IMG/VR virus record: IMGVR_UViG_3300046838_000032
Location: 1-59,165 of that record
Strand: one strand, 5' to 3'
From: a virus
DNA: 59,165 nt
Part shown: in pieces, positions 1 to 59,165 of the stretch
Layout of the letters: each line of letters starts with the position of its first letter
Numbering within the stretch: the stretch's first letter is position 1
Position numbers and translations under genes: made by a program
The notes under the pieces: generated by a model
What the model was told of the DNA's origin: nothing
What the model saw: only the letters and a program-made list of their open reading frames with translations
Databases searched by the model: none

Positions 1-127
1 CGAGCGGTACGGTGCAGCAGTTTACCTTTACGATCTTCTCGGCAGATTTGCAAAGCCCGCTCCTCGTCTTGCCGTCTACCTATATTCTGAAGTGCGCGCC
101 GCACAATGCGGAGTCGTTTGACGTTAT
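1..127. repeat. Terminal direct repeat identical to 59039..59165 (circular-contig overlap)
   Basis: Bases 1-127 match 59039-59165 base for base on reading. 127 nt is a typical assembler k-mer overlap. Unique length is about 59038 bp. Confidence 0.95.
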
Positions 128-149
128 CGCGTTCGGTGGAGATTTCTAG
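1..149 (+). CDS. 3' end of the wrap-around virion gene that starts at 58786
   Basis: The frame of the ATG at 58786 continues through the 127-bp overlap to TAG at 147-149. The joined protein is 133 aa. Confidence 0.65.
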   Translation, partial: SGTVQQFTFTIFSADLQSPLLVLPSTYILKCAPHNAESFDVIAFGGDF

Positions 150-152
150 GCG

Positions 153-731
153 ATGAATCAAGGGATGGTCGGCTGGCCGGCTGTCACGACGCACATGTCT
201 CCCACTCCCATATCCCGCATCGTGGTCGGCAGGGATGTGACGAGTCCGACGGCATCGGTGTCATTCCTGAATATCCCCCAGAATTTCAGCCAATTGCAGT
301 TTCGTATCTTGGGTCGCGGCGATAAGTCTGCAACGAACATCCAATTATTGAGGTGTCAGTTCAACGGAGATACGGGTAGCAACTATGACTCGTATCTTCA
401 GATGGAAGACAATAGCTATACGGGTGTAATTGTAGAGGCGATCTCGGCAGCCTTCTTGAATCTTACGGAGTTCACTGCGAGTACGGCCGCCACAAATGAC
501 GCAACTATGTGTGAACTCAATATACCCGACTATTCAGTATCGGGTGGATTCAATAAGATAACGAGTGTTTTTAGCACGAGCCGTGTTGCTACCGGCAGCA
601 ACAATATACGGCTGTTTTATCAAGCGGGGCACTGGGGAAGTACGGACGCGATCAGAACCGTAACGTTTTTGCTGGAAAGTTCCGCTAACTTCATAGCACC
701 CACGTCTTTCACGTTGTACGGGATTCCGTGA
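153..731 (+). CDS. Hypothetical protein, tail-fibre/baseplate region
   Basis: 192-aa ORF with ATG 4 nt after the previous stop. It is co-oriented in the structural block. Confidence 0.6.
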   Translation: MNQGMVGWPAVTTHMSPTPISRIVVGRDVTSPTASVSFLNIPQNFSQLQFRILGRGDKSATNIQLLRCQFNGDTGSNYDSYLQMEDNSYTGVIVEAISAAFLNLTEFTASTAATNDATMCELNIPDYSVSGGFNKITSVFSTSRVATGSNNIRLFYQAGHWGSTDAIRTVTFLLESSANFIAPTSFTLYGIP

Positions 732-1411
732 CCGACGCCCCAGCACCGTGTTACATCGCTGACTGGATTGGGACACCGGAACTATTCGACAGTCGTACTG
801 CGAACGGCGACGTTGGCGATATTACCAGCATCCTTCCGACCGATGGGAGCGGCGATACGGTTTCGCTCACGTTCGATCCGCGCGATGGTTCGCTGCACAC
901 GTTCGCTATCGCCATGCCGGACCCGATTCCGTCGTATCTGACGATGTACTGGCGGCCAGCGCTTCTCAACCGTGGTGATGTATTTCCGCCGCCGCCGAAT
1001 CCATTCGACCCAGGGCTCAGTAGTGGGCTTGGCGTAGTAACGATTCTGTTTGCAAATCGGTTGGTGGGCGAGAGCACTGCCGGCACAACTGGAGCGCGAA
1101 CGGGCTTTGGCTTGACAGGGTACATATTCTCTGACTACCCGCTAACCACGATCACGACGACGATCCCCGGCGGGTCGACGCACTGGTTCCTATCCGCAAA
1201 GGCTCCAGCTCGTGAGATGGCATCATCAACTGGAACAGCGATTGAGGATCAGCAGACCGGCGAGGGAAACCTGCACATCGATTTCTTCTGTACCGACCCA
1301 ATCGTAGACCTTGGTTACTCTTTCTATGGGAACTTGCCAATAAGCGGCTGGGAGTTCAACGGACAACTTGTCGGTCGACCGGCCTCCGTTCGTGCTCGGA
1401 TGATCAGTTAG
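728..1411 (+). CDS. Hypothetical protein, tail-fibre region
   Basis: 227-aa ORF. The GTG start overlaps the previous stop (GTGA at 728-731). Confidence 0.6.
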   Translation: MTDAPAPCYIADWIGTPELFDSRTANGDVGDITSILPTDGSGDTVSLTFDPRDGSLHTFAIAMPDPIPSYLTMYWRPALLNRGDVFPPPPNPFDPGLSSGLGVVTILFANRLVGESTAGTTGARTGFGLTGYIFSDYPLTTITTTIPGGSTHWFLSAKAPAREMASSTGTAIEDQQTGEGNLHIDFFCTDPIVDLGYSFYGNLPISGWEFNGQLVGRPASVRARMIS

Positions 1412-1413
1412 AC

Positions 1414-2055
1414 ATGCCACAACTTTCTCGACTTGCCGCCAATGTCGCATTGGACTCGCTGGGAATCTCGTTCATCAGCCTGCATACGGGCTATGCGCCG
1501 GATGGGCTCGAGTCCGAAGTCTTCGGCGGAGCCCCACCGTATGCACGGATACCAGTGACGTTCAATCCCGCAAGCAACGGACGCGTGACAGTCGCGACAC
1601 CTGACGATACCCATGCGCTCGTGTTCGACGTGCCACCGAATACAACGGTGTACTGGCTGGGTTTGTGGCTGGCTGACAACACCACATTCGCAGGGATGCT
1701 GCCGATTGGAAACAATATCGCAGTACCGTTCGCGCTCGGCGACGACATGATGACGTGCTATTGCCCAGGTCATCTATTTGGTGATGGCTATCAGGTAGTC
1801 CCCTGGAATCCGCTGGGTGGATTGACGAGTCTGCCAGTAACCCCGGACTTCATGGCGATCGGCGAGGGAGGGATCTACTACATAATCAACCCGACTCCGA
1901 CGAGCGTGCAGTTGTCGGATACATCCGGTGGTCCGCCGATTGTGTTCGGGCGGAGTGGGTCCGGGTTTCTGCAAACCATCACTCCCGTGGCATTCGCCAG
2001 CCAGGGGACGTTCCCGGTGTTCAATATCATCTTCGACGCGGCCGCCGGAGCGTAG
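1414..2055 (+). CDS. Hypothetical protein, tail-fibre region
   Basis: 213-aa ORF with ATG 3 nt after the previous TAG. Confidence 0.6.
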   Translation: MPQLSRLAANVALDSLGISFISLHTGYAPDGLESEVFGGAPPYARIPVTFNPASNGRVTVATPDDTHALVFDVPPNTTVYWLGLWLADNTTFAGMLPIGNNIAVPFALGDDMMTCYCPGHLFGDGYQVVPWNPLGGLTSLPVTPDFMAIGEGGIYYIINPTPTSVQLSDTSGGPPIVFGRSGSGFLQTITPVAFASQGTFPVFNIIFDAAAGA

Positions 2056-2086
2056 ACGGCGAGAATCAACCAAATCAATCGCGTGA

Positions 2087-2114
2087 AGCCCGTCAGTCGC
2101 GGGCTTTTTATTTT
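2087..2114 (+). terminator. Rho-independent terminator-like hairpin plus T-tract
   Basis: AGCCCGT / (G)CGGGCT stem with a 5-nt loop, followed by TTTTTATTTT, 30 nt after the stop at 2055. Confidence 0.6.
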
Positions 2115-2213
2115 GCCCATTACGGGTAGTAAGGAAGGTGTGCCACGGCTGACTTCACGAGCCTCAAATTTCAAGGGAATACAGGCACGAACGCATCGGC
2201 AGTTTGGACCGAT

Positions 2214-2876
2214 GTGCCGGCATCAGGCGCCGGCACCGGCCAAGAGTTGCGGTTTCTGGATGTGTCTACGGCTGGCTCGACAGCCTCCGCGTCCTGGCCG
2301 GCCGTCACACGACCTACCAGCGGCACCGCGGGCGTGGACTACCTGTACGTGTTCACGGGCGATACGACGAGCCTCGGCCTTTTTGGCACGACCAGCTCGA
2401 CGCCGGTGGCCTATTCGAACACGGCGCAGTATCTATTCATGCGAATGAACTGGGATAACACCGGCACCTTCGCGAGTGCACCGCGGTTCACGGCGTATCC
2501 CACGACCGGCCACGGCAGCATCACGCCTGGTGATAACTCGATCCTCGGCGGTAACTCGTCCGACACCTCGAGCACTGCGTACCTGAAGGGCAACGGCTTC
2601 GGCCGTGTCGTCTCGGGTGGCGCGCCGGCCGCAGCTCCGACGAACGCGCCTGTAGTGACGGACGGGACGGCTGGTGCTTCGACTCCATCGGCTGGCGCGA
2701 ACTGGCTGACGAACTTTCAGTCGTTGCAGGGCGATACGCAGTACATCGCCTTCCCATCGACGCCCGCCGCGACGACCGCGGATCAGTGGAACCTGATTAT
2801 CCGTCTGTTCCTCGGTGCCAACACAACCGCGGGTGTTGCAACTCCAGTAGTCAGCGCGAGATACACCTATAGCTGA
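2214..2876 (+). CDS. Hypothetical Thr/Ser/Ala-rich protein (start uncertain)
   Basis: 220-aa ORF from GTG 2214. The frame is open from 2133 with protein-like sequence but no canonical start. An AAGGAAGG RBS lies at 2131-2138. Confidence 0.5.
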   Translation: MPASGAGTGQELRFLDVSTAGSTASASWPAVTRPTSGTAGVDYLYVFTGDTTSLGLFGTTSSTPVAYSNTAQYLFMRMNWDNTGTFASAPRFTAYPTTGHGSITPGDNSILGGNSSDTSSTAYLKGNGFGRVVSGGAPAAAPTNAPVVTDGTAGASTPSAGANWLTNFQSLQGDTQYIAFPSTPAATTADQWNLIIRLFLGANTTAGVATPVVSARYTYS

Positions 2877-2880
2877 GCCG

Positions 2881-3315
2881 GTGATCATTCTTCCTGACCA
2901 AGGCACAATTCGAGCGCGCCTCGCGAATCGGTCGTATTGGCGACTGCGTTACACCGATGGGCGCGTAGTCTCGGAATGGGAAGTGGACTGGAGCATGGCG
3001 CCATTCCGCGGTCGTCAGGCGCTTCGGTTGCACTGCCCGAACGGTCAGGTCGTAGAACTCGGCGATGCGACCGGCGGCACGATTGATGGCCGTGTTTTCC
3101 AGTTCAAGGATGCGCTCGTATCTGCGGGCGGACCAAGCGGCACGCTCGCGCACATCGTTGGGCTGGTCGACACAACCAATGCTGACTGCCGCTATGCCGT
3201 GTGGCTCTATGGGGAGCAACGGCTCGCGACGGGACGATCAAACGTTCATAACTTTTCGTATGAGGGCGTGCCGGTTGGAGCGCTCGCCTTCGATCATCTT
3301 GGAGTGAACGTATGA
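2881..3315 (+). CDS. Hypothetical protein
   Basis: 144-aa ORF with a GTG start. Its stop overlaps the next ATG (ATGA at 3312). Confidence 0.5.
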   Translation: MIILPDQGTIRARLANRSYWRLRYTDGRVVSEWEVDWSMAPFRGRQALRLHCPNGQVVELGDATGGTIDGRVFQFKDALVSAGGPSGTLAHIVGLVDTTNADCRYAVWLYGEQRLATGRSNVHNFSYEGVPVGALAFDHLGVNV

Positions 3316-5210
3316 GGTGTATCGTTCATGTGAGGCTCGCCGGCGTACTCGGCTTGGGGATAGCGCTGAGTATTGCGGTGCTGCTCATCCAGTTACCTGC
3401 GACGGCGCAGACGTTGCCGATAGTGACGGTGACTGGAGTGACGTCGAACAACTCGTCGGCTCGTATTTTCTATAACCAGGTCCCCGGAGCCAAGGACTAT
3501 CGCGTTTACGACGTGGCGAATCCGAACGACGTCAAGTACGCGGGGCTCGTTCATTACGAGCCGCAGAGCGGCAAGACTCCTCTCGATCAGGTGGCGACGG
3601 ACATCGAGTGGAACGGGCTCCCAGACACTGCGGGGCATACGTTGGTTGTTGAAGCCGTCGATGCCCTCGGCCCGGTGCCAGAGGCGAACCTGTACAACAC
3701 GCCGAGTCCGAACGGTGCCCACGTTCCGCTTGTCGCTGGAGGCATGCTCGGCAGTAACAAGGGGCCGACCTCGGATGGCAAGACCAGCACGAACGGCCAG
3801 GGGCCATACACGGATCAGCCTAACGTGATCGCTCGCTCGCAGCCGTTCGTGGTGCACGCGGACCAGAGCATCACGCCATTAGGCAAGATCGCGGGCGCTA
3901 CGCAGCCGTTTCTGGATACGTTCGATCAGTCGGAAGCCGCGACATTGCAGCACACCGTCCACAACCCGTGCGGCACAGATGCCGTGGGCGATGTGGGTGT
4001 CGATGACTATGTGCTCAACGGCGGGACATCGAAAGAGTCAACCGTCGAGATGCGATTACATGATGGTGATAACAGCATGCCATTTATTAGCAGTTCCCAT
4101 TTTATGGACATGCTCTTCTCGGGCGGCACGTCATCATGTGGCGGTGGGACTGACATCACTTACGGATCGCTCGCGTTCTCGCCAAAGCAAACGGCGACGA
4201 TATTGTCCGGTAGTATCCTGCACCTAACGATGGAGGTTGATAATCACAGCGATTTCAACCGGTGGATGGCGTTCAACGTCTCGCCAGCTACTGATCCGAT
4301 CCAGTCATGGGAGCCGGATTTACATGTGGCGAATAATCACGCTCAGGCGCTTTACGTTGACCTCCTCGGTGAACGGCTCGACGTGCGCGTGTTCAACGGC
4401 AGTACGACGCCGGTATTCTCGCAGAGTCCCGCAGTTCTGGGTCAGCTCTATATTCCGAACGACTACATGCAGTCGGGCCGCGGGTTCGATGACCGATCAC
4501 GGCTCGATCTATTCGTATCGCAGACGCACCTTGCGGTGTTCGTAGACAACACGCTTGTGAGTCAGACCGATATCCCTGCAAGCGCGATGGCATGGTTCGA
4601 CGGTGCGGTTAAAACGTACTTCACCCACTATATGTACCACTCGGATAACAACGTCGATTTCCTAAGAAATGGGGAGATTAGCGGGTTCACGTTCTGCTAC
4701 CCCATGAACGCATACGAGTTCAATGATCCGATCCACGGGCTGAGCGGAAGTCAGAATCGGTGCGGCATTGCATATCCGCCAGGCTATGGATTTCCGCACT
4801 CTGACGAGCGGCATTGGGACAACATGGGATTCGAGGTAGTGCCCGCGTCGGCAACATCAGCTACCGACTTCTCGTCATTCGGCGCAGCTGTAAAACTTGG
4901 CGATCCACAAGCACCACACTTCACGAATGGACCGCCGCCACCAACGGCGACTCTACCAGCGAGCACGGCTACGCCTCAGCCGACCGCGACGCCCGCTCCA
5001 AATACGCCCGCTCCTACAAATACCGTGATGTCAAACACACCGATACCGACGAATACCGTTGTGCCGCCTACAGCGACTTCAACGTCGACAGTGGCTCCGT
5101 CTGCCACGCCAACGAGCACCGCAACTGCCATAGCGTGCTCGGTGCTTGCTATGGTCAATGGTCAGCAGCAATCGTTTACGCGTCCGGCTTCGTTCTGTAC
5201 GGATCAGTAG
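3312..5210 (+). CDS. Secreted protein with an N-terminal signal peptide and a C-terminal Pro/Thr-rich linker plus a Cys-Cys tail
   Basis: 632 aa. The N-terminus has a basic segment, then a hydrophobic stretch LGLGIALSIAVLLIQL, then ATAQT. There are about 70 aa of PT-rich linker near the C-terminus, which ends CSVLAMVNGQQQSFTRPASFC. Confidence 0.7.
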   Translation: MRCIVHVRLAGVLGLGIALSIAVLLIQLPATAQTLPIVTVTGVTSNNSSARIFYNQVPGAKDYRVYDVANPNDVKYAGLVHYEPQSGKTPLDQVATDIEWNGLPDTAGHTLVVEAVDALGPVPEANLYNTPSPNGAHVPLVAGGMLGSNKGPTSDGKTSTNGQGPYTDQPNVIARSQPFVVHADQSITPLGKIAGATQPFLDTFDQSEAATLQHTVHNPCGTDAVGDVGVDDYVLNGGTSKESTVEMRLHDGDNSMPFISSSHFMDMLFSGGTSSCGGGTDITYGSLAFSPKQTATILSGSILHLTMEVDNHSDFNRWMAFNVSPATDPIQSWEPDLHVANNHAQALYVDLLGERLDVRVFNGSTTPVFSQSPAVLGQLYIPNDYMQSGRGFDDRSRLDLFVSQTHLAVFVDNTLVSQTDIPASAMAWFDGAVKTYFTHYMYHSDNNVDFLRNGEISGFTFCYPMNAYEFNDPIHGLSGSQNRCGIAYPPGYGFPHSDERHWDNMGFEVVPASATSATDFSSFGAAVKLGDPQAPHFTNGPPPPTATLPASTATPQPTATPAPNTPAPTNTVMSNTPIPTNTVVPPTATSTSTVAPSATPTSTATAIACSVLAMVNGQQQSFTRPASFCTDQ

Positions 5211-5235
5211 CAGAAGTCTGGTGCCTCTCTACTTC

Positions 5236-5796
5236 ATGCCTACGGCGACAGATACGCGCGGTCACCTCGTTCCCAAATACACCAGCACGTTCACCGACGC
5301 TGGTTTCAGCGTCTCAACGATTCGGTTTGGCAATAATCCGCACGTGCTCGTGTTCTCGGATTGCGATGCTGCAACAGACGCAACGGTTGACGCTAACCCT
5401 GATGTGCAGCGACTACCTGATGATCTTGATTCAAGTCCCACATCTGGTCAGGTTACGGCAATTCAGAACTTTCTAGAGAACAACAATATCCCTGCCGGAT
5501 GGGTTTCGACCGCGATGTCCTGGCGTACGATTGTCCGTGGGGTGCTCGGTATTTTCCTATTCGTTCAGCGTTACCAGGGGGACGGTGGTCCGGCAGTATT
5601 CACGGGTGGCGTGACACTGAATTCGACGTTCAGTTCACTACCGCAGCCAGTGAGAGCGGCGATGCAACAGGCAGCGATCGAGCAAGGTTTCGATACGTCC
5701 AGTTTGTCGGGAGCCTCAACGCTGCGTCAGATCTTGCGAACGATGGGCTTACAGTGGGGAACGACACCGATTCTGATCGGTGGGCTGAGTATCTAG
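5236..5796 (+). CDS. Hypothetical protein
   Basis: ORF 5146-5796. ATG 5236 (or GTG 5221) is the first start after the upstream stop at 5210. Confidence 0.5.
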   Translation: MPTATDTRGHLVPKYTSTFTDAGFSVSTIRFGNNPHVLVFSDCDAATDATVDANPDVQRLPDDLDSSPTSGQVTAIQNFLENNNIPAGWVSTAMSWRTIVRGVLGIFLFVQRYQGDGGPAVFTGGVTLNSTFSSLPQPVRAAMQQAAIEQGFDTSSLSGASTLRQILRTMGLQWGTTPILIGGLSI

Positions 5797-5800
5797 ATTC

Positions 5801-6445
5801 ATGGCCCTTCCTAAATTAGAAAGCTTCACGGATACAGACGGAACGCTTCTAACCACACATGATGCAGGATGGATTAACCACACCACTGGAAGCGCCTCGG
5901 CGATGTCTATCAATCAGAACACAGAGCGTCCGACGGTCAGTAGTACGGACACGTTCTACTATTGGAATACTGATACGCCCAATGCGGACTAGTATTCACA
6001 ATCTGTGTGGATCGGCGTTCCTGGTAATGGCGAATACAATGGACCTGGTGTTCGCGTACAAACCGGAGTGAAGCAGGCTGGCTACTGGGTTGAATCTGAC
6101 TCTGGTGACCGTGGCATTTATGTCGATGGTATAACGCACATTTTTCTTGATACCGGAACGCTTACGTCGGGTGACCTGCAACGCTTGGAGATATCAGGTA
6201 CCACCCTTGTCTACAAACTGAACGGTACTTCGCTGAATGGGGCGGGTACTACTGACAATACGTACAGCAGTGCAGGAAAGCTTGGTATTTATAGTTACAA
6301 GTTCAATGTAGCTACGAACCCTGGTGAAGGGCTCGATAACTGGGAAGGTGGGAACATTGTCTCAACCCAGGACACGCCCGAACTACGAGGTCGGCCGTTC
6401 GGCCTGCGTGGTCAAGTTCAGATGCACCAACTCCTAGCGCAGTAG
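5801..6445 (+). pseudogene. LamG/ConA-like jelly-roll protein interrupted by an in-frame TAG at 5990-5992 (nonsense allele or readthrough)
   Basis: ORFs 5801-5992 and 6005-6445 are in the same frame and separated only by TAG. The joined sequence reads as one domain (...WNTDTPNAD*YSQSVWIGVPGNG...GKLGIYSY...LDNWEGGN). Confidence 0.5.
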
Positions 6446-6517
6446 CGATCTTTGGTCAGCAGCAGGCGGCCACTCGGCCGCTTTCGTTCTGCACCAATCA
6501 GTAAAGGAAATGTACGC

Positions 6518-6775
6518 ATGGCGATTATTGGCGCGAATCCAACAGATGCCCTGACGGTCAATACGCAAGTCGGAAATCTTTGCCGTCAGTTCATCATTTT
6601 GAAAGACACGGTGCATCGATTCCAGTCGTTCATGGCCGCCACGGACCTGACGGCATCACCGTATAGTTTCACTTCGGGCGACCAGGCAAACGTGAAGAGC
6701 GCCATTTCCGGGTTAGATACTGCTCTCCAAGCCGTGGACGCGACGTTTATCAACAGGACGACCGGCCTTTTCTAG
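6518..6775 (+). CDS. Hypothetical protein
   Basis: ATG 6518 is preceded by AAAGGAAA. 85 aa, within ORF 6452-6775. Confidence 0.5.
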   Translation: MAIIGANPTDALTVNTQVGNLCRQFIILKDTVHRFQSFMAATDLTASPYSFTSGDQANVKSAISGLDTALQAVDATFINRTTGLF

Positions 6776-6781
6776 ACTGGC

Positions 6782-7480
6782 GTGACTATCGCTCTCGTCA
6801 CACATGTATCTGGTTCATCATCCGGTGGTGCAGGCTTCACCACGTCATCAGTCGACACGACGACGGCTAACTTACTGGTCGCAGTCATCGGTGATCTAAA
6901 CACCGGATCGACCATTAGCGACAGCAAGTCGAACACGTGGACGAATATCTTCTCGTCGTCCGCAAGTGGCGTGGGTTACGCCCTGTATTACGTGAAGAAC
7001 GCCTCGGTCGGAAGCGGACACACGTTTACCCTAACTGCGAGCGGTCAGTTTCCGGCACTCTGCGTTGCCGCATTCAGCGGTGCCGATACGACCGCGCCAC
7101 TCGATCAGACGAACAGTCTGCTCGCTGGTAATAACTCGTCATTGCAACCGGGCAGTATCACCCCAGCGGCGAACAACGAGGTCGCGATTACCGCAGTGGC
7201 AACGGCTGCGGCAACGTCGATGAGTATCGATTCCTCATACAGCATTACGGATCAGGTGGCGTTCAGCGGTGGGACGCATTTTGGTGCTGCATTGGCTTAC
7301 ATCATTCAGACCAGTGCATCCGCTACAAATCCAACATGGACTAGTACTGGCGGGAACATGAATGGTGTCGGCATCGCATCATTCAAAGTTGGAGTTAGCG
7401 CTCAGGATACCCCGGAACTTCGCGGACGTCCGTTTGGACTTCGCGGCCAAGTTCAGATGCACCAACTTCTAGCGCAGTAG
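6782..7480 (+). CDS. Hypothetical fibre/receptor-binding-like protein with a shared C-terminal 25-aa peptide
   Basis: 232-aa ORF with a GTG start. The C-terminus QDTPELRGRPFGLRGQVQMHQLLAQ is identical to that of 5801-6445. Confidence 0.6.
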   Translation: MTIALVTHVSGSSSGGAGFTTSSVDTTTANLLVAVIGDLNTGSTISDSKSNTWTNIFSSSASGVGYALYYVKNASVGSGHTFTLTASGQFPALCVAAFSGADTTAPLDQTNSLLAGNNSSLQPGSITPAANNEVAITAVATAAATSMSIDSSYSITDQVAFSGGTHFGAALAYIIQTSASATNPTWTSTGGNMNGVGIASFKVGVSAQDTPELRGRPFGLRGQVQMHQLLAQ

Positions 7481-7502
7481 CGCAAACGAAAGGGAAAAGA
7501 CC

Positions 7503-8003
7503 TTGGGAAAAATCACCGTCCTGGGCGCCGAGAACATCACCCTGACTACAGGTGTGACCGGGCTAGCTGCGTTTCAAACTGCTGCGGCCGGCTCAGCGGC
7601 GGCAAATGTATTCCTCAAGCGTTTGGAGATTTCGCAGAACGGCTCGACCACGCTAGGCATGGTCCGTGGGGCGATCAGCACGACGACACATACCACAGTG
7701 ACCGTGACTTCCACGACGCCGACTAATGTTCGACCGGCTGGTGGCGCAGCCTCAGGACTGACCGGGAATACGGCTGTGGCTGGAGGTACTGCCCGATCAG
7801 GTACGAACGTGTCGGCCGCTAGCGGCGGCGCATACGCAAACTTGCACCTGTTCAACTTCGCGAATACGTCGGGCTATCTCTGGAAGCCTGATCCTGAAGA
7901 AGAGATCTGGATACCGGCATCGACAATCTGCGTTGTTAGGTTCCTTGCTGATCCAGGGGCCCTAACGGCATGGACAGTCTCGCTCTGGCTGAAAGAGGAG
8001 TAA
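7503..8003 (+). CDS. Hypothetical virion-region protein
   Basis: 166-aa ORF with a TTG start after AAAGGGAAAAG. Confidence 0.55.
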   Translation: MGKITVLGAENITLTTGVTGLAAFQTAAAGSAAANVFLKRLEISQNGSTTLGMVRGAISTTTHTTVTVTSTTPTNVRPAGGAASGLTGNTAVAGGTARSGTNVSAASGGAYANLHLFNFANTSGYLWKPDPEEEIWIPASTICVVRFLADPGALTAWTVSLWLKEE

Positions 8004-8006
8004 TAG

Positions 8007-9461
8007 GTGCCCATCTGGCGGTCTGATAACCGCCAGCCGCCGTACCAACCTCAACCGCCGCGTAGGCAGGTTCCGTTCGTTGCGGGGGCGACAACGGCCT
8101 ATCGCGATGCTACGGCGCGTATCCGGGTCGCTGTCCTTGCGTTCAAGGATGCCACGGTTCGAGTCAGAGTTGGGATCACCAACTACAAAGACGCGACGGC
8201 TCGAGTTCGTGTCGGCATCACGAACTGGAAAGACGCGACGGTCCGTGCTCGCGTTGCTGCAACAGCCTACAAAGACGCAACCGCGAGAATCAGGGCAGCG
8301 GCTACCGCCTACAAAGACGCTCGTGTCCGCATCTTCCCTGCGATTCTCGGACTCAAGGATGCCACGGTCCGAGCGCGCGTCGCGGCGACAGCCTACAAGG
8401 ACGCTCGGGTCCGGGTCTATCCGGCCATCTTGGCGTACCGCGATGCGACCGTCAGACTTAGGGCGGCCGCGACGGCATGGAAAGACGCCACTGCTAGAGT
8501 CCGCGTTGCTGCGCTGGCATTCAAGGATGCCACGGTCAGGCTCAATGTTGCAGGTGCCAGTTACAAGGACGCGACCGTCAGGGTTCGCGCCGCGGTACGT
8601 GCCTACAAAGACGCGACCGTTCGAGTCTACGCAGCCATCCTTGGGTTCAAGGATGCGACAGCCCGCATTCGAGTTAGTGCGACTGCATGGCGCGACGCCA
8701 CAGCGCGCGCTCGTGTTGCGGCCACGGCATACCGCGATGCAACCGCTCGGATCTATCCGGCGATCAAGGCGTACCGCGATGCCACGGTCAGGATTCGAGC
8801 AGCGGCTACGGCGTGGAAGGACGCGACTGCTCGGGTTCGCGTTGCAGCTCTCGCGTTCAAAGACGCGACGGTCAGGATCTCCGTCCTTGCGCCAGGCGCC
8901 GGCTATAAGGATGCGAGTTGGCGAGTCAGGGTCGCTGTTCGAGCCTACAAGGATGCGACGGTTCGCATCTACGCGGCGATCAAGAACTACAAAGACGCCA
9001 CGGCAAGAGTCCGTGTTGCAGCGACGAACTGGCGCGATGCTGTCGCTCGGGTTCGGGTTGCGGCCACGGCATACAAGGACTCAACGGTCCGCGCGCGCGT
9101 CGGCATCCTTGCTTACCAGAATGCGACGGTTCGCATTCGCACCGTCATCGGCAACTGGAAGGATGCCACTGCCAGAGTAAGGGTAGCCGCGACGACATAC
9201 CGCGATGCGACCTCGCGCGTCTACGTCGGCATCCGAGCGTTCAAGGATGCCACGGTTCGCATCCGCGTTCAGCAGGCCGGATTCTTCAAGGACGTAACAG
9301 TCAGGTTCAGGATTGCGGCGACCACGAACCGAGACTCGACGATCCGTATCTTCGTCACGGCGACGCCTCAGAGAGACGCACGGATTACGGCTGGTGAGCC
9401 GTTCTCGCATTGGACACTAGGCGAGCCATTCCAGCACTGGACTGTCGGCCTGCCGGCCTGA
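8007..9461 (+). CDS. Repeat protein with about thirty tandem 14-aa units (x-[YWF]-[KR]-D-A-T-[VA]-R-[VI]-R-[VA]-A-A-T), putative fibre shaft
   Basis: 484 aa. The GTG start follows GAGGAG. The periodic sequence is visible directly. The C-terminus carries a duplicated GEPFxHWTxG. Confidence 0.75.
   Translation: MPIWRSDNRQPPYQPQPPRRQVPFVAGATTAYRDATARIRVAVLAFKDATVRVRVGITNYKDATARVRVGITNWKDATVRARVAATAYKDATARIRAAATAYKDARVRIFPAILGLKDATVRARVAATAYKDARVRVYPAILAYRDATVRLRAAATAWKDATARVRVAALAFKDATVRLNVAGASYKDATVRVRAAVRAYKDATVRVYAAILGFKDATARIRVSATAWRDATARARVAATAYRDATARIYPAIKAYRDATVRIRAAATAWKDATARVRVAALAFKDATVRISVLAPGAGYKDASWRVRVAVRAYKDATVRIYAAIKNYKDATARVRVAATNWRDAVARVRVAATAYKDSTVRARVGILAYQNATVRIRTVIGNWKDATARVRVAATTYRDATSRVYVGIRAFKDATVRIRVQQAGFFKDVTVRFRIAATTNRDSTIRIFVTATPQRDARITAGEPFSHWTLGEPFQHWTVGLPA
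8097..9365 (+). repeat. Coding tandem repeat with a 42-nt period, about 30 copies, and an 8-unit higher-order repeat
   Basis: Counted from the translation. Units 9-16 parallel units 17-24. Unit lengths are 13-17 aa at a few junctions. Confidence 0.85.
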
Positions 9462-9473
9462 AAGGAGTAACCG

Positions 9474-9794
9474 TTGCCGGTTCTTACGATCTACTCGAGC
9501 AGCACTCAGTACGTTCTCGTGCCGGTCGTCTTCGAGGTCAATGGTGCCGCGGCCGATCCGACCGCTGACACGGTCCAGATGGCATTTATCACGCCTGGCA
9601 CAGACCCCATCAGTGGCGACTTCAAGTCGGCGACGTGGGAGAACACGGGCACCGATACCTACGCGGCTCGCTGTCTTGTCGGGCCGTCCGGCGGCGCGAC
9701 GACGCTTAGCGCCGGCTCGTGGTCGGTGGTATTGAAGGTGACAGACAACCCAGAGATCCCCGTGCTAGACGCTGGGTTCATTCGTGTGGTCTGA
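9474..9794 (+). CDS. Hypothetical protein
   Basis: 106-aa ORF with a TTG start after AAAGGAG. Confidence 0.55.
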   Translation: MPVLTIYSSSTQYVLVPVVFEVNGAAADPTADTVQMAFITPGTDPISGDFKSATWENTGTDTYAARCLVGPSGGATTLSAGSWSVVLKVTDNPEIPVLDAGFIRVV

Positions 9795-9837
9795 CTCTGG
9801 ATGGAGGTCCAGTATGCGCAGTGAGGCGGCTTGTTGA

Positions 9838-10080
9838 GTGGGAGATCTGGCCCCGCTGGCGAACATTGGAGCTGTTGGGCTCATCCTTGGCTACGTCCTG
9901 TGGCAGATATCGCCGCGTCTCGAGCGGATCGAGCGCGCGATCGATATGAACTCGCGGAGTTTGCTGCTCGACATCGTCTCGAGGACCGATGTGAGCGACG
10001 TCATGAAAGACCAGGCGCGCGCCATGATCCGCCAGATAGAAACGAAGCATGGCCTAAAACCGCAGGGCGGAGACTTATGA
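9838..10080 (+). CDS. Small single-TM protein, holin-like (YvrJ-like N-terminus)
   Basis: 80 aa. It has a TM segment LAPLANIGAVGLILGYVLWQI followed by a charged tail, and it is the first gene of the lysis region. Confidence 0.45.
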   Translation: MGDLAPLANIGAVGLILGYVLWQISPRLERIERAIDMNSRSLLLDIVSRTDVSDVMKDQARAMIRQIETKHGLKPQGGDL

Positions 10081-10655
10081 CGCAACTTGGCGACACTGAT
10101 TCGCACTGGCAAGAGTCATCTAGCCGGCCAGAGGGCGTCACCCGTCGATTCATCATCGCAATGGCGGTGATCGTTGCGGCGCTGATCTTGCTCGCCGCTC
10201 CGCTCTTGCAATTCATGCTGGCAGTCCTTGGGCCGATCCCGCTCACCTATGTGAACGTCCCTTTTCCGGTGTGCTCACCGCGGTCGCAAACTGTCTGCAC
10301 GCCGCTGCAACCGGGCGAATCGTTCCAGCCCGGCGACGTGGTGCCGATCCTTGCGACTCGATGCATCAACAATCTTGCGGGTGGTGATTCGCTGTTCCCC
10401 TATCACGTCGATCGCAACCTCGTGAGCGCGTCATCGAACGTGCGGGTGATCCTCCCGGACTTTGGCTCAGCCGGTCCGAATGGTTGTGTGACGAGCGTGT
10501 CTGTTGCCAATCAGGTGCCTATCGCCGTGGCGCCTGGTGAGTATTACCTAGAGGGCATCTCGACGGCGTACGGCCGGTTCAGGACGGTCAACGCCTATTG
10601 GCGTACACAGGTGTTCCCTGTGACCAAACCACAGCCACCGGGCGGAGACGAATAG
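10077..10655 (+). CDS. Membrane-anchored protein with an extracytoplasmic domain
   Basis: ATG 10077 overlaps the previous stop (ATGA). The TM segment is FIIAMAVIVAALILLAAPLL. Confidence 0.5.
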   Translation: MTQLGDTDSHWQESSSRPEGVTRRFIIAMAVIVAALILLAAPLLQFMLAVLGPIPLTYVNVPFPVCSPRSQTVCTPLQPGESFQPGDVVPILATRCINNLAGGDSLFPYHVDRNLVSASSNVRVILPDFGSAGPNGCVTSVSVANQVPIAVAPGEYYLEGISTAYGRFRTVNAYWRTQVFPVTKPQPPGGDE

Positions 10656-11464
10656 TGGACAGTTTGGATCTGAGCAACTTCACGTCGCACTTCACGACCG
10701 CGCACGTCGCGCAGTGGAAAGCTGAGGGCATCGGCCTCGTGGTCGTGCAGCTCATCGCCGGCGTGCGGCTCAGCGGTGACGACTGCGCGACGCAGATCAG
10801 GACGTGCCTCGACGGTGGCGTAGCGGTCGACTGCTACCTGTTCCCCGGTAACGACGGATTGGGTATGACGACGAACCAGCGGCTCGCGCTCGTGCCGCAG
10901 CCGGCGCGTGTCCGCATCCGTCAGTTGTGGGTCGACATCGAGCCGGCCAGCACAAATCCGAACCAGCCCGCGGTCAACAAGGCGCATGCCGATTGCGACG
11001 CGTGGGCCCCGTGGCAGACGACTGGCGACTACTCGGCGTTGTGGGTTGCATCAAAGATGGGCTGGCTTCCGTGGCCTTGGCCGGCGCGCAAGCAGTGGCT
11101 CGTCAACGCCACGAACGTGCCGAATCTCGGTGGCGGATTCTCGGCGACGAACAACCATGTGATGACTCAGTACGCGATGGATGTGACTGTCGCAGGCGTG
11201 TCTGGAATGGACAGATCGCGCTTATCCGCGAGTGAGGAACTCGCCGTAACTCAATGGTTAGGAGGCCCAATGGCAATCACGGTAGGGGAAGGAATGGCGA
11301 ACCAGATGGCCGCGGCAGGTGACGAGCCGCTGTGCGACCACGTCAACTATGAACAGGAAGACTCGGACGGCAAGGTGTACCACGTCGAACGCTGCCAAGG
11401 TACGAAGGGCATGTACATCAGCTCGAACTCGAGCGGTTCATGGGTCAACGTGGGGCCGGTCTGA
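10655..11464 (+). CDS. Endolysin, GH25/DUF1906-like TIM-barrel muramidase fold
   Basis: GTG 10655 overlaps the previous TAG. Motifs are VDSLDLS...WKAEGIGLVVVQ...LWVDIEPA...TQYAMDV..GVSGMDRS. It is flanked by small membrane proteins. Confidence 0.55.
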   Translation: MDSLDLSNFTSHFTTAHVAQWKAEGIGLVVVQLIAGVRLSGDDCATQIRTCLDGGVAVDCYLFPGNDGLGMTTNQRLALVPQPARVRIRQLWVDIEPASTNPNQPAVNKAHADCDAWAPWQTTGDYSALWVASKMGWLPWPWPARKQWLVNATNVPNLGGGFSATNNHVMTQYAMDVTVAGVSGMDRSRLSASEELAVTQWLGGPMAITVGEGMANQMAAAGDEPLCDHVNYEQEDSDGKVYHVERCQGTKGMYISSNSSGSWVNVGPV

Positions 11465-11646
11465 TGTCAGCGATTGGACTACTCATCGTGGGCGCGGTGC
11501 TCGTGATCTTGTCCTACTACCTGCCCGCCGAGCCGCCGCCGGTGAAGATGATCGTGAGCGCGGCTGGCTGGATCTGTATCGTCGTTGGCGTGATCCTGCT
11601 CGTGGCGTACCTGCTCGGGCTACCGATTGCGCTGGGGGCTCACTAG
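11464..11646 (+). CDS. Two-TM small membrane protein, holin candidate
   Basis: 60 aa. The ATG overlaps the endolysin stop (TGATG). Two hydrophobic helices are present. Confidence 0.55.
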   Translation: MSAIGLLIVGAVLVILSYYLPAEPPPVKMIVSAAGWICIVVGVILLVAYLLGLPIALGAH

Positions 11647-11925
11647 GTGGACGCGCGGACTCAGAGGACGCTGCTCAGACTGGTGGCGTTGCTGGTGATC
11701 CTTGGCGTCGCTATCGTCATGGTCACTTTTGTGCATAACGATGACTTCCGTGTGCTCGGTGTTGGGCTGGCAACTGCCGCAGTTTTGAGCATCGAGGAAT
11801 GGATCAGGAACAGCCGAGACACGACCGCATCGCCGACCGTGGCCGGCGTGAATGCTGCACTTCAGGCGAATGCATCGCTCGTGGCGCGTCCGTCAGTGTC
11901 ACCCAAGGACACACCAGTTCAGTAG
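11647..11925 (+). CDS. Two-TM membrane protein (holin/antiholin candidate)
   Basis: 92 aa. The GTG start immediately follows the previous TAG. Hydrophobic segments are LLRLVALLVILGVAIVMV and LGVGLATAAVL. Confidence 0.5.
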   Translation: MDARTQRTLLRLVALLVILGVAIVMVTFVHNDDFRVLGVGLATAAVLSIEEWIRNSRDTTASPTVAGVNAALQANASLVARPSVSPKDTPVQ

Positions 11926-11945
11926 ATTTCATCGCAGCGAAGAAT

Positions 11946-11990
11946 GCCCCGCGACTGGCTACGGCCGGCGCGGGGCTTGTTTTCGTGTTC
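11946..11990. terminator. Bidirectional rho-independent terminator between convergent blocks
   Basis: GCCCCGCG (11946-53) pairs with CGCGGGGC (11969-76), followed by TTGTTTTCGTGTTC. It lies between the + stop at 11925 and the - stop at 11990. Confidence 0.65.
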
Positions 11991-12322
11991 TAGTCAGAAC
12001 TAAGGGCCAGATCGTCGGCGTCACAATCGTCTTCGATGCCAACCGCGAAGGCTGCAAGGGACGCATTCAACTGTGCGTTCCACGCCTCGCGACGCGGCGA
12101 GCCGATTGGCCCTAGATAGTCGGGGTCCAACTCAAGCACCTGTTCGACAGTCTCGGAGTCAGCATTGACGGCTACTTCGACCTCGTATCGACCGAGTAGC
12201 ACTTGCAAGGCAACTCGCAAGCCGCGCGGGCAGACGCGGGTGTGGATGAATGGATCGTGGATAGACCTCGTGGAAAACGGTCGGCCATTTTCCGACACGC
12301 GAACCGAGTAGTGATCGTCCAT
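11990..12322 (-). CDS. Hypothetical acidic protein
   Basis: 110 aa. ATG 12322 is preceded by GGAG, 5 nt upstream. Confidence 0.55.
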   Translation of the reverse strand: MDDHYSVRVSENGRPFSTRSIHDPFIHTRVCPRGLRVALQVLLGRYEVEVAVNADSETVEQVLELDPDYLGPIGSPRREAWNAQLNASLAAFAVGIEDDCDADDLALSSD

Positions 12323-12333
12323 CTTGCTCCATA

Positions 12334-12352
12334 TAACGGCACTTATCCTCTA
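12334..12352 (-). repeat. Copy 1 of the 19-nt motif TAGAGGATAAGTGCCGTTA (minus-strand reading)
   Basis: The plus strand reads TAACGGCACTTATCCTCTA. It is identical to 12436-12454 and lies 12 nt upstream of the ATG at 12322. Confidence 0.85.
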
Positions 12353-12360
12353 GCAAACAC

Positions 12361-12389
12361 AAAGGGGGCCTCGTCAAGAGGCCCCCTTT
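12361..12389 (-). terminator. Perfect 12-bp hairpin (AAAGGGGGCCTC/GAGGCCCCCTTT), terminator-like on both strands
   Basis: Read directly from the sequence. On the minus strand it is followed by TTTGTGTTTG. Confidence 0.6.
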
Positions 12390-12435
12390 CGTTCTGCGAG
12401 GTTGGCAGCCCCACAGGCGGGTGACGTTCCAATTC

Positions 12436-12454
12436 TAACGGCACTTATCCTCTA
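12436..12454 (-). repeat. Copy 2 of the 19-nt motif, overlapping the stop of gene 12445-12654
   Basis: Identical 19-mer. About 45 nt downstream on the minus strand is the 12361-12389 hairpin. Confidence 0.85.
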
Positions 12455-12654
12455 CCAAGCGCCTTCGGCTTCCGTCCTTGCCACTGTCGATGCCCGCATG
12501 GCTCGGCGTAGACGCAGGGGCGCGCCTCGCGGTAGGACTCAACCGTCGCCTCGCAGACCAAGCATTCACGCGATTCCCCGCGCATCACCTTGGCGAGTTT
12601 TTCGAGATATTCGACTATGGCGCGCGCGTCTTCAGGGTCAAGTTTGGTATTCAT
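12445..12654 (-). CDS. Hypothetical small Cys-containing protein
   Basis: 69 aa from ATG 12654 (MNTKLDPEDARAIVEYLEK...). The longer ORF annotation overlaps the methylase gene. Confidence 0.5.
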   Translation of the reverse strand: MNTKLDPEDARAIVEYLEKLAKVMRGESRECLVCEATVESYREARPCVYAEPCGHRQWQGRKPKALGRG

Positions 12655-12656
12655 GT

Positions 12657-12671
12657 CGGCACTTATCTCTA
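12657..12671 (-). repeat. Copy 3 (1-nt deletion variant) of the motif: TAGAGATAAGTGCCG
   Basis: It fills the 17-nt gap between the methylase stop (12672) and the ATG at 12654. Confidence 0.75.
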
Positions 12672-13211
12672 CTAAGCGGCCCAGAGCTGATGCTGCCAGC
12701 GGTCCCAGGAATGAGAGACGGCGCCTGATCCGGGGAACAGATCGACGAGCGTGTCGCCCTGTTTCAGGTTGAGCACTTGGAACAGCCAGAAGCAGAATGT
12801 CTCGGGCTTCTGTCCTTTCGTCTGGACTCGGCTTTGCGAGCGCATGACGGCGTTGGCGCGGACCCAATCGCGAATAGTGTCTTGCTTACGCGTACGCTTG
12901 CGGCCACCTCGCCAAATGACCGGCTCCCAGGCGTAGCCGACGCCGACGCCTGGCTTCATGACAAACCAGTCTTTGACCCAGACTCCGACGCGAACGTCGC
13001 TAGCGCCGAAGGCGTGACAAGTGTTGAGTAGCGTGGGCAGTGTTGGTGCGCTCAACGAGAGCGCCCAGCCATCGGGATACTCAGTCACGAGTCGACGCAC
13101 CAGCCCGATGTGGTCGACCTCGCCGGCATAGTCGGGGTGGTCGCCGTAGATAGCCTTGGCGCGCCCGATGTAGGGAGGATCGGCGTAGGCCACGGTCAGC
13201 GGTTCTGGCAC
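12672..13211 (-). CDS. DNA N6-adenine methyltransferase (DPPY motif, beta-type order)
   Basis: N-terminal AYADPPYIG and C-terminal KPETFCFWL...LVDLFPGSGA (FxGxG). GTG start. Confidence 0.8.
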   Translation of the reverse strand: MPEPLTVAYADPPYIGRAKAIYGDHPDYAGEVDHIGLVRRLVTEYPDGWALSLSAPTLPTLLNTCHAFGASDVRVGVWVKDWFVMKPGVGVGYAWEPVIWRGGRKRTRKQDTIRDWVRANAVMRSQSRVQTKGQKPETFCFWLFQVLNLKQGDTLVDLFPGSGAVSHSWDRWQHQLWAA

Positions 13212-13266
13212 AACAAGCGAAATTTAAGCACTTCACGAGCGCCAGAACTAGGGGCAGGTTTGGTAG

Positions 13267-13491
13267 CTATAACCATCCGCCAAGAGCTTCCTGAGCCCAG
13301 CGGACGTACTGGTCAGCGTGCGCTGAGTCGTCTGCGATCTTGAACAGTGCCGCCCGTAGTCGTTCGACCTCGGCCTCAAGCACCGCGATGTTGTCATCCA
13401 GCCGCTCGGCCTCGGCGCGACAGCCGATGTGCACGTCGCTGGTTACGTCGGCATTGATCACGCCAGCTTCCCAGACTGGCTCGCTAGACAT
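13267..13491 (-). CDS. Hypothetical coiled-coil protein
   Basis: 74-aa ORF containing LDDNIAVLEAEVERLRAALFKI. Confidence 0.5.
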   Translation of the reverse strand: MSSEPVWEAGVINADVTSDVHIGCRAEAERLDDNIAVLEAEVERLRAALFKIADDSAHADQYVRWAQEALGGWL

Positions 13492-13645
13492 TCGTGATCC
13501 AGTCAGGCGCTTTGTGAATGCCGCTCACTTTGCCGCAGCCGGCGCACCTGAACCACACGAGTAATCGGCCGCCGGCCCAGTGCGTCTCGATGTCACCCTC
13601 GTTCCAGCCGAGTCGGTGAGCTAGCCAGTGCCTAATCGTCAGCAT
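13484..13645 (-). CDS. Small zinc-ribbon-like protein
   Basis: 53 aa from ATG 13645 (MLTIRHWLAHRLGWNEG...FRCAGCGK). The start choice is uncertain. Confidence 0.4.
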   Translation of the reverse strand: MLTIRHWLAHRLGWNEGDIETHWAGGRLLVWFRCAGCGKVSGIHKAPDWITNV

Positions 13646-13841
13646 CGTGTTCGATCCACCCTTCCCCATGGCAACACGGGCACGTGCGGCGTAGCGACCG
13701 TCGCGGTGTCTCGTCATAGACGAAACCATGCACGTCGATCAAGTGCTGCTTTATCTCAGCGAGCGTATGACGTATGCCGTCATGTGCATCTACGTTGTGG
13801 CACGCAGGCCCCGCGAAATCAGGCCGAATGTAAACACTCAT
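13632..13841 (-). CDS. Hypothetical Cys/His-rich small protein
   Basis: 69-aa ORF containing CPCCHGEGW. Confidence 0.5.
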   Translation of the reverse strand: MSVYIRPDFAGPACHNVDAHDGIRHTLAEIKQHLIDVHGFVYDETPRRSLRRTCPCCHGEGWIEHDADD

Positions 13842-13856
13842 GTCTAGCTTGTCACC

Positions 13857-15410
13857 TTAGTCAGCCATCGCGTGCCCACGGGTCCGGTGCATGTTCTTGA
13901 CGTTCTGCGCGCGCGTCATTGGCTCTCCATGCCCAGGATAAACACAGTGCCGCGGACACGTTCTACGATGATCCCAATCCATGATTCTGCCTGTCTCGTC
14001 CACAGGAAACGGCCTACCATTGATCACTTCCCAGACCACCTGATGCGCTGGCCGGTTGTTCGCTGGCCTACCATCGCCATACCCCCAGTACACGACGCCG
14101 TACCCGTCTTTGTTCTTCGTCCCCTTCCACAACCAGCACTCGCCTTGCGTCCGGTCGATCCTATCTAGCAACTCTTGCACCCGCTTCTCAGGCATCGGCA
14201 GCGCTGGCACTACTACCTCTGACCTGATCTCACGAACTATCGTCCTACGCCTCTTATACGACCCCTCTGCTGGTACTCCGTACTCCGTGGGATCGGGCAG
14301 GACCAACTCTCGCCGCTGGTACTTCGGCAGCCGCAACTTTGTGCGCGTCGGGCGATGCTCAGGTGAGCGTACCCAGGCGTAACCAGTCGGCATGTTCTCG
14401 AGTTGCACGTCTGCCGGCTCGATGCGCAAGTGCTCCGCAGCGAATGCAACCTCGCGCTTTGACTCTTGCGCGAAGCTCACCCACACCTTGACGTTGTTAA
14501 CGACTTCCTCAGGAAGCTTCGCCATGTTCTGCGTCAACACCACGAGCGGACAGCCACGGTCGCGCCCAGCTTGCGCGAGCGCGTTCATCTCTACCTGACG
14601 CGAACCGGCCTGTCCGGCTTCCTCGACGACAAGCAGGAAGTTGCCAACCTCTTGTGCAACACGGCGAGCTTGGACGAGCGCGATGCCACCGATGATCGGT
14701 GCGTCCTCTGGTGACAAGAATCGGTTCGGCAGGATCAACACTTTCTCGTTGTTACGCATGCATTCAGACAGATCCATGTCTGCGCCGAGCGATGGTCCGA
14801 GTGACATGGCGATGCGCTCGAAACGATTAGCCCATGTGCGGCATGCGCGCGTGTCGTCTGGATTGGCGCCGTTCCGTTTGAGAGCTGACACGAGCGCGTC
14901 GAGTGTGCGCGGCTGTTGTGCCTCGTCCAGATCGTCGAGCGCGTGCCATAGGCGCATCTGTGCGAGTCCACGGTTGTAGCCGGTGTCTGCATCGCTGCGC
15001 GCAAAGCCAGCGGTTAGCGCTTCGCTGACGACCTGTGCGCTGCCAGAGAGAATGTCCCAGCCGATGTCGCCACCGGGTTGCCAGATCGTCCATCCCTGTG
15101 ACTCGAACAGGTCACGGATCGGCCGGCTGTTGTCGAATGCCACGACGAGCGCGCGCGGTACGGCTTGCAGTAACGGCACAACGGCCGTGCTTTTGCCCGT
15201 GCCGGACATGCCCGCAACGACAGCATGGATCGTGTGCGATCCGCCGCGCAGATCAACTGTGAGCCTGCCGAGTTTCCACGGGATGCGCGGGCCCGGACGC
15301 AGTATGCGCCGCGTGACGATGAGCGTCAGCAACAGCGCGAGCAGCACTGGCAGCAGCGGGTTGACGTGCTCAAACGTCGGATGCTCGAACGCGCGCGACA
15401 GCGACTGCAC
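13857..15410 (-). CDS. VirD4/TraG-type type IV coupling ATPase fused to a C-terminal HNH endonuclease domain
   Basis: N-terminal TM segment. Walker A VAGMSGTGKST and Walker B-like FLLVVEEAGQ. The C-terminus reads ECWLWKG..DGYG...AHQVVWE...DHRRTCPRHCVYPGH...QNVKN. The GTG start is 2 nt after the VirB4-like stop. Confidence 0.72.
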   Translation of the reverse strand: MQSLSRAFEHPTFEHVNPLLPVLLALLLTLIVTRRILRPGPRIPWKLGRLTVDLRGGSHTIHAVVAGMSGTGKSTAVVPLLQAVPRALVVAFDNSRPIRDLFESQGWTIWQPGGDIGWDILSGSAQVVSEALTAGFARSDADTGYNRGLAQMRLWHALDDLDEAQQPRTLDALVSALKRNGANPDDTRACRTWANRFERIAMSLGPSLGADMDLSECMRNNEKVLILPNRFLSPEDAPIIGGIALVQARRVAQEVGNFLLVVEEAGQAGSRQVEMNALAQAGRDRGCPLVVLTQNMAKLPEEVVNNVKVWVSFAQESKREVAFAAEHLRIEPADVQLENMPTGYAWVRSPEHRPTRTKLRLPKYQRRELVLPDPTEYGVPAEGSYKRRRTIVREIRSEVVVPALPMPEKRVQELLDRIDRTQGECWLWKGTKNKDGYGVVYWGYGDGRPANNRPAHQVVWEVINGRPFPVDETGRIMDWDHRRTCPRHCVYPGHGEPMTRAQNVKNMHRTRGHAMAD

Positions 15411-15412
15411 GG

Positions 15413-17791
15413 CTAGTCAGCCGCCAGCGACGGCTGTTCTAGTGCAGGACGAGTTTCCAGAACATCTTGATCGCGATCAAGCCGATGATCACCGTCCCGA
15501 CCGAGGACGCCGGCAATTGCGCTAACCACAGGATCACCGCTAGTGGCGTCACGTGTTCCATCAACAGCACTGTACTCCTCGATTGGTCCGGCGTCATCTT
15601 CCACGCCGTCCGTGTTTGCCATCTGGTATTCGTCCGGCGAATGCTCCACCTCGAACACGATGCGCGTGAGTCCCGCCTCGAGCATCGCTTGCCCCACGCC
15701 GAGCCGCGAGATGATCTCGACTTGCTCATCCGTCCAGCGCAATCGTTTCTGTACATCCGATATCTCCGAGGATGCCTGCATACCGAAGAATTTCGTCCCG
15801 CACAGAGATTGCACGGTCGCGCCGAGACTCGATGAAAGCGCATCCATCGGCCGTTGCGTCATAAAGAAACTGGCGATCTGCAAATGTCGGCCGCGGCGAA
15901 CCATATCCTCAACCTCTGACTCGGCCTCGTGGTCACCGATGACCGACCACATCTCATCGACAATCACCACGCGGCGCGTTCGCCACTTCGCTGCGCGTTT
16001 GAAGATCGCACGCTTGAACGCCACGGTCGCACGGCACCGCTGCTCAGTGTTCAGTTCCGCAAGGTTGAATGCGATTACCGGTGGGCACGCCCGACCGGCC
16101 GCGACATCGACAAACACTGTCGCCATGTCGTGCTCGTATGTGTCGCGGCGGATCTTCCGCACCTCGCCACCGCAGTAGGTAGCCCACCGACCGTACTCGC
16201 CGTTCTGGTCTTCCTCTGCCTGGTCAATGGCGAACATCTCGGTTGCCAGTCCGGCGAAGAACATGCGCGACGTCAATACCTTGACGGAGAAGCCTTTACC
16301 GGCGCCGCTGGTAGCGTAGATCGCGACGTTCGGATTCGGGATCATTGGCTTTGCCCAGGGTGACCACATCACGACGCGCTTCCCGTACAGACTGCGGCCC
16401 CACGGCACGCCACCCTTGAGCCCGAGTTCGGATGCTGACCACAAGTACGCGCGCGAGACTGACGACGTGTCAACACGGTGAGAGCGCGCGAGCAATCGAT
16501 GCTCAAGCACGCCGGCCGTCAACTGCTGCGCGTCGGCTTGTTCCCATCGTAGCGGCGCCGCGATCGCGCCAGATTCTTCGACGATCTTTTCTACGGCACG
16601 CCCGGCGGCCACCGCTTCATTGCGCGTCTTGCCATGAGCCTGAAGGTAGATCGCGACTTCGAACACATGCTCGGAGTTCGTCTCGAGCGCGTCGAGCATC
16701 CCGTCGACCTGCTTGATAGCCAGCTTCCGTTGCCTTGTCTGCTTCGTTGTCTCCATCTTGAATAACTGATCGCGCAGCGACTTCTGTACGGCAGCCGTGT
16801 CTTGCTTACGAATGAACTGGTGTACATCGATAGCCGACTCACCATCAGACAACGATGCGAGGAAATCGACGGGTACCGACGCCGGCCACTTCTGGTAGGC
16901 GTACGTAGCGTGCCAGGTGCCATCGACACCGATAGCGTCAGACTCGATATGCATGACACGTGGGCCGATGTGCTTGCGCGCATCCGCGTGCGACCAGCCG
17001 CGTTGTAGAGCCTCTATGAGCCGCTCGTCCGACAACCGCTCGCTCCGTAAACTCGCGCGCTGTAGCGCAGCATCCACGGCCGCGGCGTAGCGCTCGAGTG
17101 TCGTGTCATCCGATGCGCGGATCGCAATGAACCGCTGTCGCTGCATAACGCGCGCAGCGGCGAACTTTGCGCCAAGCCATTGCGCCGTCAACAATCCTGC
17201 AGGATTCGCATGCTTCCGCATCGCGCCGAGTATGTCGGTGAGGTCAACCGGCGTCGCGCGTACGAACGTTTGAATCGGACACGGGATACCGTCGAGGAAT
17301 GCCGCCCAGCGCGCTCGCTCAGCCTCGCGAGCTGCATCTGACGCCAGGCGTAGCGATACCGCAGGCACGCTCCACATCGCCACACTCTGACCGTGGACGT
17401 GCGCGACATCGGTCGATACGGCTGGTGAGCCGATAAACGCATAGGCATCCGCGCCGGCGTACATGCGAGGCCGCGCGCGGAAGTGAAAGAACGCGACCGC
17501 GCCATGTTCCACCGGAGGCTCGAATGGCAGCGCAACGATGAGCGCCGCGATTAGGACGAGCGCTGCGCCGATGACTGGCACGAGCGGTAATGCACCGGCT
17601 GCCGTTCCCTCGCCAATAGCCGGCACTGTATCGCGCACCATATCGAAGAGTGATGGCCCAACCGGCGGCAGACTGACCGCGACGGCCGCCGCCACGAGCA
17701 CGCCGCCACAAAGGACAACACCCTGGCGGATCGTCCAGTTGTCGATGCCGTCAGGGGTGTCGAGGTGCGTGGGAACTGTGTGGCGGCTCAT
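15413..17791 (-). CDS. PrgI/VirB3-like membrane N-terminus fused to a VirB4/TrsE-type conjugation ATPase
   Basis: 792 aa. The N-terminus reads LDTPDGIDNWTIRQGVV followed by TM helices. Walker A is IYATSGAGKGFS and Walker B is RVVIVDEMWS. The overall layout is typical of monoderm VirB4 proteins. Confidence 0.78.
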   Translation of the reverse strand: MSRHTVPTHLDTPDGIDNWTIRQGVVLCGGVLVAAAVAVSLPPVGPSLFDMVRDTVPAIGEGTAAGALPLVPVIGAALVLIAALIVALPFEPPVEHGAVAFFHFRARPRMYAGADAYAFIGSPAVSTDVAHVHGQSVAMWSVPAVSLRLASDAAREAERARWAAFLDGIPCPIQTFVRATPVDLTDILGAMRKHANPAGLLTAQWLGAKFAAARVMQRQRFIAIRASDDTTLERYAAAVDAALQRASLRSERLSDERLIEALQRGWSHADARKHIGPRVMHIESDAIGVDGTWHATYAYQKWPASVPVDFLASLSDGESAIDVHQFIRKQDTAAVQKSLRDQLFKMETTKQTRQRKLAIKQVDGMLDALETNSEHVFEVAIYLQAHGKTRNEAVAAGRAVEKIVEESGAIAAPLRWEQADAQQLTAGVLEHRLLARSHRVDTSSVSRAYLWSASELGLKGGVPWGRSLYGKRVVMWSPWAKPMIPNPNVAIYATSGAGKGFSVKVLTSRMFFAGLATEMFAIDQAEEDQNGEYGRWATYCGGEVRKIRRDTYEHDMATVFVDVAAGRACPPVIAFNLAELNTEQRCRATVAFKRAIFKRAAKWRTRRVVIVDEMWSVIGDHEAESEVEDMVRRGRHLQIASFFMTQRPMDALSSSLGATVQSLCGTKFFGMQASSEISDVQKRLRWTDEQVEIISRLGVGQAMLEAGLTRIVFEVEHSPDEYQMANTDGVEDDAGPIEEYSAVDGTRDATSGDPVVSAIAGVLGRDGDHRLDRDQDVLETRPALEQPSLAAD

Positions 17792-17794
17792 AGG

Positions 17795-18037
17795 CTATCC
17801 GCCGCCGCCGAGTCCTTGCTGAAAGAATCCGCCGATGACCGAGAATGAGAATAAGAACAGCGTGCCGAGAATCATGGACACGATGTACGACCGAACAAAA
17901 TGGCCGACGCCTTGGCCGCCGATATTGGTGAGCAGAATGACGCCCATGATGACCGTGACGAGTGCCATCAAGCCTGCGCCAACGTGTGAGATTTCTACGG
18001 CTAGCGCGAGAAGTTGCGAGCCGATTTGTGCGCCCAA
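17795..18037 (-). CDS. Small two-TM protein, VirB2/TrbC pilin-like candidate
   Basis: TTG 18037 lies 6 nt after AGGAGG. 80 aa with two hydrophobic helices and a Gly-rich C-terminus. It sits between the TrbL-like and VirB4-like genes. Confidence 0.45.
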   Translation of the reverse strand: MGAQIGSQLLALAVEISHVGAGLMALVTVIMGVILLTNIGGQGVGHFVRSYIVSMILGTLFLFSFSVIGGFFQQGLGGGG

Positions 18038-18048
18038 AGTGTTTCCTC

Positions 18049-18924
18049 CTAACCAACGACGATCGCCGCGGCAGCGACCGTCTGCTTGACGATTGACATG
18101 AGGCCGCCCCCTTTGATGTCGGCTCCGATGGTTGCCATGTCGTATGCGAGCAGTAAGACGCCGATGCTGAGCGCCACGCTTCCTATCGTTCCTCCCATTG
18201 TTCCGATGAGCACGGCGGCGAGCTTCAAGCACAACGCCACCATGACTTGCCCGACGAGTAGGCCAGCGTACGATCGAACCCAGTTCGACCAGTAACTATG
18301 CGCCTGCGGCACCGTCCAGCAATACGCGGCGAGCGGACCAACGCACATGAGCACGCCGAGATAGATGAGTCGGTAGCCCATGCGCACGAGCAACCGCAGC
18401 CCGAGCACGATCCACACGACGATCAGAATTGCAGTGATCCAGGGGTCGAACCCTGCGTTCTGCGGTCCTGGCATGTTCGCATCGCTGATGGCATCGCTAG
18501 CCGTGTTCGCGAGGGTGATCGACGTCGCGTAGACGAACGGCATACTCGTCGCGAAGGCGATACCGAGGAACGTGCGCGCAGACCACTCGCCGAGTTTCCA
18601 CGTCCAGCCGAAGTATTCGCGACCGATGCACGCACAACCGGCAAGCACGACGGTCAGCGCAACCACGCCAGCCGTCGCGCCACGCCAGTCGCGGTATATG
18701 TCGCTGATGCCGCCGAGGTTGTACGACAGCCCTGGCGGTGTGCGAGTAACGAAGTTGACATCCGAGTTCTGCACGCTGTTAGCGATTTGGTCCCAGAGAA
18801 CATCCCCCTTATCCGTGATGATGTGCGCGACCGCATCCGTCGCAGCCTGCATGAGTTGCGGGAACGCGTTCATGAACGCCGAGATGAGCGCCGCTGCCCA
18901 TGAGCCAGGGTCGAAGTCAGGCAC
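18049..18924 (-). CDS. Polytopic membrane protein, TrbL/VirB6-like
   Basis: About 291 aa from GTG 18924, with an 8-nt overlap onto the P60 stop. It has at least 6 hydrophobic segments. Both its position and its architecture match VirB6 analogues. Confidence 0.6.
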   Translation of the reverse strand: MPDFDPGSWAAALISAFMNAFPQLMQAATDAVAHIITDKGDVLWDQIANSVQNSDVNFVTRTPPGLSYNLGGISDIYRDWRGATAGVVALTVVLAGCACIGREYFGWTWKLGEWSARTFLGIAFATSMPFVYATSITLANTASDAISDANMPGPQNAGFDPWITAILIVVWIVLGLRLLVRMGYRLIYLGVLMCVGPLAAYCWTVPQAHSYWSNWVRSYAGLLVGQVMVALCLKLAAVLIGTMGGTIGSVALSIGVLLLAYDMATIGADIKGGGLMSIVKQTVAAAAIVVG

Positions 18925-19459
18925 CGATGCGTCCGTAGCCGACGAAATGTGCGCGCCAATATGCCGTGTTGAGGTTCTGTCGGCCGAGTGTCGGCTCAAT
19001 GGCGGACACCATCACGCCATCACCGACGTAGATCCCGACGTGGCTGATGAAGTCCGGCCGGCTGTCGTACGTTCCAAAGAAGAACACGAGGTCACCTGGT
19101 TCTGGTGCCGCGACCTTCTGCGCGACGTTGTATTGCCCCTGCGCTGTCCGCGGCAGATTCACGCCGAGCTGCGCGAAGACTGCCCTTGTGAATCCTGAGC
19201 AGTCGACTGCGCCGACGACATTGCCGCCGAATAGGTAACGCGACCCAAACCACGGGGCAATCAGCGAGTCAAGCGATGCGTTTTCTCCGAGTGCTGGCCC
19301 GATTATCGGCACCGTTGCCTCTGTCGGCACGTGGCCTGGTGGTGAACGCACCGAGCCCAGGAACGTCGCGACCACGAGCGCGAGCGGCGCAACGACCGCG
19401 ACTGATGTGGCGATCAGGATGATGACGATGCCGCCGACTAGCGAGCCGACGACTCTCAC
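18917..19459 (-). CDS. Membrane-anchored NlpC/P60 (C40) peptidoglycan hydrolase
   Basis: N-terminal TM segment. Catalytic motifs VDCSGFTRAVF and ISHVGIYVGDG. Confidence 0.85.
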   Translation of the reverse strand: MRVVGSLVGGIVIILIATSVAVVAPLALVVATFLGSVRSPPGHVPTEATVPIIGPALGENASLDSLIAPWFGSRYLFGGNVVGAVDCSGFTRAVFAQLGVNLPRTAQGQYNVAQKVAAPEPGDLVFFFGTYDSRPDFISHVGIYVGDGVMVSAIEPTLGRQNLNTAYWRAHFVGYGRIGA

Positions 19460-20322
19460 GCGGCTGCCTCAAGGTCCGCCTGTGGTTGTTCGGCCGGTGG
19501 CAGCGCAACCCAGTAAGACTCAGGCGACGGCGGTAGCGGCGGCCAAGGTGGGAGGTGGATGTTCCAACCCTGCTCTTGTGCGGCGGCGCGCTTCGGTTTT
19601 GGTGTAGGAGCAGCGGTCGGCGTCGTTGTCGGCTGCTGTGTCGGTGCCGTGGTAGCCGTGCGCGTTGCGGTGGGCACGGGCGTGTGCGTCGCAAGCATGG
19701 TCGGCGTTGCTGTGCGCGTTGGGATAGGCGTTGCGGTCGCTGTTGTCTCCGGCACGTCGGTCGGCTCGCTTGTCGGTGGCGACACGTAGACGTAGACGAT
19801 CTGCGGCTGCGCTGGTGCGGGCGCGCGTGGTGCGGTTGTCGGTTGTCGAGTCGGTGCCGGTCGCGGCGTGCTAGTCGACACCGACGTTGGCTCAGGCGTG
19901 ATCGCCGCGAGCCAGTCGAGATATGCCTGCCATTCCTCACACGAGATCGGCGTACCGTCGAGGTGGTAGATCACGTCGGTGATGGGGTTGCCGTCGTCAT
20001 CGAACTGCTGGTTGCCAGCGTCGTCGTAGACCGGCCCCGTAGCCCAGCACACCGGCTCGGGCATTGGGGATGCCGTAGGTACCGACTCATCCGAGGCACT
20101 AGAGATGAGAGGTGTGGAAGTCGGTGCCGGTGTGCTGGTGGCCGGAGCGAGCGTCGCCACGGCGAGCGGTGTAGGCGTATCGCAATACCCTGCTGGGTAA
20201 TTCGCCCCGTGCTTAGCGAGGCAGTTGGCGATCTCTTCATGTTGGTGTTGCTGCTGATAGAGCGACGGTGTCGGGTTGGTAGCAGCGAGTGTCAGTGCCA
20301 GACCGACCACGGCAGCGATCAC
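19456..20322 (-). CDS. Membrane-anchored/secreted Pro/Thr-rich protein
   Basis: 288 aa with a hydrophobic N-terminus and long PT-rich tracts around a Cys-containing domain. The stop overlaps the P60 start. Confidence 0.6.
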   Translation of the reverse strand: MIAAVVGLALTLAATNPTPSLYQQQHQHEEIANCLAKHGANYPAGYCDTPTPLAVATLAPATSTPAPTSTPLISSASDESVPTASPMPEPVCWATGPVYDDAGNQQFDDDGNPITDVIYHLDGTPISCEEWQAYLDWLAAITPEPTSVSTSTPRPAPTRQPTTAPRAPAPAQPQIVYVYVSPPTSEPTDVPETTATATPIPTRTATPTMLATHTPVPTATRTATTAPTQQPTTTPTAAPTPKPKRAAAQEQGWNIHLPPWPPLPPSPESYWVALPPAEQPQADLEAAA

Positions 20323-20357
20323 TTGCAGAAACCCACCACGGACTCACACATCGCGAA

Positions 20358-20537
20358 CTAGGCGGCTCGTGCTCGCTTCACTCGGATCGGCGTCGATGGA
20401 TCGTTGCGCGCCCGCTGCGCGCGGAGTGCCTGCTCGAGCAGGGCCGAAGCTTGCTGCTCAGCACTCCGCCATTGCTGTTCAGCGAGTTCATTGAGCGTCG
20501 GCTCGTCGGTGTCACGGATCGTAACGGTTAGGTCCAC
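20358..20537 (-). CDS. Ribbon-helix-helix-like small protein (below the ORF-track cutoff)
   Basis: 59 aa read by hand: VDLTVTIRDTDEPTLNELAEQQWRSAEQQASALLEQAL... GTG start with AGGAGG 12 nt upstream. Confidence 0.4.
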   Translation of the reverse strand: MDLTVTIRDTDEPTLNELAEQQWRSAEQQASALLEQALRAQRARNDPSTPIRVKRARAA

Positions 20538-20629
20538 TTAGCCGTTTGACCTCCTACGTAACCCAATATAGCCCATCGTTACATACGTGTCTAGACCTAT
20601 ATGTCCCTCTGTGGTACGTTGGGTAGGAT
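20538..20629. promoter_or_regulatory. AT-richer divergent control region between the RHH (-) and HTH (+) genes
   Basis: It contains TTGACC, TATAGC and TATATG hexamers, three TACGT cores, and an imperfect inverted repeat TACGTAAC / GTTACATA. Confidence 0.4.
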
Positions 20630-20809
20630 TTGGACGAGCAGTGGCTAACTGTGAGCGAGGTCGCTCAGGTCATGCGCGTCAAACCTAAGACTGTCCGACG
20701 CTGGATTAACCTCGGCACGATCAAGCGTGCGACGATGGTCAACCGGCGAGCTGGCTGGCTGATCCCGCGCTCGGAAGTCGACCGGCTATTGCTCGAGAAC
20801 CAGCGTTAG
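20630..20809 (+). CDS. Excisionase/MerR-type helix-turn-helix protein (below the ORF-track cutoff)
   Basis: Read by hand: (M)DEQWLTVSEVAQVMRVKPKTVRRWINLGTIKRATMVNRRAGWLIPRSEVDRLLLENQR. The start is TTG 20630 or GTG 20651. Confidence 0.55.
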   Translation: MDEQWLTVSEVAQVMRVKPKTVRRWINLGTIKRATMVNRRAGWLIPRSEVDRLLLENQR

Positions 20810-20938
20810 CGCAGCCCGAGTCGGCGCCGGATCATTGATCGCTCTTGGTGCGCGCGTGTCCACGGCAGTAGTGCGAGTATTCGCCAGAGCATGTCGCCCA
20901 AATGAACGTAGGCCATGCTGCAAATTGCGAGCCGTGAA

Positions 20939-20997
20939 CCCGCCGCGTCAGGGGATTCGAGCCCTTCGCTGAGGCTCGCAGGAGACGACGCGGCGGG
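20939..20997 (-). other. tRNA-like mini-structure: an 11-bp closing stem enclosing a T-arm-like hairpin
   Basis: CCCGCCGCGTC (20939-49) pairs with GACGCGGCGGG (20987-97). On the minus strand AAGGG-CTCGAAT-CCCCT abuts the 3' stem strand, as in a tRNA. The structure is too short (59 nt) to be a tRNA. Confidence 0.3.
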
Positions 20998-21102
20998 CTG
21001 GCCTGGGCTGGTGAGGCCCTGCTGGTGCTTCGATCCGGCGGAAGTGTCCCGTCACGGGCACCTCCAATGTGACACCGGCGCCTCCCCTGCTGGTGTTGAT
21101 CT

Positions 21103-22062
21103 CTACGTACTGAAGCCCGGAAGTTGTACGGGCGGCGGTGGAACGTCCTGCTCAGGCTCGGGCGTTGGTGGCATAGGTGTGGGTGTAGGTTGCTCCACAG
21201 TTGGTACAGGTGTACTCAGTTGCTCTGGCACCCCAACGCTCGCGACAGGCGTAGTAAGCGTCGGTGGCAACGTGCCAGTGGGTGCGGGCGCCAGCGTAGG
21301 CACGGATGAAGGCGTAGCTGTCATCGTGGATGTTGGTAAAGCGGCCTGAGTCGGGATTGCGCATACATCACCTGCCTTATCGCGGATATACGTCTCGCCC
21401 CATGTGAAGTTCTCCTTGTGCGGCAGCCCGCCTGGCACATCCTTGGACTGAACGGCCATAGGGACGTACTGCCCGCTGAAGTTGCCGTCCTCGTAGACGC
21501 ACAGCAGAACGAAGCGGGTATTACTGCCAGTCCCGCCACGAGATGATGTCGCCGCATTCGGTGCACTCGAGCCGCCAGATGTAGACGGCGGGGGACTCGC
21601 TATCGGCTGCGGTGAACTCGCACTCGGCGTTGGCGTCGGCACTCCCAGGATGTTTATGGACGGCGTGATAGCAACCGTCGGTGTAGTGGGTGAGGGTGAA
21701 CTCACTATGGGCGGTGTGGGCACCGCGGGGGTCGACGACGAGGGTGGACTTGTGGGCGTAGGTGGTATTGGCGTACTCGTTGGCGGGGTGCTGGTGGGCA
21801 CGCTCGTTGGGGTGAATGATGGTGGTACCTCCGTAGCCGTTGGTGGCACAGGCGTATACGTCGGCGTGTTCGTCGGGTAATGCTTCGGCGTAGGTGTCGG
21901 CGTGGGATGCAGGACGCAATAGCCGGCCTGCTCATTCTCTTGTGTGTCGGGATAGCCAGGCTGGCAGTCCCAGGCGAAAGTAACGGACGGTGCGAGCGTC
22001 CAGGCGAGTAGCAGGATCACACTCCCCAGTGCGACTGCGGCAGGTTTCACGTTCGTTAGCAT
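21103..22062 (-). CDS. Secreted Pro/Thr-rich surface protein
   Basis: 319 aa. The signal-like N-terminus reads AAVALGSVILLLAWTLAPSVTFA. Two long PT/S tracts flank a roughly 70-aa globular segment. Confidence 0.65.
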   Translation of the reverse strand: MLTNVKPAAVALGSVILLLAWTLAPSVTFAWDCQPGYPDTQENEQAGYCVLHPTPTPTPKHYPTNTPTYTPVPPTATEVPPSFTPTSVPTSTPPTSTPIPPTPTSPPSSSTPAVPTPPIVSSPSPTTPTVAITPSINILGVPTPTPSASSPQPIASPPPSTSGGSSAPNAATSSRGGTGSNTRFVLLCVYEDGNFSGQYVPMAVQSKDVPGGLPHKENFTWGETYIRDKAGDVCAIPTQAALPTSTMTATPSSVPTLAPAPTGTLPPTLTTPVASVGVPEQLSTPVPTVEQPTPTPMPPTPEPEQDVPPPPVQLPGFST

Positions 22063-22072
22063 ACATGCAGCG

Positions 22073-22086
22073 ATCTAGAAACATAC
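22073..22086. repeat. Left arm of a 14-bp perfect inverted repeat (ATCTAGAAACATAC)
   Basis: The reverse complement occurs at 22342-22355. The arms bracket the XRE gene. Confidence 0.85.
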
Positions 22087-22090
22087 CGTT

Positions 22091-22336
22091 GTGGGACTCG
22101 GACGATACCTACGGGATACGTATCATGCGCGACACGTGGTCAAGGTGCCTGGCCTACGTCAGCACCGGCTTGAGGCCGCACTGACACAGCAAGAGTTGGC
22201 GGACATGGCCGGCGTCAAACGACTCACGATCACGCGGCTAGAGAACGGAGGCGACGCCCGCCCTCCAACGGTGCGTCGCCTCGCGCGGGCACTACGTTGT
22301 GCGCCGCGTGATCTGATCAGAGCCGAGTCTAGTTGA
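22091..22336 (+). CDS. XRE-family helix-turn-helix regulator
   Basis: LTQQELADMAGVKRLTITRLENG. The true start may be GTG 22136 or 22145. Confidence 0.65.
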   Translation: MGLGRYLRDTYHARHVVKVPGLRQHRLEAALTQQELADMAGVKRLTITRLENGGDARPPTVRRLARALRCAPRDLIRAESS

Positions 22337-22341
22337 GATTT

Positions 22342-22355
22342 GTATGTTTCTAGAT
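22342..22355. repeat. Right arm of the 14-bp inverted repeat (GTATGTTTCTAGAT)
   Basis: Perfect reverse complement of 22073-22086. Confidence 0.85.
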
Positions 22356-22472
22356 ATTCCTCATGCGCCGGTCATGTCTTTAACCTTGCATTCATACCGG
22401 CTAGTGCTACCTTGCACACGGCACGGGCCTGCTTAGGCGGGTCCGATGTCAGGGACGGTGCCGTACGGGTTG

Positions 22473-23600
22473 TCATCGAGCGATTCCGGCGACACCGCCA
22501 CCCCTGACTGTTTTCAGGATAGGACGCGCGTTCGATCCTGTGTGCCAGCGACTTGCCAGCGACGGTAGTTCCTGGGTCGCTGCAAGATCGAGGTCGGCAC
22601 CTCGGGTGTACACCCCGATCATGGCGTGGTTGTTCTTGGCCCATCCCATGCGCGCGGAGAGCACGTCGATCTGGCTCGGGTCTGCCTGATATCGCTCTGT
22701 GAAATTGGCACGACGAAAGGCATGTGGTGGCCGGTTCTCAACGCCAGCTTTATCGCAGATGCGTTTCAGCACATAGCGCAACTGATCTGGTGTGAGTGGC
22801 GTGCCGCGGATCGACGTCCAGAGGTATGCGTGGTGCTCGGCTCGAGCGAGGGTCGAGCGCATGTCGATCCATTCGGCAAGCCGTCGCAACGTCTGTCCGC
22901 CGCGCGGGTCTTCAGTATCACGGATGCTGAGCGTGCGCTGCTTGCCACCCTTGCCGCGCCGGACCATGATGCGTCCACCATCGAGATCGACGTCGGCGAC
23001 GGACATGCTGCAACACTCGTCAGCTCGGATGCCCGCGTCAGAAAGAACGTAGAGTAACGCCAGGTCGCGTGAGATCGAGATCCGTGGCGCTTGTGTCGTC
23101 TCGTCCATCAGTCGGCGCAAGACAGCATGCTCGAGCGCGCGGAACTCTTCTGGCCGGATGCGCGGCTGGATACGCTCGGGCACCTCTGGCGGTCTGAGGT
23201 GCGTCAGGTCAGGCACGGACACACCCTGAGCCAGTAGCCAGCGAGCCAGTGCGCGCGCCGAGAACGCCACGCCGTTAGCTTTGGCCTGCCCGCCCTTGTA
23301 GTTCCGTGCGCCTTCTTTGGTGAGGCACGTGCGGAACGCCTTGCGGAGCAGATCAGGCGTGAGTTCGGCGACGTAGTAAGCGCGCTGCGTTGCAGCGAAT
23401 GCCGCGAGCCATTCGAGATGACCGCGGTATGTCCTGACCGTCGCTGCGGACGGCACGCGCGGCCCCTCAAACGGCCACGCTTCCAGAAACGAGGAGATAG
23501 CGTCATCGAGCCGCAACCTCCTGCCCTTTCCGGGTCTAGATACCTTCCTTGCGGCGTCACCGGCTCCTAATTCGGCACTGCCGCTATCGGCCTCAGACAA
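22473..23600 (-). CDS. int: Tyrosine recombinase / phage integrase
   Basis: GKGGKQRTL, HAFRRANFT and a C-terminal IGVYTRG (catalytic Tyr context). TTG start. Confidence 0.85.
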   Translation of the reverse strand: MSEADSGSAELGAGDAARKVSRPGKGRRLRLDDAISSFLEAWPFEGPRVPSAATVRTYRGHLEWLAAFAATQRAYYVAELTPDLLRKAFRTCLTKEGARNYKGGQAKANGVAFSARALARWLLAQGVSVPDLTHLRPPEVPERIQPRIRPEEFRALEHAVLRRLMDETTQAPRISISRDLALLYVLSDAGIRADECCSMSVADVDLDGGRIMVRRGKGGKQRTLSIRDTEDPRGGQTLRRLAEWIDMRSTLARAEHHAYLWTSIRGTPLTPDQLRYVLKRICDKAGVENRPPHAFRRANFTERYQADPSQIDVLSARMGWAKNNHAMIGVYTRGADLDLAATQELPSLASRWHTGSNARPILKTVRGGGVAGIAR

Positions 23601-23714
23601 TCCGGACCCACCAGTCCTGAGGTGTATACCAGCGTAGCCAACTGGTTACAACTTTGTCACCCACCGTACCAATCTGCGCGGTTGTGGATTTGTAAAAGTC
23701 CACGGACTTCCAAA

Positions 23715-24218
23715 TTAGCGGGTGGCACCTGCTAGGGTACGTTGGCGCGAGAGTCCGGCGAAGGCGCTAACCACGTGCGAACCCAATGTTAGTGGGTTGT
23801 CATCGGCTGAATTAGCCTGCTTGCGCCGTTTGTCCTGCATCTCACGCTTAGCCTGTTCCCGTGACTTAGCAGTGGGGTAGATCGGCGAATTAGCAGTGGT
23901 TCGGCGACGCAGAGACGCTAGGAACGTCACGGCCATCGGTCGCTTGTCTGGTTCGGCGTCGCGGTACGCGGCAAGCAAGCTGGTTTCTTCCGGGGTGAGT
24001 TCTCCTCCTCGTCCCATAGCTGAGGCCATTTCGGCCGGCGTCATATTGAACGCCTTGGCGATCTTGTCCAGGGTGCTATCGGCTACGTACTGTCGCTGAC
24101 CACGCAAAATTTGATAGAGGCCGGACGCATTTAACCCGGTGCGGTTCGCAAACTGCGGCACCGACTCGTCACGCAGATCGAGTTGTCGTCTCAGAAACGC
24201 CCGAAGGGCATCGGTCAC
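23715..24218 (-). CDS. XRE-family HTH protein, CI-like repressor candidate
   Basis: VPQFANRTGLNASGLYQILRGQR...IAKAFNMTPAEM. It is divergent from a Cro-like gene. Confidence 0.65.
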   Translation of the reverse strand: MTDALRAFLRRQLDLRDESVPQFANRTGLNASGLYQILRGQRQYVADSTLDKIAKAFNMTPAEMASAMGRGGELTPEETSLLAAYRDAEPDKRPMAVTFLASLRRRTTANSPIYPTAKSREQAKREMQDKRRKQANSADDNPLTLGSHVVSAFAGLSRQRTLAGATR

Positions 24219-24337
24219 GTCTTGGCTAAATCTCCCGTGGGCTCAAAGTACCACACTATCGTACATCTGTACAGGTATGCACAAATTGCTAACTTTGGGC
24301 CTTGTACTGCTATACACAATAGGTGTAGAGTAGCGCT
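24219..24337. promoter_or_regulatory. Divergent lysis/lysogeny switch region
   Basis: AT-richer 119 nt between the divergent HTH genes. It has repeated (G/A)TACA cores including the palindrome TGTACA (24268-73), and an extended -10-like TGCTATACA (24308-16). Confidence 0.4.
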
Positions 24338-24601
24338 GTGGGATTGAAGACGACCGCCTTCGACCGAGCCGAAGCCTTGGGGTGGTCGATTGCTGAACTT
24401 GCCAAGCGATCCGATCTGTCACTGGAGACGCTTTACAAGCTACGGACTGGCGAACGTCAGCCTGGGCAGAAAGCGATCGAAGGGTTGATGCGGGCGTTCC
24501 CCGCGCTGGGCTATCGCGACCTCTTTGTGCCGTTTGAACGTACGGCTGTACACAAGAGTAGTACAGAACTACAGGATCGGGCCGCAGCCTCAGCGGCATA
24601 A
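24338..24601 (+). CDS. XRE-family HTH protein, Cro-like
   Basis: WSIAELAKRSDLSLETLYKLRTGER. GTG start. It is the first gene of the rightward early block. Confidence 0.6.
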   Translation: MGLKTTAFDRAEALGWSIAELAKRSDLSLETLYKLRTGERQPGQKAIEGLMRAFPALGYRDLFVPFERTAVHKSSTELQDRAAASAA

Positions 24602-24654
24602 GAAACGCCCGGCGGGCTGTCACCCACCGGGCATTCAGGAAAAGGACCAGATAG

Positions 24655-24870
24655 GTGACCCTCTCCAACGTTCAGAGTATGCAGCATTCGCCGGCCGAGT
24701 TGACGCCGGGCCAAGCGCTGAGCCTGCTCTCGCACTGTGAGCGACGTCTGATGCGTCGCACGCGAAGTTACTACGCGGCTCGAGCACGACTCGCCGCGGC
24801 ACGTGAAGAGTTCGCGCAGGTTGAGCGGCTCGCTGGTGAAGCGCGCGTGTATCGGCCTGTGGCGGCATGA
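24655..24870 (+). CDS. Hypothetical protein
   Basis: 71-aa ORF. Its stop overlaps the next start. Confidence 0.4.
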   Translation: MTLSNVQSMQHSPAELTPGQALSLLSHCERRLMRRTRSYYAARARLAAAREEFAQVERLAGEARVYRPVAA

Positions 24871-25130
24871 GCGGCCACACGCGCATCCCACCCATCGTGA
24901 CAGTGGGCGATCTCCCGTTGGGATGGTCGTATATTCGCGGCCACGGCGTCATCTGGCACATCACCAACGACGACTCATCTGTTCGTCACGTAGCGACATT
25001 GTGCAGTAAGAAGATAACTGTCAGCGGTTGGACACGTGGGCATTGGGCAGTAGGGAAAAACTGTCGCAAGTGCTGCGACTTATATCGAGAGTCCCGCTCG
25101 ATTGAATTGTTGGGGGGTCCGGCTGCATGA
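24867..25130 (+). CDS. Hypothetical Cys-containing protein
   Basis: 87-aa ORF with ATGA overlaps on both sides. Confidence 0.45.
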   Translation: MSGHTRIPPIVTVGDLPLGWSYIRGHGVIWHITNDDSSVRHVATLCSKKITVSGWTRGHWAVGKNCRKCCDLYRESRSIELLGGPAA

Positions 25131-25369
25131 CCGACCTTATCGCACTCACCGAGGTGTACGGCGAGTTCGAAGAGAAAGAGCGGCTGGTCTACATCAACCC
25201 CGCGCACATCGTCAGTTTTCACGATGACCAACTCTGGCGACCCCAAGGTACGGAGAAACCGTCAATCAGCGTAATCCGCCTTGTAACAGGCGGAACAGTG
25301 AAGGTTCGGGAATCCGCCGCATGCATCGCGGCCGAGATCAATCAGCAGGCATGGGGAGTCGCGGCATGA
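25127..25369 (+). CDS. Hypothetical protein
   Basis: 80-aa ORF, translationally coupled to its neighbours. Confidence 0.5.
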   Translation: MTDLIALTEVYGEFEEKERLVYINPAHIVSFHDDQLWRPQGTEKPSISVIRLVTGGTVKVRESAACIAAEINQQAWGVAA

Positions 25370-25695
25370 ACGACCAACTGTTACTGGACATTCTGGCGGA
25401 ACTCCGCCAGATCCGGGCCGCACTCGGCAACACCTCTCGGTCAAGCGTCGAATTATCCGAAAACGCCAAGGGTGCCGTTCAGATCACGGTGAAGGCGTAC
25501 AGCGAATCCCCCATTGACACCGCGTGTATTGAAGCGTCGTCCGGATTCGCCACGATGAAGCGCGAAGTGGACCGCGGCCAGATGACGCAGTGGGCCGAGA
25601 CGGTTGCGGATCTCCAGGCCAAGCGAGCAGCGGAACACAAACGGATCTACGGTTCCGAAGCCGACGGCTCAGTCAAATACGACCTGCCAGCATGA
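25366..25695 (+). CDS. Hypothetical protein
   Basis: ATG 25366 overlaps the previous stop (ATGA). 109 aa. Confidence 0.5.
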   Translation: MNDQLLLDILAELRQIRAALGNTSRSSVELSENAKGAVQITVKAYSESPIDTACIEASSGFATMKREVDRGQMTQWAETVADLQAKRAAEHKRIYGSEADGSVKYDLPA

Positions 25696-25889
25696 GTGAC
25701 GAACGGATCTACGTTCTGTACCGGCCGTGCGGTTGCGTCTGCATGGTGCTCCGGCGCCACAGTGGCAACCAGACGCGATTCCTTCAGCAGATGGCACTGA
25801 AAGGTGAGCGCGTTGTCGCGCTCACCGAGGGCGAGATAGTAGGACTCAACTTCCGATGTGCTGAGCATCCGAAGGTCATTGCCGCGTGA
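25692..25889 (+). CDS. Hypothetical Cys-rich small protein
   Basis: ATG 25692 overlaps the previous stop. 65 aa. Confidence 0.45.
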   Translation: MSDERIYVLYRPCGCVCMVLRRHSGNQTRFLQQMALKGERVVALTEGEIVGLNFRCAEHPKVIAA

Positions 25890-26677
25890 AGCAACCGCTA
25901 ATTCTGTCGCTATTTCCTGGCATCGGCCTTCTGGATATGGCTTTCGAGCAAGAAGGGTTCTGCGTTGTGCGCGGACCAGACGTGTTATGGGGCGGCGACG
26001 TTCGCTCGTTTCGTCCACCGTCCAATGTGTTCGACGGCGTGATCGGTGGTCCACCGTGCCAGGAGTTCAGTCCGCTCTCGATCATGGTTCGGCACAACGG
26101 GCATGAGTCTCACTTCGGCAATCTCATCCCAGAGTTTGAGCGATGCGTCTACGATGCGGCGCCGCAGTGGTTCCTGATGGAAAATGTTCCGCCAGCCCCA
26201 CTGCCTGAGGTTGACGGTTACACAGTGAGCGCCAGCCTCTTGAACAACCGCTGGATCGGCGCAGAGCAGAATCGACTGCGTCGCCTGTCGTTTGGGACCG
26301 CAGACGGCCAGGAACTGGACTTTAGTCCAGACCTCGTATTGTTTGAAGCTCCGTACGCCACCGCCGTCACCAGTAGTGACGGCGGTGGCGTAATGCGCGG
26401 GAAGTTCGCGGTAACAGCACGACATGCGTCCCGCATGTCGTGGGTGCCCGGCAGTGTCACTGCCGGGCACGGCGGGGCTCCGAAGAAGGGCATCTATGTG
26501 TATTCACTAGAGGATGCTTGCGAGTTGCAGGGGTTACCTCGTGATTTCACAGAGGAAATGCCATTTCGCAAGGAGGCGAAATTGAAGGCTGTCGCGAACG
26601 GAGTACCCATTCCAATGGGTCGCGCGATCGCTCGCGCCGTCAGACGTGCGATGGGATATGAGGAAATGGCGGCGTGA
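25886..26677 (+). CDS. DNA (cytosine-5) methyltransferase
   Basis: Motif I LFPGIGLLD, motif IV GGPPCQEFS, motif VI FLMENV, and C-terminal QGLPRDF and NGVPIPMG. Confidence 0.85.
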   Translation: MKQPLILSLFPGIGLLDMAFEQEGFCVVRGPDVLWGGDVRSFRPPSNVFDGVIGGPPCQEFSPLSIMVRHNGHESHFGNLIPEFERCVYDAAPQWFLMENVPPAPLPEVDGYTVSASLLNNRWIGAEQNRLRRLSFGTADGQELDFSPDLVLFEAPYATAVTSSDGGGVMRGKFAVTARHASRMSWVPGSVTAGHGGAPKKGIYVYSLEDACELQGLPRDFTEEMPFRKEAKLKAVANGVPIPMGRAIARAVRRAMGYEEMAA

Positions 26678-27123
26678 CGCTCCGTGTGCTCGGTGCCGCG
26701 ATGGTGCTAACCACTATGACGACCAGTCTTGCCCGTGCCGATGAGATCCCGGAGAACGTGATAACGGCTGCGGACGAGGCTGGCGTCTCACCTATTGATC
26801 TCGCGGGCGCAGTTAACAGCACCGGCCTTGAGCCGCGCGTCTATGAATGCTTGGTGGACGGACGCCTTTGTCCGCCCACCAACACTCCGCGCAACGCTGT
26901 CGCTGATTGTGTGATTGAGCACGAGTCACATGGCAATCCGAATGCCGTCAATCGCAAGACTGGTGCCGCAGGACTCGGTCAGTTCTTGGCGTCAACTTGG
27001 CGCACAACGCCGCAGGGCCGATCTGGTAAATCAGTGTTCGATCCGGTTGCCAACCGTAGTGCAGTGGAGTGGATGCTCAGCGTCGGCCGCGGACGAGAGT
27101 TCGTAGGACTGCGAGGGTGCTGA
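26674..27123 (+). CDS. Secreted lytic transglycosylase (SLT domain)
   Basis: Signal-like N-terminus ending LARADE. Motifs EHESHGNPNAV...GAAGLGQFLASTW. Confidence 0.75.
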   Translation: MTLRVLGAAMVLTTMTTSLARADEIPENVITAADEAGVSPIDLAGAVNSTGLEPRVYECLVDGRLCPPTNTPRNAVADCVIEHESHGNPNAVNRKTGAAGLGQFLASTWRTTPQGRSGKSVFDPVANRSAVEWMLSVGRGREFVGLRGC

Positions 27124-27242
27124 TGTCGTTTCGCGGCTTCGTCTGGATTGCAGCGCTCATCATCTCGCTTATGTTCTGGGGCGGGATCGCGCTGTCGGTG
27201 TATTCGCTCTGGCGCATGTTGCGTCAGGCGTGGGGAATCTGA
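27123..27242 (+). CDS. 39-aa single-TM peptide
   Basis: MSFRGFVWIAALIISLMFWGGIALSVYSLWRMLRQAWGI. Start and stop both overlap the neighbouring genes. Confidence 0.4.
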   Translation: MSFRGFVWIAALIISLMFWGGIALSVYSLWRMLRQAWGI

Positions 27243-28249
27243 TGACAACGAATGGAACAGCGCTCGCACCGCGCGAGCAGGCCAACATCATCGAATCGGT
27301 TATTGCGGCCGGTGACCTGTCCAAACTGACGCCGGCACAAAGAACGACGTACTACCTCGAACGCTGCCGATCAATCGGCCTGAACGAGATGACGCAGCCG
27401 TTCGAGTACCTGCACCTCAACGGAAAACTGATCCTGTACGCCAACAAGGGATGCACCGATCAGCTCCGCGACATCAAGGATGTGAGCATCACCCGCGTTG
27501 ACAAGGAGATCGTGGGCGATATCTACATCGCCACGGCATACGCGCAGCGTGGTGACCGCCAGGACTCGGAGATCGGTGCCGTCAACGTCACCGGCCTCCG
27601 GGGAGTCGACCTGGCGAACGCGATGATGAAAGCCGTCACCAAGGCAAAGCGCCGCGTCACATTGAGCATCTGCGGTCTTGGCATGCTGGACGAATCGGAA
27701 GTTGAGACGATCCCCAACGCGCAGACCGTGGTCGTGGACGGCACAACAGGCGAAGTGCTCGAGACGCGACCCGCCAGGCCGGAGATGGTGGACGATCAGG
27801 ATTCACGGTTCGCCGAGTGGCTCCAACTGGCAAGCGAGGCAGCAAATCTGAAGATCATCAAGGTTCCATCGCTGATGCCACCGGTCGAGCTGACGACGCT
27901 TCGTCTGGAGTACGGGAAACTCCGCAAGGCGATCAAGCAGGCCAAAGAGGCCGCTGCATCTCCCTCCCAGGATGCGGCGGAACTGAGTCGCGTGTCCGAG
28001 ATTGTCCCCACCGTCTCGGACGCGCGCGACTCGGAACCCGTGTTCACCGATGCGCTGGTGACAGATAAGAATCACCCGCTCTGGAAACGGTGGCTCTCTG
28101 CGGAGGCTGCCGCTCGCAAGGCAGAACTCGGCATCGACACATCCGGAGTGAAGCTCGGGAAGGTGACGGAGATTGCGCTCGATGCGAGCTGCGCCGATCT
28201 TGAGTCAATGGTGTACGAGGCGAAGTCAGACAGCGAGGTGGCGTTCTGA
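27242..28249 (+). CDS. Putative single-strand annealing recombinase (RecT/Redbeta/ERF-type)
   Basis: 335 aa with AMMKAVTKAKRRVTLSICGLGMLDESE and an acidic C-terminal tail. RusA lies downstream. The family assignment is not secure. Confidence 0.4.
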   Translation: MTTNGTALAPREQANIIESVIAAGDLSKLTPAQRTTYYLERCRSIGLNEMTQPFEYLHLNGKLILYANKGCTDQLRDIKDVSITRVDKEIVGDIYIATAYAQRGDRQDSEIGAVNVTGLRGVDLANAMMKAVTKAKRRVTLSICGLGMLDESEVETIPNAQTVVVDGTTGEVLETRPARPEMVDDQDSRFAEWLQLASEAANLKIIKVPSLMPPVELTTLRLEYGKLRKAIKQAKEAAASPSQDAAELSRVSEIVPTVSDARDSEPVFTDALVTDKNHPLWKRWLSAEAAARKAELGIDTSGVKLGKVTEIALDASCADLESMVYEAKSDSEVAF

Positions 28250-28743
28250 TGCCTTCACCTCATCCCACCGGCATTGATCTGGCCGTGCAGTTGACGTGCA
28301 TCCTGCCGGCTAGTCGCGGATGGAGCAAGAATGCCGATCCCGTCACCTCATCGTCCGTGGCACGCGCTATGGGACTCCACCCGAGTTCCGTACATGCATG
28401 GCGCACTGGCCGGCGGCGGGTGCCCGAGCAGTACGTGCCTCCGCTTGCCGCCGCATTGGGCATGACGGTTGACGAACTCGTTGCGCTCGTGCCGAGCCAA
28501 GAACCAGAACAGGAGTTTGTCCAAGCAACTCCTGTCGCCATGACTGCGCCGCGGTACGAACTCTACTGCATGATGTGCGGTCGCGGGACTGGCTCCAGTG
28601 GCGCATTGCGGTCCACCTCGACGCTGCCGCCAATCTGGGCCACGCCGAAGTGCGGCGCATGCGGTGGCGTCATGATGGCACGCGAGGTCGAACCGAACGA
28701 ATCACGGGTTGACTTCGACAAACTCATGCGAGCCGCGGCGTGA
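28249..28743 (+). CDS. HTH plus zinc-ribbon protein
   Basis: VARAMGLHPSSVHAWRTGRRRVP and CMMCG...CGACGG. Confidence 0.5.
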   Translation: MPSPHPTGIDLAVQLTCILPASRGWSKNADPVTSSSVARAMGLHPSSVHAWRTGRRRVPEQYVPPLAAALGMTVDELVALVPSQEPEQEFVQATPVAMTAPRYELYCMMCGRGTGSSGALRSTSTLPPIWATPKCGACGGVMMAREVEPNESRVDFDKLMRAAA

Positions 28744-29081
28744 CGGCGGCTCACTATTGCCCGATCCACGAGGAAGACGTGGGTGCATGCGATGCGGAGT
28801 GCGCCGACGCGCGCGCAGAACTACGGAAACTCGCGCGTGCGTACAGCATGTTGTGGCTGGATCGGAAACGCGGTCATGCCGCGCACCGTGAATACAAGTC
28901 GCTCGGTGCCATCTGGGCTGTGCGATTCGGTAAACGCCTGGGAGTTGTCAGGCGTGTCACATCGCCTTCGTATCTGTGTGTGAACTGTGGCGAGCAACCT
29001 CAGGGTCGCTGGAAACGGCTGTGTTCTCAGTGCCGCTACCAACACGAACTCGGCTTGTGGGCTGAGCGGACAGCAGCGTGA
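28740..29081 (+). CDS. Hypothetical Cys-rich protein
   Basis: 113-aa ORF with CxxH and CxxC pairs. Confidence 0.45.
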   Translation: MTAAHYCPIHEEDVGACDAECADARAELRKLARAYSMLWLDRKRGHAAHREYKSLGAIWAVRFGKRLGVVRRVTSPSYLCVNCGEQPQGRWKRLCSQCRYQHELGLWAERTAA

Positions 29082-29248
29082 CAGATCGCGAGGTGTGCAA
29101 GCACGGTCACGTCGGCTGGATGCACAAGCGCTATCAGTGGTACAGGGAAAAGCAGAAATCCTATTGGACCTGGCGATGTGCAGAATGCGCGCGAATATGG
29201 GCCGCGGCTTATGACCGTCGGAACCGCAAGCAGGCTGGCCGCGCATGA
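29078..29248 (+). CDS. Small Cys-containing protein
   Basis: 56 aa read by hand. The GTG overlaps the previous stop, and its own stop overlaps ATG 29245. Confidence 0.35.
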   Translation: MTDREVCKHGHVGWMHKRYQWYREKQKSYWTWRCAECARIWAAAYDRRNRKQAGRA

Positions 29249-30489
29249 TCCGACTTCTTCAGGGCGACTGCCGCGAGACATTGCGCGATGTCGATGCGGG
29301 TTCGATCCAGTGCTGCGTAACGAGCCCCCCTTATTACGGGCTTCGGGACTATGGGACCGAGCCGCTGGTGTGGGGCGGCGACGCCGAAGGGCACGCGCAT
29401 GAATGGCAACTGACCAAAGGTCTCGGAAAGTCCGCCGGACTTTCCGAGAAGCAATTGACCAACCCCGGCGCGTACCACGCGCCGGGGTTACATGGAAGTT
29501 GTGTCTGTGGTGCATGGCGTGGCTCGCTTGGTCTGGAGCCGACACCCGAATTGTTCATCGAGCACCTCGCCGAGTGCTTTCGGGAGGTGCGACGGGTGCT
29601 CCGGGATGACGGGACGCTCTGGGTCAACCTTGGGGATTCTTACGCGGGCAGCGGAAAGGGACCGAGCAACGGGGCATCAAAACAGACGACGAACAAAGGC
29701 TCGCTGATTACCAACCATCGGAATCCGAGCCAGTTCGCAAACGGTCAGGCACCGACAACGTGGTTGTCAGTACCTGCTGGAGCTAAGCCGAAGGATCTTC
29801 TCATGATGCCGTTCCGTCTAGCGCTGGCGCTCCAGGCGGACGGCTGGTACTTGCGGTCCGTCATCCCCTGGCTCAAACGCAACAGCATGCCAGAGAGCGT
29901 TACCGACCGGCCGAGCACGAGTATCGAATACGTGTTCCTGCTGGCGAAGTCGGCTCGGTACTACTGGAACGCCGATGCGGTGCGACAGGAACAGGTGCGG
30001 TTGTGGACCGCTGAAACTAACGGCAACGGGCCGAACTTTAGGGGTAACCTCGACCCCCGCAACGATCCCGTAACACAAGATGGGCTCCGTGGTACACCGC
30101 TAGGTCCCAACCCTGCTGGCCGCAATCGGCGCAACTCCGATTGGTTCTTCGAGTCGTGGCAAGGCCTCATGCTGGACGAGGACGACGATCCGCTCGCGCT
30201 GGTAGTCAACCCGCAGCCGTTCAAAGGCTCACATTTCGCCACGTTCCCAGCGAAGTTGGTTGAGCCGATGGTCAAGGCCAGCACGCGGGAAGGCGACACG
30301 GTCCTCGATTGCTTCTCCGGTGCCGGCACGGTAGGTCTGGTCGCGGACCGTCTCGGACGAAATGCTGTGCTCTGCGAATTGAAGTCTGACTACCGCGACA
30401 TGGCGCACGGTCGGATCAAGAACGACGCGCCGCTATTTGCCGAAGTCGAGGGGGGGGGCGAGCGCAGTGCCCGAGCCTCTCATGGATAA
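29245..30489 (+). CDS. DNA N4-cytosine/N6-adenine methyltransferase (SPPY motif)
   Basis: CCVTSPPYYGLRDYG near the N-terminus. HFATFPAKLVEP...VLDCFSGAGT near the C-terminus. Confidence 0.85.
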   Translation: MIRLLQGDCRETLRDVDAGSIQCCVTSPPYYGLRDYGTEPLVWGGDAEGHAHEWQLTKGLGKSAGLSEKQLTNPGAYHAPGLHGSCVCGAWRGSLGLEPTPELFIEHLAECFREVRRVLRDDGTLWVNLGDSYAGSGKGPSNGASKQTTNKGSLITNHRNPSQFANGQAPTTWLSVPAGAKPKDLLMMPFRLALALQADGWYLRSVIPWLKRNSMPESVTDRPSTSIEYVFLLAKSARYYWNADAVRQEQVRLWTAETNGNGPNFRGNLDPRNDPVTQDGLRGTPLGPNPAGRNRRNSDWFFESWQGLMLDEDDDPLALVVNPQPFKGSHFATFPAKLVEPMVKASTREGDTVLDCFSGAGTVGLVADRLGRNAVLCELKSDYRDMAHGRIKNDAPLFAEVEGGGERSARASHG

Positions 30490-30558
30490 GCAGGGCGCGC
30501 TCAACAAGCGGACGTACACCGGCTTCAACGAGCGATGGAATGCGCGAGAGGCCGGCGC

Positions 30559-30927
30559 ATGATCCAAACCGTCACCATATTTGACTGGCTCCCAACGATG
30601 TCAGCGAACGGCAGTCATGGGCACTGGGCGCAGGCTAAGAAGAAGCATGACATCGACCGCGACACGGCATGGGCGAGCGCGAAGTACGCCGGCTGGAAAC
30701 GATTCGATGGCAAGGTGCGCGTAACGGTGACGTTGTACTTCGCACAGCGGCGCCGGCGGGACGCTGACAATTTGCACTATCGCGTCAAAGGTTGCGTCGA
30801 TGGCATCAAGGACTTCTGCGTAGACGACTCGACAGACTGGATGGAACTCGTCGTCACTGCTCAGTCGCCACTGCCGAATGTTCCTGCTCGCAAGGCAACC
30901 GAGATCTCTATGGAACTGCTGGCATGA
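30559..30927 (+). CDS. RusA-family Holliday junction resolvase
   Basis: VTLYFAQRRRRDADNLHYRVKGCVDGI. Confidence 0.72.
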   Translation: MIQTVTIFDWLPTMSANGSHGHWAQAKKKHDIDRDTAWASAKYAGWKRFDGKVRVTVTLYFAQRRRRDADNLHYRVKGCVDGIKDFCVDDSTDWMELVVTAQSPLPNVPARKATEISMELLA

Positions 30928-31103
30928 CCACCAACGTCTTCGCGCGCATGGTGCGGCGCTTGGATGCTGCGGCCGACGAGTTGGATCGGATGGCAAAGGA
31001 GGCGCCGGCACTGCATGGTGATGGACGACTTGAACGATTGTGGGCGGCGCACCTCCGCGAAGACGCGACGTATATGAAAACACTCTCGCTGAGGCAAGCA
31101 TGA
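30924..31103 (+). CDS. Hypothetical small protein
   Basis: 59 aa. The ATG overlaps the RusA stop. Confidence 0.4.
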   Translation: MTTNVFARMVRRLDAAADELDRMAKEAPALHGDGRLERLWAAHLREDATYMKTLSLRQA

Positions 31104-31199
31104 TGCAGCCCCACGAGGTAAGATACGTGCATCTGAATAGGTGGGAGCGGCGCCGCGCTAACGGCCCGCTCCCTGGCACCGAGGAGGTTTGGTCCTGCG

Positions 31200-31418
31200 A
31201 TGCAGTTTGATTCTACTGACGCTGCGGGTGACGGCGCAGCACGACGACTCGATAGGTTCGAGTTGTTCCCTACATTGAGTCGCAAGACATCGGCTGAGGT
31301 TGGTCGGCGTGCGCGAGCTGATATGCGCGTCGCTCAGGCTGGTGCCGCCGATAGAGACTCGCTCGACATCCTGCGGGTCTGTGGCTGGGTGCTCATCCAG
31401 CGTGAGTTCACGCCGTGA
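31200..31418 (+). CDS. Hypothetical protein
   Basis: 72-aa ORF. Confidence 0.35.
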   Translation: MQFDSTDAAGDGAARRLDRFELFPTLSRKTSAEVGRRARADMRVAQAGAADRDSLDILRVCGWVLIQREFTP

Positions 31419-32017
31419 CGACGCAGAGTCGCGGCGATGATCTCGACCTCGAGCCGACGGTTGCCGACTACGAGCGGTGGGACGTGCGCGATGAGAAGCT
31501 GCCGCCGGTGGATGGCCTGGCGGAAGCAGTCGTTTTGCATCACTGCGTCTACGATCCGACTCTGATCGATAAGGTCGATCTCGGACCGATGCTCACCTTC
31601 CCTGAGCACCGCGAGATCTGGCGCGTTCTGCGGATCACGCGCGCGCGCTACCGCGGTGATCCGGCAGGCTTCCTCGCCGAGTGGTGGCTTGACCTGAGCC
31701 GCGCGCATCCTGACAAGTGGTATCTGTACGACGATCTGCTGACGTCGGTTGCAGAACGCGAGACGTTCCGTGCCTTCCAGCAGTACCGCGCCGGCTACGG
31801 TGACCAGCCGTTCACCACGTTTCTTCACGACGTGGACTGGTGGCTGGCGCACCTCATGAACATCGCCGAAGCACGAGTCGCGTTGTCCGTACTCCAGGCT
31901 GAGTCCGAGCGGTTATGGCGAGTGCCAGAACGGCCGCGGTCAGTCAGAGATTCACTGAACACGGTCCGTCAACGGCTCGCGCCGCTCATTGATGACGTCA
32001 TCCGCGTCAACGTTTGA
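31415..32017 (+). CDS. DnaB N-terminal-domain-like protein
   Basis: LPPVDGLAEAVVLHHCVYDPTLIDKVDLGPMLTFPEHREIWRVL resembles the DnaB N-domain signature (PP..EAE..vLG...d.....F....hr.if). Confidence 0.45.
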   Translation: MTTQSRGDDLDLEPTVADYERWDVRDEKLPPVDGLAEAVVLHHCVYDPTLIDKVDLGPMLTFPEHREIWRVLRITRARYRGDPAGFLAEWWLDLSRAHPDKWYLYDDLLTSVAERETFRAFQQYRAGYGDQPFTTFLHDVDWWLAHLMNIAEARVALSVLQAESERLWRVPERPRSVRDSLNTVRQRLAPLIDDVIRVNV

Positions 32018-32023
32018 GAATTC

Positions 32024-33301
32024 ATGAGCGAGCCCGAGATCCGCCGCGACGGAGACACATGGTTTCTGAACTGGGACGCAGAAGGCGTTGGAATGGGGCT
32101 CGATCGCTTGGCGGAGCGACGAGACGAACTCCGAGCCGAGATCACTGTTGAGAGCATGGTGGCCGGCCGCGTCGTCGGACCTGTCAGCGTCAACTTATTG
32201 TCGAGCCAGACGCAAGCCAGTTTCGCCAAGAACTGCGCGACACGTGTCAACGGCCTCTCACCGGATCGCTGGCATGCCATTGTCGTACAAGCGTGCGCCA
32301 TCGTTGCCAAGCAGTTCAGAGCACCCACGCCGACGTATGACTTGTCGGAAGAACCTGACTATGGGCCCATCTCGTACGTGGTGCCAGGGCTCGTTCCGTC
32401 AGAAGAGACGACGGTGATCTACGGAGATGGCGAGGGAGCCAAAAGTCTGCTCGCCTTGCACATCGCATTCTGCGTCACGACGGGCCGCGAACTGGCATGG
32501 GGTGACCGGCCGACGCAGGGCAGCGTGCTCTATCTCGACTGGGAGACGAACCGGCGCACGGTCGGCACGCGGTTACGCCGTATCGCATTGGGCGAACTAG
32601 CGGATGTGCCTCGGGTCCACTATCGGCAGTGCTTTCGATCGATAGCGGACGAGCTGCCGAGCATTCGAGAAGAGTGCAGCAAGAAGAACATCAGCATGGT
32701 CATTGTCGACAGCATCGGGTTTGCGGCTAGCGGCGCGCTCGTTGAGGACGAGACGGCTAGAACGGCGATGAATGCGCTGCGGCAACTCAGCCCGGTCACT
32801 CGGTTGGTTGTGGCCCACGTCAGTAAGGAGGCTGCGGCAAATAGCACTGGCGCAGTCAAGCCGTTTGGATCCGCGTTCTTTTGGAACGGTATGCGTTCAG
32901 GTATTGAGGTGCGCCGGTCTGAGGACCAACCGAATCAAGACATCATCGACCTCGCGTTGTTCCACCGCAAGGCGAATGATGGCGAGCACCACAAGCCGAT
33001 CGCGGTACAGATCAGCTTCGATGGCCGCGACAAGGGCATCGGGTTCTTCAAGGGTGAACTGAACGAAACGCCGGACTTGGCGGCTCGGACGAGTCTCTCG
33101 TCTCGACTGCGGACGATTCTACGCGGTGCCGATAGCACGCTCTCGGACATGGCTTTTGATACGGATACCAAGGAGGACACGGTCTACCGAACGCTGAAAC
33201 GCATGCCAGACGTGGTCATGTTGGATGGCGGGCGTGGCCGCGGGCGTTCATCAACGTGGTCGCTGAGCGACGGAAATAAATCGGACGCGGCTCTTCCGTG
33301 A
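32024..33301 (+). CDS. RecA-fold ATPase, RepA/DnaB-C-like replicative helicase (AAA_25-type)
   Basis: Walker A GDGEGAKS, LYLDWET, and Walker B MVIVDSIGFAASG. Confidence 0.62.
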   Translation: MSEPEIRRDGDTWFLNWDAEGVGMGLDRLAERRDELRAEITVESMVAGRVVGPVSVNLLSSQTQASFAKNCATRVNGLSPDRWHAIVVQACAIVAKQFRAPTPTYDLSEEPDYGPISYVVPGLVPSEETTVIYGDGEGAKSLLALHIAFCVTTGRELAWGDRPTQGSVLYLDWETNRRTVGTRLRRIALGELADVPRVHYRQCFRSIADELPSIREECSKKNISMVIVDSIGFAASGALVEDETARTAMNALRQLSPVTRLVVAHVSKEAAANSTGAVKPFGSAFFWNGMRSGIEVRRSEDQPNQDIIDLALFHRKANDGEHHKPIAVQISFDGRDKGIGFFKGELNETPDLAARTSLSSRLRTILRGADSTLSDMAFDTDTKEDTVYRTLKRMPDVVMLDGGRGRGRSSTWSLSDGNKSDAALP

Positions 33302-33600
33302 CCACTGCTCAGGGAGGCGTTTTGAACTCAGAAATAAAATCGGATATTCGGATCCCCCTTAACAACCCCCTTGTGTCCGATTTTCCTTCGGATCGGACAA
33401 GGACAAAATCGGATCGTAGAAAATCGGATGTCCGAATAAATGTCCGATTTTCTACGTGTCTGGCCTGCGGCCAGCCGAAGAGCGAGCACACGACAACGGA
33501 ACTAGCCGGGGGATGCAAGAACCAGCCGACGATGCACGTCGAGGATCGTCACGACGAGATGGCCTACCTCTGGAGGACGAAGAATGCCAGCACCCTCTAG
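33298..33600 (+). CDS. Doubtful ORF overlapping the iteron cluster
   Basis: 100-aa ORF. Its first half is translated iterons (KSD repeats) and its second half has CLACG. It may not be coding. Confidence 0.3.
   Translation: MTTAQGGVLNSEIKSDIRIPLNNPLVSDFPSDRTRTKSDRRKSDVRINVRFSTCLACGQPKSEHTTTELAGGCKNQPTMHVEDRHDEMAYLWRTKNASTL
33336..33451. repeat. Iteron-like cluster of AAAATCGGA(T/C): 3 direct and 2 inverted copies plus half-sites
   Basis: Direct copies at 33336, 33405 and 33420. Inverted TCCGATTTT at 33376 and 33443. TCGGAT/ATCCGA half-sites lie between them. The region is locally AT-rich and sits just downstream of the helicase gene. Confidence 0.8.
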
Positions 33601-34852
33601 TGTCATTCGTGTCAGGGACTACGTGCCGAACCCTGGCAACGTCGATGATGGGCCAGCGATCCGCGCAGCTCTCGCCGACTACGCCGCCGGCTGGGCGTCT
33701 GGCACGGTCGGCGTGCTCGACTTCGGCTCAGGACACTATCGCGTCAGCCCCAACGCAGGCGAGCCAGCGCTACGTCTCGCAGGACAGGTGACCGGCGCCG
33801 GTATCGGTGGCCGCATCCTTGGTGATGGCGAGAACGCCTGCTCCATCTCAGCAGACCCCGGGGTAGGTATCACCTTCAAGTTCGACGACTTCTGGAACGG
33901 GCAACTCGCCGGCATCAGCCTCACCGGCGCATCGAACGGTCAGGTCAACGGTGGCTCATCGACTGACTACGGTTTCGTGTTCGGCGCGAACCACCAAGAC
34001 CTTGGCGCGGCGATGCTCACCCTGGAGAACTTTGGCGCTAGCGGCTTCGCTCGAGGATTCGTCTTCGGTCAGGACGTGTCACCGCTCGACGCCGCGGCCG
34101 AGATCATCTGTTCAAACCTGAGCGCAGGCTTCTGTGGCATCGGCTTCAACTTCAACTCGTACAACACGATGGACATCAAGTTCGACAAGCCCTCGGTGCT
34201 GCATTCAGCCTGCGGCTTCAAAGGCACGTACGGCGGGCAGACGCAGATCAGCGTCAGGAACGGCTCATCTACGAACAACGCCGTTGAGTTCGACTGGTCA
34301 GGTCAGTCAGGCACCTTTCGCATCGAGGACTTCCGGGCCGAGGGCGGGCCGAACTGTACCGATGTCCCTGTCAAGTTTGGCGGCGGCAATGGCGGTCACC
34401 TGATCATCAGCGGCTCACAGTTCCGATCTGGCACCGAGTATCCATACGCGAGCGTCCTGATCGACAACGGCAACAACTGGACAACGCTCGAGCACAACAC
34501 GCTGGTAGGCCCCGTACGGATCATCCAGGGTTCGCAGGCCGTCTGGCTCACCGCGAACAGCGTCTACGTCCAGGGCACGGACCGATTCATCGACACCGAT
34601 CCGAACACGCCTATCGGCTCGCACTACCTGAGCATCGAAGGCAACTACCAGCCCAGCCAGATCAACACCGGATGGTTCTCATCATGGCATCCAATGTTCC
34701 GTGGCTTCATCAGTGCGCCGGACATCCGGGCAGGCAACCTGACCACCCCGCCATCCATGAGCATCAACCGGCTCACCTCAGCGATTGATGACTTAGACGC
34801 CAAGGTTTCGGCACTTGACTCTGCCGTTCAGACCATCACGAGCCGACCGTAG
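33584..34852 (+). CDS. Right-handed beta-helix (pectate-lyase-fold) protein, depolymerase/tailspike-like
   Basis: The N-terminus IRVRDYVPNPGNVDDGPAIRAAL matches the Pectate_lyase_3-type start. Gly/Asn-rich repeats follow, and the C-terminus has a short coiled coil. Confidence 0.6.
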   Translation: MPAPSSVIRVRDYVPNPGNVDDGPAIRAALADYAAGWASGTVGVLDFGSGHYRVSPNAGEPALRLAGQVTGAGIGGRILGDGENACSISADPGVGITFKFDDFWNGQLAGISLTGASNGQVNGGSSTDYGFVFGANHQDLGAAMLTLENFGASGFARGFVFGQDVSPLDAAAEIICSNLSAGFCGIGFNFNSYNTMDIKFDKPSVLHSACGFKGTYGGQTQISVRNGSSTNNAVEFDWSGQSGTFRIEDFRAEGGPNCTDVPVKFGGGNGGHLIISGSQFRSGTEYPYASVLIDNGNNWTTLEHNTLVGPVRIIQGSQAVWLTANSVYVQGTDRFIDTDPNTPIGSHYLSIEGNYQPSQINTGWFSSWHPMFRGFISAPDIRAGNLTTPPSMSINRLTSAIDDLDAKVSALDSAVQTITSRP

Positions 34853-34856
34853 CCCT

Positions 34857-35453
34857 GTGAGCGAGCACCGCTGCAATCCCTGGGATGGCTGTTATCACGC
34901 TTCGACCGTTCGCTGGTTTCATGAGACGATCCCCGACTACCGCGGGGTCGGCACGGTCTACGGCCACTTTCAGGTCTTGCGGCATATGGTCGTCGGGAAG
35001 TCAGCAGATGACCTCGAAAGCTTGGCCTACTGCCACAGCAGGGTTGTCCACGAAGGCGCCCGCTCAGCGTCAGGACGCTGGTGCATCTGCCTAGACGAGG
35101 AGCCACCCTCAGCCGGCGAAGCGCGCGGCACACTCGGCAGCGATGGATTCTCGGGCATGCTCGGCGTCCAGAGCGACCTAGAGCGAGCTGCGGACACACT
35201 ACCTATCGCATGGAAGACCACCGAGCGCGTCTTCAAGGCACAGGGCCGCTCAGCAACGTACGGCGCGCGGTTCACATACTACAACCGCAACTTGCGCGTG
35301 CGGCCTATCGACCGCTGGCTCGAGCCGCGAGACGATCTTGGCCGGCCACGCTCGACACAACTGACCTACTACCTGATGGCGCTCTCGCTCGATGGCGCGA
35401 GGACGACGTGCCGATGGCCGCGGGGCGTCTACGTGAGCGAGCAAGCCGCGTGA
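34857..35453 (+). CDS. Hypothetical protein
   Basis: GTG 34857 is 5 nt after the previous stop. 198 aa. Confidence 0.4.
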   Translation: MSEHRCNPWDGCYHASTVRWFHETIPDYRGVGTVYGHFQVLRHMVVGKSADDLESLAYCHSRVVHEGARSASGRWCICLDEEPPSAGEARGTLGSDGFSGMLGVQSDLERAADTLPIAWKTTERVFKAQGRSATYGARFTYYNRNLRVRPIDRWLEPRDDLGRPRSTQLTYYLMALSLDGARTTCRWPRGVYVSEQAA

Positions 35454-35494
35454 ACTTGACACAACATCACCCAAGGCTCACAATTCGGGCGTCT

Positions 35495-35528
35495 GAGTCC
35501 GCGCGCCATGCGCCGGGCTCGTTTTTAT
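35495..35528 (+). terminator. Rho-independent terminator
   Basis: GC-rich bulged hairpin at 35495-35520, followed by GTTTTTATT. Confidence 0.55.
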
Positions 35529-35543
35529 TACTCGGAGGCGCTT

Positions 35544-35975
35544 ATGGCTGGTTTGCCGCCGCCCCCGTCAACCGGTCTATTGTTCTTCGGCTCAGCACAG
35601 TGGAACTGGATCACCTCAGCGATCCAAACGCTCTATTTGCTCGACTCAGCCCAGGTGTCCATCATGGGCACGTTCGCCTCAAATTTGGAGACACTCATGG
35701 CTTCCCTCGATGACCTGAAAGCGGCCGCAGACACGATGGCGGCCAACGAGCAAGCACTCGCAGCCGAGGTCGGTGCCGTCCATACCTCCGTTGCCAACCT
35801 GATCGCCGAAGTCGAAGACCTCAAGGCACACAGCGGCCTTTCTGCCGACGATCAGGCGAAACTCGACGCTGCAGTAGCCGAAGTGCAGTCTGCCTCTGCC
35901 GATCTTGCTGTCCAGACGCAGAACCTCACCGCAGATCAGTCGGCGGCTGACGCCGAGGCGAACCCGCCAGCCTGA
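35544..35975 (+). CDS. Ala-rich coiled-coil protein with a hydrophobic N-terminus
   Basis: ATG 35544 lies 6 nt after GGAGG. 143 aa. Confidence 0.5.
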   Translation: MAGLPPPPSTGLLFFGSAQWNWITSAIQTLYLLDSAQVSIMGTFASNLETLMASLDDLKAAADTMAANEQALAAEVGAVHTSVANLIAEVEDLKAHSGLSADDQAKLDAAVAEVQSASADLAVQTQNLTADQSAADAEANPPA

Positions 35976-36157
35976 TGCAGGATAGTGCGGCCACGATCCT
36001 ACCTTTCGACCTGCATCCTGGCGATGTCATGGAAGATGCTGCCGGCGTCAGGTGGACGGTTCGAGAGAAAACCTCACATGCGACCGTCATCGTGGATCGC
36101 GACCCGCCATTGGTAAGCCTCCGTATGACTCTGCCGGTTCGGTTGATCCAGCCCTGA
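35975..36157 (+). CDS. Hypothetical small protein
   Basis: 60-aa ORF. The ATG overlaps the previous stop. Confidence 0.4.
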   Translation: MQDSAATILPFDLHPGDVMEDAAGVRWTVREKTSHATVIVDRDPPLVSLRMTLPVRLIQP

Positions 36158-36159
36158 CA

Positions 36160-36366
36160 ATGAGCGTGGCACTGGGCAGTTTCCGATGTACAGACGAAGA
36201 GCGATACCGGCTCACGCTGGCAATTGAGCACAACTGTACGTGCGATCCAACAAAGCCAGCCTACGACTGCCCAGCGCACCTCATCTTGCATGACGAAGCC
36301 TTGATCAAACGCATGATATTCGTGAGCCGCGACGCCGAGCTCTATACCCGCCGGGAGTTCAAGTAA
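36160..36366 (+). CDS. Hypothetical Cys-containing protein
   Basis: ATG 36160 is 3 nt after the previous stop. 68 aa. Confidence 0.4.
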   Translation: MSVALGSFRCTDEERYRLTLAIEHNCTCDPTKPAYDCPAHLILHDEALIKRMIFVSRDAELYTRREFK

Positions 36367-36368
36367 CC

Positions 36369-37550
36369 GTGGCCCGTAAGCCGAAGCCGGACGCCTGGCG
36401 CAATGCGATTACGCGCTACGCCGATGAGGCGCCCGAATCGCTGCTTGCGAATCCTCAGAACTGGCGTTTGCATCCCAAGGAGCAGACCGCAGCACTCACC
36501 GGCTCACTGACCGAACTCGGCTGGATCGCGCCGGTCATCGTCAACGAGACCACTCAGCACGTCGTTGACGGACACGCGCGTATCGGTGAAGCAATCGCTC
36601 GTGGCGAGCCGACGGTCCCGGTAGCCTACGTCAGTCTGACCGAGGACCAGGAACGGCTCGCGCTCGCCACGTTCGATCCAATCGCCGCTATGGCTGGCAC
36701 TGACCAGAAGATGCTCGACGATCTACTCGCCGGTCTAGTCACAGACGAGGACGGGCTGAGCGATCTGCTCGAGTCGCTTGCATCCGAACAGCCGAAGCAA
36801 CTGAACCCGGACGATGCTGACCTGACGCCACCGACGGAGCCGATCACCAAGCCCGGCGACCTCTGGCTCATGGGCGAGCACCGGCTACTGTGTGGCGACT
36901 CAACCAATGCAGATGATGTGGCACGGCTGATGAATGGCGAGCAGTGCGATATGGTGTTTACCGACCCACCATATGGTGTTGACTACGATGGTGGAGCAAA
37001 GAAGCGCGAGCGGCTTGATGGCGATCATGTGGGGACTAGCATCTACGCTGACGCGCTTCCGAACTTACAGATAGCTGCGAGTAACGAGGCCGCGCTATAT
37101 CTCTGGTACGCCGACGCACACGTCGCTGCGGCTGCGGCTGCGGGATATGTGATCACAGCGCAGATCATCTGGGTAAAGAACAATGCCCAATTCGTGTCCG
37201 CTGCTAAGTACCACGGTAAGCACGAACCTTGTTTCTATGCTCACCGCAAGGGGCATTCGGCCGCGTGGTACGGCTCGAATAACGAGGTGACGGTCTGGGA
37301 AGTTGACCGAGCGTCGCGCAATGATTATCACCCGACTCAGAAGCCAGTCGAGTTGTCTGAGCGAGCAATTCTCAACAGTAGTCCACGCCACGGCTCAGTC
37401 TTAGACCTGTTTGGCGGCTCAGGATCGACCATGATTGCCGCCGAGCAAACTGCACGGGTGGCTTATCTGATGGAGATTCAGCCTGCCTACTGCGACGTGA
37501 TCGTGCGCCGCTGGGAAAAGGTGACGGGCAAGGTGGCTGTCCGTGGCTAG
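36369..37550 (+). CDS. ParB-like nuclease domain fused to a DPPY DNA methyltransferase
   Basis: The N-terminus reads NPQNWRLHPKEQ...VVDGHARIGEA. The catalytic motif is MVFTDPPYGVDY. The C-terminus reads HPTQKPVEL...VLDLFGGSGST. Confidence 0.85.
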   Translation: MARKPKPDAWRNAITRYADEAPESLLANPQNWRLHPKEQTAALTGSLTELGWIAPVIVNETTQHVVDGHARIGEAIARGEPTVPVAYVSLTEDQERLALATFDPIAAMAGTDQKMLDDLLAGLVTDEDGLSDLLESLASEQPKQLNPDDADLTPPTEPITKPGDLWLMGEHRLLCGDSTNADDVARLMNGEQCDMVFTDPPYGVDYDGGAKKRERLDGDHVGTSIYADALPNLQIAASNEAALYLWYADAHVAAAAAAGYVITAQIIWVKNNAQFVSAAKYHGKHEPCFYAHRKGHSAAWYGSNNEVTVWEVDRASRNDYHPTQKPVELSERAILNSSPRHGSVLDLFGGSGSTMIAAEQTARVAYLMEIQPAYCDVIVRRWEKVTGKVAVRG

Positions 37551-37965
37551 CACGTTTGACCGGATTAGACATCCTCAGAAAAGGGCATTCCTCGCCGCCT
37601 ACCGGCAGTCGGGCAACATCCGAGCATCGACTGAGGCTGCGAAGATCACACGGCAGACGTACTACAACTGGTGCGAGAAGGACCTCGTGTTCGCTGCGGC
37701 GGCACAGACCGCGAAGGAAGAGTACGGCGATCTGCTCGAGGCCAAGCTCGCGCAGATGGCGCTACGCCAGGACAACGTCACGGCGCTGATCGTCGGCCTC
37801 AAAATGATCGGCCGGTTTGTCGATAAGACACGAACCGAAGTCTCAGGGCCAAATGGAAACGCTATCGAGATCAACACCGCGCAGGGAACTCTCGCCGATC
37901 GAGTTGCTGGCATTGCTGCCCGATTCGGCACAGAAGGAGTTCTACGCGAGCCTGTCGAAGGCTGA
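37543..37965 (+). CDS. terS: Terminase small subunit
   Basis: KRAFLAAYRQSGNIRASTEAAKITRQTYYNWCEKDLVF is a typical HTH TerS N-terminus. The gene lies immediately upstream of terL. Confidence 0.7.
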   Translation: MASTFDRIRHPQKRAFLAAYRQSGNIRASTEAAKITRQTYYNWCEKDLVFAAAAQTAKEEYGDLLEAKLAQMALRQDNVTALIVGLKMIGRFVDKTRTEVSGPNGNAIEINTAQGTLADRVAGIAARFGTEGVLREPVEG

Positions 37966-39175
37966 GCAATCTCTCTGGCCTTATGACTGGCCGTTCCATG
38001 CACGTCCGTCGCAACGCGAGCCGCAAGGCGACTGGCGTACGTGGCTCATCCTGGCAGGGCGCGGGTTCGGGAAAACGCGCACTGGCGCGGAGTGGGTACG
38101 CCAAAGTGTTGCGCGCTACCCAATCGTCAACGTTATCGCGCCAACAGCCGACGATGCCCGCGACATTATGGTTGAAGGTGAGTCTGGAATCCTGGCGATC
38201 TGCCCTCCAGATGAGCGGCCAGTCTACCGAGCTGCCTACCGTCGCCTCGAGTGGCCGAACGGCGCCCGAACGCTGATCTTCACCGCTGACGAGCCAGAAC
38301 GGCTCCGCGGCAAACAGCACATGCGCCTCTGGGCCGACGAACTCGCGGCGTGGCGCTACCCCGAAGCGTGGGATCAGGCGATGTTTGGGCTCAGGCTCGG
38401 TGACGATCCTCGAGCCGTGGTGACCACGACGCCGAAGCCGACAGAGATCGTCAGGCGTCTCGTCAGCGATCCCACGACGTTTATCACACGCGGCTCGACA
38501 TACGACAACCGAGGCAACCTGGCGCCAGCGTTCTTCGATGCCATCATCAAGCGCTACGAGGGTACTCGCATCGGCCGGCAAGAACTCATGGCAGAGATCC
38601 TCGACGACGTTGAGGGCGCGCTCTGGACACGCCAGATGATCGATAACAACCGAGTGACGAGTCATCCTGACCTGGTCCGTGTCGGTGTTGGCGTCGACCC
38701 GTCAGGTGGCGACAAAGATGGCAACGCCGAGCAAGGCATCATCGTCGTTGGCTGGGGCGTTGATCAGCACGGCTACGTACTCGCCGACTACAGTTGCAAG
38801 CTCTCGCCGGATGGTTGGGGCCGGCGCGTCGTCCAGGCTTATCAGGAGCATGCTGCTGACCATGTGTACGTCGAGCGGAACTTCGGAGGTGATATGGCGA
38901 TTGCGACGATTGAGACTGCGTCGAACGCGCTCAACACTTTCGTGCCGATCACGGCGGTTACCGCGAGTCGCGGCAAGGCGGTGCGAGCTGAGCCGGTGGC
39001 TGCGCTCTACGAACAGGGACGTATGCATCATGTGGGCTCGTTCCCTGAACTCGAAGATCAGTTGTGTGTCTGGGTGCCAGGATTGAGTGCGACGAGTCCT
39101 GACCGACTGGACGCTCTCGTGTGGGCTGTGAGTGAGGTCATGTTCGATCAGCCGCTCAGCGTGTACACGATCTGA
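37853..39175 (+). CDS. terL: Terminase large subunit (start uncertain)
   Basis: WPYDWPFHARPSQREP..WRTWLILAGRGFGKTRTGAEW (Walker A), with a nuclease half downstream. The ORF is open from 37817. Confidence 0.85.
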   Translation: METLSRSTPRRELSPIELLALLPDSAQKEFYASLSKAEQSLWPYDWPFHARPSQREPQGDWRTWLILAGRGFGKTRTGAEWVRQSVARYPIVNVIAPTADDARDIMVEGESGILAICPPDERPVYRAAYRRLEWPNGARTLIFTADEPERLRGKQHMRLWADELAAWRYPEAWDQAMFGLRLGDDPRAVVTTTPKPTEIVRRLVSDPTTFITRGSTYDNRGNLAPAFFDAIIKRYEGTRIGRQELMAEILDDVEGALWTRQMIDNNRVTSHPDLVRVGVGVDPSGGDKDGNAEQGIIVVGWGVDQHGYVLADYSCKLSPDGWGRRVVQAYQEHAADHVYVERNFGGDMAIATIETASNALNTFVPITAVTASRGKAVRAEPVAALYEQGRMHHVGSFPELEDQLCVWVPGLSATSPDRLDALVWAVSEVMFDQPLSVYTI

Positions 39176-39290
39176 TGGATAAGCAGGATCTCCGCATCCT
39201 TGGCACCGTGGCGTTGTGTTGTGTGCTCACGCTGCTCGCGGCGACAATCTTGGGATTGGCGGTCAGGTTCTTCCTGTGGGCAGCGTTCGC

Positions 39291-39629
39291 ATGACAGACA
39301 CACTGCGCGAGCACGGCTATCTGACGAGCCAGGACATCGCTAAGGAACTGGAAGCGCTCAAGCAGCGGGTCGTGGAACTCGAGCGGCAATCGCGCCGCAT
39401 GAAACTCGCGAAGGCGGATCTGCTGAGGTTGCAGGCCGGCGATGTGCTGACGATTCGTGTGCCACGGCCGCTCGCGTCCGACGAACGTCAGCAACTCGCC
39501 ACCGGTTTCCGAGAACTCTTCGCCAGCATCGGGCACGCTGACGATATCCAGGCAGCCATCATCTGCGGCCACGACGCCGTAGAACTCGACGTCATCCGAC
39601 CGGAGGCCAACAATGGGACTGATCTCTAG
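39291..39629 (+). CDS. Hypothetical coiled-coil protein
   Basis: ATG 39291 within ORF 39216-39629. Confidence 0.4.
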   Translation: MTDTLREHGYLTSQDIAKELEALKQRVVELERQSRRMKLAKADLLRLQAGDVLTIRVPRPLASDERQQLATGFRELFASIGHADDIQAAIICGHDAVELDVIRPEANNGTDL

Positions 39630-41013
39630 CCTCATCTCTGGCTTCCGCGCGGAACGTATCGACGAGCAGAAAGCCGCGGCTATCGCGTCCACGGTCACGC
39701 CGTACGATGTTGGTGCCGGCTACGGCATCCAGCCGGCGACCGGGCCATACACCTATGCGCGTCAGTCGCGCGAAGGCTATCTCAACGCTGAACTCGTTTT
39801 CCAGTGCGTCGACCTGCGCGCCAACTCGGCCGGTGAGCCGCCAGTTGTTGCCTGGCAAAAGACCGAGTCCGGCGAAGAGAAGATCGAAGAGCATCCCGCG
39901 CTCGATCTGCTTGAAAATCCGAACGCGTACATGAGCCGCTCGCGGTTCTGGCAGACGATCATGATGCACCTCGATATCAACGGCAACGCGTATATCGAGA
40001 AGGTGCGCTCGAACGCTGGCAAGGTCGTGGAACTCTGGCTCATGCGGCCAGACCGCACGTTCGTGATCCCCGACCGACAGCGGTTCATCGGCGGCTACCG
40101 GTATGAGATCGGCGGCGAGAAGTTCCTGCTGCCGCCCGAGAACGTCCTCCACTTCAAGACTCGCCATCCGCTCGACGACTTCTACGGCATGTCGCCGCTC
40201 GTGCCGTTGGCTGATCGCGTTGACCTTGAAGTGCTCGCGCGCAAGTTCAATAAGGCATTCTTCAACAACGCTGGCGTGCCGGCTGGCATGCTCGCTATTC
40301 AGAAGCACCTCAACCCTGATGAGCGGCGCGATCTCCAGCGCGTGTTTCGTGAGCAGTTCGGCGGCGAGACGGGCTGGCATCGGGTGATGGTGATGGAAAC
40401 CGGGCCGAACGCCGGCGCAACGTATACGCCGATGGGCCTGCCGCCAGGACAGAACGGCGCAGCTCTCACCGACGTGAGTGAGACGGACGAGGTCCGAATC
40501 CTGGGTAACTACGGCGTGCCGCTGTCGTTGATCCCGACGCTGGCTGGCGCGAAGGCAAACCGCGGCCAGACAGCGAGCGACGCCGAGTTCCGTGCGTTCT
40601 GGAAGATGACGATGACGGCCGTGTTCCGTGATATCGACTCGACGCTGAGCATGGGACTTCGAGACGAGTTCCCCGAGTTCAAGCGCTTTGAGCATGACCT
40701 GAGCAAGATTCAGGCGCTACAGGAAGACGAAGATAAGCGCGTCGACCGTGTGATCAAGATTTGGCAGAATCAGGGTTCGACCTATCAGGAATACCGATCT
40801 GATCTGGGACTGCCTGAAGAGCCCGACAAGCCTGGCGTCGTGATGTTGCTGACCACGAGCGTGCCGACACCGAGCGATCAACTCATTGATCCGGATGCCA
40901 TGCTCGAAGCGCAAGAGCCGCCGCAGCCGGCGCCCGGTCCTGACAACCTCACGCCAGAGGATCAGCAACAGCCGGTGCCGGCGAATGGACGCACGAACGG
41001 GGTCGCTCACTAG
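39613..41013 (+). CDS. Portal protein (HK97 family type)
   Basis: 466 aa with LLENPNAYMSRSRFWQTIMMHLDINGNAYIEKV and FNNAGVPAGML. Confidence 0.85.
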   Translation: MGLISSLISGFRAERIDEQKAAAIASTVTPYDVGAGYGIQPATGPYTYARQSREGYLNAELVFQCVDLRANSAGEPPVVAWQKTESGEEKIEEHPALDLLENPNAYMSRSRFWQTIMMHLDINGNAYIEKVRSNAGKVVELWLMRPDRTFVIPDRQRFIGGYRYEIGGEKFLLPPENVLHFKTRHPLDDFYGMSPLVPLADRVDLEVLARKFNKAFFNNAGVPAGMLAIQKHLNPDERRDLQRVFREQFGGETGWHRVMVMETGPNAGATYTPMGLPPGQNGAALTDVSETDEVRILGNYGVPLSLIPTLAGAKANRGQTASDAEFRAFWKMTMTAVFRDIDSTLSMGLRDEFPEFKRFEHDLSKIQALQEDEDKRVDRVIKIWQNQGSTYQEYRSDLGLPEEPDKPGVVMLLTTSVPTPSDQLIDPDAMLEAQEPPQPAPGPDNLTPEDQQQPVPANGRTNGVAH

Positions 41014-41204
41014 TGGCGATCTACTTCACGCTATCGAGCCTGACGAAGGACGCTGATGAGCCGATGCGCTGTTTGTGCGGCACGTACGCATTCCCGCGTG
41101 ATCTGGCCGGCTACTTCGACTGCGCGAGTTGTGGGCAACGCTGGTGGGCGCTCGCGCCGGGCATCATGCTTCAGCAACTCGAAAAGGCGCGCGCGGCAGT
41201 GTGA
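41013..41204 (+). CDS. Small zinc-ribbon protein
   Basis: 63 aa containing CLCG...CASCG. Confidence 0.45.
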   Translation: MAIYFTLSSLTKDADEPMRCLCGTYAFPRDLAGYFDCASCGQRWWALAPGIMLQQLEKARAAV

Positions 41205-41395
41205 CTCGGCCGATCCAATTCCTGATGCCTGACCAGCGCACGGTACAACTGCTGCCGTGGTCGGATGCTGACCTGAACCAGATGAGCCAGGTCGGACCGC
41301 GAGACATCAAGGACGCCGCGGCTTACTGGCGCGAGCATCTCCCGCGGCGACTCAGGACGATACTCGACGCGCGCTCGACGATTCCTCGGCTGTGA
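41201..41395 (+). CDS. Hypothetical small protein
   Basis: The GTG overlaps the previous stop. 64 aa. Confidence 0.4.
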   Translation: MTRPIQFLMPDQRTVQLLPWSDADLNQMSQVGPRDIKDAAAYWREHLPRRLRTILDARSTIPRL

Positions 41396-42015
41396 GTTTC
41401 GTTTGGTCGGCGGCGAGCCAGCGCTACCGTGACGAGGCCAGCGGCCGGTTCGTCTCGCAGGTAGCCGTCAACCAGGCTGTCGATGCCGTGATCAAGGCGG
41501 GCTCGCAGCATATGGTCGCGATGACGCAAGCCCTGCAGACGAACCAGATCACGCTCGCCGAGTGGCAGACGCAGATGGCGACCGAGATCAAGATGCTCCA
41601 CACCGGCGCCGCAGCACTCGGCCGCGGCGGGTGGGAACAAATGACGCAGTCAGACTGGGGCTGGACAGGTCAGCGCATCCGGGCGCAGTACGGCTGGCTC
41701 AGGAACTTCGCCCACGACATCGCGGTCGGGCATCAGCCGATGGACGGCAGACTTCTGGCACGAGCTGCGATGTACGCCGAGGCTACGCGAGCAACCCAGC
41801 GCGAGATGCAGCGGTTCAATGCGTCAGTGATCGGACGGACACAAGAGAGGAACGTACTCGGTGCCGCAGAGCATTGCGGAGGCTGCCTGAGCGCCACGGC
41901 TCGGGGATGGGTGCCGATTGGATCACTACCAGCGATAGGAAATCGTGAGTGCAGGAGCAGATGTCGGTGTTCAATCGTGACGAGGCGCGAGCCGCAGCAA
42001 TTGGCCGCCGCGTGA
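41392..42015 (+). CDS. Head morphogenesis protein (SPP1 gp7 / Mu F-like)
   Basis: SGRFVSQ...ITLAEWQTQMATEIKMLHT...RAAMYAEATR, located after the portal gene. Confidence 0.62.
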   Translation: MSFVWSAASQRYRDEASGRFVSQVAVNQAVDAVIKAGSQHMVAMTQALQTNQITLAEWQTQMATEIKMLHTGAAALGRGGWEQMTQSDWGWTGQRIRAQYGWLRNFAHDIAVGHQPMDGRLLARAAMYAEATRATQREMQRFNASVIGRTQERNVLGAAEHCGGCLSATARGWVPIGSLPAIGNRECRSRCRCSIVTRREPQQLAAA

Positions 42016-42179
42016 CGTTTGCTGAGATCAAGGCTCAGGTGTTGCCGACGCAGTTCGTGGTTACCGACGAATCGCCGCGCTGTTGGTCGTGTGGTCGGAA
42101 ACTCGCTGAGCGCGCCACACGACCGTGGACGATCCGCTGCCGCTGCAAAGAAGTAAACGGCGTGCAGTACGACAACTAA
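42012..42179 (+). CDS. Small zinc-finger protein (Mu Com-like?)
   Basis: PRCWSCGRKLAE....IRCRCKEVN. The GTG overlaps the previous stop. The Com similarity is only pattern-level. Confidence 0.3.
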   Translation: MTFAEIKAQVLPTQFVVTDESPRCWSCGRKLAERATRPWTIRCRCKEVNGVQYDN

Positions 42180-42373
42180 CGAGGCTCGTCCGCCATCAGC
42201 CGGTCGAGCGCATAACGGACAATCTCTGATCGGCTGCATCCCTGGCTCGCGCGGTTCCATAGCCAGTCGCGTTGATCCTGACGGATCACGAACGCCGTGG
42301 TGACCATCGCGACCTCGCCCTGAGGTTTGCGGCCAGCACCCTTTCGAGCGCCGCCGACACGAGACTCAGGCAT
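42176..42373 (-). CDS. Ribbon-helix-helix (CopG-like) protein
   Basis: TTAFVIRQDQRDWL...CSRSEIVRYALDRL. Confidence 0.55.
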   Translation of the reverse strand: MPESRVGGARKGAGRKPQGEVAMVTTAFVIRQDQRDWLWNRASQGCSRSEIVRYALDRLMADEPR

Positions 42374-42568
42374 TTAGCGGACCGTGCGCTCAACTGCTGC
42401 CTGCTGACACTGTGGCGCGCAATCGCAGTTGCCGGTTGCGATTGAATGGTCGATCTTCGCGTCCTTATGACACGGGCAACCACAGTCGGATGGCGCGAGG
42501 CAAAGGATGTGTCGGCTCCATTGGCAATCTGCCGAGCGACCTGTTGCGCTGTTGATCATGCTCTTCAT
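42374..42568 (-). CDS. Cys-rich small protein
   Basis: 64 aa with 8 Cys. The ATG lies 6 nt downstream of a consensus -10. Confidence 0.45.
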   Translation of the reverse strand: MKSMINSATGRSADCQWSRHILCLAPSDCGCPCHKDAKIDHSIATGNCDCAPQCQQAAVERTVR

Positions 42569-42574
42569 GCATTC

Positions 42575-42603
42575 ACTATAAGCCTATCAACATGATACGT
42601 CAA
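42575..42603 (-). promoter_or_regulatory. Sigma70-type promoter TTGACG-17-TATAGT, near-leaderless
   Basis: On the minus strand the -35 is at 42603-42598 and the -10 at 42580-42575. The ATG at 42568 begins 7 nt after the -10. The CCTAT...ATAGG inverted repeat overlaps the promoter. Confidence 0.5.
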
Positions 42604-42633
42604 TAGGTTTTCAGGACGAATATCGGACGAGTT

Positions 42634-43383
42634 TTAGGTCGCGAGTCGTTCTAGCAGCGCGACCCCTCCGGGCACGATCTCGCCCGTCATCGTGAGTGCC
42701 CTGCGCGCCCACTCGCGCGCCTGCTCCATCTCACCGACGGCATAGAACTGACGCGCCATGTGGTACGTCATCATCCGGTCGTCAGGATTCGCCGCCAAGC
42801 ACGACTGCAAGAGCGCCAGATTGCGTTCGTGCTTCCCGCGCTCACGGTACAGATCGCGGTCGTAGCCGTAGTGGATCAATCCCGGCGCTTTCAGGAAACG
42901 GCCGATAGCGATCGGCTTCCCGTTCTTGCGAACCTGCTCGTGGACGCGGTTCTCGTAGCGAATGCTCGGATCGTTCCTGAAGAGCCGGACCGACACAGAG
43001 TTGTCCTGAGTCGCGCGGATGCCATCGAAGCGCCGCTGATCGGTCATGAATGCGTAGCCATCGACCTCGGGATGCGGCTGGCGCATCGCCATCGTAACCA
43101 TCGCAGCTCCGAAGTCGCTGAGCCGCTCGTCGGCGTCGATGACGAAGATCCACTCCCGTTTGGCTTTCCGTAGACCGATGTTGCGGGCCGCGGCGAAATC
43201 ATCCTGCCAGTCGAAGTGATGAATCCTGGCACCGGCCGCTCGAGCGATTGACTCGGTCCGGTCGGTCGTCTTCGAGTCGATGCCGATGACGATCTCGTCG
43301 GCCACACGCTTGACGCTGTCGAGTGAGGCCGATAGTAGCCGTTCCTCGTCCTTGACGATGTAGCACACGCTTAGGCCGCGCAT
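42634..43383 (-). CDS. Family-2 glycosyltransferase with a TPR-like C-terminus
   Basis: SVCYIVKDEERLL..., AAARNIGL and FVIDADERL (DxD). The C-terminal repeats are helical. Confidence 0.8.
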   Translation of the reverse strand: MRGLSVCYIVKDEERLLSASLDSVKRVADEIVIGIDSKTTDRTESIARAAGARIHHFDWQDDFAAARNIGLRKAKREWIFVIDADERLSDFGAAMVTMAMRQPHPEVDGYAFMTDQRRFDGIRATQDNSVSVRLFRNDPSIRYENRVHEQVRKNGKPIAIGRFLKAPGLIHYGYDRDLYRERGKHERNLALLQSCLAANPDDRMMTYHMARQFYAVGEMEQAREWARRALTMTGEIVPGGVALLERLAT

Positions 43384-43387
43384 GTTC

Positions 43388-43416
43388 TTGACATTTTACT
43401 AGCCGACATACATAGT
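43388..43416 (+). promoter_or_regulatory. Candidate promoter TTGACA-17-CATAGT upstream of the protease/capsid genes
   Basis: Hexamers read at 43388-93 and 43411-16 in the divergent gap. Confidence 0.4.
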
Positions 43417-43479
43417 TACGCCCAATCGCATAGATCACTAAGTGGCGCTCTCGCTGCATGTCGCCCCAAGCAAGCAGCG

Positions 43480-45024
43480 TTGAGGGCCATTTTCTTGTCC
43501 ACAACCGAAGTCAAGATCGTCAGCGCAAGCGGTAATACGCTTCGCATCGCCGGCTATGGCGTCGTTTACGGTGGACGAGACGTTGTCGGCGACTACTTCA
43601 CCAAGTCAACCGACTTCTGGTTCGACCGGCTCACCGAGACGCCGCCAGTTCTGTTCCAGCACGGACAGGACTCGATGCTCAAGGGCACGGTCGTCGGCCG
43701 CGTCATCGCCAAGCACTCAGACGATATCGGCCTGTGGGTTGAGGCACAGATCACCGCATCCAAGAAGTACGCCGATGCGATCCGTGAGCTTGTGGCGAAA
43801 GGCATTCTCGGCTGGTCGTCAGGCAGCGTGCCGCACCTCGTCAAGCGTGCCGGCCGGACACAAAAGGGCACGACCGAAATTCTGTCCTGGCCGGTTGTCG
43901 AGTTCAGCCTGACGCCAACACCGGCCGAGCCGCGCACCGTCGGTATCAAGGAATTGAAATCGCTCGCCGCCATCGAGCCGTCCTTCCGCTCAGTCATCAA
44001 GGCCCCGATGACGACTGAGATGAGCTACGAGGATCTGGAAGAGGATCTCGAGGAAGCCATCGCGGAGTCGATGGGCATTGACGAGGACATGGTCGAGACC
44101 GTCGCTACGTTCCCCGATCACGTCATCGTCTGCATCTGCGAGCCAGGCGATGACGACATGGTCTGGTGGGACGTTCCGTACACGCTCGACGCAGACCGCG
44201 AGCCGGTCTTGGGTTCACCGACCCAACTAGACCAAGCGTTCATCCCAGCGCAGGCAAAGACGCAGCCGGCTAAGGCGCAGCAGGGTATGGCGCGCTCTGA
44301 CTACGCCTGGGTTGACTCGTCCGGCACCGGCCACCTCGACATCAGTGACGAGGGCCACGTCCGCGCGGCAATGGCGCGTTTCAACCAGACGCATTTCACC
44401 GAGGACGGAGCCAAGCGTTCCGCAGCTCGCAAGATCCTCGCTCGCGCCCGCTCGATGGGTATCGAAGTCTCGCCGGACTCCGCAGTCGCGAGTGCGGCCA
44501 AAGGAGTAAACATGGCAGACCTCCCAGACGACGCATTCGGCTACGTCGCGCCCGGCGGCACGTTTGACGACGAGCGCAAGACGTTCCCGCGGGCACTTCG
44601 TCACTTCCATCACCACGATGAGAACGGCGACGTCGACCGCGCGCTGCTTCATCAGGCAGTAGACGAGGCGATGAAAGCCGACATCGGCGATCACGCGCTG
44701 TCGCACTTGCTGGCTCATCTGTACGAGAAGACCGATCCGCACTCGAAGTATTGGGCTGAGGACTCCCTCGCAGGCGAAACCCTCGTGGCTGCCTACAAGT
44801 TCTTTAGCGCTCTCGACGACATCGTTGCGGACCAGAAGTCGATGGAGCGTATCGGCTGGCAGGGAGTTACCCGCCGTGTGCAGCCCGAGCGGCTCCAGGC
44901 ACTCAAGGAACTGCGGAACTACATCGGCATCACCATCGAACGCGCCGAGCAAGCGGAAGCCGGCGACGACGGAACCCAGCGCGCCCAGGCACTGCGCTAC
45001 GAACTCGAACTACTGGAAGTCTGA
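43480..45024 (+). CDS. HK97-family prohead protease (S78) with a long C-terminal scaffold-like extension
   Basis: IAGYGVVYGGRDVVGDYF...VLFQHG...GWSSGS...EFSLTPTPAEP in the first ~170 aa. The C-terminal ~340 aa are acidic and helical. TTG start. Confidence 0.75.
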   Translation: MRAIFLSTTEVKIVSASGNTLRIAGYGVVYGGRDVVGDYFTKSTDFWFDRLTETPPVLFQHGQDSMLKGTVVGRVIAKHSDDIGLWVEAQITASKKYADAIRELVAKGILGWSSGSVPHLVKRAGRTQKGTTEILSWPVVEFSLTPTPAEPRTVGIKELKSLAAIEPSFRSVIKAPMTTEMSYEDLEEDLEEAIAESMGIDEDMVETVATFPDHVIVCICEPGDDDMVWWDVPYTLDADREPVLGSPTQLDQAFIPAQAKTQPAKAQQGMARSDYAWVDSSGTGHLDISDEGHVRAAMARFNQTHFTEDGAKRSAARKILARARSMGIEVSPDSAVASAAKGVNMADLPDDAFGYVAPGGTFDDERKTFPRALRHFHHHDENGDVDRALLHQAVDEAMKADIGDHALSHLLAHLYEKTDPHSKYWAEDSLAGETLVAAYKFFSALDDIVADQKSMERIGWQGVTRRVQPERLQALKELRNYIGITIERAEQAEAGDDGTQRAQALRYELELLEV

Positions 45025-45035
45025 AAGGAGTCAGC

Positions 45036-46517
45036 GTGCCAGACTTGAAAACGAAGAGGGACACCCTCGAAACGCTAAAGGCGCGCGTTGGCGCCATTCT
45101 CTCCCAGTACAAGGACAACGTGCCGGCTGAGAAGTCGGCCGAGGTCCGGCGACTGCTCGACGAGGCCGCAAACCTCAAAGCGAGTATCGAAGAGGACGTT
45201 CGCACCGCGGAAGCTGCGAAGGACTATCAGTCACTCGCCGACTTCCTCGAGATGCCGGTCTATCGCGTGCCTCACGGCATCGGTGATGGTGACGGCGACT
45301 CGGAAGACCGCAAAGCCATGAAGGCGGCCGGCTGGGAGTTCAAGGACGGTGGGATCTGGCGACAGACCAGCACCGGCATCTTGCAGCCGATGTATCCCGA
45401 GGAAGTCCTCTTCGGCAAGATCCCGACCAACGACGTCGATGCGGCCAAGTTCTACACCATGACGCGTGCCGCGTTTCGTCCCGAGTATCGCAAGGCGTAC
45501 GAGCAACTCATCCGTCTGACGGCAACGCAAGGGAACATGGCGCTGTCGCTGATGGGGCTGGACGCTCAGAAGGCGCTCTCCGAAGGTCTGGATGCCAGTG
45601 GTGGCTTCCTCGTTCCGCCGGATCTCCAGGCTGAGGTGCTCGCCCGTACCGCGCAGATGAGCGTGATGCGTCAACTCGCGCGTGTGCAGGCCACTTCTCG
45701 CGACGTGCTCTACTGGCCGATGGTTCAGGCTGCGAGTTCGACAACCGGCGGCGTTGCCTCCGGCGGCGGTTCGATCTTCTCGAGCGGCTTCGCCGGCACA
45801 TGGGTCGGTGAGACTCCGAGTGCCTCGGATACCGATCCCGCGTTCGGGCAGTTCCAGATCCCGATCAAAAAGCTGCGCGTGAGCACTCGGCTGAGCAACG
45901 ACTTTGTCGCTGACTCCGCGGTGAACGTCCTCGCCTTCCTCGCGCAGAACGGTGCCGAAAACCTCGCGCTCGTTGAAGACCTCGGCTTTATTGCCGGGAC
46001 TGGCGTGCTCGATCCGAAGGGCATCCTGAACGGTGGCGCGACCACGGTCGATGTGGAAGGTTCGACATCGGACACGATCAGCAACACCACGACCGTCACC
46101 GGGACCGCGACGAAGATCCTCAGCCTCGAATATGCGATTCCCGCCCAGTACGTCAACGGCGCCGTGTGGCTGATGAAGCGCGACAGCGAGGGTAAGACCC
46201 GCAAACTGACCGATGGTCAGGGCCGGTTCATGTGGCAGCGCGGCACGACCAACAACCAGTACGGCGGCCGCGTCAGCGATCTCGACGGATACCCGGTCTA
46301 CAACAGCGATTTCATGCCGGCTGATGGCACGAACACCAACAAGGTCTACCTGTTCGGAAACATCGGTCAGGCGTACATCATCGCCCAGCGAGCCCAGATC
46401 ACCTCGCGCGTGCTCAACGAACGCTACGCCGACACAGATCAGGTCGGAGTCATCCTCTGGGAGCGTGTCGGTGGCGACACATGGAACCCAGATGCCATTC
46501 GGTATGGCGTCGTCTAA
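45036..46517 (+). CDS. Major capsid protein, HK97 fold, with an N-terminal delta/coiled-coil region
   Basis: 493 aa with GGFLVPPDLQAEVL...MSVMRQLARV. GTG start after AAGGAG. Confidence 0.85.
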   Translation: MPDLKTKRDTLETLKARVGAILSQYKDNVPAEKSAEVRRLLDEAANLKASIEEDVRTAEAAKDYQSLADFLEMPVYRVPHGIGDGDGDSEDRKAMKAAGWEFKDGGIWRQTSTGILQPMYPEEVLFGKIPTNDVDAAKFYTMTRAAFRPEYRKAYEQLIRLTATQGNMALSLMGLDAQKALSEGLDASGGFLVPPDLQAEVLARTAQMSVMRQLARVQATSRDVLYWPMVQAASSTTGGVASGGGSIFSSGFAGTWVGETPSASDTDPAFGQFQIPIKKLRVSTRLSNDFVADSAVNVLAFLAQNGAENLALVEDLGFIAGTGVLDPKGILNGGATTVDVEGSTSDTISNTTTVTGTATKILSLEYAIPAQYVNGAVWLMKRDSEGKTRKLTDGQGRFMWQRGTTNNQYGGRVSDLDGYPVYNSDFMPADGTNTNKVYLFGNIGQAYIIAQRAQITSRVLNERYADTDQVGVILWERVGGDTWNPDAIRYGVV

Positions 46518-46533
46518 AGGAGGTATTCAGTAA

Positions 46534-46965
46534 ATGCCTAGCTACCACGATTCACCTTCCGAGACGATGCTCTGCGCGCTCGATATCGCCGCGCAGACCG
46601 CATCGGCTGGTGTCAACGGCACCGCGCTCGACATGCAAGGCTGGGACGGCATCCTGTACGTCTTCAACCTTGGCGCTATGGCGTCCGGTGCGACGTTCGA
46701 TGCGCGCATCATGGGCGCCGCGAACTCGAACTTCAACGTCAACTCGAACATCACCAACGCGGCGATCACCCAGTTGACCAATGCCAGCAATACGAACACG
46801 GTGATGGTCGACGTGTGGCGGCCAACGCTTCGCTACGTCAAGAGCGTGACCACTCCCGCGTCGGCGAACTCGACGTTCTCGAGCGTCGCTATCCGTTACC
46901 GCGGGTCCGGAGTATTCCCGCTCACACAGACCGCCGCCCAGCTCGTAAAGGTGCAGGCGAACTAG
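46534..46965 (+). CDS. Hypothetical head-associated protein (decoration candidate)
   Basis: 143 aa. The ATG follows AAAGGAGG. It lies immediately after the capsid gene and has an Asn/Ser/Thr-rich centre. Confidence 0.5.
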   Translation: MPSYHDSPSETMLCALDIAAQTASAGVNGTALDMQGWDGILYVFNLGAMASGATFDARIMGAANSNFNVNSNITNAAITQLTNASNTNTVMVDVWRPTLRYVKSVTTPASANSTFSSVAIRYRGSGVFPLTQTAAQLVKVQAN

Positions 46966-46976
46966 GAGACCGTTAC

Positions 46977-48338
46977 TTGGCAATTGAAGCTAGCGCCGCG
47001 CCTGCCGACTTGGTCGAGGCGCGCTCCCAGCTTGCCGACGAATGGCGGACCCGCAGTCCGCAGACGCCGGACGAGATCGCTCAGTTCTATACCGATCCTC
47101 GCGTCGGCGCATACATGCGCGCCGATCTCAATGCCTGGCACGATACCGAAGCGCGGCAGAGCATCACTGAGATCCTCAAAGTGGTCGCGCGTGCCACGAA
47201 CGCCAAGCACGTAGTAGACATCGGCGCTGGTGCCGGCCACGATCTTCGTGCACTCGCGGGAATCGTTCCGTTCCGTCATGGGATCGAGCCGAACGACGCA
47301 CTCCGCGCGGACCTCGAAGCGCAAGGCTTCCAGATGCATCCAAGCGTGGAGCATGCCGAAGACTGCTGCGTCACGGCGGACTTGTTCGTATCCATCGACG
47401 TGCTCGAGCACTTGCCTGATCCTGAATCGTTCCTCGACAAGGCACTCGGACAGGCGAAGATCGGCGCGCATCTCTTCGAGATGACGGCGACTCACGATAC
47501 CGGCACGCCGCTCCACCTGAAGAGTAACCGCGGCTGGCGACCGGGCCGATGGCTCGAGCAGCATGGCTGGTGGGAAGTCGATAACACCGACCGTATCCAC
47601 ATCTGGCAGAAGCAGCACGAGACCGGTATCCAGAGCGCTACGTTGCTCGCGGCCGTGAGTCGCATGCCGACGATCGTCTGGACGGCGAACCGGACGACCG
47701 GCGCCGGCGGCAACGAATGGCGAATGCGCGCCAACATCGGTGATGCGCTACTGACCCGTTCGCGCTCGATCCTGGCCTACAACTGGTGGATCGACACGGG
47801 CGATGACGTGTTCCTGATGATCGATGACGATATCGACTTCAGGAAGCAGGATGCTGACCGTGCGGTTGCATATTGCCGTGACGGTTATGACATCGTCTGT
47901 GGCGGCTATCCGGTGCGGGACGCCTCGCATCTGGCTCTGCGCTGGTTGCCGAAGACCACGGGCCAGATCCATTTCGGACCCCCAGGTATCGACGAGGATG
48001 GCATCCGGCACACGCAAGAGCCTATCGAGATCATGTACGCCGCGACGGGCTTCATGGCTGTTCACCGGCGCGTGCTCGACGGCATGGCGAAGATGCTGCC
48101 GATCGTCAACTCGGGCGCTCCCTGGTATTACCCGTTCTTCCAAGAGTTGTTCCGCTACGACGATCAGATCGACGGCATCCTCGAGTTGAGCGAGGATTGG
48201 GGATTCTGCGCGCTAGCGCGCGACGCCGGTTTCAAGGTGTGGGTTGATCCGCAAGCCATCTTGAGCCATGAGGGCCGCACGGTCCCGCTCACCGTGAAGA
48301 ACATGAAGGAGATTAGCTATGCCCTCACCAAAGCCTGA
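46977..48338 (+). CDS. Fusion of a class-I SAM methyltransferase domain with a glycosyltransferase-like domain
   Basis: TTG 46977 lies 9 nt after AGGAG. The N-domain has VVDIGAGAGHD...DVLEHLPDP. The C-domain has FLMIDDDIDF...SEDWGFCALARDAGFKVWVDP...SHEG. Confidence 0.68.
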   Translation: MAIEASAAPADLVEARSQLADEWRTRSPQTPDEIAQFYTDPRVGAYMRADLNAWHDTEARQSITEILKVVARATNAKHVVDIGAGAGHDLRALAGIVPFRHGIEPNDALRADLEAQGFQMHPSVEHAEDCCVTADLFVSIDVLEHLPDPESFLDKALGQAKIGAHLFEMTATHDTGTPLHLKSNRGWRPGRWLEQHGWWEVDNTDRIHIWQKQHETGIQSATLLAAVSRMPTIVWTANRTTGAGGNEWRMRANIGDALLTRSRSILAYNWWIDTGDDVFLMIDDDIDFRKQDADRAVAYCRDGYDIVCGGYPVRDASHLALRWLPKTTGQIHFGPPGIDEDGIRHTQEPIEIMYAATGFMAVHRRVLDGMAKMLPIVNSGAPWYYPFFQELFRYDDQIDGILELSEDWGFCALARDAGFKVWVDPQAILSHEGRTVPLTVKNMKEISYALTKA

Positions 48339-48561
48339 CCCGGAAGTCGCGCAGGCCAACGCGGAACTCGCGAGCGCTCACGTTGAGGCTGCACAGGAAG
48401 CTGCGGCGGAGGCTGATCGCCAACTCGCTCAGGCGACGAAGTCAAGCCCGCGTGTCGCGCTCTGCTCCGTCTGTAATGGCGAGACGATCAAGCACCCGCA
48501 ACCTAAAGGCGAGGGGATTTACCACTGCAATTTCTGCGGCAGTTGCAAGCCAGAACCCTGA
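48319..48561 (+). CDS. Small zinc-ribbon protein
   Basis: CSVCNG...HCNFCGSC. Confidence 0.45.
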   Translation: MPSPKPDPEVAQANAELASAHVEAAQEAAAEADRQLAQATKSSPRVALCSVCNGETIKHPQPKGEGIYHCNFCGSCKPEP

Positions 48562-48689
48562 TGTTGACGCCGGTGGTCTGGGCGATGCTGTTCGGGATCG
48601 CTGGTGCGCTCCTGATCGGTCCATTTGGTGCCGTTGCTGGCGCCATGATGGGCGTCACGCTCGACTCGGCGATTCGAATGGAAGACTGA
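48561..48689 (+). CDS. 42-aa Gly/Ala-rich membrane peptide
   Basis: MLTPVVWAMLFGIAGALLIGPFGAVAGAMMGV... read by hand. The ATG overlaps the previous stop. Confidence 0.35.
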   Translation: MLTPVVWAMLFGIAGALLIGPFGAVAGAMMGVTLDSAIRMED

Positions 48690-48690
48690 C

Positions 48691-49365
48691 GTGGCGAACG
48701 CGTACGCCGACACCGCTGACCTCATGGAGCGTCTCGGGATCGACACGAGCGACTCGCGGCAGACGCAGCTCGCGAACATCGTTGAGGTTGCCTCGCGTTG
48801 GATCGATGCCGAGACCGGGCACCGGTTCTACGCTGCCACCGAGACGCGCTACTACACGGCGAACCATCGCTGGCCGCAGACGTACCGCTGGGAATTCGAC
48901 ACGCTCGAGCGGCCCGGTGGCATTCCTGGGCGCGTCACGATTGATGACTTCCTGTCGGTGACGCAGGTTGCTACGGACGAAGATGGCGACGGAACCTATG
49001 AGCGCGTCTGGACGGTTACGACCGACTACTGGCTCGGGCCACGGAACGCGCCACTCAAAGGTGAGCCGTACCGCTATCTGAACCGCACGCCGGCCACCGG
49101 CCGCTACCTGTTCCCGTACTGGGAAGAGGGGATCAGCGTGACTGGCTCGGTGGGTTGGTGTGCGCTAGCCGCATGTCCGGCGGATATCAAAGAGCTGACG
49201 CTCATGGTCGGCGAGGTGCTCGGGACGACGCTCACGGACTTATCGCAGCCAGGTGTGCAGACCTACAACATCACTCAGCAGTTGTCGGTGGTGATGGCGC
49301 CCGAGGTACTGCCGCCGCTCGGTCAGCAGATTCTCCAGAAGTACCGCGGGATCTCGATCCTATGA
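48691..49365 (+). CDS. Head-tail connector/adaptor (gp6-like N-terminus)
   Basis: YADTADLMERLGIDTSD...LANIVEVASRWIDAETGHRFY. Confidence 0.55.
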   Translation: MANAYADTADLMERLGIDTSDSRQTQLANIVEVASRWIDAETGHRFYAATETRYYTANHRWPQTYRWEFDTLERPGGIPGRVTIDDFLSVTQVATDEDGDGTYERVWTVTTDYWLGPRNAPLKGEPYRYLNRTPATGRYLFPYWEEGISVTGSVGWCALAACPADIKELTLMVGEVLGTTLTDLSQPGVQTYNITQQLSVVMAPEVLPPLGQQILQKYRGISIL

Positions 49366-49718
49366 GCGGCATCCGTGGCGTCAAGGGGTTGCAGGTCGCG
49401 CACAGGACGATCCTTACCGGCTCGGCCGACCTCTATCGCAAGTCCATCGTTGCAGATACGAGCGGTGGTCAGACCGATACGTACACGAAGATCGCAACGC
49501 TGCCATGTAACTACGTCCCATCGCAGTACACGCCACGTGAGCGTGAGTCGGCAGTTCGTGTTCAGGACTATATCTACTGGGACTTCACGTTTCCGGCGGG
49601 TGTTGACATTCGGGCGACGGATCGGTTGTACATCGGCTCACGGCGATTCGAGGTTGCCGGTGGTGGTGAGCCAAGCATCGGCATATTCACTTCCATCATC
49701 TGTCTGGAGATCAAATAG
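49362..49718 (+). CDS. Head closure / head-tail joining protein
   Basis: 118 aa. The pattern TDTYTKIATLPCNYVP...ATDRLYIGSRRFEV is typical of the SPP1 gp16-like family. Confidence 0.55.
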   Translation: MSGIRGVKGLQVAHRTILTGSADLYRKSIVADTSGGQTDTYTKIATLPCNYVPSQYTPRERESAVRVQDYIYWDFTFPAGVDIRATDRLYIGSRRFEVAGGGEPSIGIFTSIICLEIK

Positions 49719-49972
49719 TGAGCGAGGCTGTCGTGTTAGCGAAAGTTACCTGTCGCCAGTGCGGCGCAACGTTCAATCTGCGTTGGGACGATGACACCAT
49801 TCGGCCGGTGCCGTGTCCGCTGGATGGCGGCGGGACCATCGTCAAGGTCCGAAACAACAAGACCGGCGCGTGGGAAGTCGTCGAGTCCGTGCCGGCCAAG
49901 GATGCCGAGCCTGAGGCTGAACCTGCACCTGAACCCGAACCTGCACCAGATAGAGAGGAACATCCCCAATGA
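49718..49972 (+). CDS. Small protein with CxxC and an acidic Pro/Glu tail
   Basis: 84-aa ORF with a GTG start. Confidence 0.45.
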   Translation: MSEAVVLAKVTCRQCGATFNLRWDDDTIRPVPCPLDGGGTIVKVRNNKTGAWEVVESVPAKDAEPEAEPAPEPEPAPDREEHPQ

Positions 49973-50328
49973 GCGCAACGGCATTGAGCATCACGACTAC
50001 GGCCGCGGCTGGCACAGTTCTGCCGGCTCAGGCTGCGGTCGACAACGGTAACGGCAACACCTTTACCAACACTGGCCGTGAAGCACTCATCGTCACCAAC
50101 CTGAGCGGCGTATCGCTCACCGTGACTCTCACCACGAATGGCGTGTATGCCGTCGGCGCCGTGAACTACTCCGTGGCTGATCTTGTCGTGACGCTCGCCA
50201 ATAACACGTCCAAGATCATCGGGCCCTTCGATAAGACGCTCTTCAACGATGGCAGTGCGAACGTCGATGTTGCCTGGTCGACCGGCACCAACGTCACGTG
50301 CAACGTGATCTCCCTTGGCACTGCCTGA
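49969..50328 (+). CDS. 119-aa virion-module protein, paralog A
   Basis: About 85% identical in protein sequence to 50350-50709. Confidence 0.65.
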   Translation: MSATALSITTTAAAGTVLPAQAAVDNGNGNTFTNTGREALIVTNLSGVSLTVTLTTNGVYAVGAVNYSVADLVVTLANNTSKIIGPFDKTLFNDGSANVDVAWSTGTNVTCNVISLGTA

Positions 50329-50349
50329 GATAGAGAGGAACATCCGCCC

Positions 50350-50709
50350 ATGACCGCAACCGCACTAACAGTCACAACCACGGCTGCGGCAGGCACGGTT
50401 CTACCGGCTCAAGCCGCAGTCGATAATAGCAATGGAAACACGTTCACGAACACGGGGCGTGAAGCGCTCATCGTTACGAACGTTAGCGGTGGTGTACTAA
50501 CCGTAACGATCACGACTAACGGGGTGTATGCCGTGGGCGCGGTCAACTATGCGGTCGCTGATCTGGCCGTGAATGTGGCGAACAACGCGTCCAAGATCAT
50601 CGGACCGTTCGATAAGACGCTGTTCAACGATGGAAGCGCCAACGTTGACATTGCATGGTCGACCGGCACGAACGTGACATGCAGGGTCATCTCGCTCGGG
50701 ACCGCCTGA
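50350..50709 (+). CDS. 119-aa virion-module protein, paralog B
   Basis: Tandem copy. It shares the upstream AGATAGAGAGGAACATCC with paralog A. Confidence 0.65.
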   Translation: MTATALTVTTTAAAGTVLPAQAAVDNSNGNTFTNTGREALIVTNVSGGVLTVTITTNGVYAVGAVNYAVADLAVNVANNASKIIGPFDKTLFNDGSANVDIAWSTGTNVTCRVISLGTA

Positions 50710-50716
50710 CGCTCGC

Positions 50717-51154
50717 ATGACAGTCAAGGTCACGCTCGTATCGCAGATACCTGCGCTCGTGTCGAGTGTTCAGTCGAAGGCGACCGACAACGTCGCATCG
50801 GCTGGCAAGTTCTGTCAGAACTACGCGCAGCTCGTCGCGCCCAAGCGGACCGGCGCGCTAGCCGCGTCGGTTTATGTGAGCGGTCCTGGCGAAAACACGA
50901 CGTATCCGCAGTCCGAGACGGAAGCCATCGACCGGAACCCATTGATCCGTGAAGTCGTCGGTGAGATCCGACCCCAGGACATCGACGACAAGTCCGGGCC
51001 ACAACACCCAGTCGCAGTCATCGCACCAGCCGCGCCGTACAGCATTTTCCTCGAGGACGGGACGCGGTACATGGCGCCGCAGCCGTTCATGCGTCCTGCC
51101 GCAGAACAGACCCGGAACCAGTTCCTCGGGCTCATGGTGAATATTTTCGGGTGA
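50717..51154 (+). CDS. HK97 gp10-like tail component
   Basis: PYSIFLEDGTRYMAPQPFMRPA. Confidence 0.65.
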   Translation: MTVKVTLVSQIPALVSSVQSKATDNVASAGKFCQNYAQLVAPKRTGALAASVYVSGPGENTTYPQSETEAIDRNPLIREVVGEIRPQDIDDKSGPQHPVAVIAPAAPYSIFLEDGTRYMAPQPFMRPAAEQTRNQFLGLMVNIFG

Positions 51155-51585
51155 GTGGCGACCTCGCGCGCGTCGATCGCTGGCTCTACGGCGTGCTCTC
51201 CAACGATCTCCAAATTCAAGGGCAGGTTGCTGGTCGGATCTACTCCGACGAGGCACCTCAGAACGCGCCGGTCCCGATGCTCATCTTTGCGTTTCTGGGA
51301 GGATCAGATCGCCTGCTCGCTCTTCGCGGCCGGCTCTCAAGCGTTCTCTATCTCGTGCGTGCTGTCGATGAGGGCTCGTCCTATAACAGCGTGATCCCGG
51401 TGGCGGATCGGATCGACGAGATCCTGACCACGGCCATCCCTACATTCGGGACCATCCTTGACGATACGCGTATCACGAGTTGCTATCGCGAGCAACCGCA
51501 CCAGCGCAAGGACTCCCAGTTCGGTGTTCCGACCGTGTACCTCGGCGGGTACTACCGCATCGGGTTCCAGCCGGCCAGTCAATGA
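51151..51585 (+). CDS. Tail completion protein (DUF3168-like)
   Basis: LYGVLSNDLQIQGQVAGRIYSDEAPQNAPVPMLIF. Confidence 0.5.
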   Translation: MSGDLARVDRWLYGVLSNDLQIQGQVAGRIYSDEAPQNAPVPMLIFAFLGGSDRLLALRGRLSSVLYLVRAVDEGSSYNSVIPVADRIDEILTTAIPTFGTILDDTRITSCYREQPHQRKDSQFGVPTVYLGGYYRIGFQPASQ

Positions 51586-51848
51586 GTCCACGAGATAAAG
51601 AGCGAGACTTCTGGATCGAGGTGCGACGCGGCATCCTGACGTTGACCTCTGCTGTCGATGATCAGTCGCCGTACCCGCGCGATTTCTGGCTAGAGATCAA
51701 GCGTGGGTTATTGAAGATTTCTCGGGCAGTGGAATATCGATACGGGCTGCCCATTCATAGCAGAGCAACGCTTGGTGTTCCGATCCAAGCCCCCGAGCCG
51801 CCGGCTACGCCGCTCGCTCGATCCTCACCAGAAGGAAGGATTGAGTAG
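51582..51848 (+). CDS. Hypothetical protein with an internal duplication
   Basis: ATG 51582 overlaps the previous stop. DFWIEVRRGILTLTSAVD is repeated as DFWLEIKRGLLKISRAVE. Confidence 0.4.
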   Translation: MSPRDKERDFWIEVRRGILTLTSAVDDQSPYPRDFWLEIKRGLLKISRAVEYRYGLPIHSRATLGVPIQAPEPPATPLARSSPEGRIE

Positions 51849-51850
51849 CT

Positions 51851-52240
51851 GTGGCTTTCAATAGTGGCAACATTGCAACGGTTACCGTCGGCGGTAGCGA
51901 TATCAGCCAGTACACCACTTCGGTGTCACTGGATGTGACGCGCGATATCAAGGACATCAAGCCCATCGGTGGAGCGGCCGTCTCCAAGGTCGTCGGTCCC
52001 TACGCAGGCACCGTGAGCCTTGAAGGTGGATACGATCCCGCGCTCGACAACGTCCTGGCGCCGCTCATGCTGGCGACAACGCCGGCGGCCCAGGCCTTCG
52101 TCTATAAACCTGCGGGCGCATCCGGCACCACGTTCAGCGGGACCGGCTACATCGCCTCCTACAGGGTCGATGCGCCAGGCGACGACACGGCGAAGTGGAA
52201 GTCAGAGATTGCCGTCATCGGAACTATCACCCACGCGTAA
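51851..52240 (+). CDS. Major tail (tube) protein
   Basis: 129 aa. Its position before the chaperone and tape measure supports the call, as does GSDISQYTTSVSLDVTRD...YKPAG...GTGYIASY. Confidence 0.62.
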   Translation: MAFNSGNIATVTVGGSDISQYTTSVSLDVTRDIKDIKPIGGAAVSKVVGPYAGTVSLEGGYDPALDNVLAPLMLATTPAAQAFVYKPAGASGTTFSGTGYIASYRVDAPGDDTAKWKSEIAVIGTITHA

Positions 52241-52277
52241 CTAGTCTCCATACACACCATCTCCCCGAGGAGGGCGC

Positions 52278-52745
52278 ATGGCATTCTCAACCGATCCACC
52301 GCACATCCTGAGCGCAGACGAGATCTTCGCTGCCAAGGATATCGAAGAGCGCACCGTCGATGTCCCGCAGTGGGGCGGCGCCGTTCGCATCCGTACATTC
52401 AGCAAGCGTCAGGCTACGGATATGTCGAAGCGCGCAACGGTCAAGGATCGGCACACCGGCAAAGAGTCGGTTGATAACGACAGGCTCGAAGCGCTGCTCT
52501 TCGCCGAGGGCATCATCGAACCGAAGTTCACGGTCGATGACTACGAGCAGTTGCAGGAAAAGTCAGCGGTCGCGATTAGCGTGATTCTGCGCGCGATCAT
52601 GGATGCGTCAGGGTTGTCGGAGGCGGCGACGACCGAAGCCATCAAAAGTGCTTCGGAACAACCCGACGATCAGGTTCGAGTTTCATCTGGCGCGCGAGCT
52701 CAAGATGACACGGGCGGAACTCTTGCAACGGATGTCGGCCTCTGA
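52278..52745 (+). CDS. Tail assembly chaperone (G-like)
   Basis: 155 aa with an acidic C-terminus, located immediately upstream of the tape measure. Confidence 0.6.
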   Translation: MAFSTDPPHILSADEIFAAKDIEERTVDVPQWGGAVRIRTFSKRQATDMSKRATVKDRHTGKESVDNDRLEALLFAEGIIEPKFTVDDYEQLQEKSAVAISVILRAIMDASGLSEAATTEAIKSASEQPDDQVRVSSGARAQDDTGGTLATDVGL

Positions 52746-52863
52746 GTTTGCCTACTGGATGGCACTCTACGAACTCGAGTACCGCGAACGCGAGACGGCC
52801 CAGAAAGATGCTGAGGCGAAGGCGCGCGCGCAGCGCATGGCTCAGGGGCTCAGGCGCTTCTAG
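52645..52863 (+). CDS. T-like extension of the tail chaperone, reached by a +1 shift (or an independent start at ATG 52705)
   Basis: The overlapping +1-frame ORF encodes LARELKMTRAELLQRMSASEFAYWMALYELE, a DUF4035-like chaperone tail. An A4 run lies at 52644-52647. Confidence 0.4.
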   Translation, partial: KVLRNNPTIRFEFHLARELKMTRAELLQRMSASEFAYWMALYELEYRERETAQKDAEAKARAQRMAQGLRRF

Positions 52864-53027
52864 GGAATGAGCCATCGAACGAGAACCCCGAGTGCCACCA
52901 AGAGGTTGACGACGGCAAGCCCCAGCCGGCCAAGGGACGGGGCGAACTCTCGGTCAATGATGGATAGCGCAACAACGACGAACACGATGATGCCCAGGAC
53001 GACCAGCCAGCGGTTCACGCCGGCCAC
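52860..53027 (-). CDS. Possible 55-aa two-TM protein antisense between the chaperone and tape-measure genes
   Basis: GTG 53027. The sequence VAGVNRWLVVLGIIVFVVVALSII...LGLAVVNLLVALGVLVRWLIP occupies the otherwise noncoding 210-nt gap. No clear RBS. Confidence 0.3.
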   Translation of the reverse strand: MAGVNRWLVVLGIIVFVVVALSIIDREFAPSLGRLGLAVVNLLVALGVLVRWLIP

Positions 53028-53073
53028 TTTACAACGGTTAGGTAACAGCAGGTTGAAGGGAGGTTGAGTTCCA

Positions 53074-55761
53074 ATGGCGACGCCAATTGCTGAACTCTTC
53101 GTCTCGGTCAGTGCTGACGTTACCGGCGCCGTCACTGGGCTCAACGGACTTAATAACCAACTCGGCACGACCTCGAATGCCTTCAAGCAGGCCGCGCCGG
53201 CTGCATTGCTGTTCGAGGGCGCCGCGGCTGGGGTGTTCGGCGTAGTCGCCTCAGCGGTAAACACTGCGGCCGACTTCGAACAGAGCATGGCGAACATTCG
53301 TGCTGTCATGTCGCCAGTCGAAGCCCAGACATTCGGCGCCGCGATCTCCGATCTAGCTGTGCGGCTCGGTCGCGACACCGTATTCTCGGCAACGCAGGCA
53401 GCCAGCGGTATCGAAGAACTGATCAAGGCGGGCATCCCTGCTGCCGACGTGATCAACGGTGCCGCCGATGCTGCGGTCAACCTGGCTGGAGCAACAGGTA
53501 TTCAAGTCGCTGACGCTGCGGCCATTGCGGCTCAGGCGATGAATGCGTTCGGCGTTCAGGCTAGCGACATGACGAAGACGGCCGATGTTCTGACTGGCGT
53601 GGTCAATGCCACGGCAGCAAGCATGTCCGATCTGAGGTTTGGCCTTCAGATTGTTGGGCCGACAGCTCACTCGCTTGGTTTGGATATCAATAGCACGTCT
53701 GAGGCAATCGGCCTGCTGACCAACGCTGGCGAGACAGGCGCGACGGCAGGCACCGGCTTACGGCAGATGTTGCTTGAGTTAACGCCGACGACCAAGCCAG
53801 CTCGCGAGGAGATGAAGAAACTTGGACTGGTCACTGCCGATGGCAAGAACCAGTTCTTCGACGCGACTGGCAAGATCAAAGACTTCGCGGCAATCTCTCA
53901 GATCTTGCAGAACGCACTCCGGGGCATGAGCGCCGAACAGCGCACGGCCGCCCTCAACACGCTCTTCACTCGCGATGCGATCAACTCGGCGTCAATCCTC
54001 GCAGGGCAAGGCGCGGCAGGCTTCAACAAACTCATCGCGGCTATGGCAGGCATCACGGCTGCGGGTACGGCTCAGGAACGGCTCAACACCTTACGCGGTT
54101 CGCTGACGGACCTCTCGGGCTCATTGGAAGCGGCGAGTATTCTGATCGGCGGTTCGTTTCTTGCGCCGTTGCGGTTCCTCGCAGACACCGTTAAGTCCGC
54201 GGTCAACGCATTCTCTAACCTGAACCCGACTGTTCGCGAGGGCATCGTTATGTTCGCGTTGATCAGCGCTGCCGTGCTGGCCGCGATCGGCGCGTTCATC
54301 CTGTTCGCCCCGTCGATTGCGGCACTCGGCCCAGCGCTCGCTGCGGTTGGTGGTGTTCTGGCTGCGTTTCTCCCAGTCTTCGCGCTGGTCGCTGCTGGTG
54401 TGCTGATCCTCAGGAACGCTTGGGATAAGAACTTCGAGGACATTCAGGGGAAGGCCGACAACTTCTCGAATATCGGTGACATCATCCAGGCTGCGTTTTC
54501 TGGCAACGTCGGCGATGCGATCGGCGCCTTCATCGAGGATATCAAGAAGATCTCTCCCGAGGTGCGCAGTACCTTCGACGCGATCAGCCTGACGATTGAT
54601 CGTGTCGTGTCGACGATCCAGCCAGTTCTGATAATCCTGAGTTCAGCGCTGTCGGAAGCCTTCTCGGGTAACTTCGGTGGCGCGCTCGACATTCTTCAGG
54701 GGTTGGTCGGAACCTTTAGCGCTCAACTCGGAGGATTGGTCGGCACCGCGCGCGAGGTAGCATCAGCACTAGGCGGCACGCTAGGGGCAGCGTTCGCCGC
54801 GGTCGGCGGGTTCCTGAACGAGAATGCTCCGAAGATCGCTAATCTTGCTCAGTCGATATTCCCTCAACTCGCCGACAAGGCGGGCGAGATTGCCAGTACG
54901 CTGCGGGAGGGCTTCCTCCAGGGTCTACAGAACGCTCAAGCGTTCATGGATGGTCCGCTGACCGCTGCGTTCAATACGCTCGTCGGCTTCATCCAGGATC
55001 CCTTACTTCCTCGGCTCGGAGAACTAAAGCAGGCGCTCACCGTCATAGCGGTCCCGGCGGCCATCGACTTCTTCGGGAGCATCGGCAATACGCTCGCCAA
55101 TCTGAACACGTCGGTTCAGAACTCAGATCAGATCCATACCTTTCTCCAGAATCTCGGCGGCGAACTCTCGTCGTTCGGGACGCAGGTATCCTCGCTCGAG
55201 CCGTTGTTCCAATCGCTCGGCAACTTCTTTGTGGCACTCGGCAACCTCAGTACCGCGTTGTTGAACATCCAGACTGCGGTAGCCGCGAACGTGTTCACTG
55301 CCTTGGGTAACGACATCAAGGCGTTTGCTGACGTTGCCGGACCCGCGGCTCCGGCGGCTGCGGCTGTCGGGACGGCTGTGGAAACAATCGGGCAGCAACT
55401 CTCAGGTGTCACCGGCTTCTTCAATTCTGCTGCCGACGCTATCAATGCTCTGGCGAATGCAATCAACAATTTCTCGAAGCTGCCAACCATCAATCTCCCT
55501 GGCGGTTTGAATGTCAATAACCCAGCGTTCGTCCCGGATCAGGGCAACGGAGCGCAAACGTTCAAATCGGCCTTCATCCCCGGCGGCCAAGATCAAGGGG
55601 CCGGCGTCGTGCTGAACTTCAATGCGCCGGTGAGTCTCAATGGCACCGGCGACCTCGCGGACTTTGGTCAGGTGATCGCCGATGCGATCTTCGGAGCTGC
55701 GAAGCGTGTGGCGCCGCCGGTCGACAACTCGGCGCATCCAGCGCTGGCGGCTAACGGATGA
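53074..55761 (+). CDS. Tail tape measure protein
   Basis: 895 aa, Ala/Gly-rich with hydrophobic central segments. The N-terminal core has SATQAASGIEELIKAGI. RBS is GGGAGG. Confidence 0.85.
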   Translation: MATPIAELFVSVSADVTGAVTGLNGLNNQLGTTSNAFKQAAPAALLFEGAAAGVFGVVASAVNTAADFEQSMANIRAVMSPVEAQTFGAAISDLAVRLGRDTVFSATQAASGIEELIKAGIPAADVINGAADAAVNLAGATGIQVADAAAIAAQAMNAFGVQASDMTKTADVLTGVVNATAASMSDLRFGLQIVGPTAHSLGLDINSTSEAIGLLTNAGETGATAGTGLRQMLLELTPTTKPAREEMKKLGLVTADGKNQFFDATGKIKDFAAISQILQNALRGMSAEQRTAALNTLFTRDAINSASILAGQGAAGFNKLIAAMAGITAAGTAQERLNTLRGSLTDLSGSLEAASILIGGSFLAPLRFLADTVKSAVNAFSNLNPTVREGIVMFALISAAVLAAIGAFILFAPSIAALGPALAAVGGVLAAFLPVFALVAAGVLILRNAWDKNFEDIQGKADNFSNIGDIIQAAFSGNVGDAIGAFIEDIKKISPEVRSTFDAISLTIDRVVSTIQPVLIILSSALSEAFSGNFGGALDILQGLVGTFSAQLGGLVGTAREVASALGGTLGAAFAAVGGFLNENAPKIANLAQSIFPQLADKAGEIASTLREGFLQGLQNAQAFMDGPLTAAFNTLVGFIQDPLLPRLGELKQALTVIAVPAAIDFFGSIGNTLANLNTSVQNSDQIHTFLQNLGGELSSFGTQVSSLEPLFQSLGNFFVALGNLSTALLNIQTAVAANVFTALGNDIKAFADVAGPAAPAAAAVGTAVETIGQQLSGVTGFFNSAADAINALANAINNFSKLPTINLPGGLNVNNPAFVPDQGNGAQTFKSAFIPGGQDQGAGVVLNFNAPVSLNGTGDLADFGQVIADAIFGAAKRVAPPVDNSAHPALAANG

Positions 55762-56084
55762 GTGACTTCGCTGGCGTAGTCTTCGAGGCAACCGAGGAAG
55801 GCTGGCAAGAGACGGCCACCTCGCAGGTTAGCGCGCGCGGATTCCCTGGCGGCGATACGGTCGCGATAAGCCTCGGCGGCCAGCGGGAGGTTACGCGCAC
55901 GGTCACGCTGTACTTCACGAGCCGTGGCGACTGGATCACCTTTGTCACGAACCGCGGCAACAGTGGCGGCACGCTCACCATCGATAACTGGGATAGCGTC
56001 GATGCCGTGCTCAAAGAGGCGAGCGCTGATCCGCCGCTGCCGGACGGCCGCATTCGCGCGAAGGCAACCTTTATCCTCCTATGA
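55758..56084 (+). CDS. Small distal tail protein
   Basis: 108 aa. The ATG overlaps the tape-measure stop. Confidence 0.5.
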   Translation: MSDFAGVVFEATEEGWQETATSQVSARGFPGGDTVAISLGGQREVTRTVTLYFTSRGDWITFVTNRGNSGGTLTIDNWDSVDAVLKEASADPPLPDGRIRAKATFILL

Positions 56085-57118
56085 GTCCTGTCGTCACCAA
56101 CCTCTACGTTCCGTTCGTTGATGCCTCAGTCGGTGGCGGCCAGATCGCGGGCGCGCGCGTCGAGACATCGTTCTCTGACCCGGTGTCGAAGGGCTACGTG
56201 AAGTTCTACGCCGATCCTGGCGGCTGGTCAGTCGGCGACGACATCTCCATCAGCATCGGTGCCGGCTCTCACAACGTGCAGTGCTTTCAGGGCACGATCA
56301 TGGAAGGTGATTACCTGAACTCGGGCCCGACGTTCGAGATTGTCGCGCGGGGCCCGCTCATCGCAGCTCAGAAGTTCAGGAACAACCAGCCGAAGGGCTA
56401 CACCATCACTGACCTTTGTGGTGGGCCCGCGACAGATAACGCAATCGTTGCAGCCGTACTCGACATCGCAGGCGTCGGCAACATCGGAAGCATCGGCGGT
56501 ACGGGCATTGTCCGCGGCGCCTCGGCCCCGCCGGCGTACACCTGGAACAAGGGCGAGTCGGCTCTCGAGTACCTCCAGCGATTGAGTAAGGCGTGCATTG
56601 GCTACAAGATCATCGAGAGCACCGACACGCGGGTGTACTGGACTCAGGTACTCACCGGCGGCGCGAGCGGCGCGGACATGGCGCTTACGGAAGGTGTCGA
56701 TATCTTCGAGGGCGCACATACCCAGATCGAGATCTTCGACCGCTATACAGCCTGGGACGTGACGGGGTTTGATTACGGTGACGGGCTCGGCCCGGTGTAC
56801 AACCGTGAGCCCGACCCTATCCCGAATGGCTCAACCGCCTACGCCTTCTCGAGCACGATGATCGAGCGCACCACGGACTCAGATCCGCGACTCGGTATCT
56901 CGTGTGAGACGGTCAAGAACTACCTGAAAGGTGAGACATCGTCGCCGATCACGAAGGTTAGTGGCTTGCAGACGCCGCGAGATGACCTCGTCGGGCCCGG
57001 ATCGGTGGTCAGCGTAGATTCGGATCTACTCGGTGTGCACGGCGATTTCTGGGTGATCTCCTGTACCCGCGAAGTTACCCAGGACTGGTTCATTCAAACG
57101 CTGGAACTCGCAGGCTGA
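56081..57118 (+). CDS. Tail tip/hub protein (gpD-like?)
   Basis: 345 aa, located after the tape measure. The layout FQGTIMEGDY...FEIVARGPL...GESALEYLQRLSK resembles late-control-D/hub proteins. Confidence 0.45.
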   Translation: MSPVVTNLYVPFVDASVGGGQIAGARVETSFSDPVSKGYVKFYADPGGWSVGDDISISIGAGSHNVQCFQGTIMEGDYLNSGPTFEIVARGPLIAAQKFRNNQPKGYTITDLCGGPATDNAIVAAVLDIAGVGNIGSIGGTGIVRGASAPPAYTWNKGESALEYLQRLSKACIGYKIIESTDTRVYWTQVLTGGASGADMALTEGVDIFEGAHTQIEIFDRYTAWDVTGFDYGDGLGPVYNREPDPIPNGSTAYAFSSTMIERTTDSDPRLGISCETVKNYLKGETSSPITKVSGLQTPRDDLVGPGSVVSVDSDLLGVHGDFWVISCTREVTQDWFIQTLELAG

Positions 57119-57741
57119 TGGCTGCAACTGCTGGGCCGAGCCGATCGCCGATTGCTGATCCAACGCAGAACGTTGCTACGACGCGGCCGCCGGTCAACAT
57201 CGATGCGACGCTCGATAGCGCGTTCAATCTGCTGCTCCAGAAGTCGCTTCAGGCTGAGCAGGAAACAGTCGTTAGGCCGGCGAACATCGTGTTTCCGTGG
57301 ACTGGCGGCGGCCAGCCGTTGACCGTTACGACGATGGACCCGATTCTTGCCGAGATCCCATTCCCCGGAAGTTTAGTCTGGGTTCATATGTGGGCCGGCG
57401 ACTCAAATGGGCTTCCGGTCCCAGTCACCGCAACGTTTGAACTACAGGTGACGAACCTTGCCTCATTCGGGGCATCACTTCCTCTCTACGGCACCGGCAC
57501 GGCTCCGTTGATGGATAACGTGTTCGCTTCCGACCTCGACCTAACCGATTGGAATATGAACCTGGCTACGGGAGACACGATCATCGCCTACCCTCTCACG
57601 TTCACCGGAACTGCCACGTGGTTGTCCATCACAATGCAGTTCCGCCCCAGCGAACAGGCGATTGGCGTGTCAGCTATGACTGATAATGCAGGGAACCCAA
57701 TGACGTTTACCGACGGAAGCCCAGTGGAGACACGCTCGTGA
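57118..57741 (+). CDS. Hypothetical tail protein
   Basis: 207 aa. The ATG overlaps the previous stop. Confidence 0.5.
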   Translation: MAATAGPSRSPIADPTQNVATTRPPVNIDATLDSAFNLLLQKSLQAEQETVVRPANIVFPWTGGGQPLTVTTMDPILAEIPFPGSLVWVHMWAGDSNGLPVPVTATFELQVTNLASFGASLPLYGTGTAPLMDNVFASDLDLTDWNMNLATGDTIIAYPLTFTGTATWLSITMQFRPSEQAIGVSAMTDNAGNPMTFTDGSPVETRS

Positions 57742-58775
57742 CATCTCATAAACTGGCTCAGGGCCTTGAGTTGCACGAGGATAAGCGCATCAAGGCTCCC
57801 GTCAGGGCAGTTGCGACGAGCAACATATCGATATCGTCACCGGGAGCAACCATCGATGGCGTATCGCTCGTAACGGGAGATCGTGTCCTTGTAACCGCTC
57901 AGACATTGTCCTCCCAAAACGGGATTTACACGTTCGTGGGTTCGGCCTCTACGATGTCTCGTGCGTCGGACTGCTCGAGTTCTACAGACTTCGTCCACGG
58001 CTTCAAGGTATACGTTCGGGAAGGGACATCCTTCAGTGCGACGTACTGGACGTATACACAGTCATCGACAATAACCGTTGGTTCGACGGCGATCACGTTT
58101 GCTCAAGATAGTCTTTCGTTAGGCACACAGTCAGCGAACCGAGTTTATGCCGGACCGTCAACCGGAAGCGCGGCACCCCCAGCGTTTCGTGCGCTGGTCA
58201 ACGCGGATCTACCATCATCTCCGACAGTTACCGGGGAGATCGCTTCGGCCGACTTCAAAGTCAATGGATTGACAGGCGCGACACAGGGAACGCGCCTCGT
58301 CGGCGCGACGATTAGCGGTTCGCCGGTCTCGGGTACGTTCGCGGTCGGCGATGTCGTGATCGACCTCACTGGCAAAATCTGGGTATGTACGGGTGCCGGC
58401 TCTCCTGGGACATGGGTACAGGCTGGCGGCGGGATGTCCAATCCCATGACCACGAACCAAGACGTTATCGTCGGTGGCGCAAGCGGGACACCTGGACGAC
58501 TAGCGGTTGGTGCTAACGGTCAGGTACTCGGTGTTGCGAGTGGTGTTATTGGCTGGATCAATAATCCGGCAGGGTTCAGCAGTCCAATGACGACTGCCGG
58601 AGACCTGATCTATGGAGGTTCATCCGGCACGCCGCAACGGTTGGCTAGTGGTGCGAACGGCCAGGTATTGACGATCGTTGCCGGATCACCGGGATGGGCC
58701 AATCCGACAGGTAGCGGCGGCAGTGTGACGAATAACGTGGCGAGCGCACTTGTGCTCGCCCGATCCTGTCTCTAA
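57738..58775 (+). CDS. Tail fibre protein
   Basis: The duplicated motif GG(A/S)SGTP.RLA.GANGQVL......G.(I)GW.NP is common in phage fibres. Confidence 0.65.
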   Translation: MTSHKLAQGLELHEDKRIKAPVRAVATSNISISSPGATIDGVSLVTGDRVLVTAQTLSSQNGIYTFVGSASTMSRASDCSSSTDFVHGFKVYVREGTSFSATYWTYTQSSTITVGSTAITFAQDSLSLGTQSANRVYAGPSTGSAAPPAFRALVNADLPSSPTVTGEIASADFKVNGLTGATQGTRLVGATISGSPVSGTFAVGDVVIDLTGKIWVCTGAGSPGTWVQAGGGMSNPMTTNQDVIVGGASGTPGRLAVGANGQVLGVASGVIGWINNPAGFSSPMTTAGDLIYGGSSGTPQRLASGANGQVLTIVAGSPGWANPTGSGGSVTNNVASALVLARSCL

Positions 58776-58785
58776 GGGATAGTCG

Positions 58786-59165
58786 ATGTCAGCAAACACC
58801 TCACCTATTTTTGTTGCCACACCGCATATAGGTTCAGTACGGGTAAATACGGCGAACACCGCTCATGATGGCAGCGGTTCGCTGGCTACCATTATCACCG
58901 GAACTACCAATGGCACGCGCATAGATAAGATAGTTCTTTCGGCAACGAGCACGACCACTGCGGGGATGGTCAGGTTCTATATCGACGATCTGACAAACAT
59001 CCGATTCTGGAGAGAGGTGCCGGTGACTGCGGCGACGCCGAGCGGTACGGTGCAGCAGTTTACCTTTACGATCTTCTCGGCAGATTTGCAAAGCCCGCTC
59101 CTCGTCTTGCCGTCTACCTATATTCTGAAGTGCGCGCCGCACAATGCGGAGTCGTTTGACGTTAT
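58786..59165 (+). CDS. 5' part of the wrap-around virion gene (continues at 1..149)
   Basis: ATG 58786 follows AAGGGA. The frame is open to the window end. It is missing from the ORF track because no stop falls inside the window end. Confidence 0.65.
   Translation, partial: MSANTSPIFVATPHIGSVRVNTANTAHDGSGSLATIITGTTNGTRIDKIVLSATSTTTAGMVRFYIDDLTNIRFWREVPVTAATPSGTVQQFTFTIFSADLQSPLLVLPSTYILKCAPHNAESFDV
59039..59165. repeat. Terminal direct repeat, second copy of 1..127
   Basis: Identical to the window start. The window ends exactly at the repeat end. Confidence 0.95.

Follow-up and report, generated by a model that had tools for sequence, protein, structure and literature searches.

Organisation and regulatory signals of the cassette

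The window analysed here, the whole stretch of 59,165 nucleotides of the IMG/VR record IMGVR_UViG_3300046838_000032, carries on its minus strand, at positions 13857–20537, a tightly coupled operon, referred to below as the cassette. All open reading frames (ORFs) that a first-pass annotation had read there are present at those minus-strand coordinates, with the motifs it quoted. The genes for an exported Pro/Thr-rich protein (PT288), an NlpC/P60 hydrolase, a polytopic membrane protein, an 80-aa protein, a VirB4-family ATPase and a second ATPase succeed each other with spacings of −4, −8, +11, +3 and +2 nt. The gaps of −8 to +12 nt described earlier thus hold from PT288 through the last ATPase (−8 to +11 nt), but not between the first operon gene and PT288, where the gap is +35 nt. 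This first gene (20358–20537, minus strand) encodes a possible ribbon-helix-helix protein of 59 aa, whose match to FitA-like_RHH (E 0.006) is weak, its 17 bits lying under the 27-bit cut-off.

Upstream of the first gene, at 20565–20593 on the minus strand, lies a sigma-70-like promoter, TAGACA-17-TATATT, which at 10 of 12 motif positions is the best promoter-like match across 11.5–24.5 kb, a region in which the total match count is not above that of shuffles; on its 3' side come an AGGAGG ribosome-binding site and then the GTG with which the first gene starts. Divergent from the cassette, a 59-aa DNA-binding protein of the Xis/MerR type (20630–20809, plus strand; Pfam HTH_17, 6.4e-14) is a candidate regulator. 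Two of the relatives described below (L001 and L011) have a homologue at this divergent position, with 69–77% identity, and other relatives carry a divergent XRE-type HTH protein there.

Four co-oriented ORFs of 69, 81, 74 and 179 aa on the ORF list (12672–13841, minus strand) follow the last ATPase gene and probably belong to the same transcription unit. The three shorter ones had no family match in profile searches; the 179-aa product is a putative N6-adenine methyltransferase with a DPPY motif and weak matches to MethyltransfD12 (E 0.0014) and phrog_56. A strong terminator-like hairpin on the cassette strand (12361–12389; 12-bp stem and T-run) is flanked by a 23-nt direct repeat (12334–12356 and 12436–12458). 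The hairpin previously reported near 11946 is real (MFE −39.4 kcal/mol, z = −4.5): this GC-rich element at 11945–11975, with a U-tract 3' of the stem on the plus strand, separates the convergent plus-strand lysis operon from the minus-strand block.

Predicted channel, wall and motor components

The 792-aa VirB4-family ATPase (15413–17791, minus strand) is solidly assigned, as the first-pass annotation had it: it matches NF045971 conju_CD1110 (3.1e-21) and AAA_10 (30.2 bits, over the 27.5-bit gathering score), and the family profile finds VirB4 (4AG5, 2e-14) and TrwK (7e-8) in the PDB. Its nearest cellular counterpart is encoded on a Chloroflexota plasmid (hhalign 1e-29). Walker B reads VVIVDE and Walker A is a non-canonical SGAGKG; since the canonical Ser/Thr is missing (GKG) throughout this clade, ATPase activity may be altered or lost. 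The term PrgI/VirB3-like, applied earlier to the N-terminal extension with its two predicted transmembrane (TM) helices, describes topology only. The same is true of the label VirB2/TrbC-like for the 80-aa protein (17795–18037, minus strand), a putative accessory subunit of VirB2/VirB3 size with two predicted TM helices and no family match in Pfam, NCBIfam or PHROG profile searches; its positional counterpart in L011 has weak matches to TrbC pilins (Pfam weak; NCBIfam E 0.0083).

The 291-aa polytopic protein (18049–18924, minus strand), with at least five predicted TM helices, was proposed to be VirB6/TrbL-like, and the matches agree with this at a weak level. TrbL is the sole recurrent Pfam family among its relatives: of 18 family members, six match TrbL_4 (best 4.9e-5) and four match TrbL, every one at a sub-threshold score. 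In Foldseek, a pLDDT-66 model finds R388 TrwI/VirB6 as its three best matches (E 0.04–0.17, TM-score about 0.3). It also matches phrog_3750 (2.8e-8). Together, these data weakly suggest a distant VirB6/TrbL-like channel subunit.

The membrane-anchored NlpC/P60 peptidoglycan endopeptidase (18917–19459, minus strand; NLPC_P60 3e-23, one predicted N-terminal TM helix) is a firm identification and would have a role of the VirB1/CwlT type. An SLT-type hydrolase takes its position in L011 and other proteins do so in L004 and L016, a swapping of types like that of VirB1 analogues. PT288 (288 aa; 19456–20322, minus strand), a candidate wall-spanning or surface component, is exported or anchored and has a conserved, small core with Cys, syntenic homologues in L001 (57% identity) and L002 (32%), and a dN/dS of 0.15. 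A second, co-oriented Pro/Thr-rich exported protein of 319 aa is encoded upstream of the cassette (21103–22062, minus strand); it has a hydrophobic N-terminal segment, and L001 and L011 each encode a homologue (43–44% identity) upstream of their cassettes. Neither Pro/Thr-rich protein matched a family in Pfam, NCBIfam or PHROG profile searches.

The last ATPase (517 aa; 13857–15410, minus strand) had been described as a VirD4/TraG coupling protein, an identity that we reject. VirD4/TraG models of Pfam and NCBIfam gave no match even at E 0.1, hhalign against a genuine CD1115-family VirD4 yielded E 0.17, and by Foldseek the fold fits HerA (3e-12), TrwB (1.7e-11) and VirB4 (6e-11) equally well. 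In addition, it carries at residues ~405–512 an HNH (His-Me) nuclease domain overlooked earlier (phrog_826, 1.5e-17). The AF2 model (pLDDT 85) comprises a TM helix (19–36), a RecA-like core interrupted by an all-alpha insertion (~120–220), a disordered linker (370–396) and the HNH domain (409–511), and the family invariants are GxGKS, EEAGQ and H481/C485/C489/H494/N503. This ATPase-HNH protein represents a rare family, a previously undescribed fusion of DNA pump and nuclease, and we propose that it is a coupling and DNA-processing motor. A Chloroflexi MAG fragment carries it; no conserved non-coding site accompanies its gene in the comparison of relatives. Searches of the genome found no relaxase, VirB8-like protein, oriT or canonical VirD4, so that the earlier description as a full T4SS, or minimal mating-pair-formation inventory, was overstated.

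Phage context and conservation of the cassette

The monoderm-type T4SS-like gene set is nevertheless truly integral to a complete tailed-phage genome, as had been claimed. An exact 127-bp repeat common to both window ends closes a circular temperate siphovirus genome of 59,038 bp, and the independent Logan assembly SRR26074689 (59,068 bp, i.e. 59,038 + 30) agrees with it at 100% identity over 21,554 bp covering both suspected junctions, which excludes a mis-assembled join. Around the cassette we identified TerL (Terminase_6N, 2.7e-24), portal (9.4e-57), protease, major capsid protein (phrog_10, 2.4e-61), head-tail adaptor, tape measure (3.6e-77), a single integrase (4e-21) and a CI-like repressor. 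The likeness in composition noted by eye was also borne out: the cassette has a GC content of 0.60–0.63, and its GC and GC3 match those of the remaining genome.

Eight further distinct phage-like contigs from independent ENA, NCBI, JGI and Logan samples (L001, L002, L004, L008, L009, L010, L011 and L016) carry the cassette in the same gene order between tail/lysis genes and integrase, with VirB4 identities from 73% down to 21%. IMG/VR lists one of these cassette-bearing relatives among its viral genomes, and one relative occurred on at least 24 contigs, of which 14 fall in the 50–200 kb class. A ninth relative, L017, retains the VirB6-like protein and ATPase-HNH, with no VirB4 detectable within 10 kb on either side. 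The dN/dS values of 0.09–0.32 in all seven comparable cassette genes indicate purifying selection. Compared with the window, L010 has a 90% identical ATPase-HNH and a VirB4 of just 24.5% identity, and its nucleotide similarity stops exactly at the borders of the ATPase-HNH gene; L002 and L004 show the opposite pattern, with a closer VirB4 and a more distant ATPase-HNH. Judging from these alignments, the channel part and ATPase-HNH recombine independently, resembling the Mpf and Dtr modules of plasmids. The host of the lineage, as read from sequence relationships, is probably a monoderm member of the Chloroflexota. In agreement with the earlier view that such phages are not an established class, we found no description of them in the literature searched or among 50,697 deposited phage records.

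Proposed function and alternative explanations

By these comparisons the cassette is a translocation module derived from a T4SS and spanning the envelope, an old, conserved and self-regulated part of a temperate siphovirus lineage, made up of a channel sub-module and a substrate sub-module. We propose, giving this an even chance, that it serves relaxase-free, contact-dependent DNA translocation from lysogens. In this hypothetical scenario, transcription would start at the operon's own promoter, controlled by the divergent Xis/MerR-type protein and the small first-gene product; the anchored hydrolase would open the wall, the VirB6/TrbL-like and 80-aa proteins would make the membrane pore, VirB4, tethered via its VirB3-like two-TM N-terminus, would energise assembly, and the exported Pro/Thr-rich proteins would decorate or span the wall. 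As the substrate sub-module, the membrane-anchored ATPase-HNH, of hexameric type and HerA/VirD4/VirB4 fold, would stand in for both relaxase and coupling protein: its HNH domain would nick or cut circular phage (or host) DNA on the cytoplasmic side of the membrane, and its ATPase ring would drive the DNA through the VirB4/VirB6 channel to a contacting cell, either a neighbour or the next cell of a filament. To our knowledge, all characterised monoderm systems combining VirB4, VirB6 and a hydrolase (ICEBs1, pCF10, pIP501, pCW3, Tn916) transfer DNA, and conservation across the lineage, purifying selection and the Mpf/Dtr-like modularity likewise speak for the proposal. Points against it are the relaxase, oriT, VirB8-like protein and canonical VirD4 that the searches did not find, the ATPase-HNH gene moving with no conserved non-coding site, the non-canonical VirB4 Walker A, the sub-threshold VirB6 matches, and the VirB4-free arrangement in L017; nor do we know of a demonstration that an HNH enzyme initiates conjugative transfer. 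The combination of conjugation-type channel genes with a DNA-pump/nuclease fusion suggests that these phages may also pass DNA straight from cell to cell; if so, the phage would gain a contact-dependent transmission route without virions.

A HerA-like ATPase with a nuclease is also a signature of several anti-phage defence systems, which counts against DNA transfer. ATPase-HNH could accordingly catch and degrade incoming phage or plasmid DNA at the membrane, with VirB4, VirB6 and hydrolase as sensor, decoy or docking platform. The best sequence matches of its family are to defence-complex HerA (8ZIQ E 0.0049; NCBIfam HerA_antiphage 9e-4), the PADLOC models mad8 (1e-8) and HerA match too, Foldseek also finds HerA-nuclease defence complexes, TdpAB and DndH, and L017 keeps the fusion without VirB4. 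In mycobacteriophages, moreover, prophage-expressed defence genes sit between lysis genes and integrase, as the cassette does. However, all defence-model scores fall far short of the family thresholds (17.9 bits where 800 are required), and the mad8 match is a generic P-loop match because both cassette ATPases match alike. The hydrolase and Pro/Thr-rich proteins suggest a structure that crosses the envelope, the lineage conserves the channel genes under purifying selection, and no defence system known to us pairs a wall hydrolase with VirB4 and a VirB6-like protein; we consider defence or superinfection exclusion unlikely. Lysogenic conversion, in which the apparatus would secrete effectors or toxins, or display the Pro/Thr-rich proteins as adhesins for aggregation or biofilm formation, would suit these two proteins and the missing relaxase and oriT, and T4SSs of other bacteria are known to have been exapted for protein delivery (PMC3548315). 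Such a non-DNA substrate is quite improbable, given that the invariant HNH domain, with apparently intact catalytic residues and fused to a motor, favours DNA, and that Pfam, NCBIfam, PHROG and defence-profile searches revealed no effector, toxin or immunity candidate near the cassette. We also know of no documented protein-only T4SS in monoderms.

Import of exogenous DNA into the lysogen by a Ced/ComB-like channel, with ATPase-HNH pulling it in and processing one strand in the manner of EndA/ComFA in natural transformation, appears still more doubtful. Uptake machinery likewise places a nuclease and an ATPase together at the membrane, and VirB4 has weak matches to CedB of archaeal DNA import (8.7e-6; 6e-9 for the L011 type), but these are limited to the Walker B region and score under VirB4 models, we recognised neither DNA-receptor nor pilus genes, and the benefit to the phage is not obvious. 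Least probable is a mere juxtaposition, be it a chimeric assembly, a tandem of phage and ICE, a recent co-integrate of phage and conjugative plasmid, or the remnant of a decaying ICE borne along as cargo. Examples of phage-ICE tandems and of conjugative phage-plasmid co-integrates do exist (PMC13651849; bioRxiv 10.1101/2025.03.14.643293), and the missing relaxase could suit a remnant. Against this, two assemblers close the same circle with full agreement over both junctions, the genome has one integrase only and a uniform composition, and ATPase-HNH and the polytopic protein are missing from 72,556 plasmids. The reading is largely refuted: mis-join, tandem and recent capture are ruled out by the dN/dS values and by recurrence of the cassette in at least eight relatives, in mosaic phage contexts, with VirB4 identities as low as 21–25%.

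The cassette in a closed temperate phage genome

TerL (37817-39175, Terminase_6N/6C), the portal protein (39613-41013, Phage_portal, 9.4e-57), the HK97-type major capsid protein (MCP; 45036-46517, phrog_10, 2.4e-61), the tape measure protein (53074-55761, 3.6e-77), a tyrosine integrase (22473-23600, Phage_integrase, 4e-21) and a CI-like repressor (23715-24218, CI-like HTH) together identify the genome as that of a temperate HK97-fold siphovirus (Caudoviricetes). It further encodes a protease (43480-45024), a head-tail adaptor, an AAA_25 helicase and several DNA methyltransferases, and relatives of its MCP are found in Mycobacterium and Gordonia phages at approximately 28-31% identity. The integrase is the only one, and no second recombinase was found across the genome. 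Both ends of the window carry an exact 127-bp repeat, and an independent Logan assembly (SRR26074689) contains a 59,068-bp contig corresponding to 59,038 bp plus a 30-bp circular overlap; the same 59,038-bp circle was thus closed by two assemblers. The Logan contig is 100% identical over 21,554 bp spanning the junctions at 11.9-12.0 kb and 24.2-24.3 kb, where a mis-join had been considered. An assembly chimera is therefore ruled out by the two terminal overlaps, the identity at both junctions and the recurrence of the cassette in independent samples.

The cassette itself (13857-20537, minus strand) is a compact co-directional operon of about 7 kb with overlapping genes. All of the ORFs listed in the first-pass annotation were recovered on the minus strand with the coordinates and motifs assigned to them, and the GC and GC3 values of the cassette are, as had been judged by eye, those of the remaining window. 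The genes are tightly coupled, as described there, with junctions of -4, -8, +11, +3 and +2 nt, apart from a gap of +35 nt behind the first small gene. A sigma-70-like promoter (TAGACA-17-TATATT, 20593-20565, minus strand) with an AGGAGG ribosome-binding site lies upstream of the gene series, which ends, after four further small ORFs, at a terminator-like hairpin with a 12-bp stem (12389-12361, minus strand). The hairpin at 11946, proposed earlier as a bidirectional terminator, is genuine (z = -4.5). The 3'-end terminator hairpin of the cassette is flanked by a 23-nt direct repeat, TAACGGCACTTATCCTCTAGCAA (12334-12356 and 12436-12458, 96% identical, spaced by 102 nt), which could act as an operator, belong to attP or provide some other cis site. 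Between the second Pro/Thr-rich gene (21103-22062) and the integrase gene lies the gene of an 81-aa XRE-type HTH protein (22091-22336), with the two arms of a perfect 14-nt inverted repeat, ATCTAGAAACATAC / GTATGTTTCTAGAT (22073-22086 and 22342-22355), on either side of it.

Other accessory genes are scattered through the genome. It is unusually rich in methyltransferases (12672-13211, 25886-26677, 29245-30489, 36369-37550 and 46815-48338), including one C5-cytosine enzyme, two N6/N4 enzymes, a putative N6-adenine enzyme with a DPPY motif, whose gene closes the cassette operon, and a 507-aa protein with a SAM-methyltransferase domain encoded immediately downstream of the major capsid gene; this complement would provide broad anti-restriction protection. 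An SLT-type lytic transglycosylase (26674-27123), encoded in the early/replication region apart from the lysis cassette, represents a second wall-remodelling enzyme and has a homologue with 45% identity in the related contig L004 (18249-18812). Between the portal and protease genes, the opposite strand encodes a family-2 glycosyltransferase (42634-43383, minus strand) that has TPR repeats at its C-terminus and may serve lysogenic conversion or surface modification.

Putative channel proteins and a membrane-anchored ATPase-HNH fusion

The assignment of ORF 15413-17791 to VirB4 is confirmed by the NCBIfam model conju_CD1110 (3.1e-21) and by Pfam AAA_10, scoring above the gathering threshold, and the family profile retrieves the solved VirB4 structure 4AG5 (2e-14) and TrwK (7e-8) from the PDB. 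Its VirB4 domain follows two N-terminal TM helices, and the separate 80-aa protein (17795-18037) is likewise a two-TM protein. Neither this N-terminus nor the 80-aa protein matched PrgI or VirB3 models in Pfam or NCBIfam, and the N-terminus shows no alignable similarity to the PrgI-VirB4 fusion of a Vescimonas plasmid. The 80-aa protein has no family match; its positional counterpart in the related contig L011 gives weak TrbC pilin matches. The Walker A motif of VirB4 (residues 495-501) reads S-G-x-G-K-G-[FYM], with Gly in place of the canonical Ser/Thr after Lys. This GKG form is invariant in 15/15 aligned family members and in the versions of L008, L009 and L010, whereas the canonical GAGKS is kept in the L011-type VirB4 and in the homologue on a Chlorohelix plasmid. 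The Walker B motif (hhhhDE) is preserved, and the GKG motif may reflect altered nucleotide or Mg2+ handling.

The hydrolase at 18917-19459 is, as annotated, an NlpC/P60 endopeptidase (NLPC_P60, 3e-23) anchored by an N-terminal TM helix, and provides the cell-wall hydrolase of the VirB1/CwlT/PrgK role; L011 carries an SLT-type enzyme at the same position. The polytopic protein (18049-18924) possesses at least five TM helices. Among the 18 members of its family, TrbL_4 and TrbL are the sole recurring Pfam families, with TrbL_4 found in six of the 18, all sub-threshold (best 4.9e-5). In a Foldseek search of 350,542 PDB chains with a mediocre AF2 model (pLDDT 66), the top three matches were TrwI/VirB6 of R388 (E 0.04-0.17, TM approximately 0.3). 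Since these two weak lines agree, we regard the protein as a putative, distant VirB6/TrbL-like member. No significant family in Pfam, NCBIfam or PHROGs could be assigned to either Pro/Thr-rich protein or to the putative RHH protein, and no cassette ORF matches the VirB8 models of these databases. The only VirB8 candidate by position is the 288-aa Pro/Thr-rich protein (19456-20322), which is largely of low complexity.

The ORF at 13857-15410, previously taken for a VirD4-type coupling ATPase, has no T4SS-DNA_transf, TraG-D_C or TrwB_AAD_bind match in Pfam or NCBIfam (E <= 0.1), and membership in VirD4 was rejected at the sequence level by comparison with a genuine CD1115-family VirD4 (hhalign E 0.17). 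It has no FtsK_SpoIIIE Pfam match either, and against PDB sequences it yields only weak HerA, FtsK and TcpA matches (FtsK E 0.015, TcpA E 0.79). Its confident AF2 model (pLDDT 85) predicts an N-terminal TM helix (residues 19-36) followed by a RecA-like core into which an all-alpha segment is inserted (approximately 120-220), then a disordered linker (370-396) and a C-terminal HNH domain (409-511). Foldseek retrieves HerA (3e-12), TrwB (1.7e-11, target TM 0.57) and the C-terminal domain of VirB4 (6e-11, TM 0.60) about equally, so the fold search does not tell VirD4 from HerA or VirB4. The HNH domain resembles those of phage HNH endonucleases (phrog_826, 1.5e-17; HNH_3). Over 33 sequences diverging to 33% identity, Walker A (GxGKS), Walker B (EEAGQ) and the HNH core residues H481, C485, C489, H494 and N503 are invariant or nearly so. 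The nuclease would have to lie in the cytoplasm, given the ATP requirement of the fused ATPase and the basic residues that come after the TM helix.

An N-terminal TM helix followed by a nucleotide-binding domain with an alpha-helical insertion is an architecture like that of type IV coupling proteins (T4CPs). Only 55 proteins at E <= 1e-30 emerged when 1.84 billion representatives were searched exhaustively with the HMM, the ATPase-only relatives are without a Pfam family, and the protein is absent from the 72,556 plasmids of PLSDB, in which the polytopic protein was likewise not found. On these grounds, the TM-ATPase-HNH protein is a new rare family, T4CP-like by position and architecture, and not a VirD4 member. 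A recent paralogous origin of the two cassette ATPases was rejected, as their similarity is weak and confined to the Walker B region (hhalign E 0.0028, probability 11%). Both match phrog_2666 (2.5e-14 for 13857-15410 and 1.4e-10 for 15413-17791), a family labelled 'terminase large subunit', despite the presence of a normal Terminase_6 TerL elsewhere in the genome; this label probably misnames a VirB4/HerA-like family that occurs in some phage or prophage records.

No relaxase (MOB) or Rep_trans family was detected in the approximately 60 ORFs scanned genome-wide. Comparison with the related contig L010, where similarity stops at the gene borders, revealed no candidate oriT- or clt-like conserved non-coding DNA beside the ATPase-HNH gene. 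An 84-bp patch common to window 42551-42634 and L010 was considered as oriT and rejected, as it consists of a sigma-70-type promoter and the palindromic operator of a small RHH operon. This operon belongs to a moron-like unit (window 42176-42634, minus strand; L010 7769-8685; 87-88% nucleotide identity) encoding a 64-aa Cys-rich ORF and a 65-aa textbook ribbon-helix-helix protein behind the promoter TTGACG-17-TATAGT, which contains the palindrome TATCAtgtTGATA. The distance from the RHH gene of the unit to the ATPase-HNH gene is 1-2.5 kb in L010 and L011; in the window, the RHH gene is surrounded by head genes and lies on the strand opposite to them.

Conservation, modularity and probable host

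The VirB4 family comprises 21 clusters at 90% identity, and all retrieved contexts are phage-like, with a constant gene order beside tail-fibre/GH25 lysis genes and an integrase. The compared contigs include L001 (64 kb, ENA), L002, L010 and L011 (41, 56 and 68 kb, respectively, all NCBI GCA_040384425.1), L004 (54.8 kb, JGI; IMG/VR UViG_3300015190_000002), L008 (34 kb, Logan), L009 (73 kb, JGI) and L016 (55.8 kb, JGI), for which at least 24 contigs with its VirB4 are known. Compared with the window, VirB4 identity falls from 73% to 21-25%, and all VirB4 versions match the CD1110 model, the divergent ones at 1e-14 to 1e-24. The orientation of the cassette relative to the late genes varies among genomes, and a divergent HTH regulator is usually located beside it. 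The cassette genes are under purifying selection, with dN/dS values of 0.09-0.32 (0.10 for the closest pair, at dS 0.85). The cassette is a lineage trait of these phages, and its T4SS-type channel module is an ancestral, selected part of capsid-sized temperate phage genomes rather than the product of a two-element fusion. We are confident, if short of certain, that it represents a T4SS-derived translocon module ancestral to the phage lineage.

Within the cassette, the channel genes and the ATPase-HNH gene form two units with different histories. The ATPase-HNH of L010 is 90% identical to that of the window, whereas its VirB4 and polytopic protein reach only 24.5% and 22%; conversely, L002 and L004 share 49-52% identity in VirB4 and 47-48% in the polytopic protein, but only 29-31% in ATPase-HNH. 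Between the window (13857-15290) and L010 (4530-5954), a gene-sized recombination patch of 82% nucleotide identity coincides exactly with the ATPase-HNH gene, and the genes flanking it are without nucleotide similarity. The hydrolase slot is interchangeable, being occupied by an NlpC/P60, SLT or other protein. The Mpf and Dtr modules of conjugative plasmids recombine independently in the same manner, and this Mpf/Dtr-like behaviour argues that the two units cooperate, with one specifying the channel and the other the substrate. The clade-wide GKG Walker A in the VirB4 clade of the window and the contig L017 (Logan SRR16915460, 58.4 kb) weigh against such cooperation. L017 encodes a VirB6-like polytopic protein, an 81-aa non-TM ORF and ATPase-HNH (8719-11698), with no VirB4 within 10 kb on either side in tblastn searches with five diverse phage VirB4 queries; its copy is either decaying or of a kind that does without VirB4.

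The host probably belongs to the Chloroflexota, which are generally regarded as monoderm. This sequence-based assignment relies on the sole match in a GTDB scan (one 3.5-kb Chloroflexi MAG contig), on one ATPase-HNH cluster annotated as "Chloroflexi bacterium" and on the best plasmid relative of the window VirB4, encoded on a plasmid of Candidatus Chlorohelix allophototropha (hhalign 1e-29). The neighbours of the Chlorohelix plasmid VirB4 were considered as counterparts of the cassette partners and proved to be unrelated. The genome has no tRNA genes and hence offers no host clue from tRNA.

Proposed function and relation to known systems

The closest known systems are the monoderm conjugative T4SSs (ICEBs1 Con, pCF10 Prg/Pcf, pIP501 Tra and the Tn916/CTn 'CD1110-type'), with which the cassette shares a CD1110-like VirB4, a wall hydrolase anchored in the membrane, a polytopic protein of putative VirB6 type, small proteins with two TM helices, a second P-loop motor, likewise membrane-anchored and encoded directly downstream, and a compact co-directional operon. 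In contrast to these systems, it is located in a tailed-phage genome and not in an ICE or plasmid, its VirB4 has the GKG Walker A, and an ATPase-HNH fusion takes the place of the relaxase, a recognisable VirB8-like protein and a VirD4-family coupling protein. What had been described as a full Gram-positive-type T4SS in a tailed phage is thus a genuine, conserved T4SS-like cassette, but not a full T4SS: no VirD4, relaxase or VirB8 was recognised in it, and the supposed VirD4 is a novel ATPase-HNH fusion.

To our knowledge, all characterised monoderm systems combining VirB4, VirB6 and a hydrolase transfer DNA. Considering this and the intact nuclease carried by the motor, the most economical reading is that the cassette as a package acts as a relaxase-free DNA-export device, a function that we infer and to which we give about an even chance. 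In the hypothetical mechanism, the HNH domain would make a nick or an end in the DNA, the ATPase ring would pass the DNA to the VirB4/VirB6 channel, and the hydrolase and the Pro/Thr-rich proteins would bring the apparatus across the wall. More tentatively, and as a reading that we hold less likely than not, we hypothesise that these probable-Chloroflexota phages use two transmission routes, virions and a relaxase-independent, conjugation-like route in which the membrane-anchored ATPase-HNH would not only cut the phage genome but also pump it via the phage-encoded VirB4/VirB6 channel into adjacent cells. If true, this would constitute a new DNA-processing solution for T4SS transfer and a real hybrid of phage and conjugative element, stable across long evolutionary time. 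We consider it unlikely that the cassette is a prophage device for defence or exclusion based on a HerA-like ATPase-nuclease: HerA-nuclease systems are the top Foldseek and PDB-sequence neighbours of ATPase-HNH and its fold is compatible, but HerA_antiphage scores 17.9 bits against a cut-off of 800, and PADLOC returns only a generic mad8 match (1e-8, obtained for VirB4 too) and HerA (4e-4). A known defence system was rejected, PADLOC yielding generic ATPase matches only. ATPase-HNH resembles Sir2-HerA, DUF4297-HerA, TdpAB, DndFGH and HerA-NurA in coupling a HerA-fold ATPase functionally to a nuclease; those systems, however, are soluble, made of separate subunits and unlinked to VirB4, VirB6 or hydrolase genes, whereas ATPase-HNH has an N-terminal TM anchor and a covalently fused HNH domain and scores far under the HerA cut-offs. 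We consider an apparatus for protein secretion or adhesion quite improbable and a device for DNA import very improbable. An artefact, a phage-ICE tandem or a remnant is extremely improbable. A phage-ICE tandem or a co-integrate of a phage with a conjugative plasmid would comprise two complete elements, each with a recombinase or replicon and att sites of its own, and its ICE part would carry a relaxase and a T4CP; the genome instead shows a single integrase, no relaxase, a cassette of only about 7 kb and a uniform composition.

Phages and conjugative elements are usually regarded as two distinct means of horizontal gene transfer, with classifiers assigning each sequence to one or the other. 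If the module moves DNA, these phages would be freed from a receptor-limited host range and from having to lyse their hosts, the binning of viromes and plasmidomes would misjudge their mobility, and an HNH nuclease fused to a motor could replace relaxase and VirD4 in T4SS substrate processing. Even if it serves exclusion or secretion, the module would represent a new viral use of the VirB4/VirB6 machinery together with the new TM-ATPase-HNH family. With seven genes, the system is small enough for testing in a heterologous host.

In Streptomyces TraB and clostridial TcpA, a single membrane-associated hexameric motor of the FtsK/HerA superfamily drives DNA transfer without a canonical relaxase. 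TraB mediates conjugation of double-stranded DNA without VirB4/VirB6 and recognises clt repeats by a wHTH domain, whereas the motor of the window bears an HNH nuclease and adjoins VirB4/VirB6-like genes. Among phages, the nearest precedent is the gp31/gp31.1/gp31.2-gp32 region of Bacillus phage SPP1, proposed by its authors as a putative trans-membrane translocon of unknown role, in which gp32 is a large non-essential ATPase with a TrwB/VirB4/FtsK-like C-terminus, encoded beside small putative membrane proteins (PMC6316719). No homology to gp32 was detectable (hhalign E 0.23 and 0.085 against the window ATPases; no NCBIfam VirB4 match of gp32). Unlike the present phage, SPP1 is virulent, and its gp32 has no TM segment, HNH domain, VirB6-like partner or hydrolase partner.

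Phage and conjugation functions also occur on one transferable molecule in phage-ICE tandems (PMC13651849) and in conjugative phage-plasmid co-integrates such as p1002-1 (bioRxiv 10.1101/2025.03.14.643293). These are two complete elements, accreted or recently fused, each keeping its integrase or replicon; their conjugative part is a full T4SS with relaxase, and the authors deny that they are hybrids (PMC13651849; bioRxiv 10.1101/2025.03.14.643293). In contrast, the cassette described here is minimal, relaxase-less and conserved through deep divergence inside a single-integrase, capsid-sized genome. The Streptococcus pyogenes prophage Phi1207.3 has full phage modules and its transfer meets the operational definition of conjugation, by a mechanism that its authors call unknown; the terms type IV secretion, relaxase and FtsK are absent from the text of that paper (PMC4260502). 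Phi1207.3 has observed transfer, whereas the window phage has T4SS-like genes known from sequence.

We found no description in the literature of tailed phages with a VirB4-type system of their own, and INPHARED contains no close homologue of either ATPase, yielding only HNH-only matches and weak VirB4 matches on unannotated gut contigs. BFVD holds HerA/VirB4/FtsK-like ATPases in some viral records, and the uncultured Siphoviridae sp. ctHip2 encodes a "conjugal transfer protein" and an "FtsK translocase" (BFVD A0A8S5RV31, A0A8S5RUZ7). VirB4-like proteins are also encoded by INPHARED MT835730.1 and seven related unannotated 'Bacteriophage sp.' gut contigs. The matches in the ctHip2 and gut-contig records are at the level of fold or of 20-25% sequence identity, and these records may represent additional T4SS-like systems borne by phages or else ICE fragments that were misclassified.

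Follow-up and report, generated by a model that had tools for sequence, protein, structure and literature searches.

Introduction

For a mobile element, conjugation and spread as a virus are regarded as two alternative ways of life (PMC12282955). Characterised conjugative type IV secretion systems (T4SSs) that move single-stranded DNA all rely on a relaxase recruited by the coupling protein (T4CP), and the T4CP gene usually lies beside the relaxase gene, with congruent trees for the two (PMC12857230). Archaeal ICEs carry pairs of VirB4 and VirD4 (PMC6563490). Transfer without a relaxase is also described. Thermus ICETh1 needs none: DNA donation there depends on TdtA, a membrane-associated translocase of the FtsK/HerA family, and is efficient only with a NurA-like nuclease and the restriction enzyme Tth111II, both encoded in the same operon, which also has a methylase gene further downstream (PMC5365140). 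As far as that source describes it, relaxase-independent transfer in Streptomyces is the work of a single FtsK-like pump, TraB, whose C-terminal HTH recognises clt repeats (PMC5365140).

Our literature search returned no report of T4CP-HNH fusions or of a phage-borne T4SS. A comprehensive 2025 review of T4SSs leaves a C-terminal HNH architecture unmentioned, with 0 occurrences of “nuclease” (PMC12857230), and T4SS, relaxase and coupling protein go unmentioned in the paper on the “conjugative prophage” Phi1207.3.

Here we describe a phage locus in which a coupling-type ATPase ends in an HNH nuclease domain. The window is the whole stretch of DNA analysed, 59,165 nucleotides of the IMG/VR virus record IMGVR_UViG_3300046838_000032. 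Like ICETh1, the locus combines a membrane translocase with a nuclease and has no recognisable relaxase. Unlike the fusion, the ICETh1 nucleases are a separate NurA-family protein and a type IIG restriction enzyme; ICETh1 is moreover an ICE, has no VirB4-like partner, and its TdtA is HerA-like with no reported transmembrane (TM) anchor. The likeness to TraB, one of description only, would lie in relaxase-independent transfer by a single pump, whereas the C-terminal domain of TraB binds DNA and does not cut it, and TraB has no VirB4/T4SS channel.

Results

The window is a complete phage genome

The ends of the window form a perfect 127-bp direct repeat (1..127 = 59039-59165), and a separate assembly recovered this element as a contig of 59,068 bp. 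Terminal repeat and second assembly together indicate a complete circular genome of 59,038 bp. This is the genome of a temperate siphovirus-like phage, with an HK97-like head module (Phage_portal, Peptidase_S78 and Phage_capsid) and a separate lysis cassette at 10.6-11.9 kb, made of a GH25-like protein and small TM proteins. Pfam recovered both the integrase (Phage_integrase) and the RepA-like protein (AAA_25) that a preliminary description of this DNA had named. Two genes outside the locus are needed below:

22473..23600, minus strand: tyrosine integrase (Pfam Phage_integrase, 3.6e-20)
37817..39175, plus strand: large terminase (TerL), Terminase_6N/6C (Pfam, 8.4e-24 and 6e-12)

The module that contains the fusion gene sits within the accessory region that separates the lysis cassette from the integrase, and it recurs in related phage contigs of ~55-78 kb. 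With regard to the host, there is a hint from one short Chloroflexi MAG contig.

A single gene encodes the ATPase and the HNH domain

The fusion gene was called as an open reading frame of 517 aa with a GTG start, with the following parts:

13857..15410, minus strand: fusion gene (TM helix, FtsK/HerA/VirD4-superfamily ATPase, linker and HNH nuclease)
15303..15368, minus strand: N-terminal TM helix, about aa 15-36 (the model has a helix at 19-36, and hydropathy peaks at aa 15-33)
14337..15281, minus strand: P-loop ATPase domain, aa 44-358 (invariant Walker residues, Foldseek, secondary structure)
15189-15212, minus strand: Walker A, GMSGTGKS, aa 67-74, within the ATPase domain
14610-14636, minus strand: Walker B, LLVVEEAGQ, aa 259-267, within the ATPase domain
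14205..14336, minus strand: flexible linker, aa 359-402, about 35 aa of it flexible (pLDDT <50 for aa 367-402)
13875..14204, minus strand: HNH_3-type (His-Me finger) domain, aa 403-512 (PHROG, PF13392 in homologues, invariant residues, BFVD)

The entire reading frame lies in one stop-free segment (13860-15416), so it contains no frameshift, and an independent gene call on the source contig gave the same 517-aa product. Together with the conservation of the fusion, kept by 36 homologues and a wider clade, this rules out two genes joined by a frameshift, and the ATPase-HNH protein of the preliminary description stands as one gene. The AF2 model of the protein has a pLDDT of 82. Basic residues come after the TM helix, and the remainder of the protein is therefore predicted to be cytoplasmic; hydropathy and model agree on an N-terminal membrane anchor with a cytoplasmic ATPase, as in T4CPs. 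The linker ends in a conserved L-P-x-P motif, of which L404, P405 and P407 are invariant or nearly so.

The HNH domain keeps its catalytic core

A Pfam search did not detect HNH in the window protein itself. Family-level matches come from PHROG HNH families, which cover aa 389-512 at E 1.5e-17 and 2.6e-15, and from the homologues: 5 of 12 homologous C-terminal domains match Pfam HNH_3 (PF13392, best E 1e-15), and PF13392 hits are also precomputed for several homologues. In the HNH core, H481, C485, C489, H494 and N503 show no variation across 21 sequences, down to 33% identity, and D480 hardly varies. The model of the isolated domain (pLDDT 88) has a beta-beta-alpha arrangement at domain positions 76-79, 93-96 and 98-107; in full-length numbering the modelled strands are 478-481 and 495-498, followed by helix 500-511. 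Alignment and model thus both point to a beta-beta-alpha-metal core with catalytic His and metal-binding Asn. The domain is also the most conserved segment of the fusion protein (0.64). A degenerate HNH is ruled out by the invariant core and by this conservation, and the HNH_3-type C-terminal end proposed earlier, together with its catalytic residues, was confirmed on alignment.

As for known relatives, the domain belongs to the same family as free-standing phage HNH_3 endonucleases (PF13392, PHROG and actinophage HNH proteins in BFVD), and the BFVD fold matches to such endonucleases range from E 2.5e-5 to 1e-4. A PDB fold search with the isolated domain gave no significant match; I-HmuI is among the top-ranked ones (0.56, with I-PpoI at 0.37 and PacI at 4.3). 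I-HmuI-type enzymes nick one strand. A PDB sequence search with a profile of the domain gave zero matches. Unlike free-standing HNH_3 endonucleases and HK97 gp74, the HNH is never free-standing here; it is tethered to a membrane ATPase, far from the terminase. No second HNH of this type was found in any reading frame of the genome.

The ATPase belongs to the FtsK/HerA/VirD4 superfamily

The ATPase domain has the nucleotide-binding fold of the FtsK/HerA superfamily with intact Walker A and B. Its invariant residues are G72 and K73 (Walker A), E263 and E264 (Walker B), A265 and Q267. The best full-length fold match by Foldseek is TrwB (E 2-4e-11, ~410 columns, TMt 0.57-0.60), and HerA (2e-11) and VirB4 (4.7e-10) are about equal to it in score. 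The model shows a helical insertion at ~aa 125-219.

None of the T4CP family profiles (T4SS-DNA_transf, TraG-D_C, TrwB_AAD_bind or TcpA-type FtsK_SpoIIIE) matched the fusion significantly; TrwB_AAD_bind reached E 0.24 and FtsK_SpoIIIE E 0.18. From NCBIfam, HerA_antiphage (9e-4) was returned and nothing else. The earlier “VirD4-like” label therefore holds at superfamily level, for the Walker motifs, the TM helix and the TrwB fold, and does not extend to a T4CP family match. Its motifs and model identify the protein as a DNA-pumping ATPase of the hexamer type, anchored in the membrane and belonging to the FtsK/HerA/VirD4 superfamily.

Like VirD4/TrwB coupling proteins, the fusion has an N-terminal anchor, a superfamily ATPase and a VirB4-like neighbour, and its modelled helical insertion may correspond to the all-alpha domain of T4CPs. 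It differs from them in its single TM helix, its C-terminal HNH, the lack of a partner relaxase, the tailed phage that encodes it and the missing T4CP profile match.

The fusion gene closes a VirB4-containing membrane module

The fusion is the last large gene of a putative operon, whose order is Pro/Thr-rich protein, NlpC/P60, polytopic protein, small 2-TM protein, VirB4-like ATPase and ATPase-HNH. The other members, and the gene downstream of the fusion, are:

19456..20322, minus strand: Pro/Thr-rich protein, 288 aa, first gene of the putative operon
18917..19459, minus strand: NlpC/P60 peptidoglycan endopeptidase, 180 aa, membrane-anchored (Pfam NLPC_P60 4e-22, NCBIfam, TM anchor)
18049..18924, minus strand: polytopic membrane protein of 291-316 aa with 5 or more TM helices; candidate VirB6-like protein, judged by topology and position only
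17795..18037, minus strand: small 80-aa protein with two TM helices (independent gene call, hydropathy), VirB2/VirB3-like in size and topology only
15413..17791, minus strand: VirB4-like ATPase of 792 aa, whose two N-terminal TM helices form a VirB3-like part (NCBIfam, Pfam, PDB)
12672..13211, minus strand: small DNA-methyltransferase-like protein with a DPPY motif (Pfam MethyltransfD12 E 0.0014, below cutoff; phrog_56 7e-4)

The stop codon of the VirB4-like gene is 2 nt upstream of the start codon of the fusion. The VirB4-like protein matches the NCBIfam models conju_CD1110 (3.1e-21), VirB4_CagE (1.2e-10) and TraC (2e-7), all short of the curated full-length cutoffs, as well as Pfam AAA_10 above cutoff and, in the PDB, VirB4 4ag5 (3.8e-5) and TrwK (1.2e-4). 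Its Walker A reads GAGKGF/Y and not GK[ST]. In 8 of the 10 related loci L001-L010, and also in L011, the fusion is immediately preceded by a VirB4-like gene; in L001 and L002 BLAST did not detect one. A search for relatives of the protein among isolated phages and plasmids gave only weak matches, in unannotated gut-virome fragments.

The remaining members recur to varying degrees. Homologues of the polytopic protein, which matches phrog_3750, a family without an assigned function, lie beside the fusion in L001, L002, L005, L007 and L008, and NlpC/P60 recurs in L003, L004, L005 and L007. The 80-aa protein has a homologue in L008, with similar small TM reading frames in L003. The Pro/Thr-rich protein has a partial homologue in L008 and no family match in Pfam, NCBIfam or PHROGs. 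The VirB6- and VirB3-like candidates fit in topology and position without a family-level match, no protein of the module matched a VirB8-like family in Pfam, and an adhesin was likewise not identified. The methyltransferase-like gene has no homologue in L001-L010.

The fusion is thus encoded with a VirB4-family ATPase and other candidate mating-pair-formation genes, as expected of a T4CP, and the anchored NlpC/P60, distinct from the lysis cassette, would supply the channel-dedicated peptidoglycan hydrolase of a monoderm T4SS. Comparison with monoderm MPF_FA/FATA systems (Tn916/ICEBs1-like) shows the same parts, namely a CD1110-type VirB4, a 2-TM protein, a polytopic protein, NlpC/P60 and a coupling-type ATPase; we take Orf14-17/21 of Tn916 and ConD/E/G/Q/CwlT of ICEBs1 to be the comparable component set. 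Unlike those systems, the module has no MOB_T/Rep_trans or other relaxase, no recognised VirB8 and another gene order, and it sits inside a virion-producing phage. By this analogy we infer that the module would be a minimal monoderm-type T4SS-like DNA conduit, with the fusion as its putative coupling protein.

The fusion is conserved across its clade

A total of 36 homologues of similar length (500-600 aa) were found, and the clade also includes distant members of 640-760 aa, which Pfam cannot annotate. Among 1.84 billion representative proteins, an HNH-like C-terminal motif is present in ~41-43 of the 46 ATPase relatives, and the few clade members without such an end look truncated or frameshifted. 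To the question of how often such fusions occur, raised in the preliminary description, the answer is that the fusion is conserved across the whole ATPase clade. Sequence comparison places it as ancestral there. The HNH subtype does not follow ATPase relatedness (rho = 0.02), which indicates that subtypes have been shuffled independently of the ATPase.

No relatives of the fusion were found among isolated phages or plasmids. A recent duplication of the neighbouring VirB4-like ATPase was also considered as its origin and is rejected, since the two proteins share no BLAST similarity.

No relaxase or oriT was recognised

Relaxase families were not found by Pfam (E<=0.01) in the 81 called reading frames, nor in the remaining reading frames of at least 150 aa in all six frames, and no relaxase emerged when the early proteins without annotation were searched against NCBIfam, PHROGs and the PDB. 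The earlier statement that the 59 kb hold no recognisable one can therefore be extended to the complete genome and to profile searches, as negative evidence in a genome with four proteins of at least 200 aa that carry no annotation. A hidden relaxase in these early genes (27230-28249, 31415-32017, 33584-34852 and 34815-35453) was set aside after Pfam, PHROGs, NCBIfam and PDB returned no matches; for two of the four, PADLOC gave no match either. In L001, L003 and L005, no relaxase family lies within 10 kb of the fusion.

The related loci have no conserved non-coding, oriT-like site in common, and all the DNA similarity they share is coding. The gap at 20.3-21.1 kb contains an HTH_17 Xis-like reading frame and a promoter-like AT-rich stretch, with no obvious oriT. 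Neither the cognate relaxase that a T4CP has nearby nor the relaxase and oriT of a monoderm T4SS was thus found at this locus. Given that a T4CP gene usually adjoins a relaxase gene, a nuclease fused to the T4CP would occupy the usual place of the relaxase.

Proposed function and alternatives

We tentatively favour, with a probability of roughly 0.4, a relaxase-free “cut-and-pump” export of DNA through the T4SS-like channel, analogous to TdtA/NurA of Thermus. The tethered HNH would nick or break DNA of the phage or the host at the cytoplasmic opening of the ATPase ring, and this cut would stand in for the usual relaxase steps of nick, covalent attachment and recruitment by the coupling protein. 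The free DNA end would be threaded and pumped out via the VirB4-energised channel, which could give the prophage a contact-dependent route besides virions. In the recipient, the DNA would depend on recombination or integration to become circular again. It is plausible that the cut needed for transfer comes from the fused HNH, and such a role fits the anatomy of the protein and its VirB4 neighbourhood. An HNH hydrolase is incapable of covalent pilot-and-religate chemistry, so replacing the relaxase can only mean making the end.

Several observations weigh against export. The re-forming of a cut genome in the recipient is left unexplained by HNH chemistry. The fusion has no T4CP profile match, and HerA and VirB4 folds score like TrwB. 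The Walker A of the VirB4-like protein is odd, L001 and L002 have no BLAST-detectable VirB4-like gene, and there is no conserved target site. The likeness to VirB6 and VirB3 is by topology only, and neither a VirB8-like protein nor an adhesin was identified. Independent shuffling of HNH subtypes is also typical of conflict or defence modules, and the module occupies a place that in temperate phages usually holds genes for lysogenic conversion or exclusion.

These last two points also speak for an exclusion or defence function encoded by the prophage. In such a lysogenic-conversion module, the anchored translocase-nuclease and its VirB4-like partner would capture and degrade incoming foreign DNA at the membrane, whether of superinfecting phages or of conjugative origin, a reading that we consider possible if doubtful. 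It agrees with the position of the module, which has the lysis cassette on one side and the integrase/repressor on the other and does not share the strand of the late genes. It also agrees with the exchange of HNH subtypes irrespective of the ATPase, the pattern that an arms race would produce. PDB fold matches include the defence complexes HerA-SIR2, HerA-DUF4297 and TdpAB, and HerA is among the top folds; like these and the HerA-NurA repair complex, the fusion pairs a pump with a nuclease, but they are soluble, two-protein assemblies with other effector folds, whereas the fusion is one membrane-anchored polypeptide with an HNH, beside VirB4. The weak PADLOC matches (mad8 1.1e-8, HerA 4e-4) and NCBIfam HerA_antiphage point to defence as well, yet the former are superfamily-level and are shared equally by the VirB4-like protein. 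No full-length match with partner genes was obtained for HerA-effector anti-phage systems or MADS (mad8 is partial, HerA models give 4e-4 to 2e-3), no known system is complete, and membership of a known defence system was rejected on these grounds. The methyltransferase-like gene downstream is a further point for this reading, but it is not conserved in related loci, and the constant partners of the fusion are parts of an envelope-spanning channel, none of which a cytoplasmic restriction system would need. The same anatomy that suggests export would also serve a T4SS-like machine of other use, such as DNA release into the medium, DNA uptake or cell-to-cell spread along a filament, with the HNH fragmenting or processing the DNA; present data do not separate the two, and we regard this reading as unlikely. 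To our knowledge, T4SSs for DNA uptake typically have no coupling protein. There are precedents for other uses. DNA release and DNA uptake are both functions to which T4SSs have been adapted (PMC12857230), and Thermus transjugation combines the outward pushing of DNA with its later uptake by competence (PMC5365140).

The two remaining explanations concern the HNH alone. A selfish HNH of the homing-endonuclease type, added at the 3' end of the ATPase gene and without a role in ATPase function, would account for a domain typical of free-standing phage homing endonucleases and for the exchange of subtypes between lineages. It is very unlikely, given that presence/absence polymorphism is essentially missing (~41-43 of 46 relatives keep the HNH-like end), that the catalytic core is invariant in the most conserved part of the protein, and that a conserved LPxP linker motif precedes it. 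The preliminary description had offered instead a cos-cleavage helper of the terminase, similar to HK97 gp74, that makes the genome ends and is linked to a transfer ATPase. The HK97-like head module and the absence of another HNH of this type in any frame agree with it, and we nevertheless find it extremely improbable. HNH-dependent phages of the HK97 kind use a TerL of the Terminase_1 type, and the TerL here is of the Terminase_6N/6C type. The two proteins also differ in distribution: the TerL family has at least 8000 homologues vs 36 for the fusion, and a single contig among those of the 120 nearest TerLs bears the fusion, with TerL 72% and fusion 89% identical. HK97 gp74 is a small free-standing protein beside the terminase, while the HNH here forms one protein with a membrane ATPase of 400 aa and is encoded 22 kb away from TerL, on the opposite strand, and in most related loci the fusion follows the VirB4-like gene and not terminase genes.

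Whichever use applies, a conserved clade joins a coupling-type ATPase to a hydrolytic nuclease, in virion-building genomes without a recognisable relaxase. If DNA is moved by export, this would be a third way to start intercellular DNA transfer, after relaxase-dependent single-stranded transfer and TraB-type pumping of double-stranded DNA, and it would mean that a contact-dependent route can be encoded by a phage itself. The fuller picture, of temperate tailed phages (~55-78 kb, probably of Chloroflexota-like soil hosts) that would spread both as virions and through a relaxase-free channel to a neighbour cell, with the HNH making the DNA end, is rather doubtful. If true, type IV secretion would have a new way of processing its DNA, and these phages would be true hybrids of phage and conjugative element. 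If foreign DNA is excluded instead, the clade would represent a new defence architecture that is made from T4SS parts and acts at the membrane.

Signals flanking the module

Lastly, the best match to a sigma-70-like promoter, a weak signal, lies in the AT-rich gap upstream of the module, in a region where counts of promoter-like sites are not above shuffle expectation. A weak terminator-like hairpin lies downstream.

20565..20593, minus strand: sigma-70-like promoter match, TAGACA-17-TATATT, 10/12
12361..12389, minus strand: terminator-like hairpin with a 12-bp stem

A single gene for a membrane-anchored ATPase with an HNH domain

The fusion studied here, a TM helix, ATPase, linker and HNH nuclease in one protein of 517 aa, is encoded on the minus strand at 13857..15410, where the preliminary description had placed it. 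The ORF lies inside one stop-free segment (13860-15416), and a gene caller predicts the same 517-aa product on the public copy of the contig. It is therefore one gene, and not two joined by a sequencing frameshift, as that description had considered.

The P-loop matches from Pfam, at aa 52-98, all stayed below threshold, and Pfam did not detect HNH in the fusion, even when the C-terminal 124 aa were scanned alone. With PHROGs, aa 389-512 matched HNH endonuclease families (E 1.5e-17 and 2.6e-15). A homology search returned 36 homologous proteins, 34-100% identical and nearly all of 500-610 aa. PF13392 (HNH_3) matches are precomputed for several fusion homologues, and this family was also matched by 5 of 12 isolated homologous C-terminal domains (best E 1e-15), bearing out the HNH_3-type domain first proposed by eye. 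An alignment of 21 of the 36 homologues answers the question of catalytic residues: invariant positions are G72 and K73 in Walker A, E263, E264, A265 and Q267 in Walker B, and H481, C485, C489, H494 and N503 in the HNH core, with D480 nearly so. Judged by these residues, the tethered HNH looks intact.

The AlphaFold2 model of the fusion (mean pLDDT 82) has four parts:

aa 19-36, TM helix
aa 44-358, P-loop domain, with a helical insertion at about 125-219
aa 367-402, disordered linker
C-terminus, compact domain in the beta-beta-alpha arrangement expected of HNH

In the PDB, the ATPase fold matches HerA (2e-11), TrwB (2-4e-11) and VirB4 (4.7e-10) about equally. TrwB, the coupling protein of R388, aligns over about 410 columns with a TMt of 0.57-0.60. 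The superfamily membership of the ATPase is secure. The earlier term “VirD4-like” holds at that level, but no T4CP HMM was matched by the fusion, and the term is best taken as the reading with the best coverage, though not an exclusive one.

Among predicted viral structures, the C-terminal domain resembles free-standing actinophage HNH endonucleases (E 2.5e-5 to 1e-4). Modelled separately it reaches a pLDDT of 88. A PDB fold search with this isolated model gave no significant match, the top-ranked folds being the His-Me finger nucleases I-PpoI (E 0.37) and I-HmuI (E 0.56), and a PDB search with the sequence profile of the domain gave no match.

Genome and gene neighbourhood

The first and last 127 bp of the window form a perfect direct repeat (1-127 = 59039-59165), and an independent assembly, the 59,068-bp Logan public copy, represents the same circle but overlaps less at its ends. 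The genome is therefore complete and circular, with 59,038 bp. By its Pfam annotation it is that of a temperate, siphovirus-like phage, with the following genes in the window:

head and packaging: Terminase_6N/6C large terminase, Phage_portal, Peptidase_S78, Phage_capsid
further virion genes: head-completion and tail-completion proteins, tape measure
lysogeny and regulation: tyrosine integrase, several HTH regulators
DNA-related: several DNA methyltransferases, an AAA_25 (RepA/DnaB-like) protein
10.6-11.9 kb: separate lysis cassette, in which small membrane proteins come after a GH25-like protein

Between the lysis cassette and the integrase runs a leftward series of genes, of which the fusion is the final large one. 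In order of transcription, this module contains:

Pro/Thr-rich protein
membrane-anchored NlpC/P60 endopeptidase
polytopic membrane protein, at least 5 TM helices
80-aa protein with 2 TM helices
15413-17791 (-), VirB4-like ATPase, 792 aa, two N-terminal TM helices
13857-15410 (-), fusion, starting 2 nt past the VirB4-like stop codon

The VirB4-like assignment comes from NCBIfam (conju_CD1110, 3.1e-21; VirB4_CagE, 1.2e-10) and from PDB matches to VirB4 and TrwK. In 8 of the 10 related loci, the gene immediately preceding the fusion is VirB4-like, and the polytopic membrane protein and NlpC/P60 hydrolase recur in several of the 10. The order of big ATPase, small ORF and fusion is kept even around a distant 710-aa member. 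The related loci are phage-like (integrase, ParB, tape measure) and lie on contigs of 55-78 kb, four of which belong to IMG/VR.

The Walker A motif of the VirB4-like protein is SGAGKGF, and GAGKGY in its counterpart at 7542-9755 of L003, one of the related phage loci, with Gly after Lys instead of the usual Ser/Thr. Since it is conserved between distant members, this variant is probably a family trait and not decay.

The preliminary description had recognised no relaxase, and family searches support this. We looked for Relaxase, MobA_MobL, TrwC, Mob_Pre, Rep_trans, Replic_Relax and other families, and found none at E<=0.01 in the 81 called ORFs of the window or in the remaining six-frame ORFs of at least 150 aa. 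For the larger unannotated proteins, NCBIfam, PHROGs and PDB searches were negative, and four of at least 200 aa stay unannotated; a PADLOC scan of two of the larger ones was also negative.

Spread of the fusion and exchange of its HNH domain

When 1.84 billion representative proteins were searched with a profile, 51 matched at E<=1e-30, roughly 25-30 of them full-length two-domain proteins. In longer relatives of 640-760 aa, the match is confined to the ATPase part and the tails have no Pfam domain; read directly, each tail terminates in a DH-C...C...H...N motif. As for how often such ATPase-HNH fusions occur in databases, a motif scan with inspection of its misses indicates that, of 46 representatives matching the ATPase, about 41-43 have a C-terminus that is HNH-like. 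The others appear truncated or frameshifted. The family itself is rare: of 185,579 reference species a single one gave a match, on a 3.5-kb contig from a Chloroflexi MAG of soil, and there was none in 50,697 phage records or 72,556 plasmids.

HNH is the most conserved segment, with a mean majority-residue fraction of 0.64, the nucleotide-binding domain reaching 0.56-0.59. A surprise was that pairwise identity in the ATPase domain does not correlate with that in the HNH domain across the family (Spearman 0.02 in the alignment of fusion homologues). Some homologues have only 26-29% ATPase identity to the window copy, yet 60-73% in the HNH, and others have 81-82% in the ATPase and merely 42-51% in the HNH. 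This lack of correlation indicates that HNH is always retained but its subtype is exchanged between lineages.

Possible roles

The fusion is a pumping ATPase anchored in the membrane, with the HNH on a flexible tether and a VirB4-like ATPase as its genetic partner. The module also has the membrane components and the wall hydrolase that one expects in a minimal monoderm T4SS, and no relaxase is recognisable in the phage. We give a probability of about 0.4 to a relaxase-free export of DNA (“cut-and-pump”), in which a DNA conduit would have the fusion as its coupling protein, and the end of the DNA would be made by the HNH where the ATPase ring opens. T4CP genes normally adjoin relaxase genes and co-evolve with them (PMC12857230), so the fused nuclease occupies the usual site of the DNA-processing enzyme. 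In Thermus ICETh1, DNA is donated without a relaxase through TdtA, a membrane-associated translocase of the FtsK/HerA family, with assistance from a NurA-like nuclease and a restriction enzyme encoded in the same operon (PMC5365140), and archaeal conjugative elements carry VirB4+VirD4 pairs (PMC6563490). These precedents make cut-and-pump export reasonable, and a second, conjugation-like transmission route is conceivable for these phages.

Against cut-and-pump export, several T4SS parts are assigned from topology alone, and the module is placed at the classic lysogenic-conversion position. To our knowledge, an HNH hydrolase is unable to pilot or religate DNA like a relaxase. Shuffling of HNH subtypes is also expected of a conflict system, and a role of the module in DNA exclusion or defence, though less likely, is the main rival reading. 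What probability remains is shared by other T4SS-like uses, a selfish HNH and help in packaging. The last had been proposed earlier, with the HNH as cos-cleavage helper of the terminase, and is not supported. The large terminase is of the Terminase_6 type, and its family has at least 8000 homologues at E<=1e-20, with over 120 clusters at or above 57% identity, against 36 for the fusion in the same database. Only one contig among the 120 nearest TerLs bears the fusion (56,438 bp; TerL 72% identical, fusion 89%). In the great majority of cases, then, a terminase of this type does its work with no fusion present. Furthermore, the HNH is tethered to the membrane, lies 22 kb from TerL on the opposite strand, and travels with VirB4-like genes.

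The literature that we searched describes neither a coupling-type ATPase with a fused HNH nor a tailed phage with a VirB4/T4CP module. The “conjugative prophage” Phi1207.3 earns that name only in an operational sense, and such genes go unmentioned in its paper. T4CP-like ATPases, HNH_3 and VirB4 are already known kinds of part, as is the pump-plus-nuclease theme (HerA-NurA, TdtA-NurA).

Other features of the window

A short HTH_17/excisionase-like ORF (20630-20809, +; PF12728 precomputed on the source contig) is divergent from the promoter-like AT-rich region of the module (20530-20630). The nicking substrates proposed in the preliminary description overlap this regulatory region. Between the Xis-like ORF and the leftward ORF that comes next, the non-coding DNA contains a perfect 11-nt inverted repeat (20939-20997; CCCGCCGCGTC / GACGCGGCGGG), whose 37-nt loop includes a GGATTCGAGCC stretch recalling a tRNA T-arm; ARAGORN found no tRNA in the window. 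The repeat might relate to attP. At 21103-22062 (-), the longest ORF is a Pro/Thr-rich protein of 319 aa with a signal-like N-terminus, and the public gene call instead places two ORFs, of 132 and 70 aa, in a different frame, leaving the coding assignment uncertain.

Four DNA-methyltransferase-like genes are present in this 59-kb phage (12672-13211, 25886-26677, 29245-30489 and 36369-37550): one encodes a small protein with a DPPY motif, one a C5 methylase, and two encode N6_N4 methylases. The N6_N4 methylase at 36369-37550, just upstream of the terminase, has an N-terminal region of about 190 aa without Pfam annotation. The TerL of the window is uninterrupted. One of its close homologues (P0192, 587 aa) is about 160 aa longer and has extra precomputed PF14890, PF14623 and PF13403; the additional part could be an inserted element.

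A GT2 glycosyltransferase (42634-43383, -) lies between portal and prohead protease, and a 507-aa Methyltransf_23 protein (46815-48338, +) between the capsid and head-tail connector genes. Enzymes are unusual at these places in the structural module; the two could serve to modify the virion. In the head-tail region, 49969-50328 and 50350-50709 are tandem copies of a 119-aa gene, with 77% DNA identity over 300 nt; a longer minus-strand ORF overlapping the first copy (49711-50343) is probably spurious.

In the tail region, an 80-nt direct repeat (6368-6447 and 7403-7482, 84% identical) encodes the identical C-terminal ~25 aa (QDTPELRGRPFGLRGQVQMHQLLAQ) of the proteins at 6005-6445 and 6782-7480, which may be a shared attachment or assembly module. 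Finally, the 484-aa protein at 8007-9461 is almost wholly repetitive: a unit of 14 aa (42 nt), roughly A-T-A-Y-K-D-A-T-V-R-V-R-V, occurs about 30 times in it. Its DNA resembles the region of an 825-aa ORF in two of the related loci (L003/L004), which suggests a shared repetitive tail or fibre-like protein.
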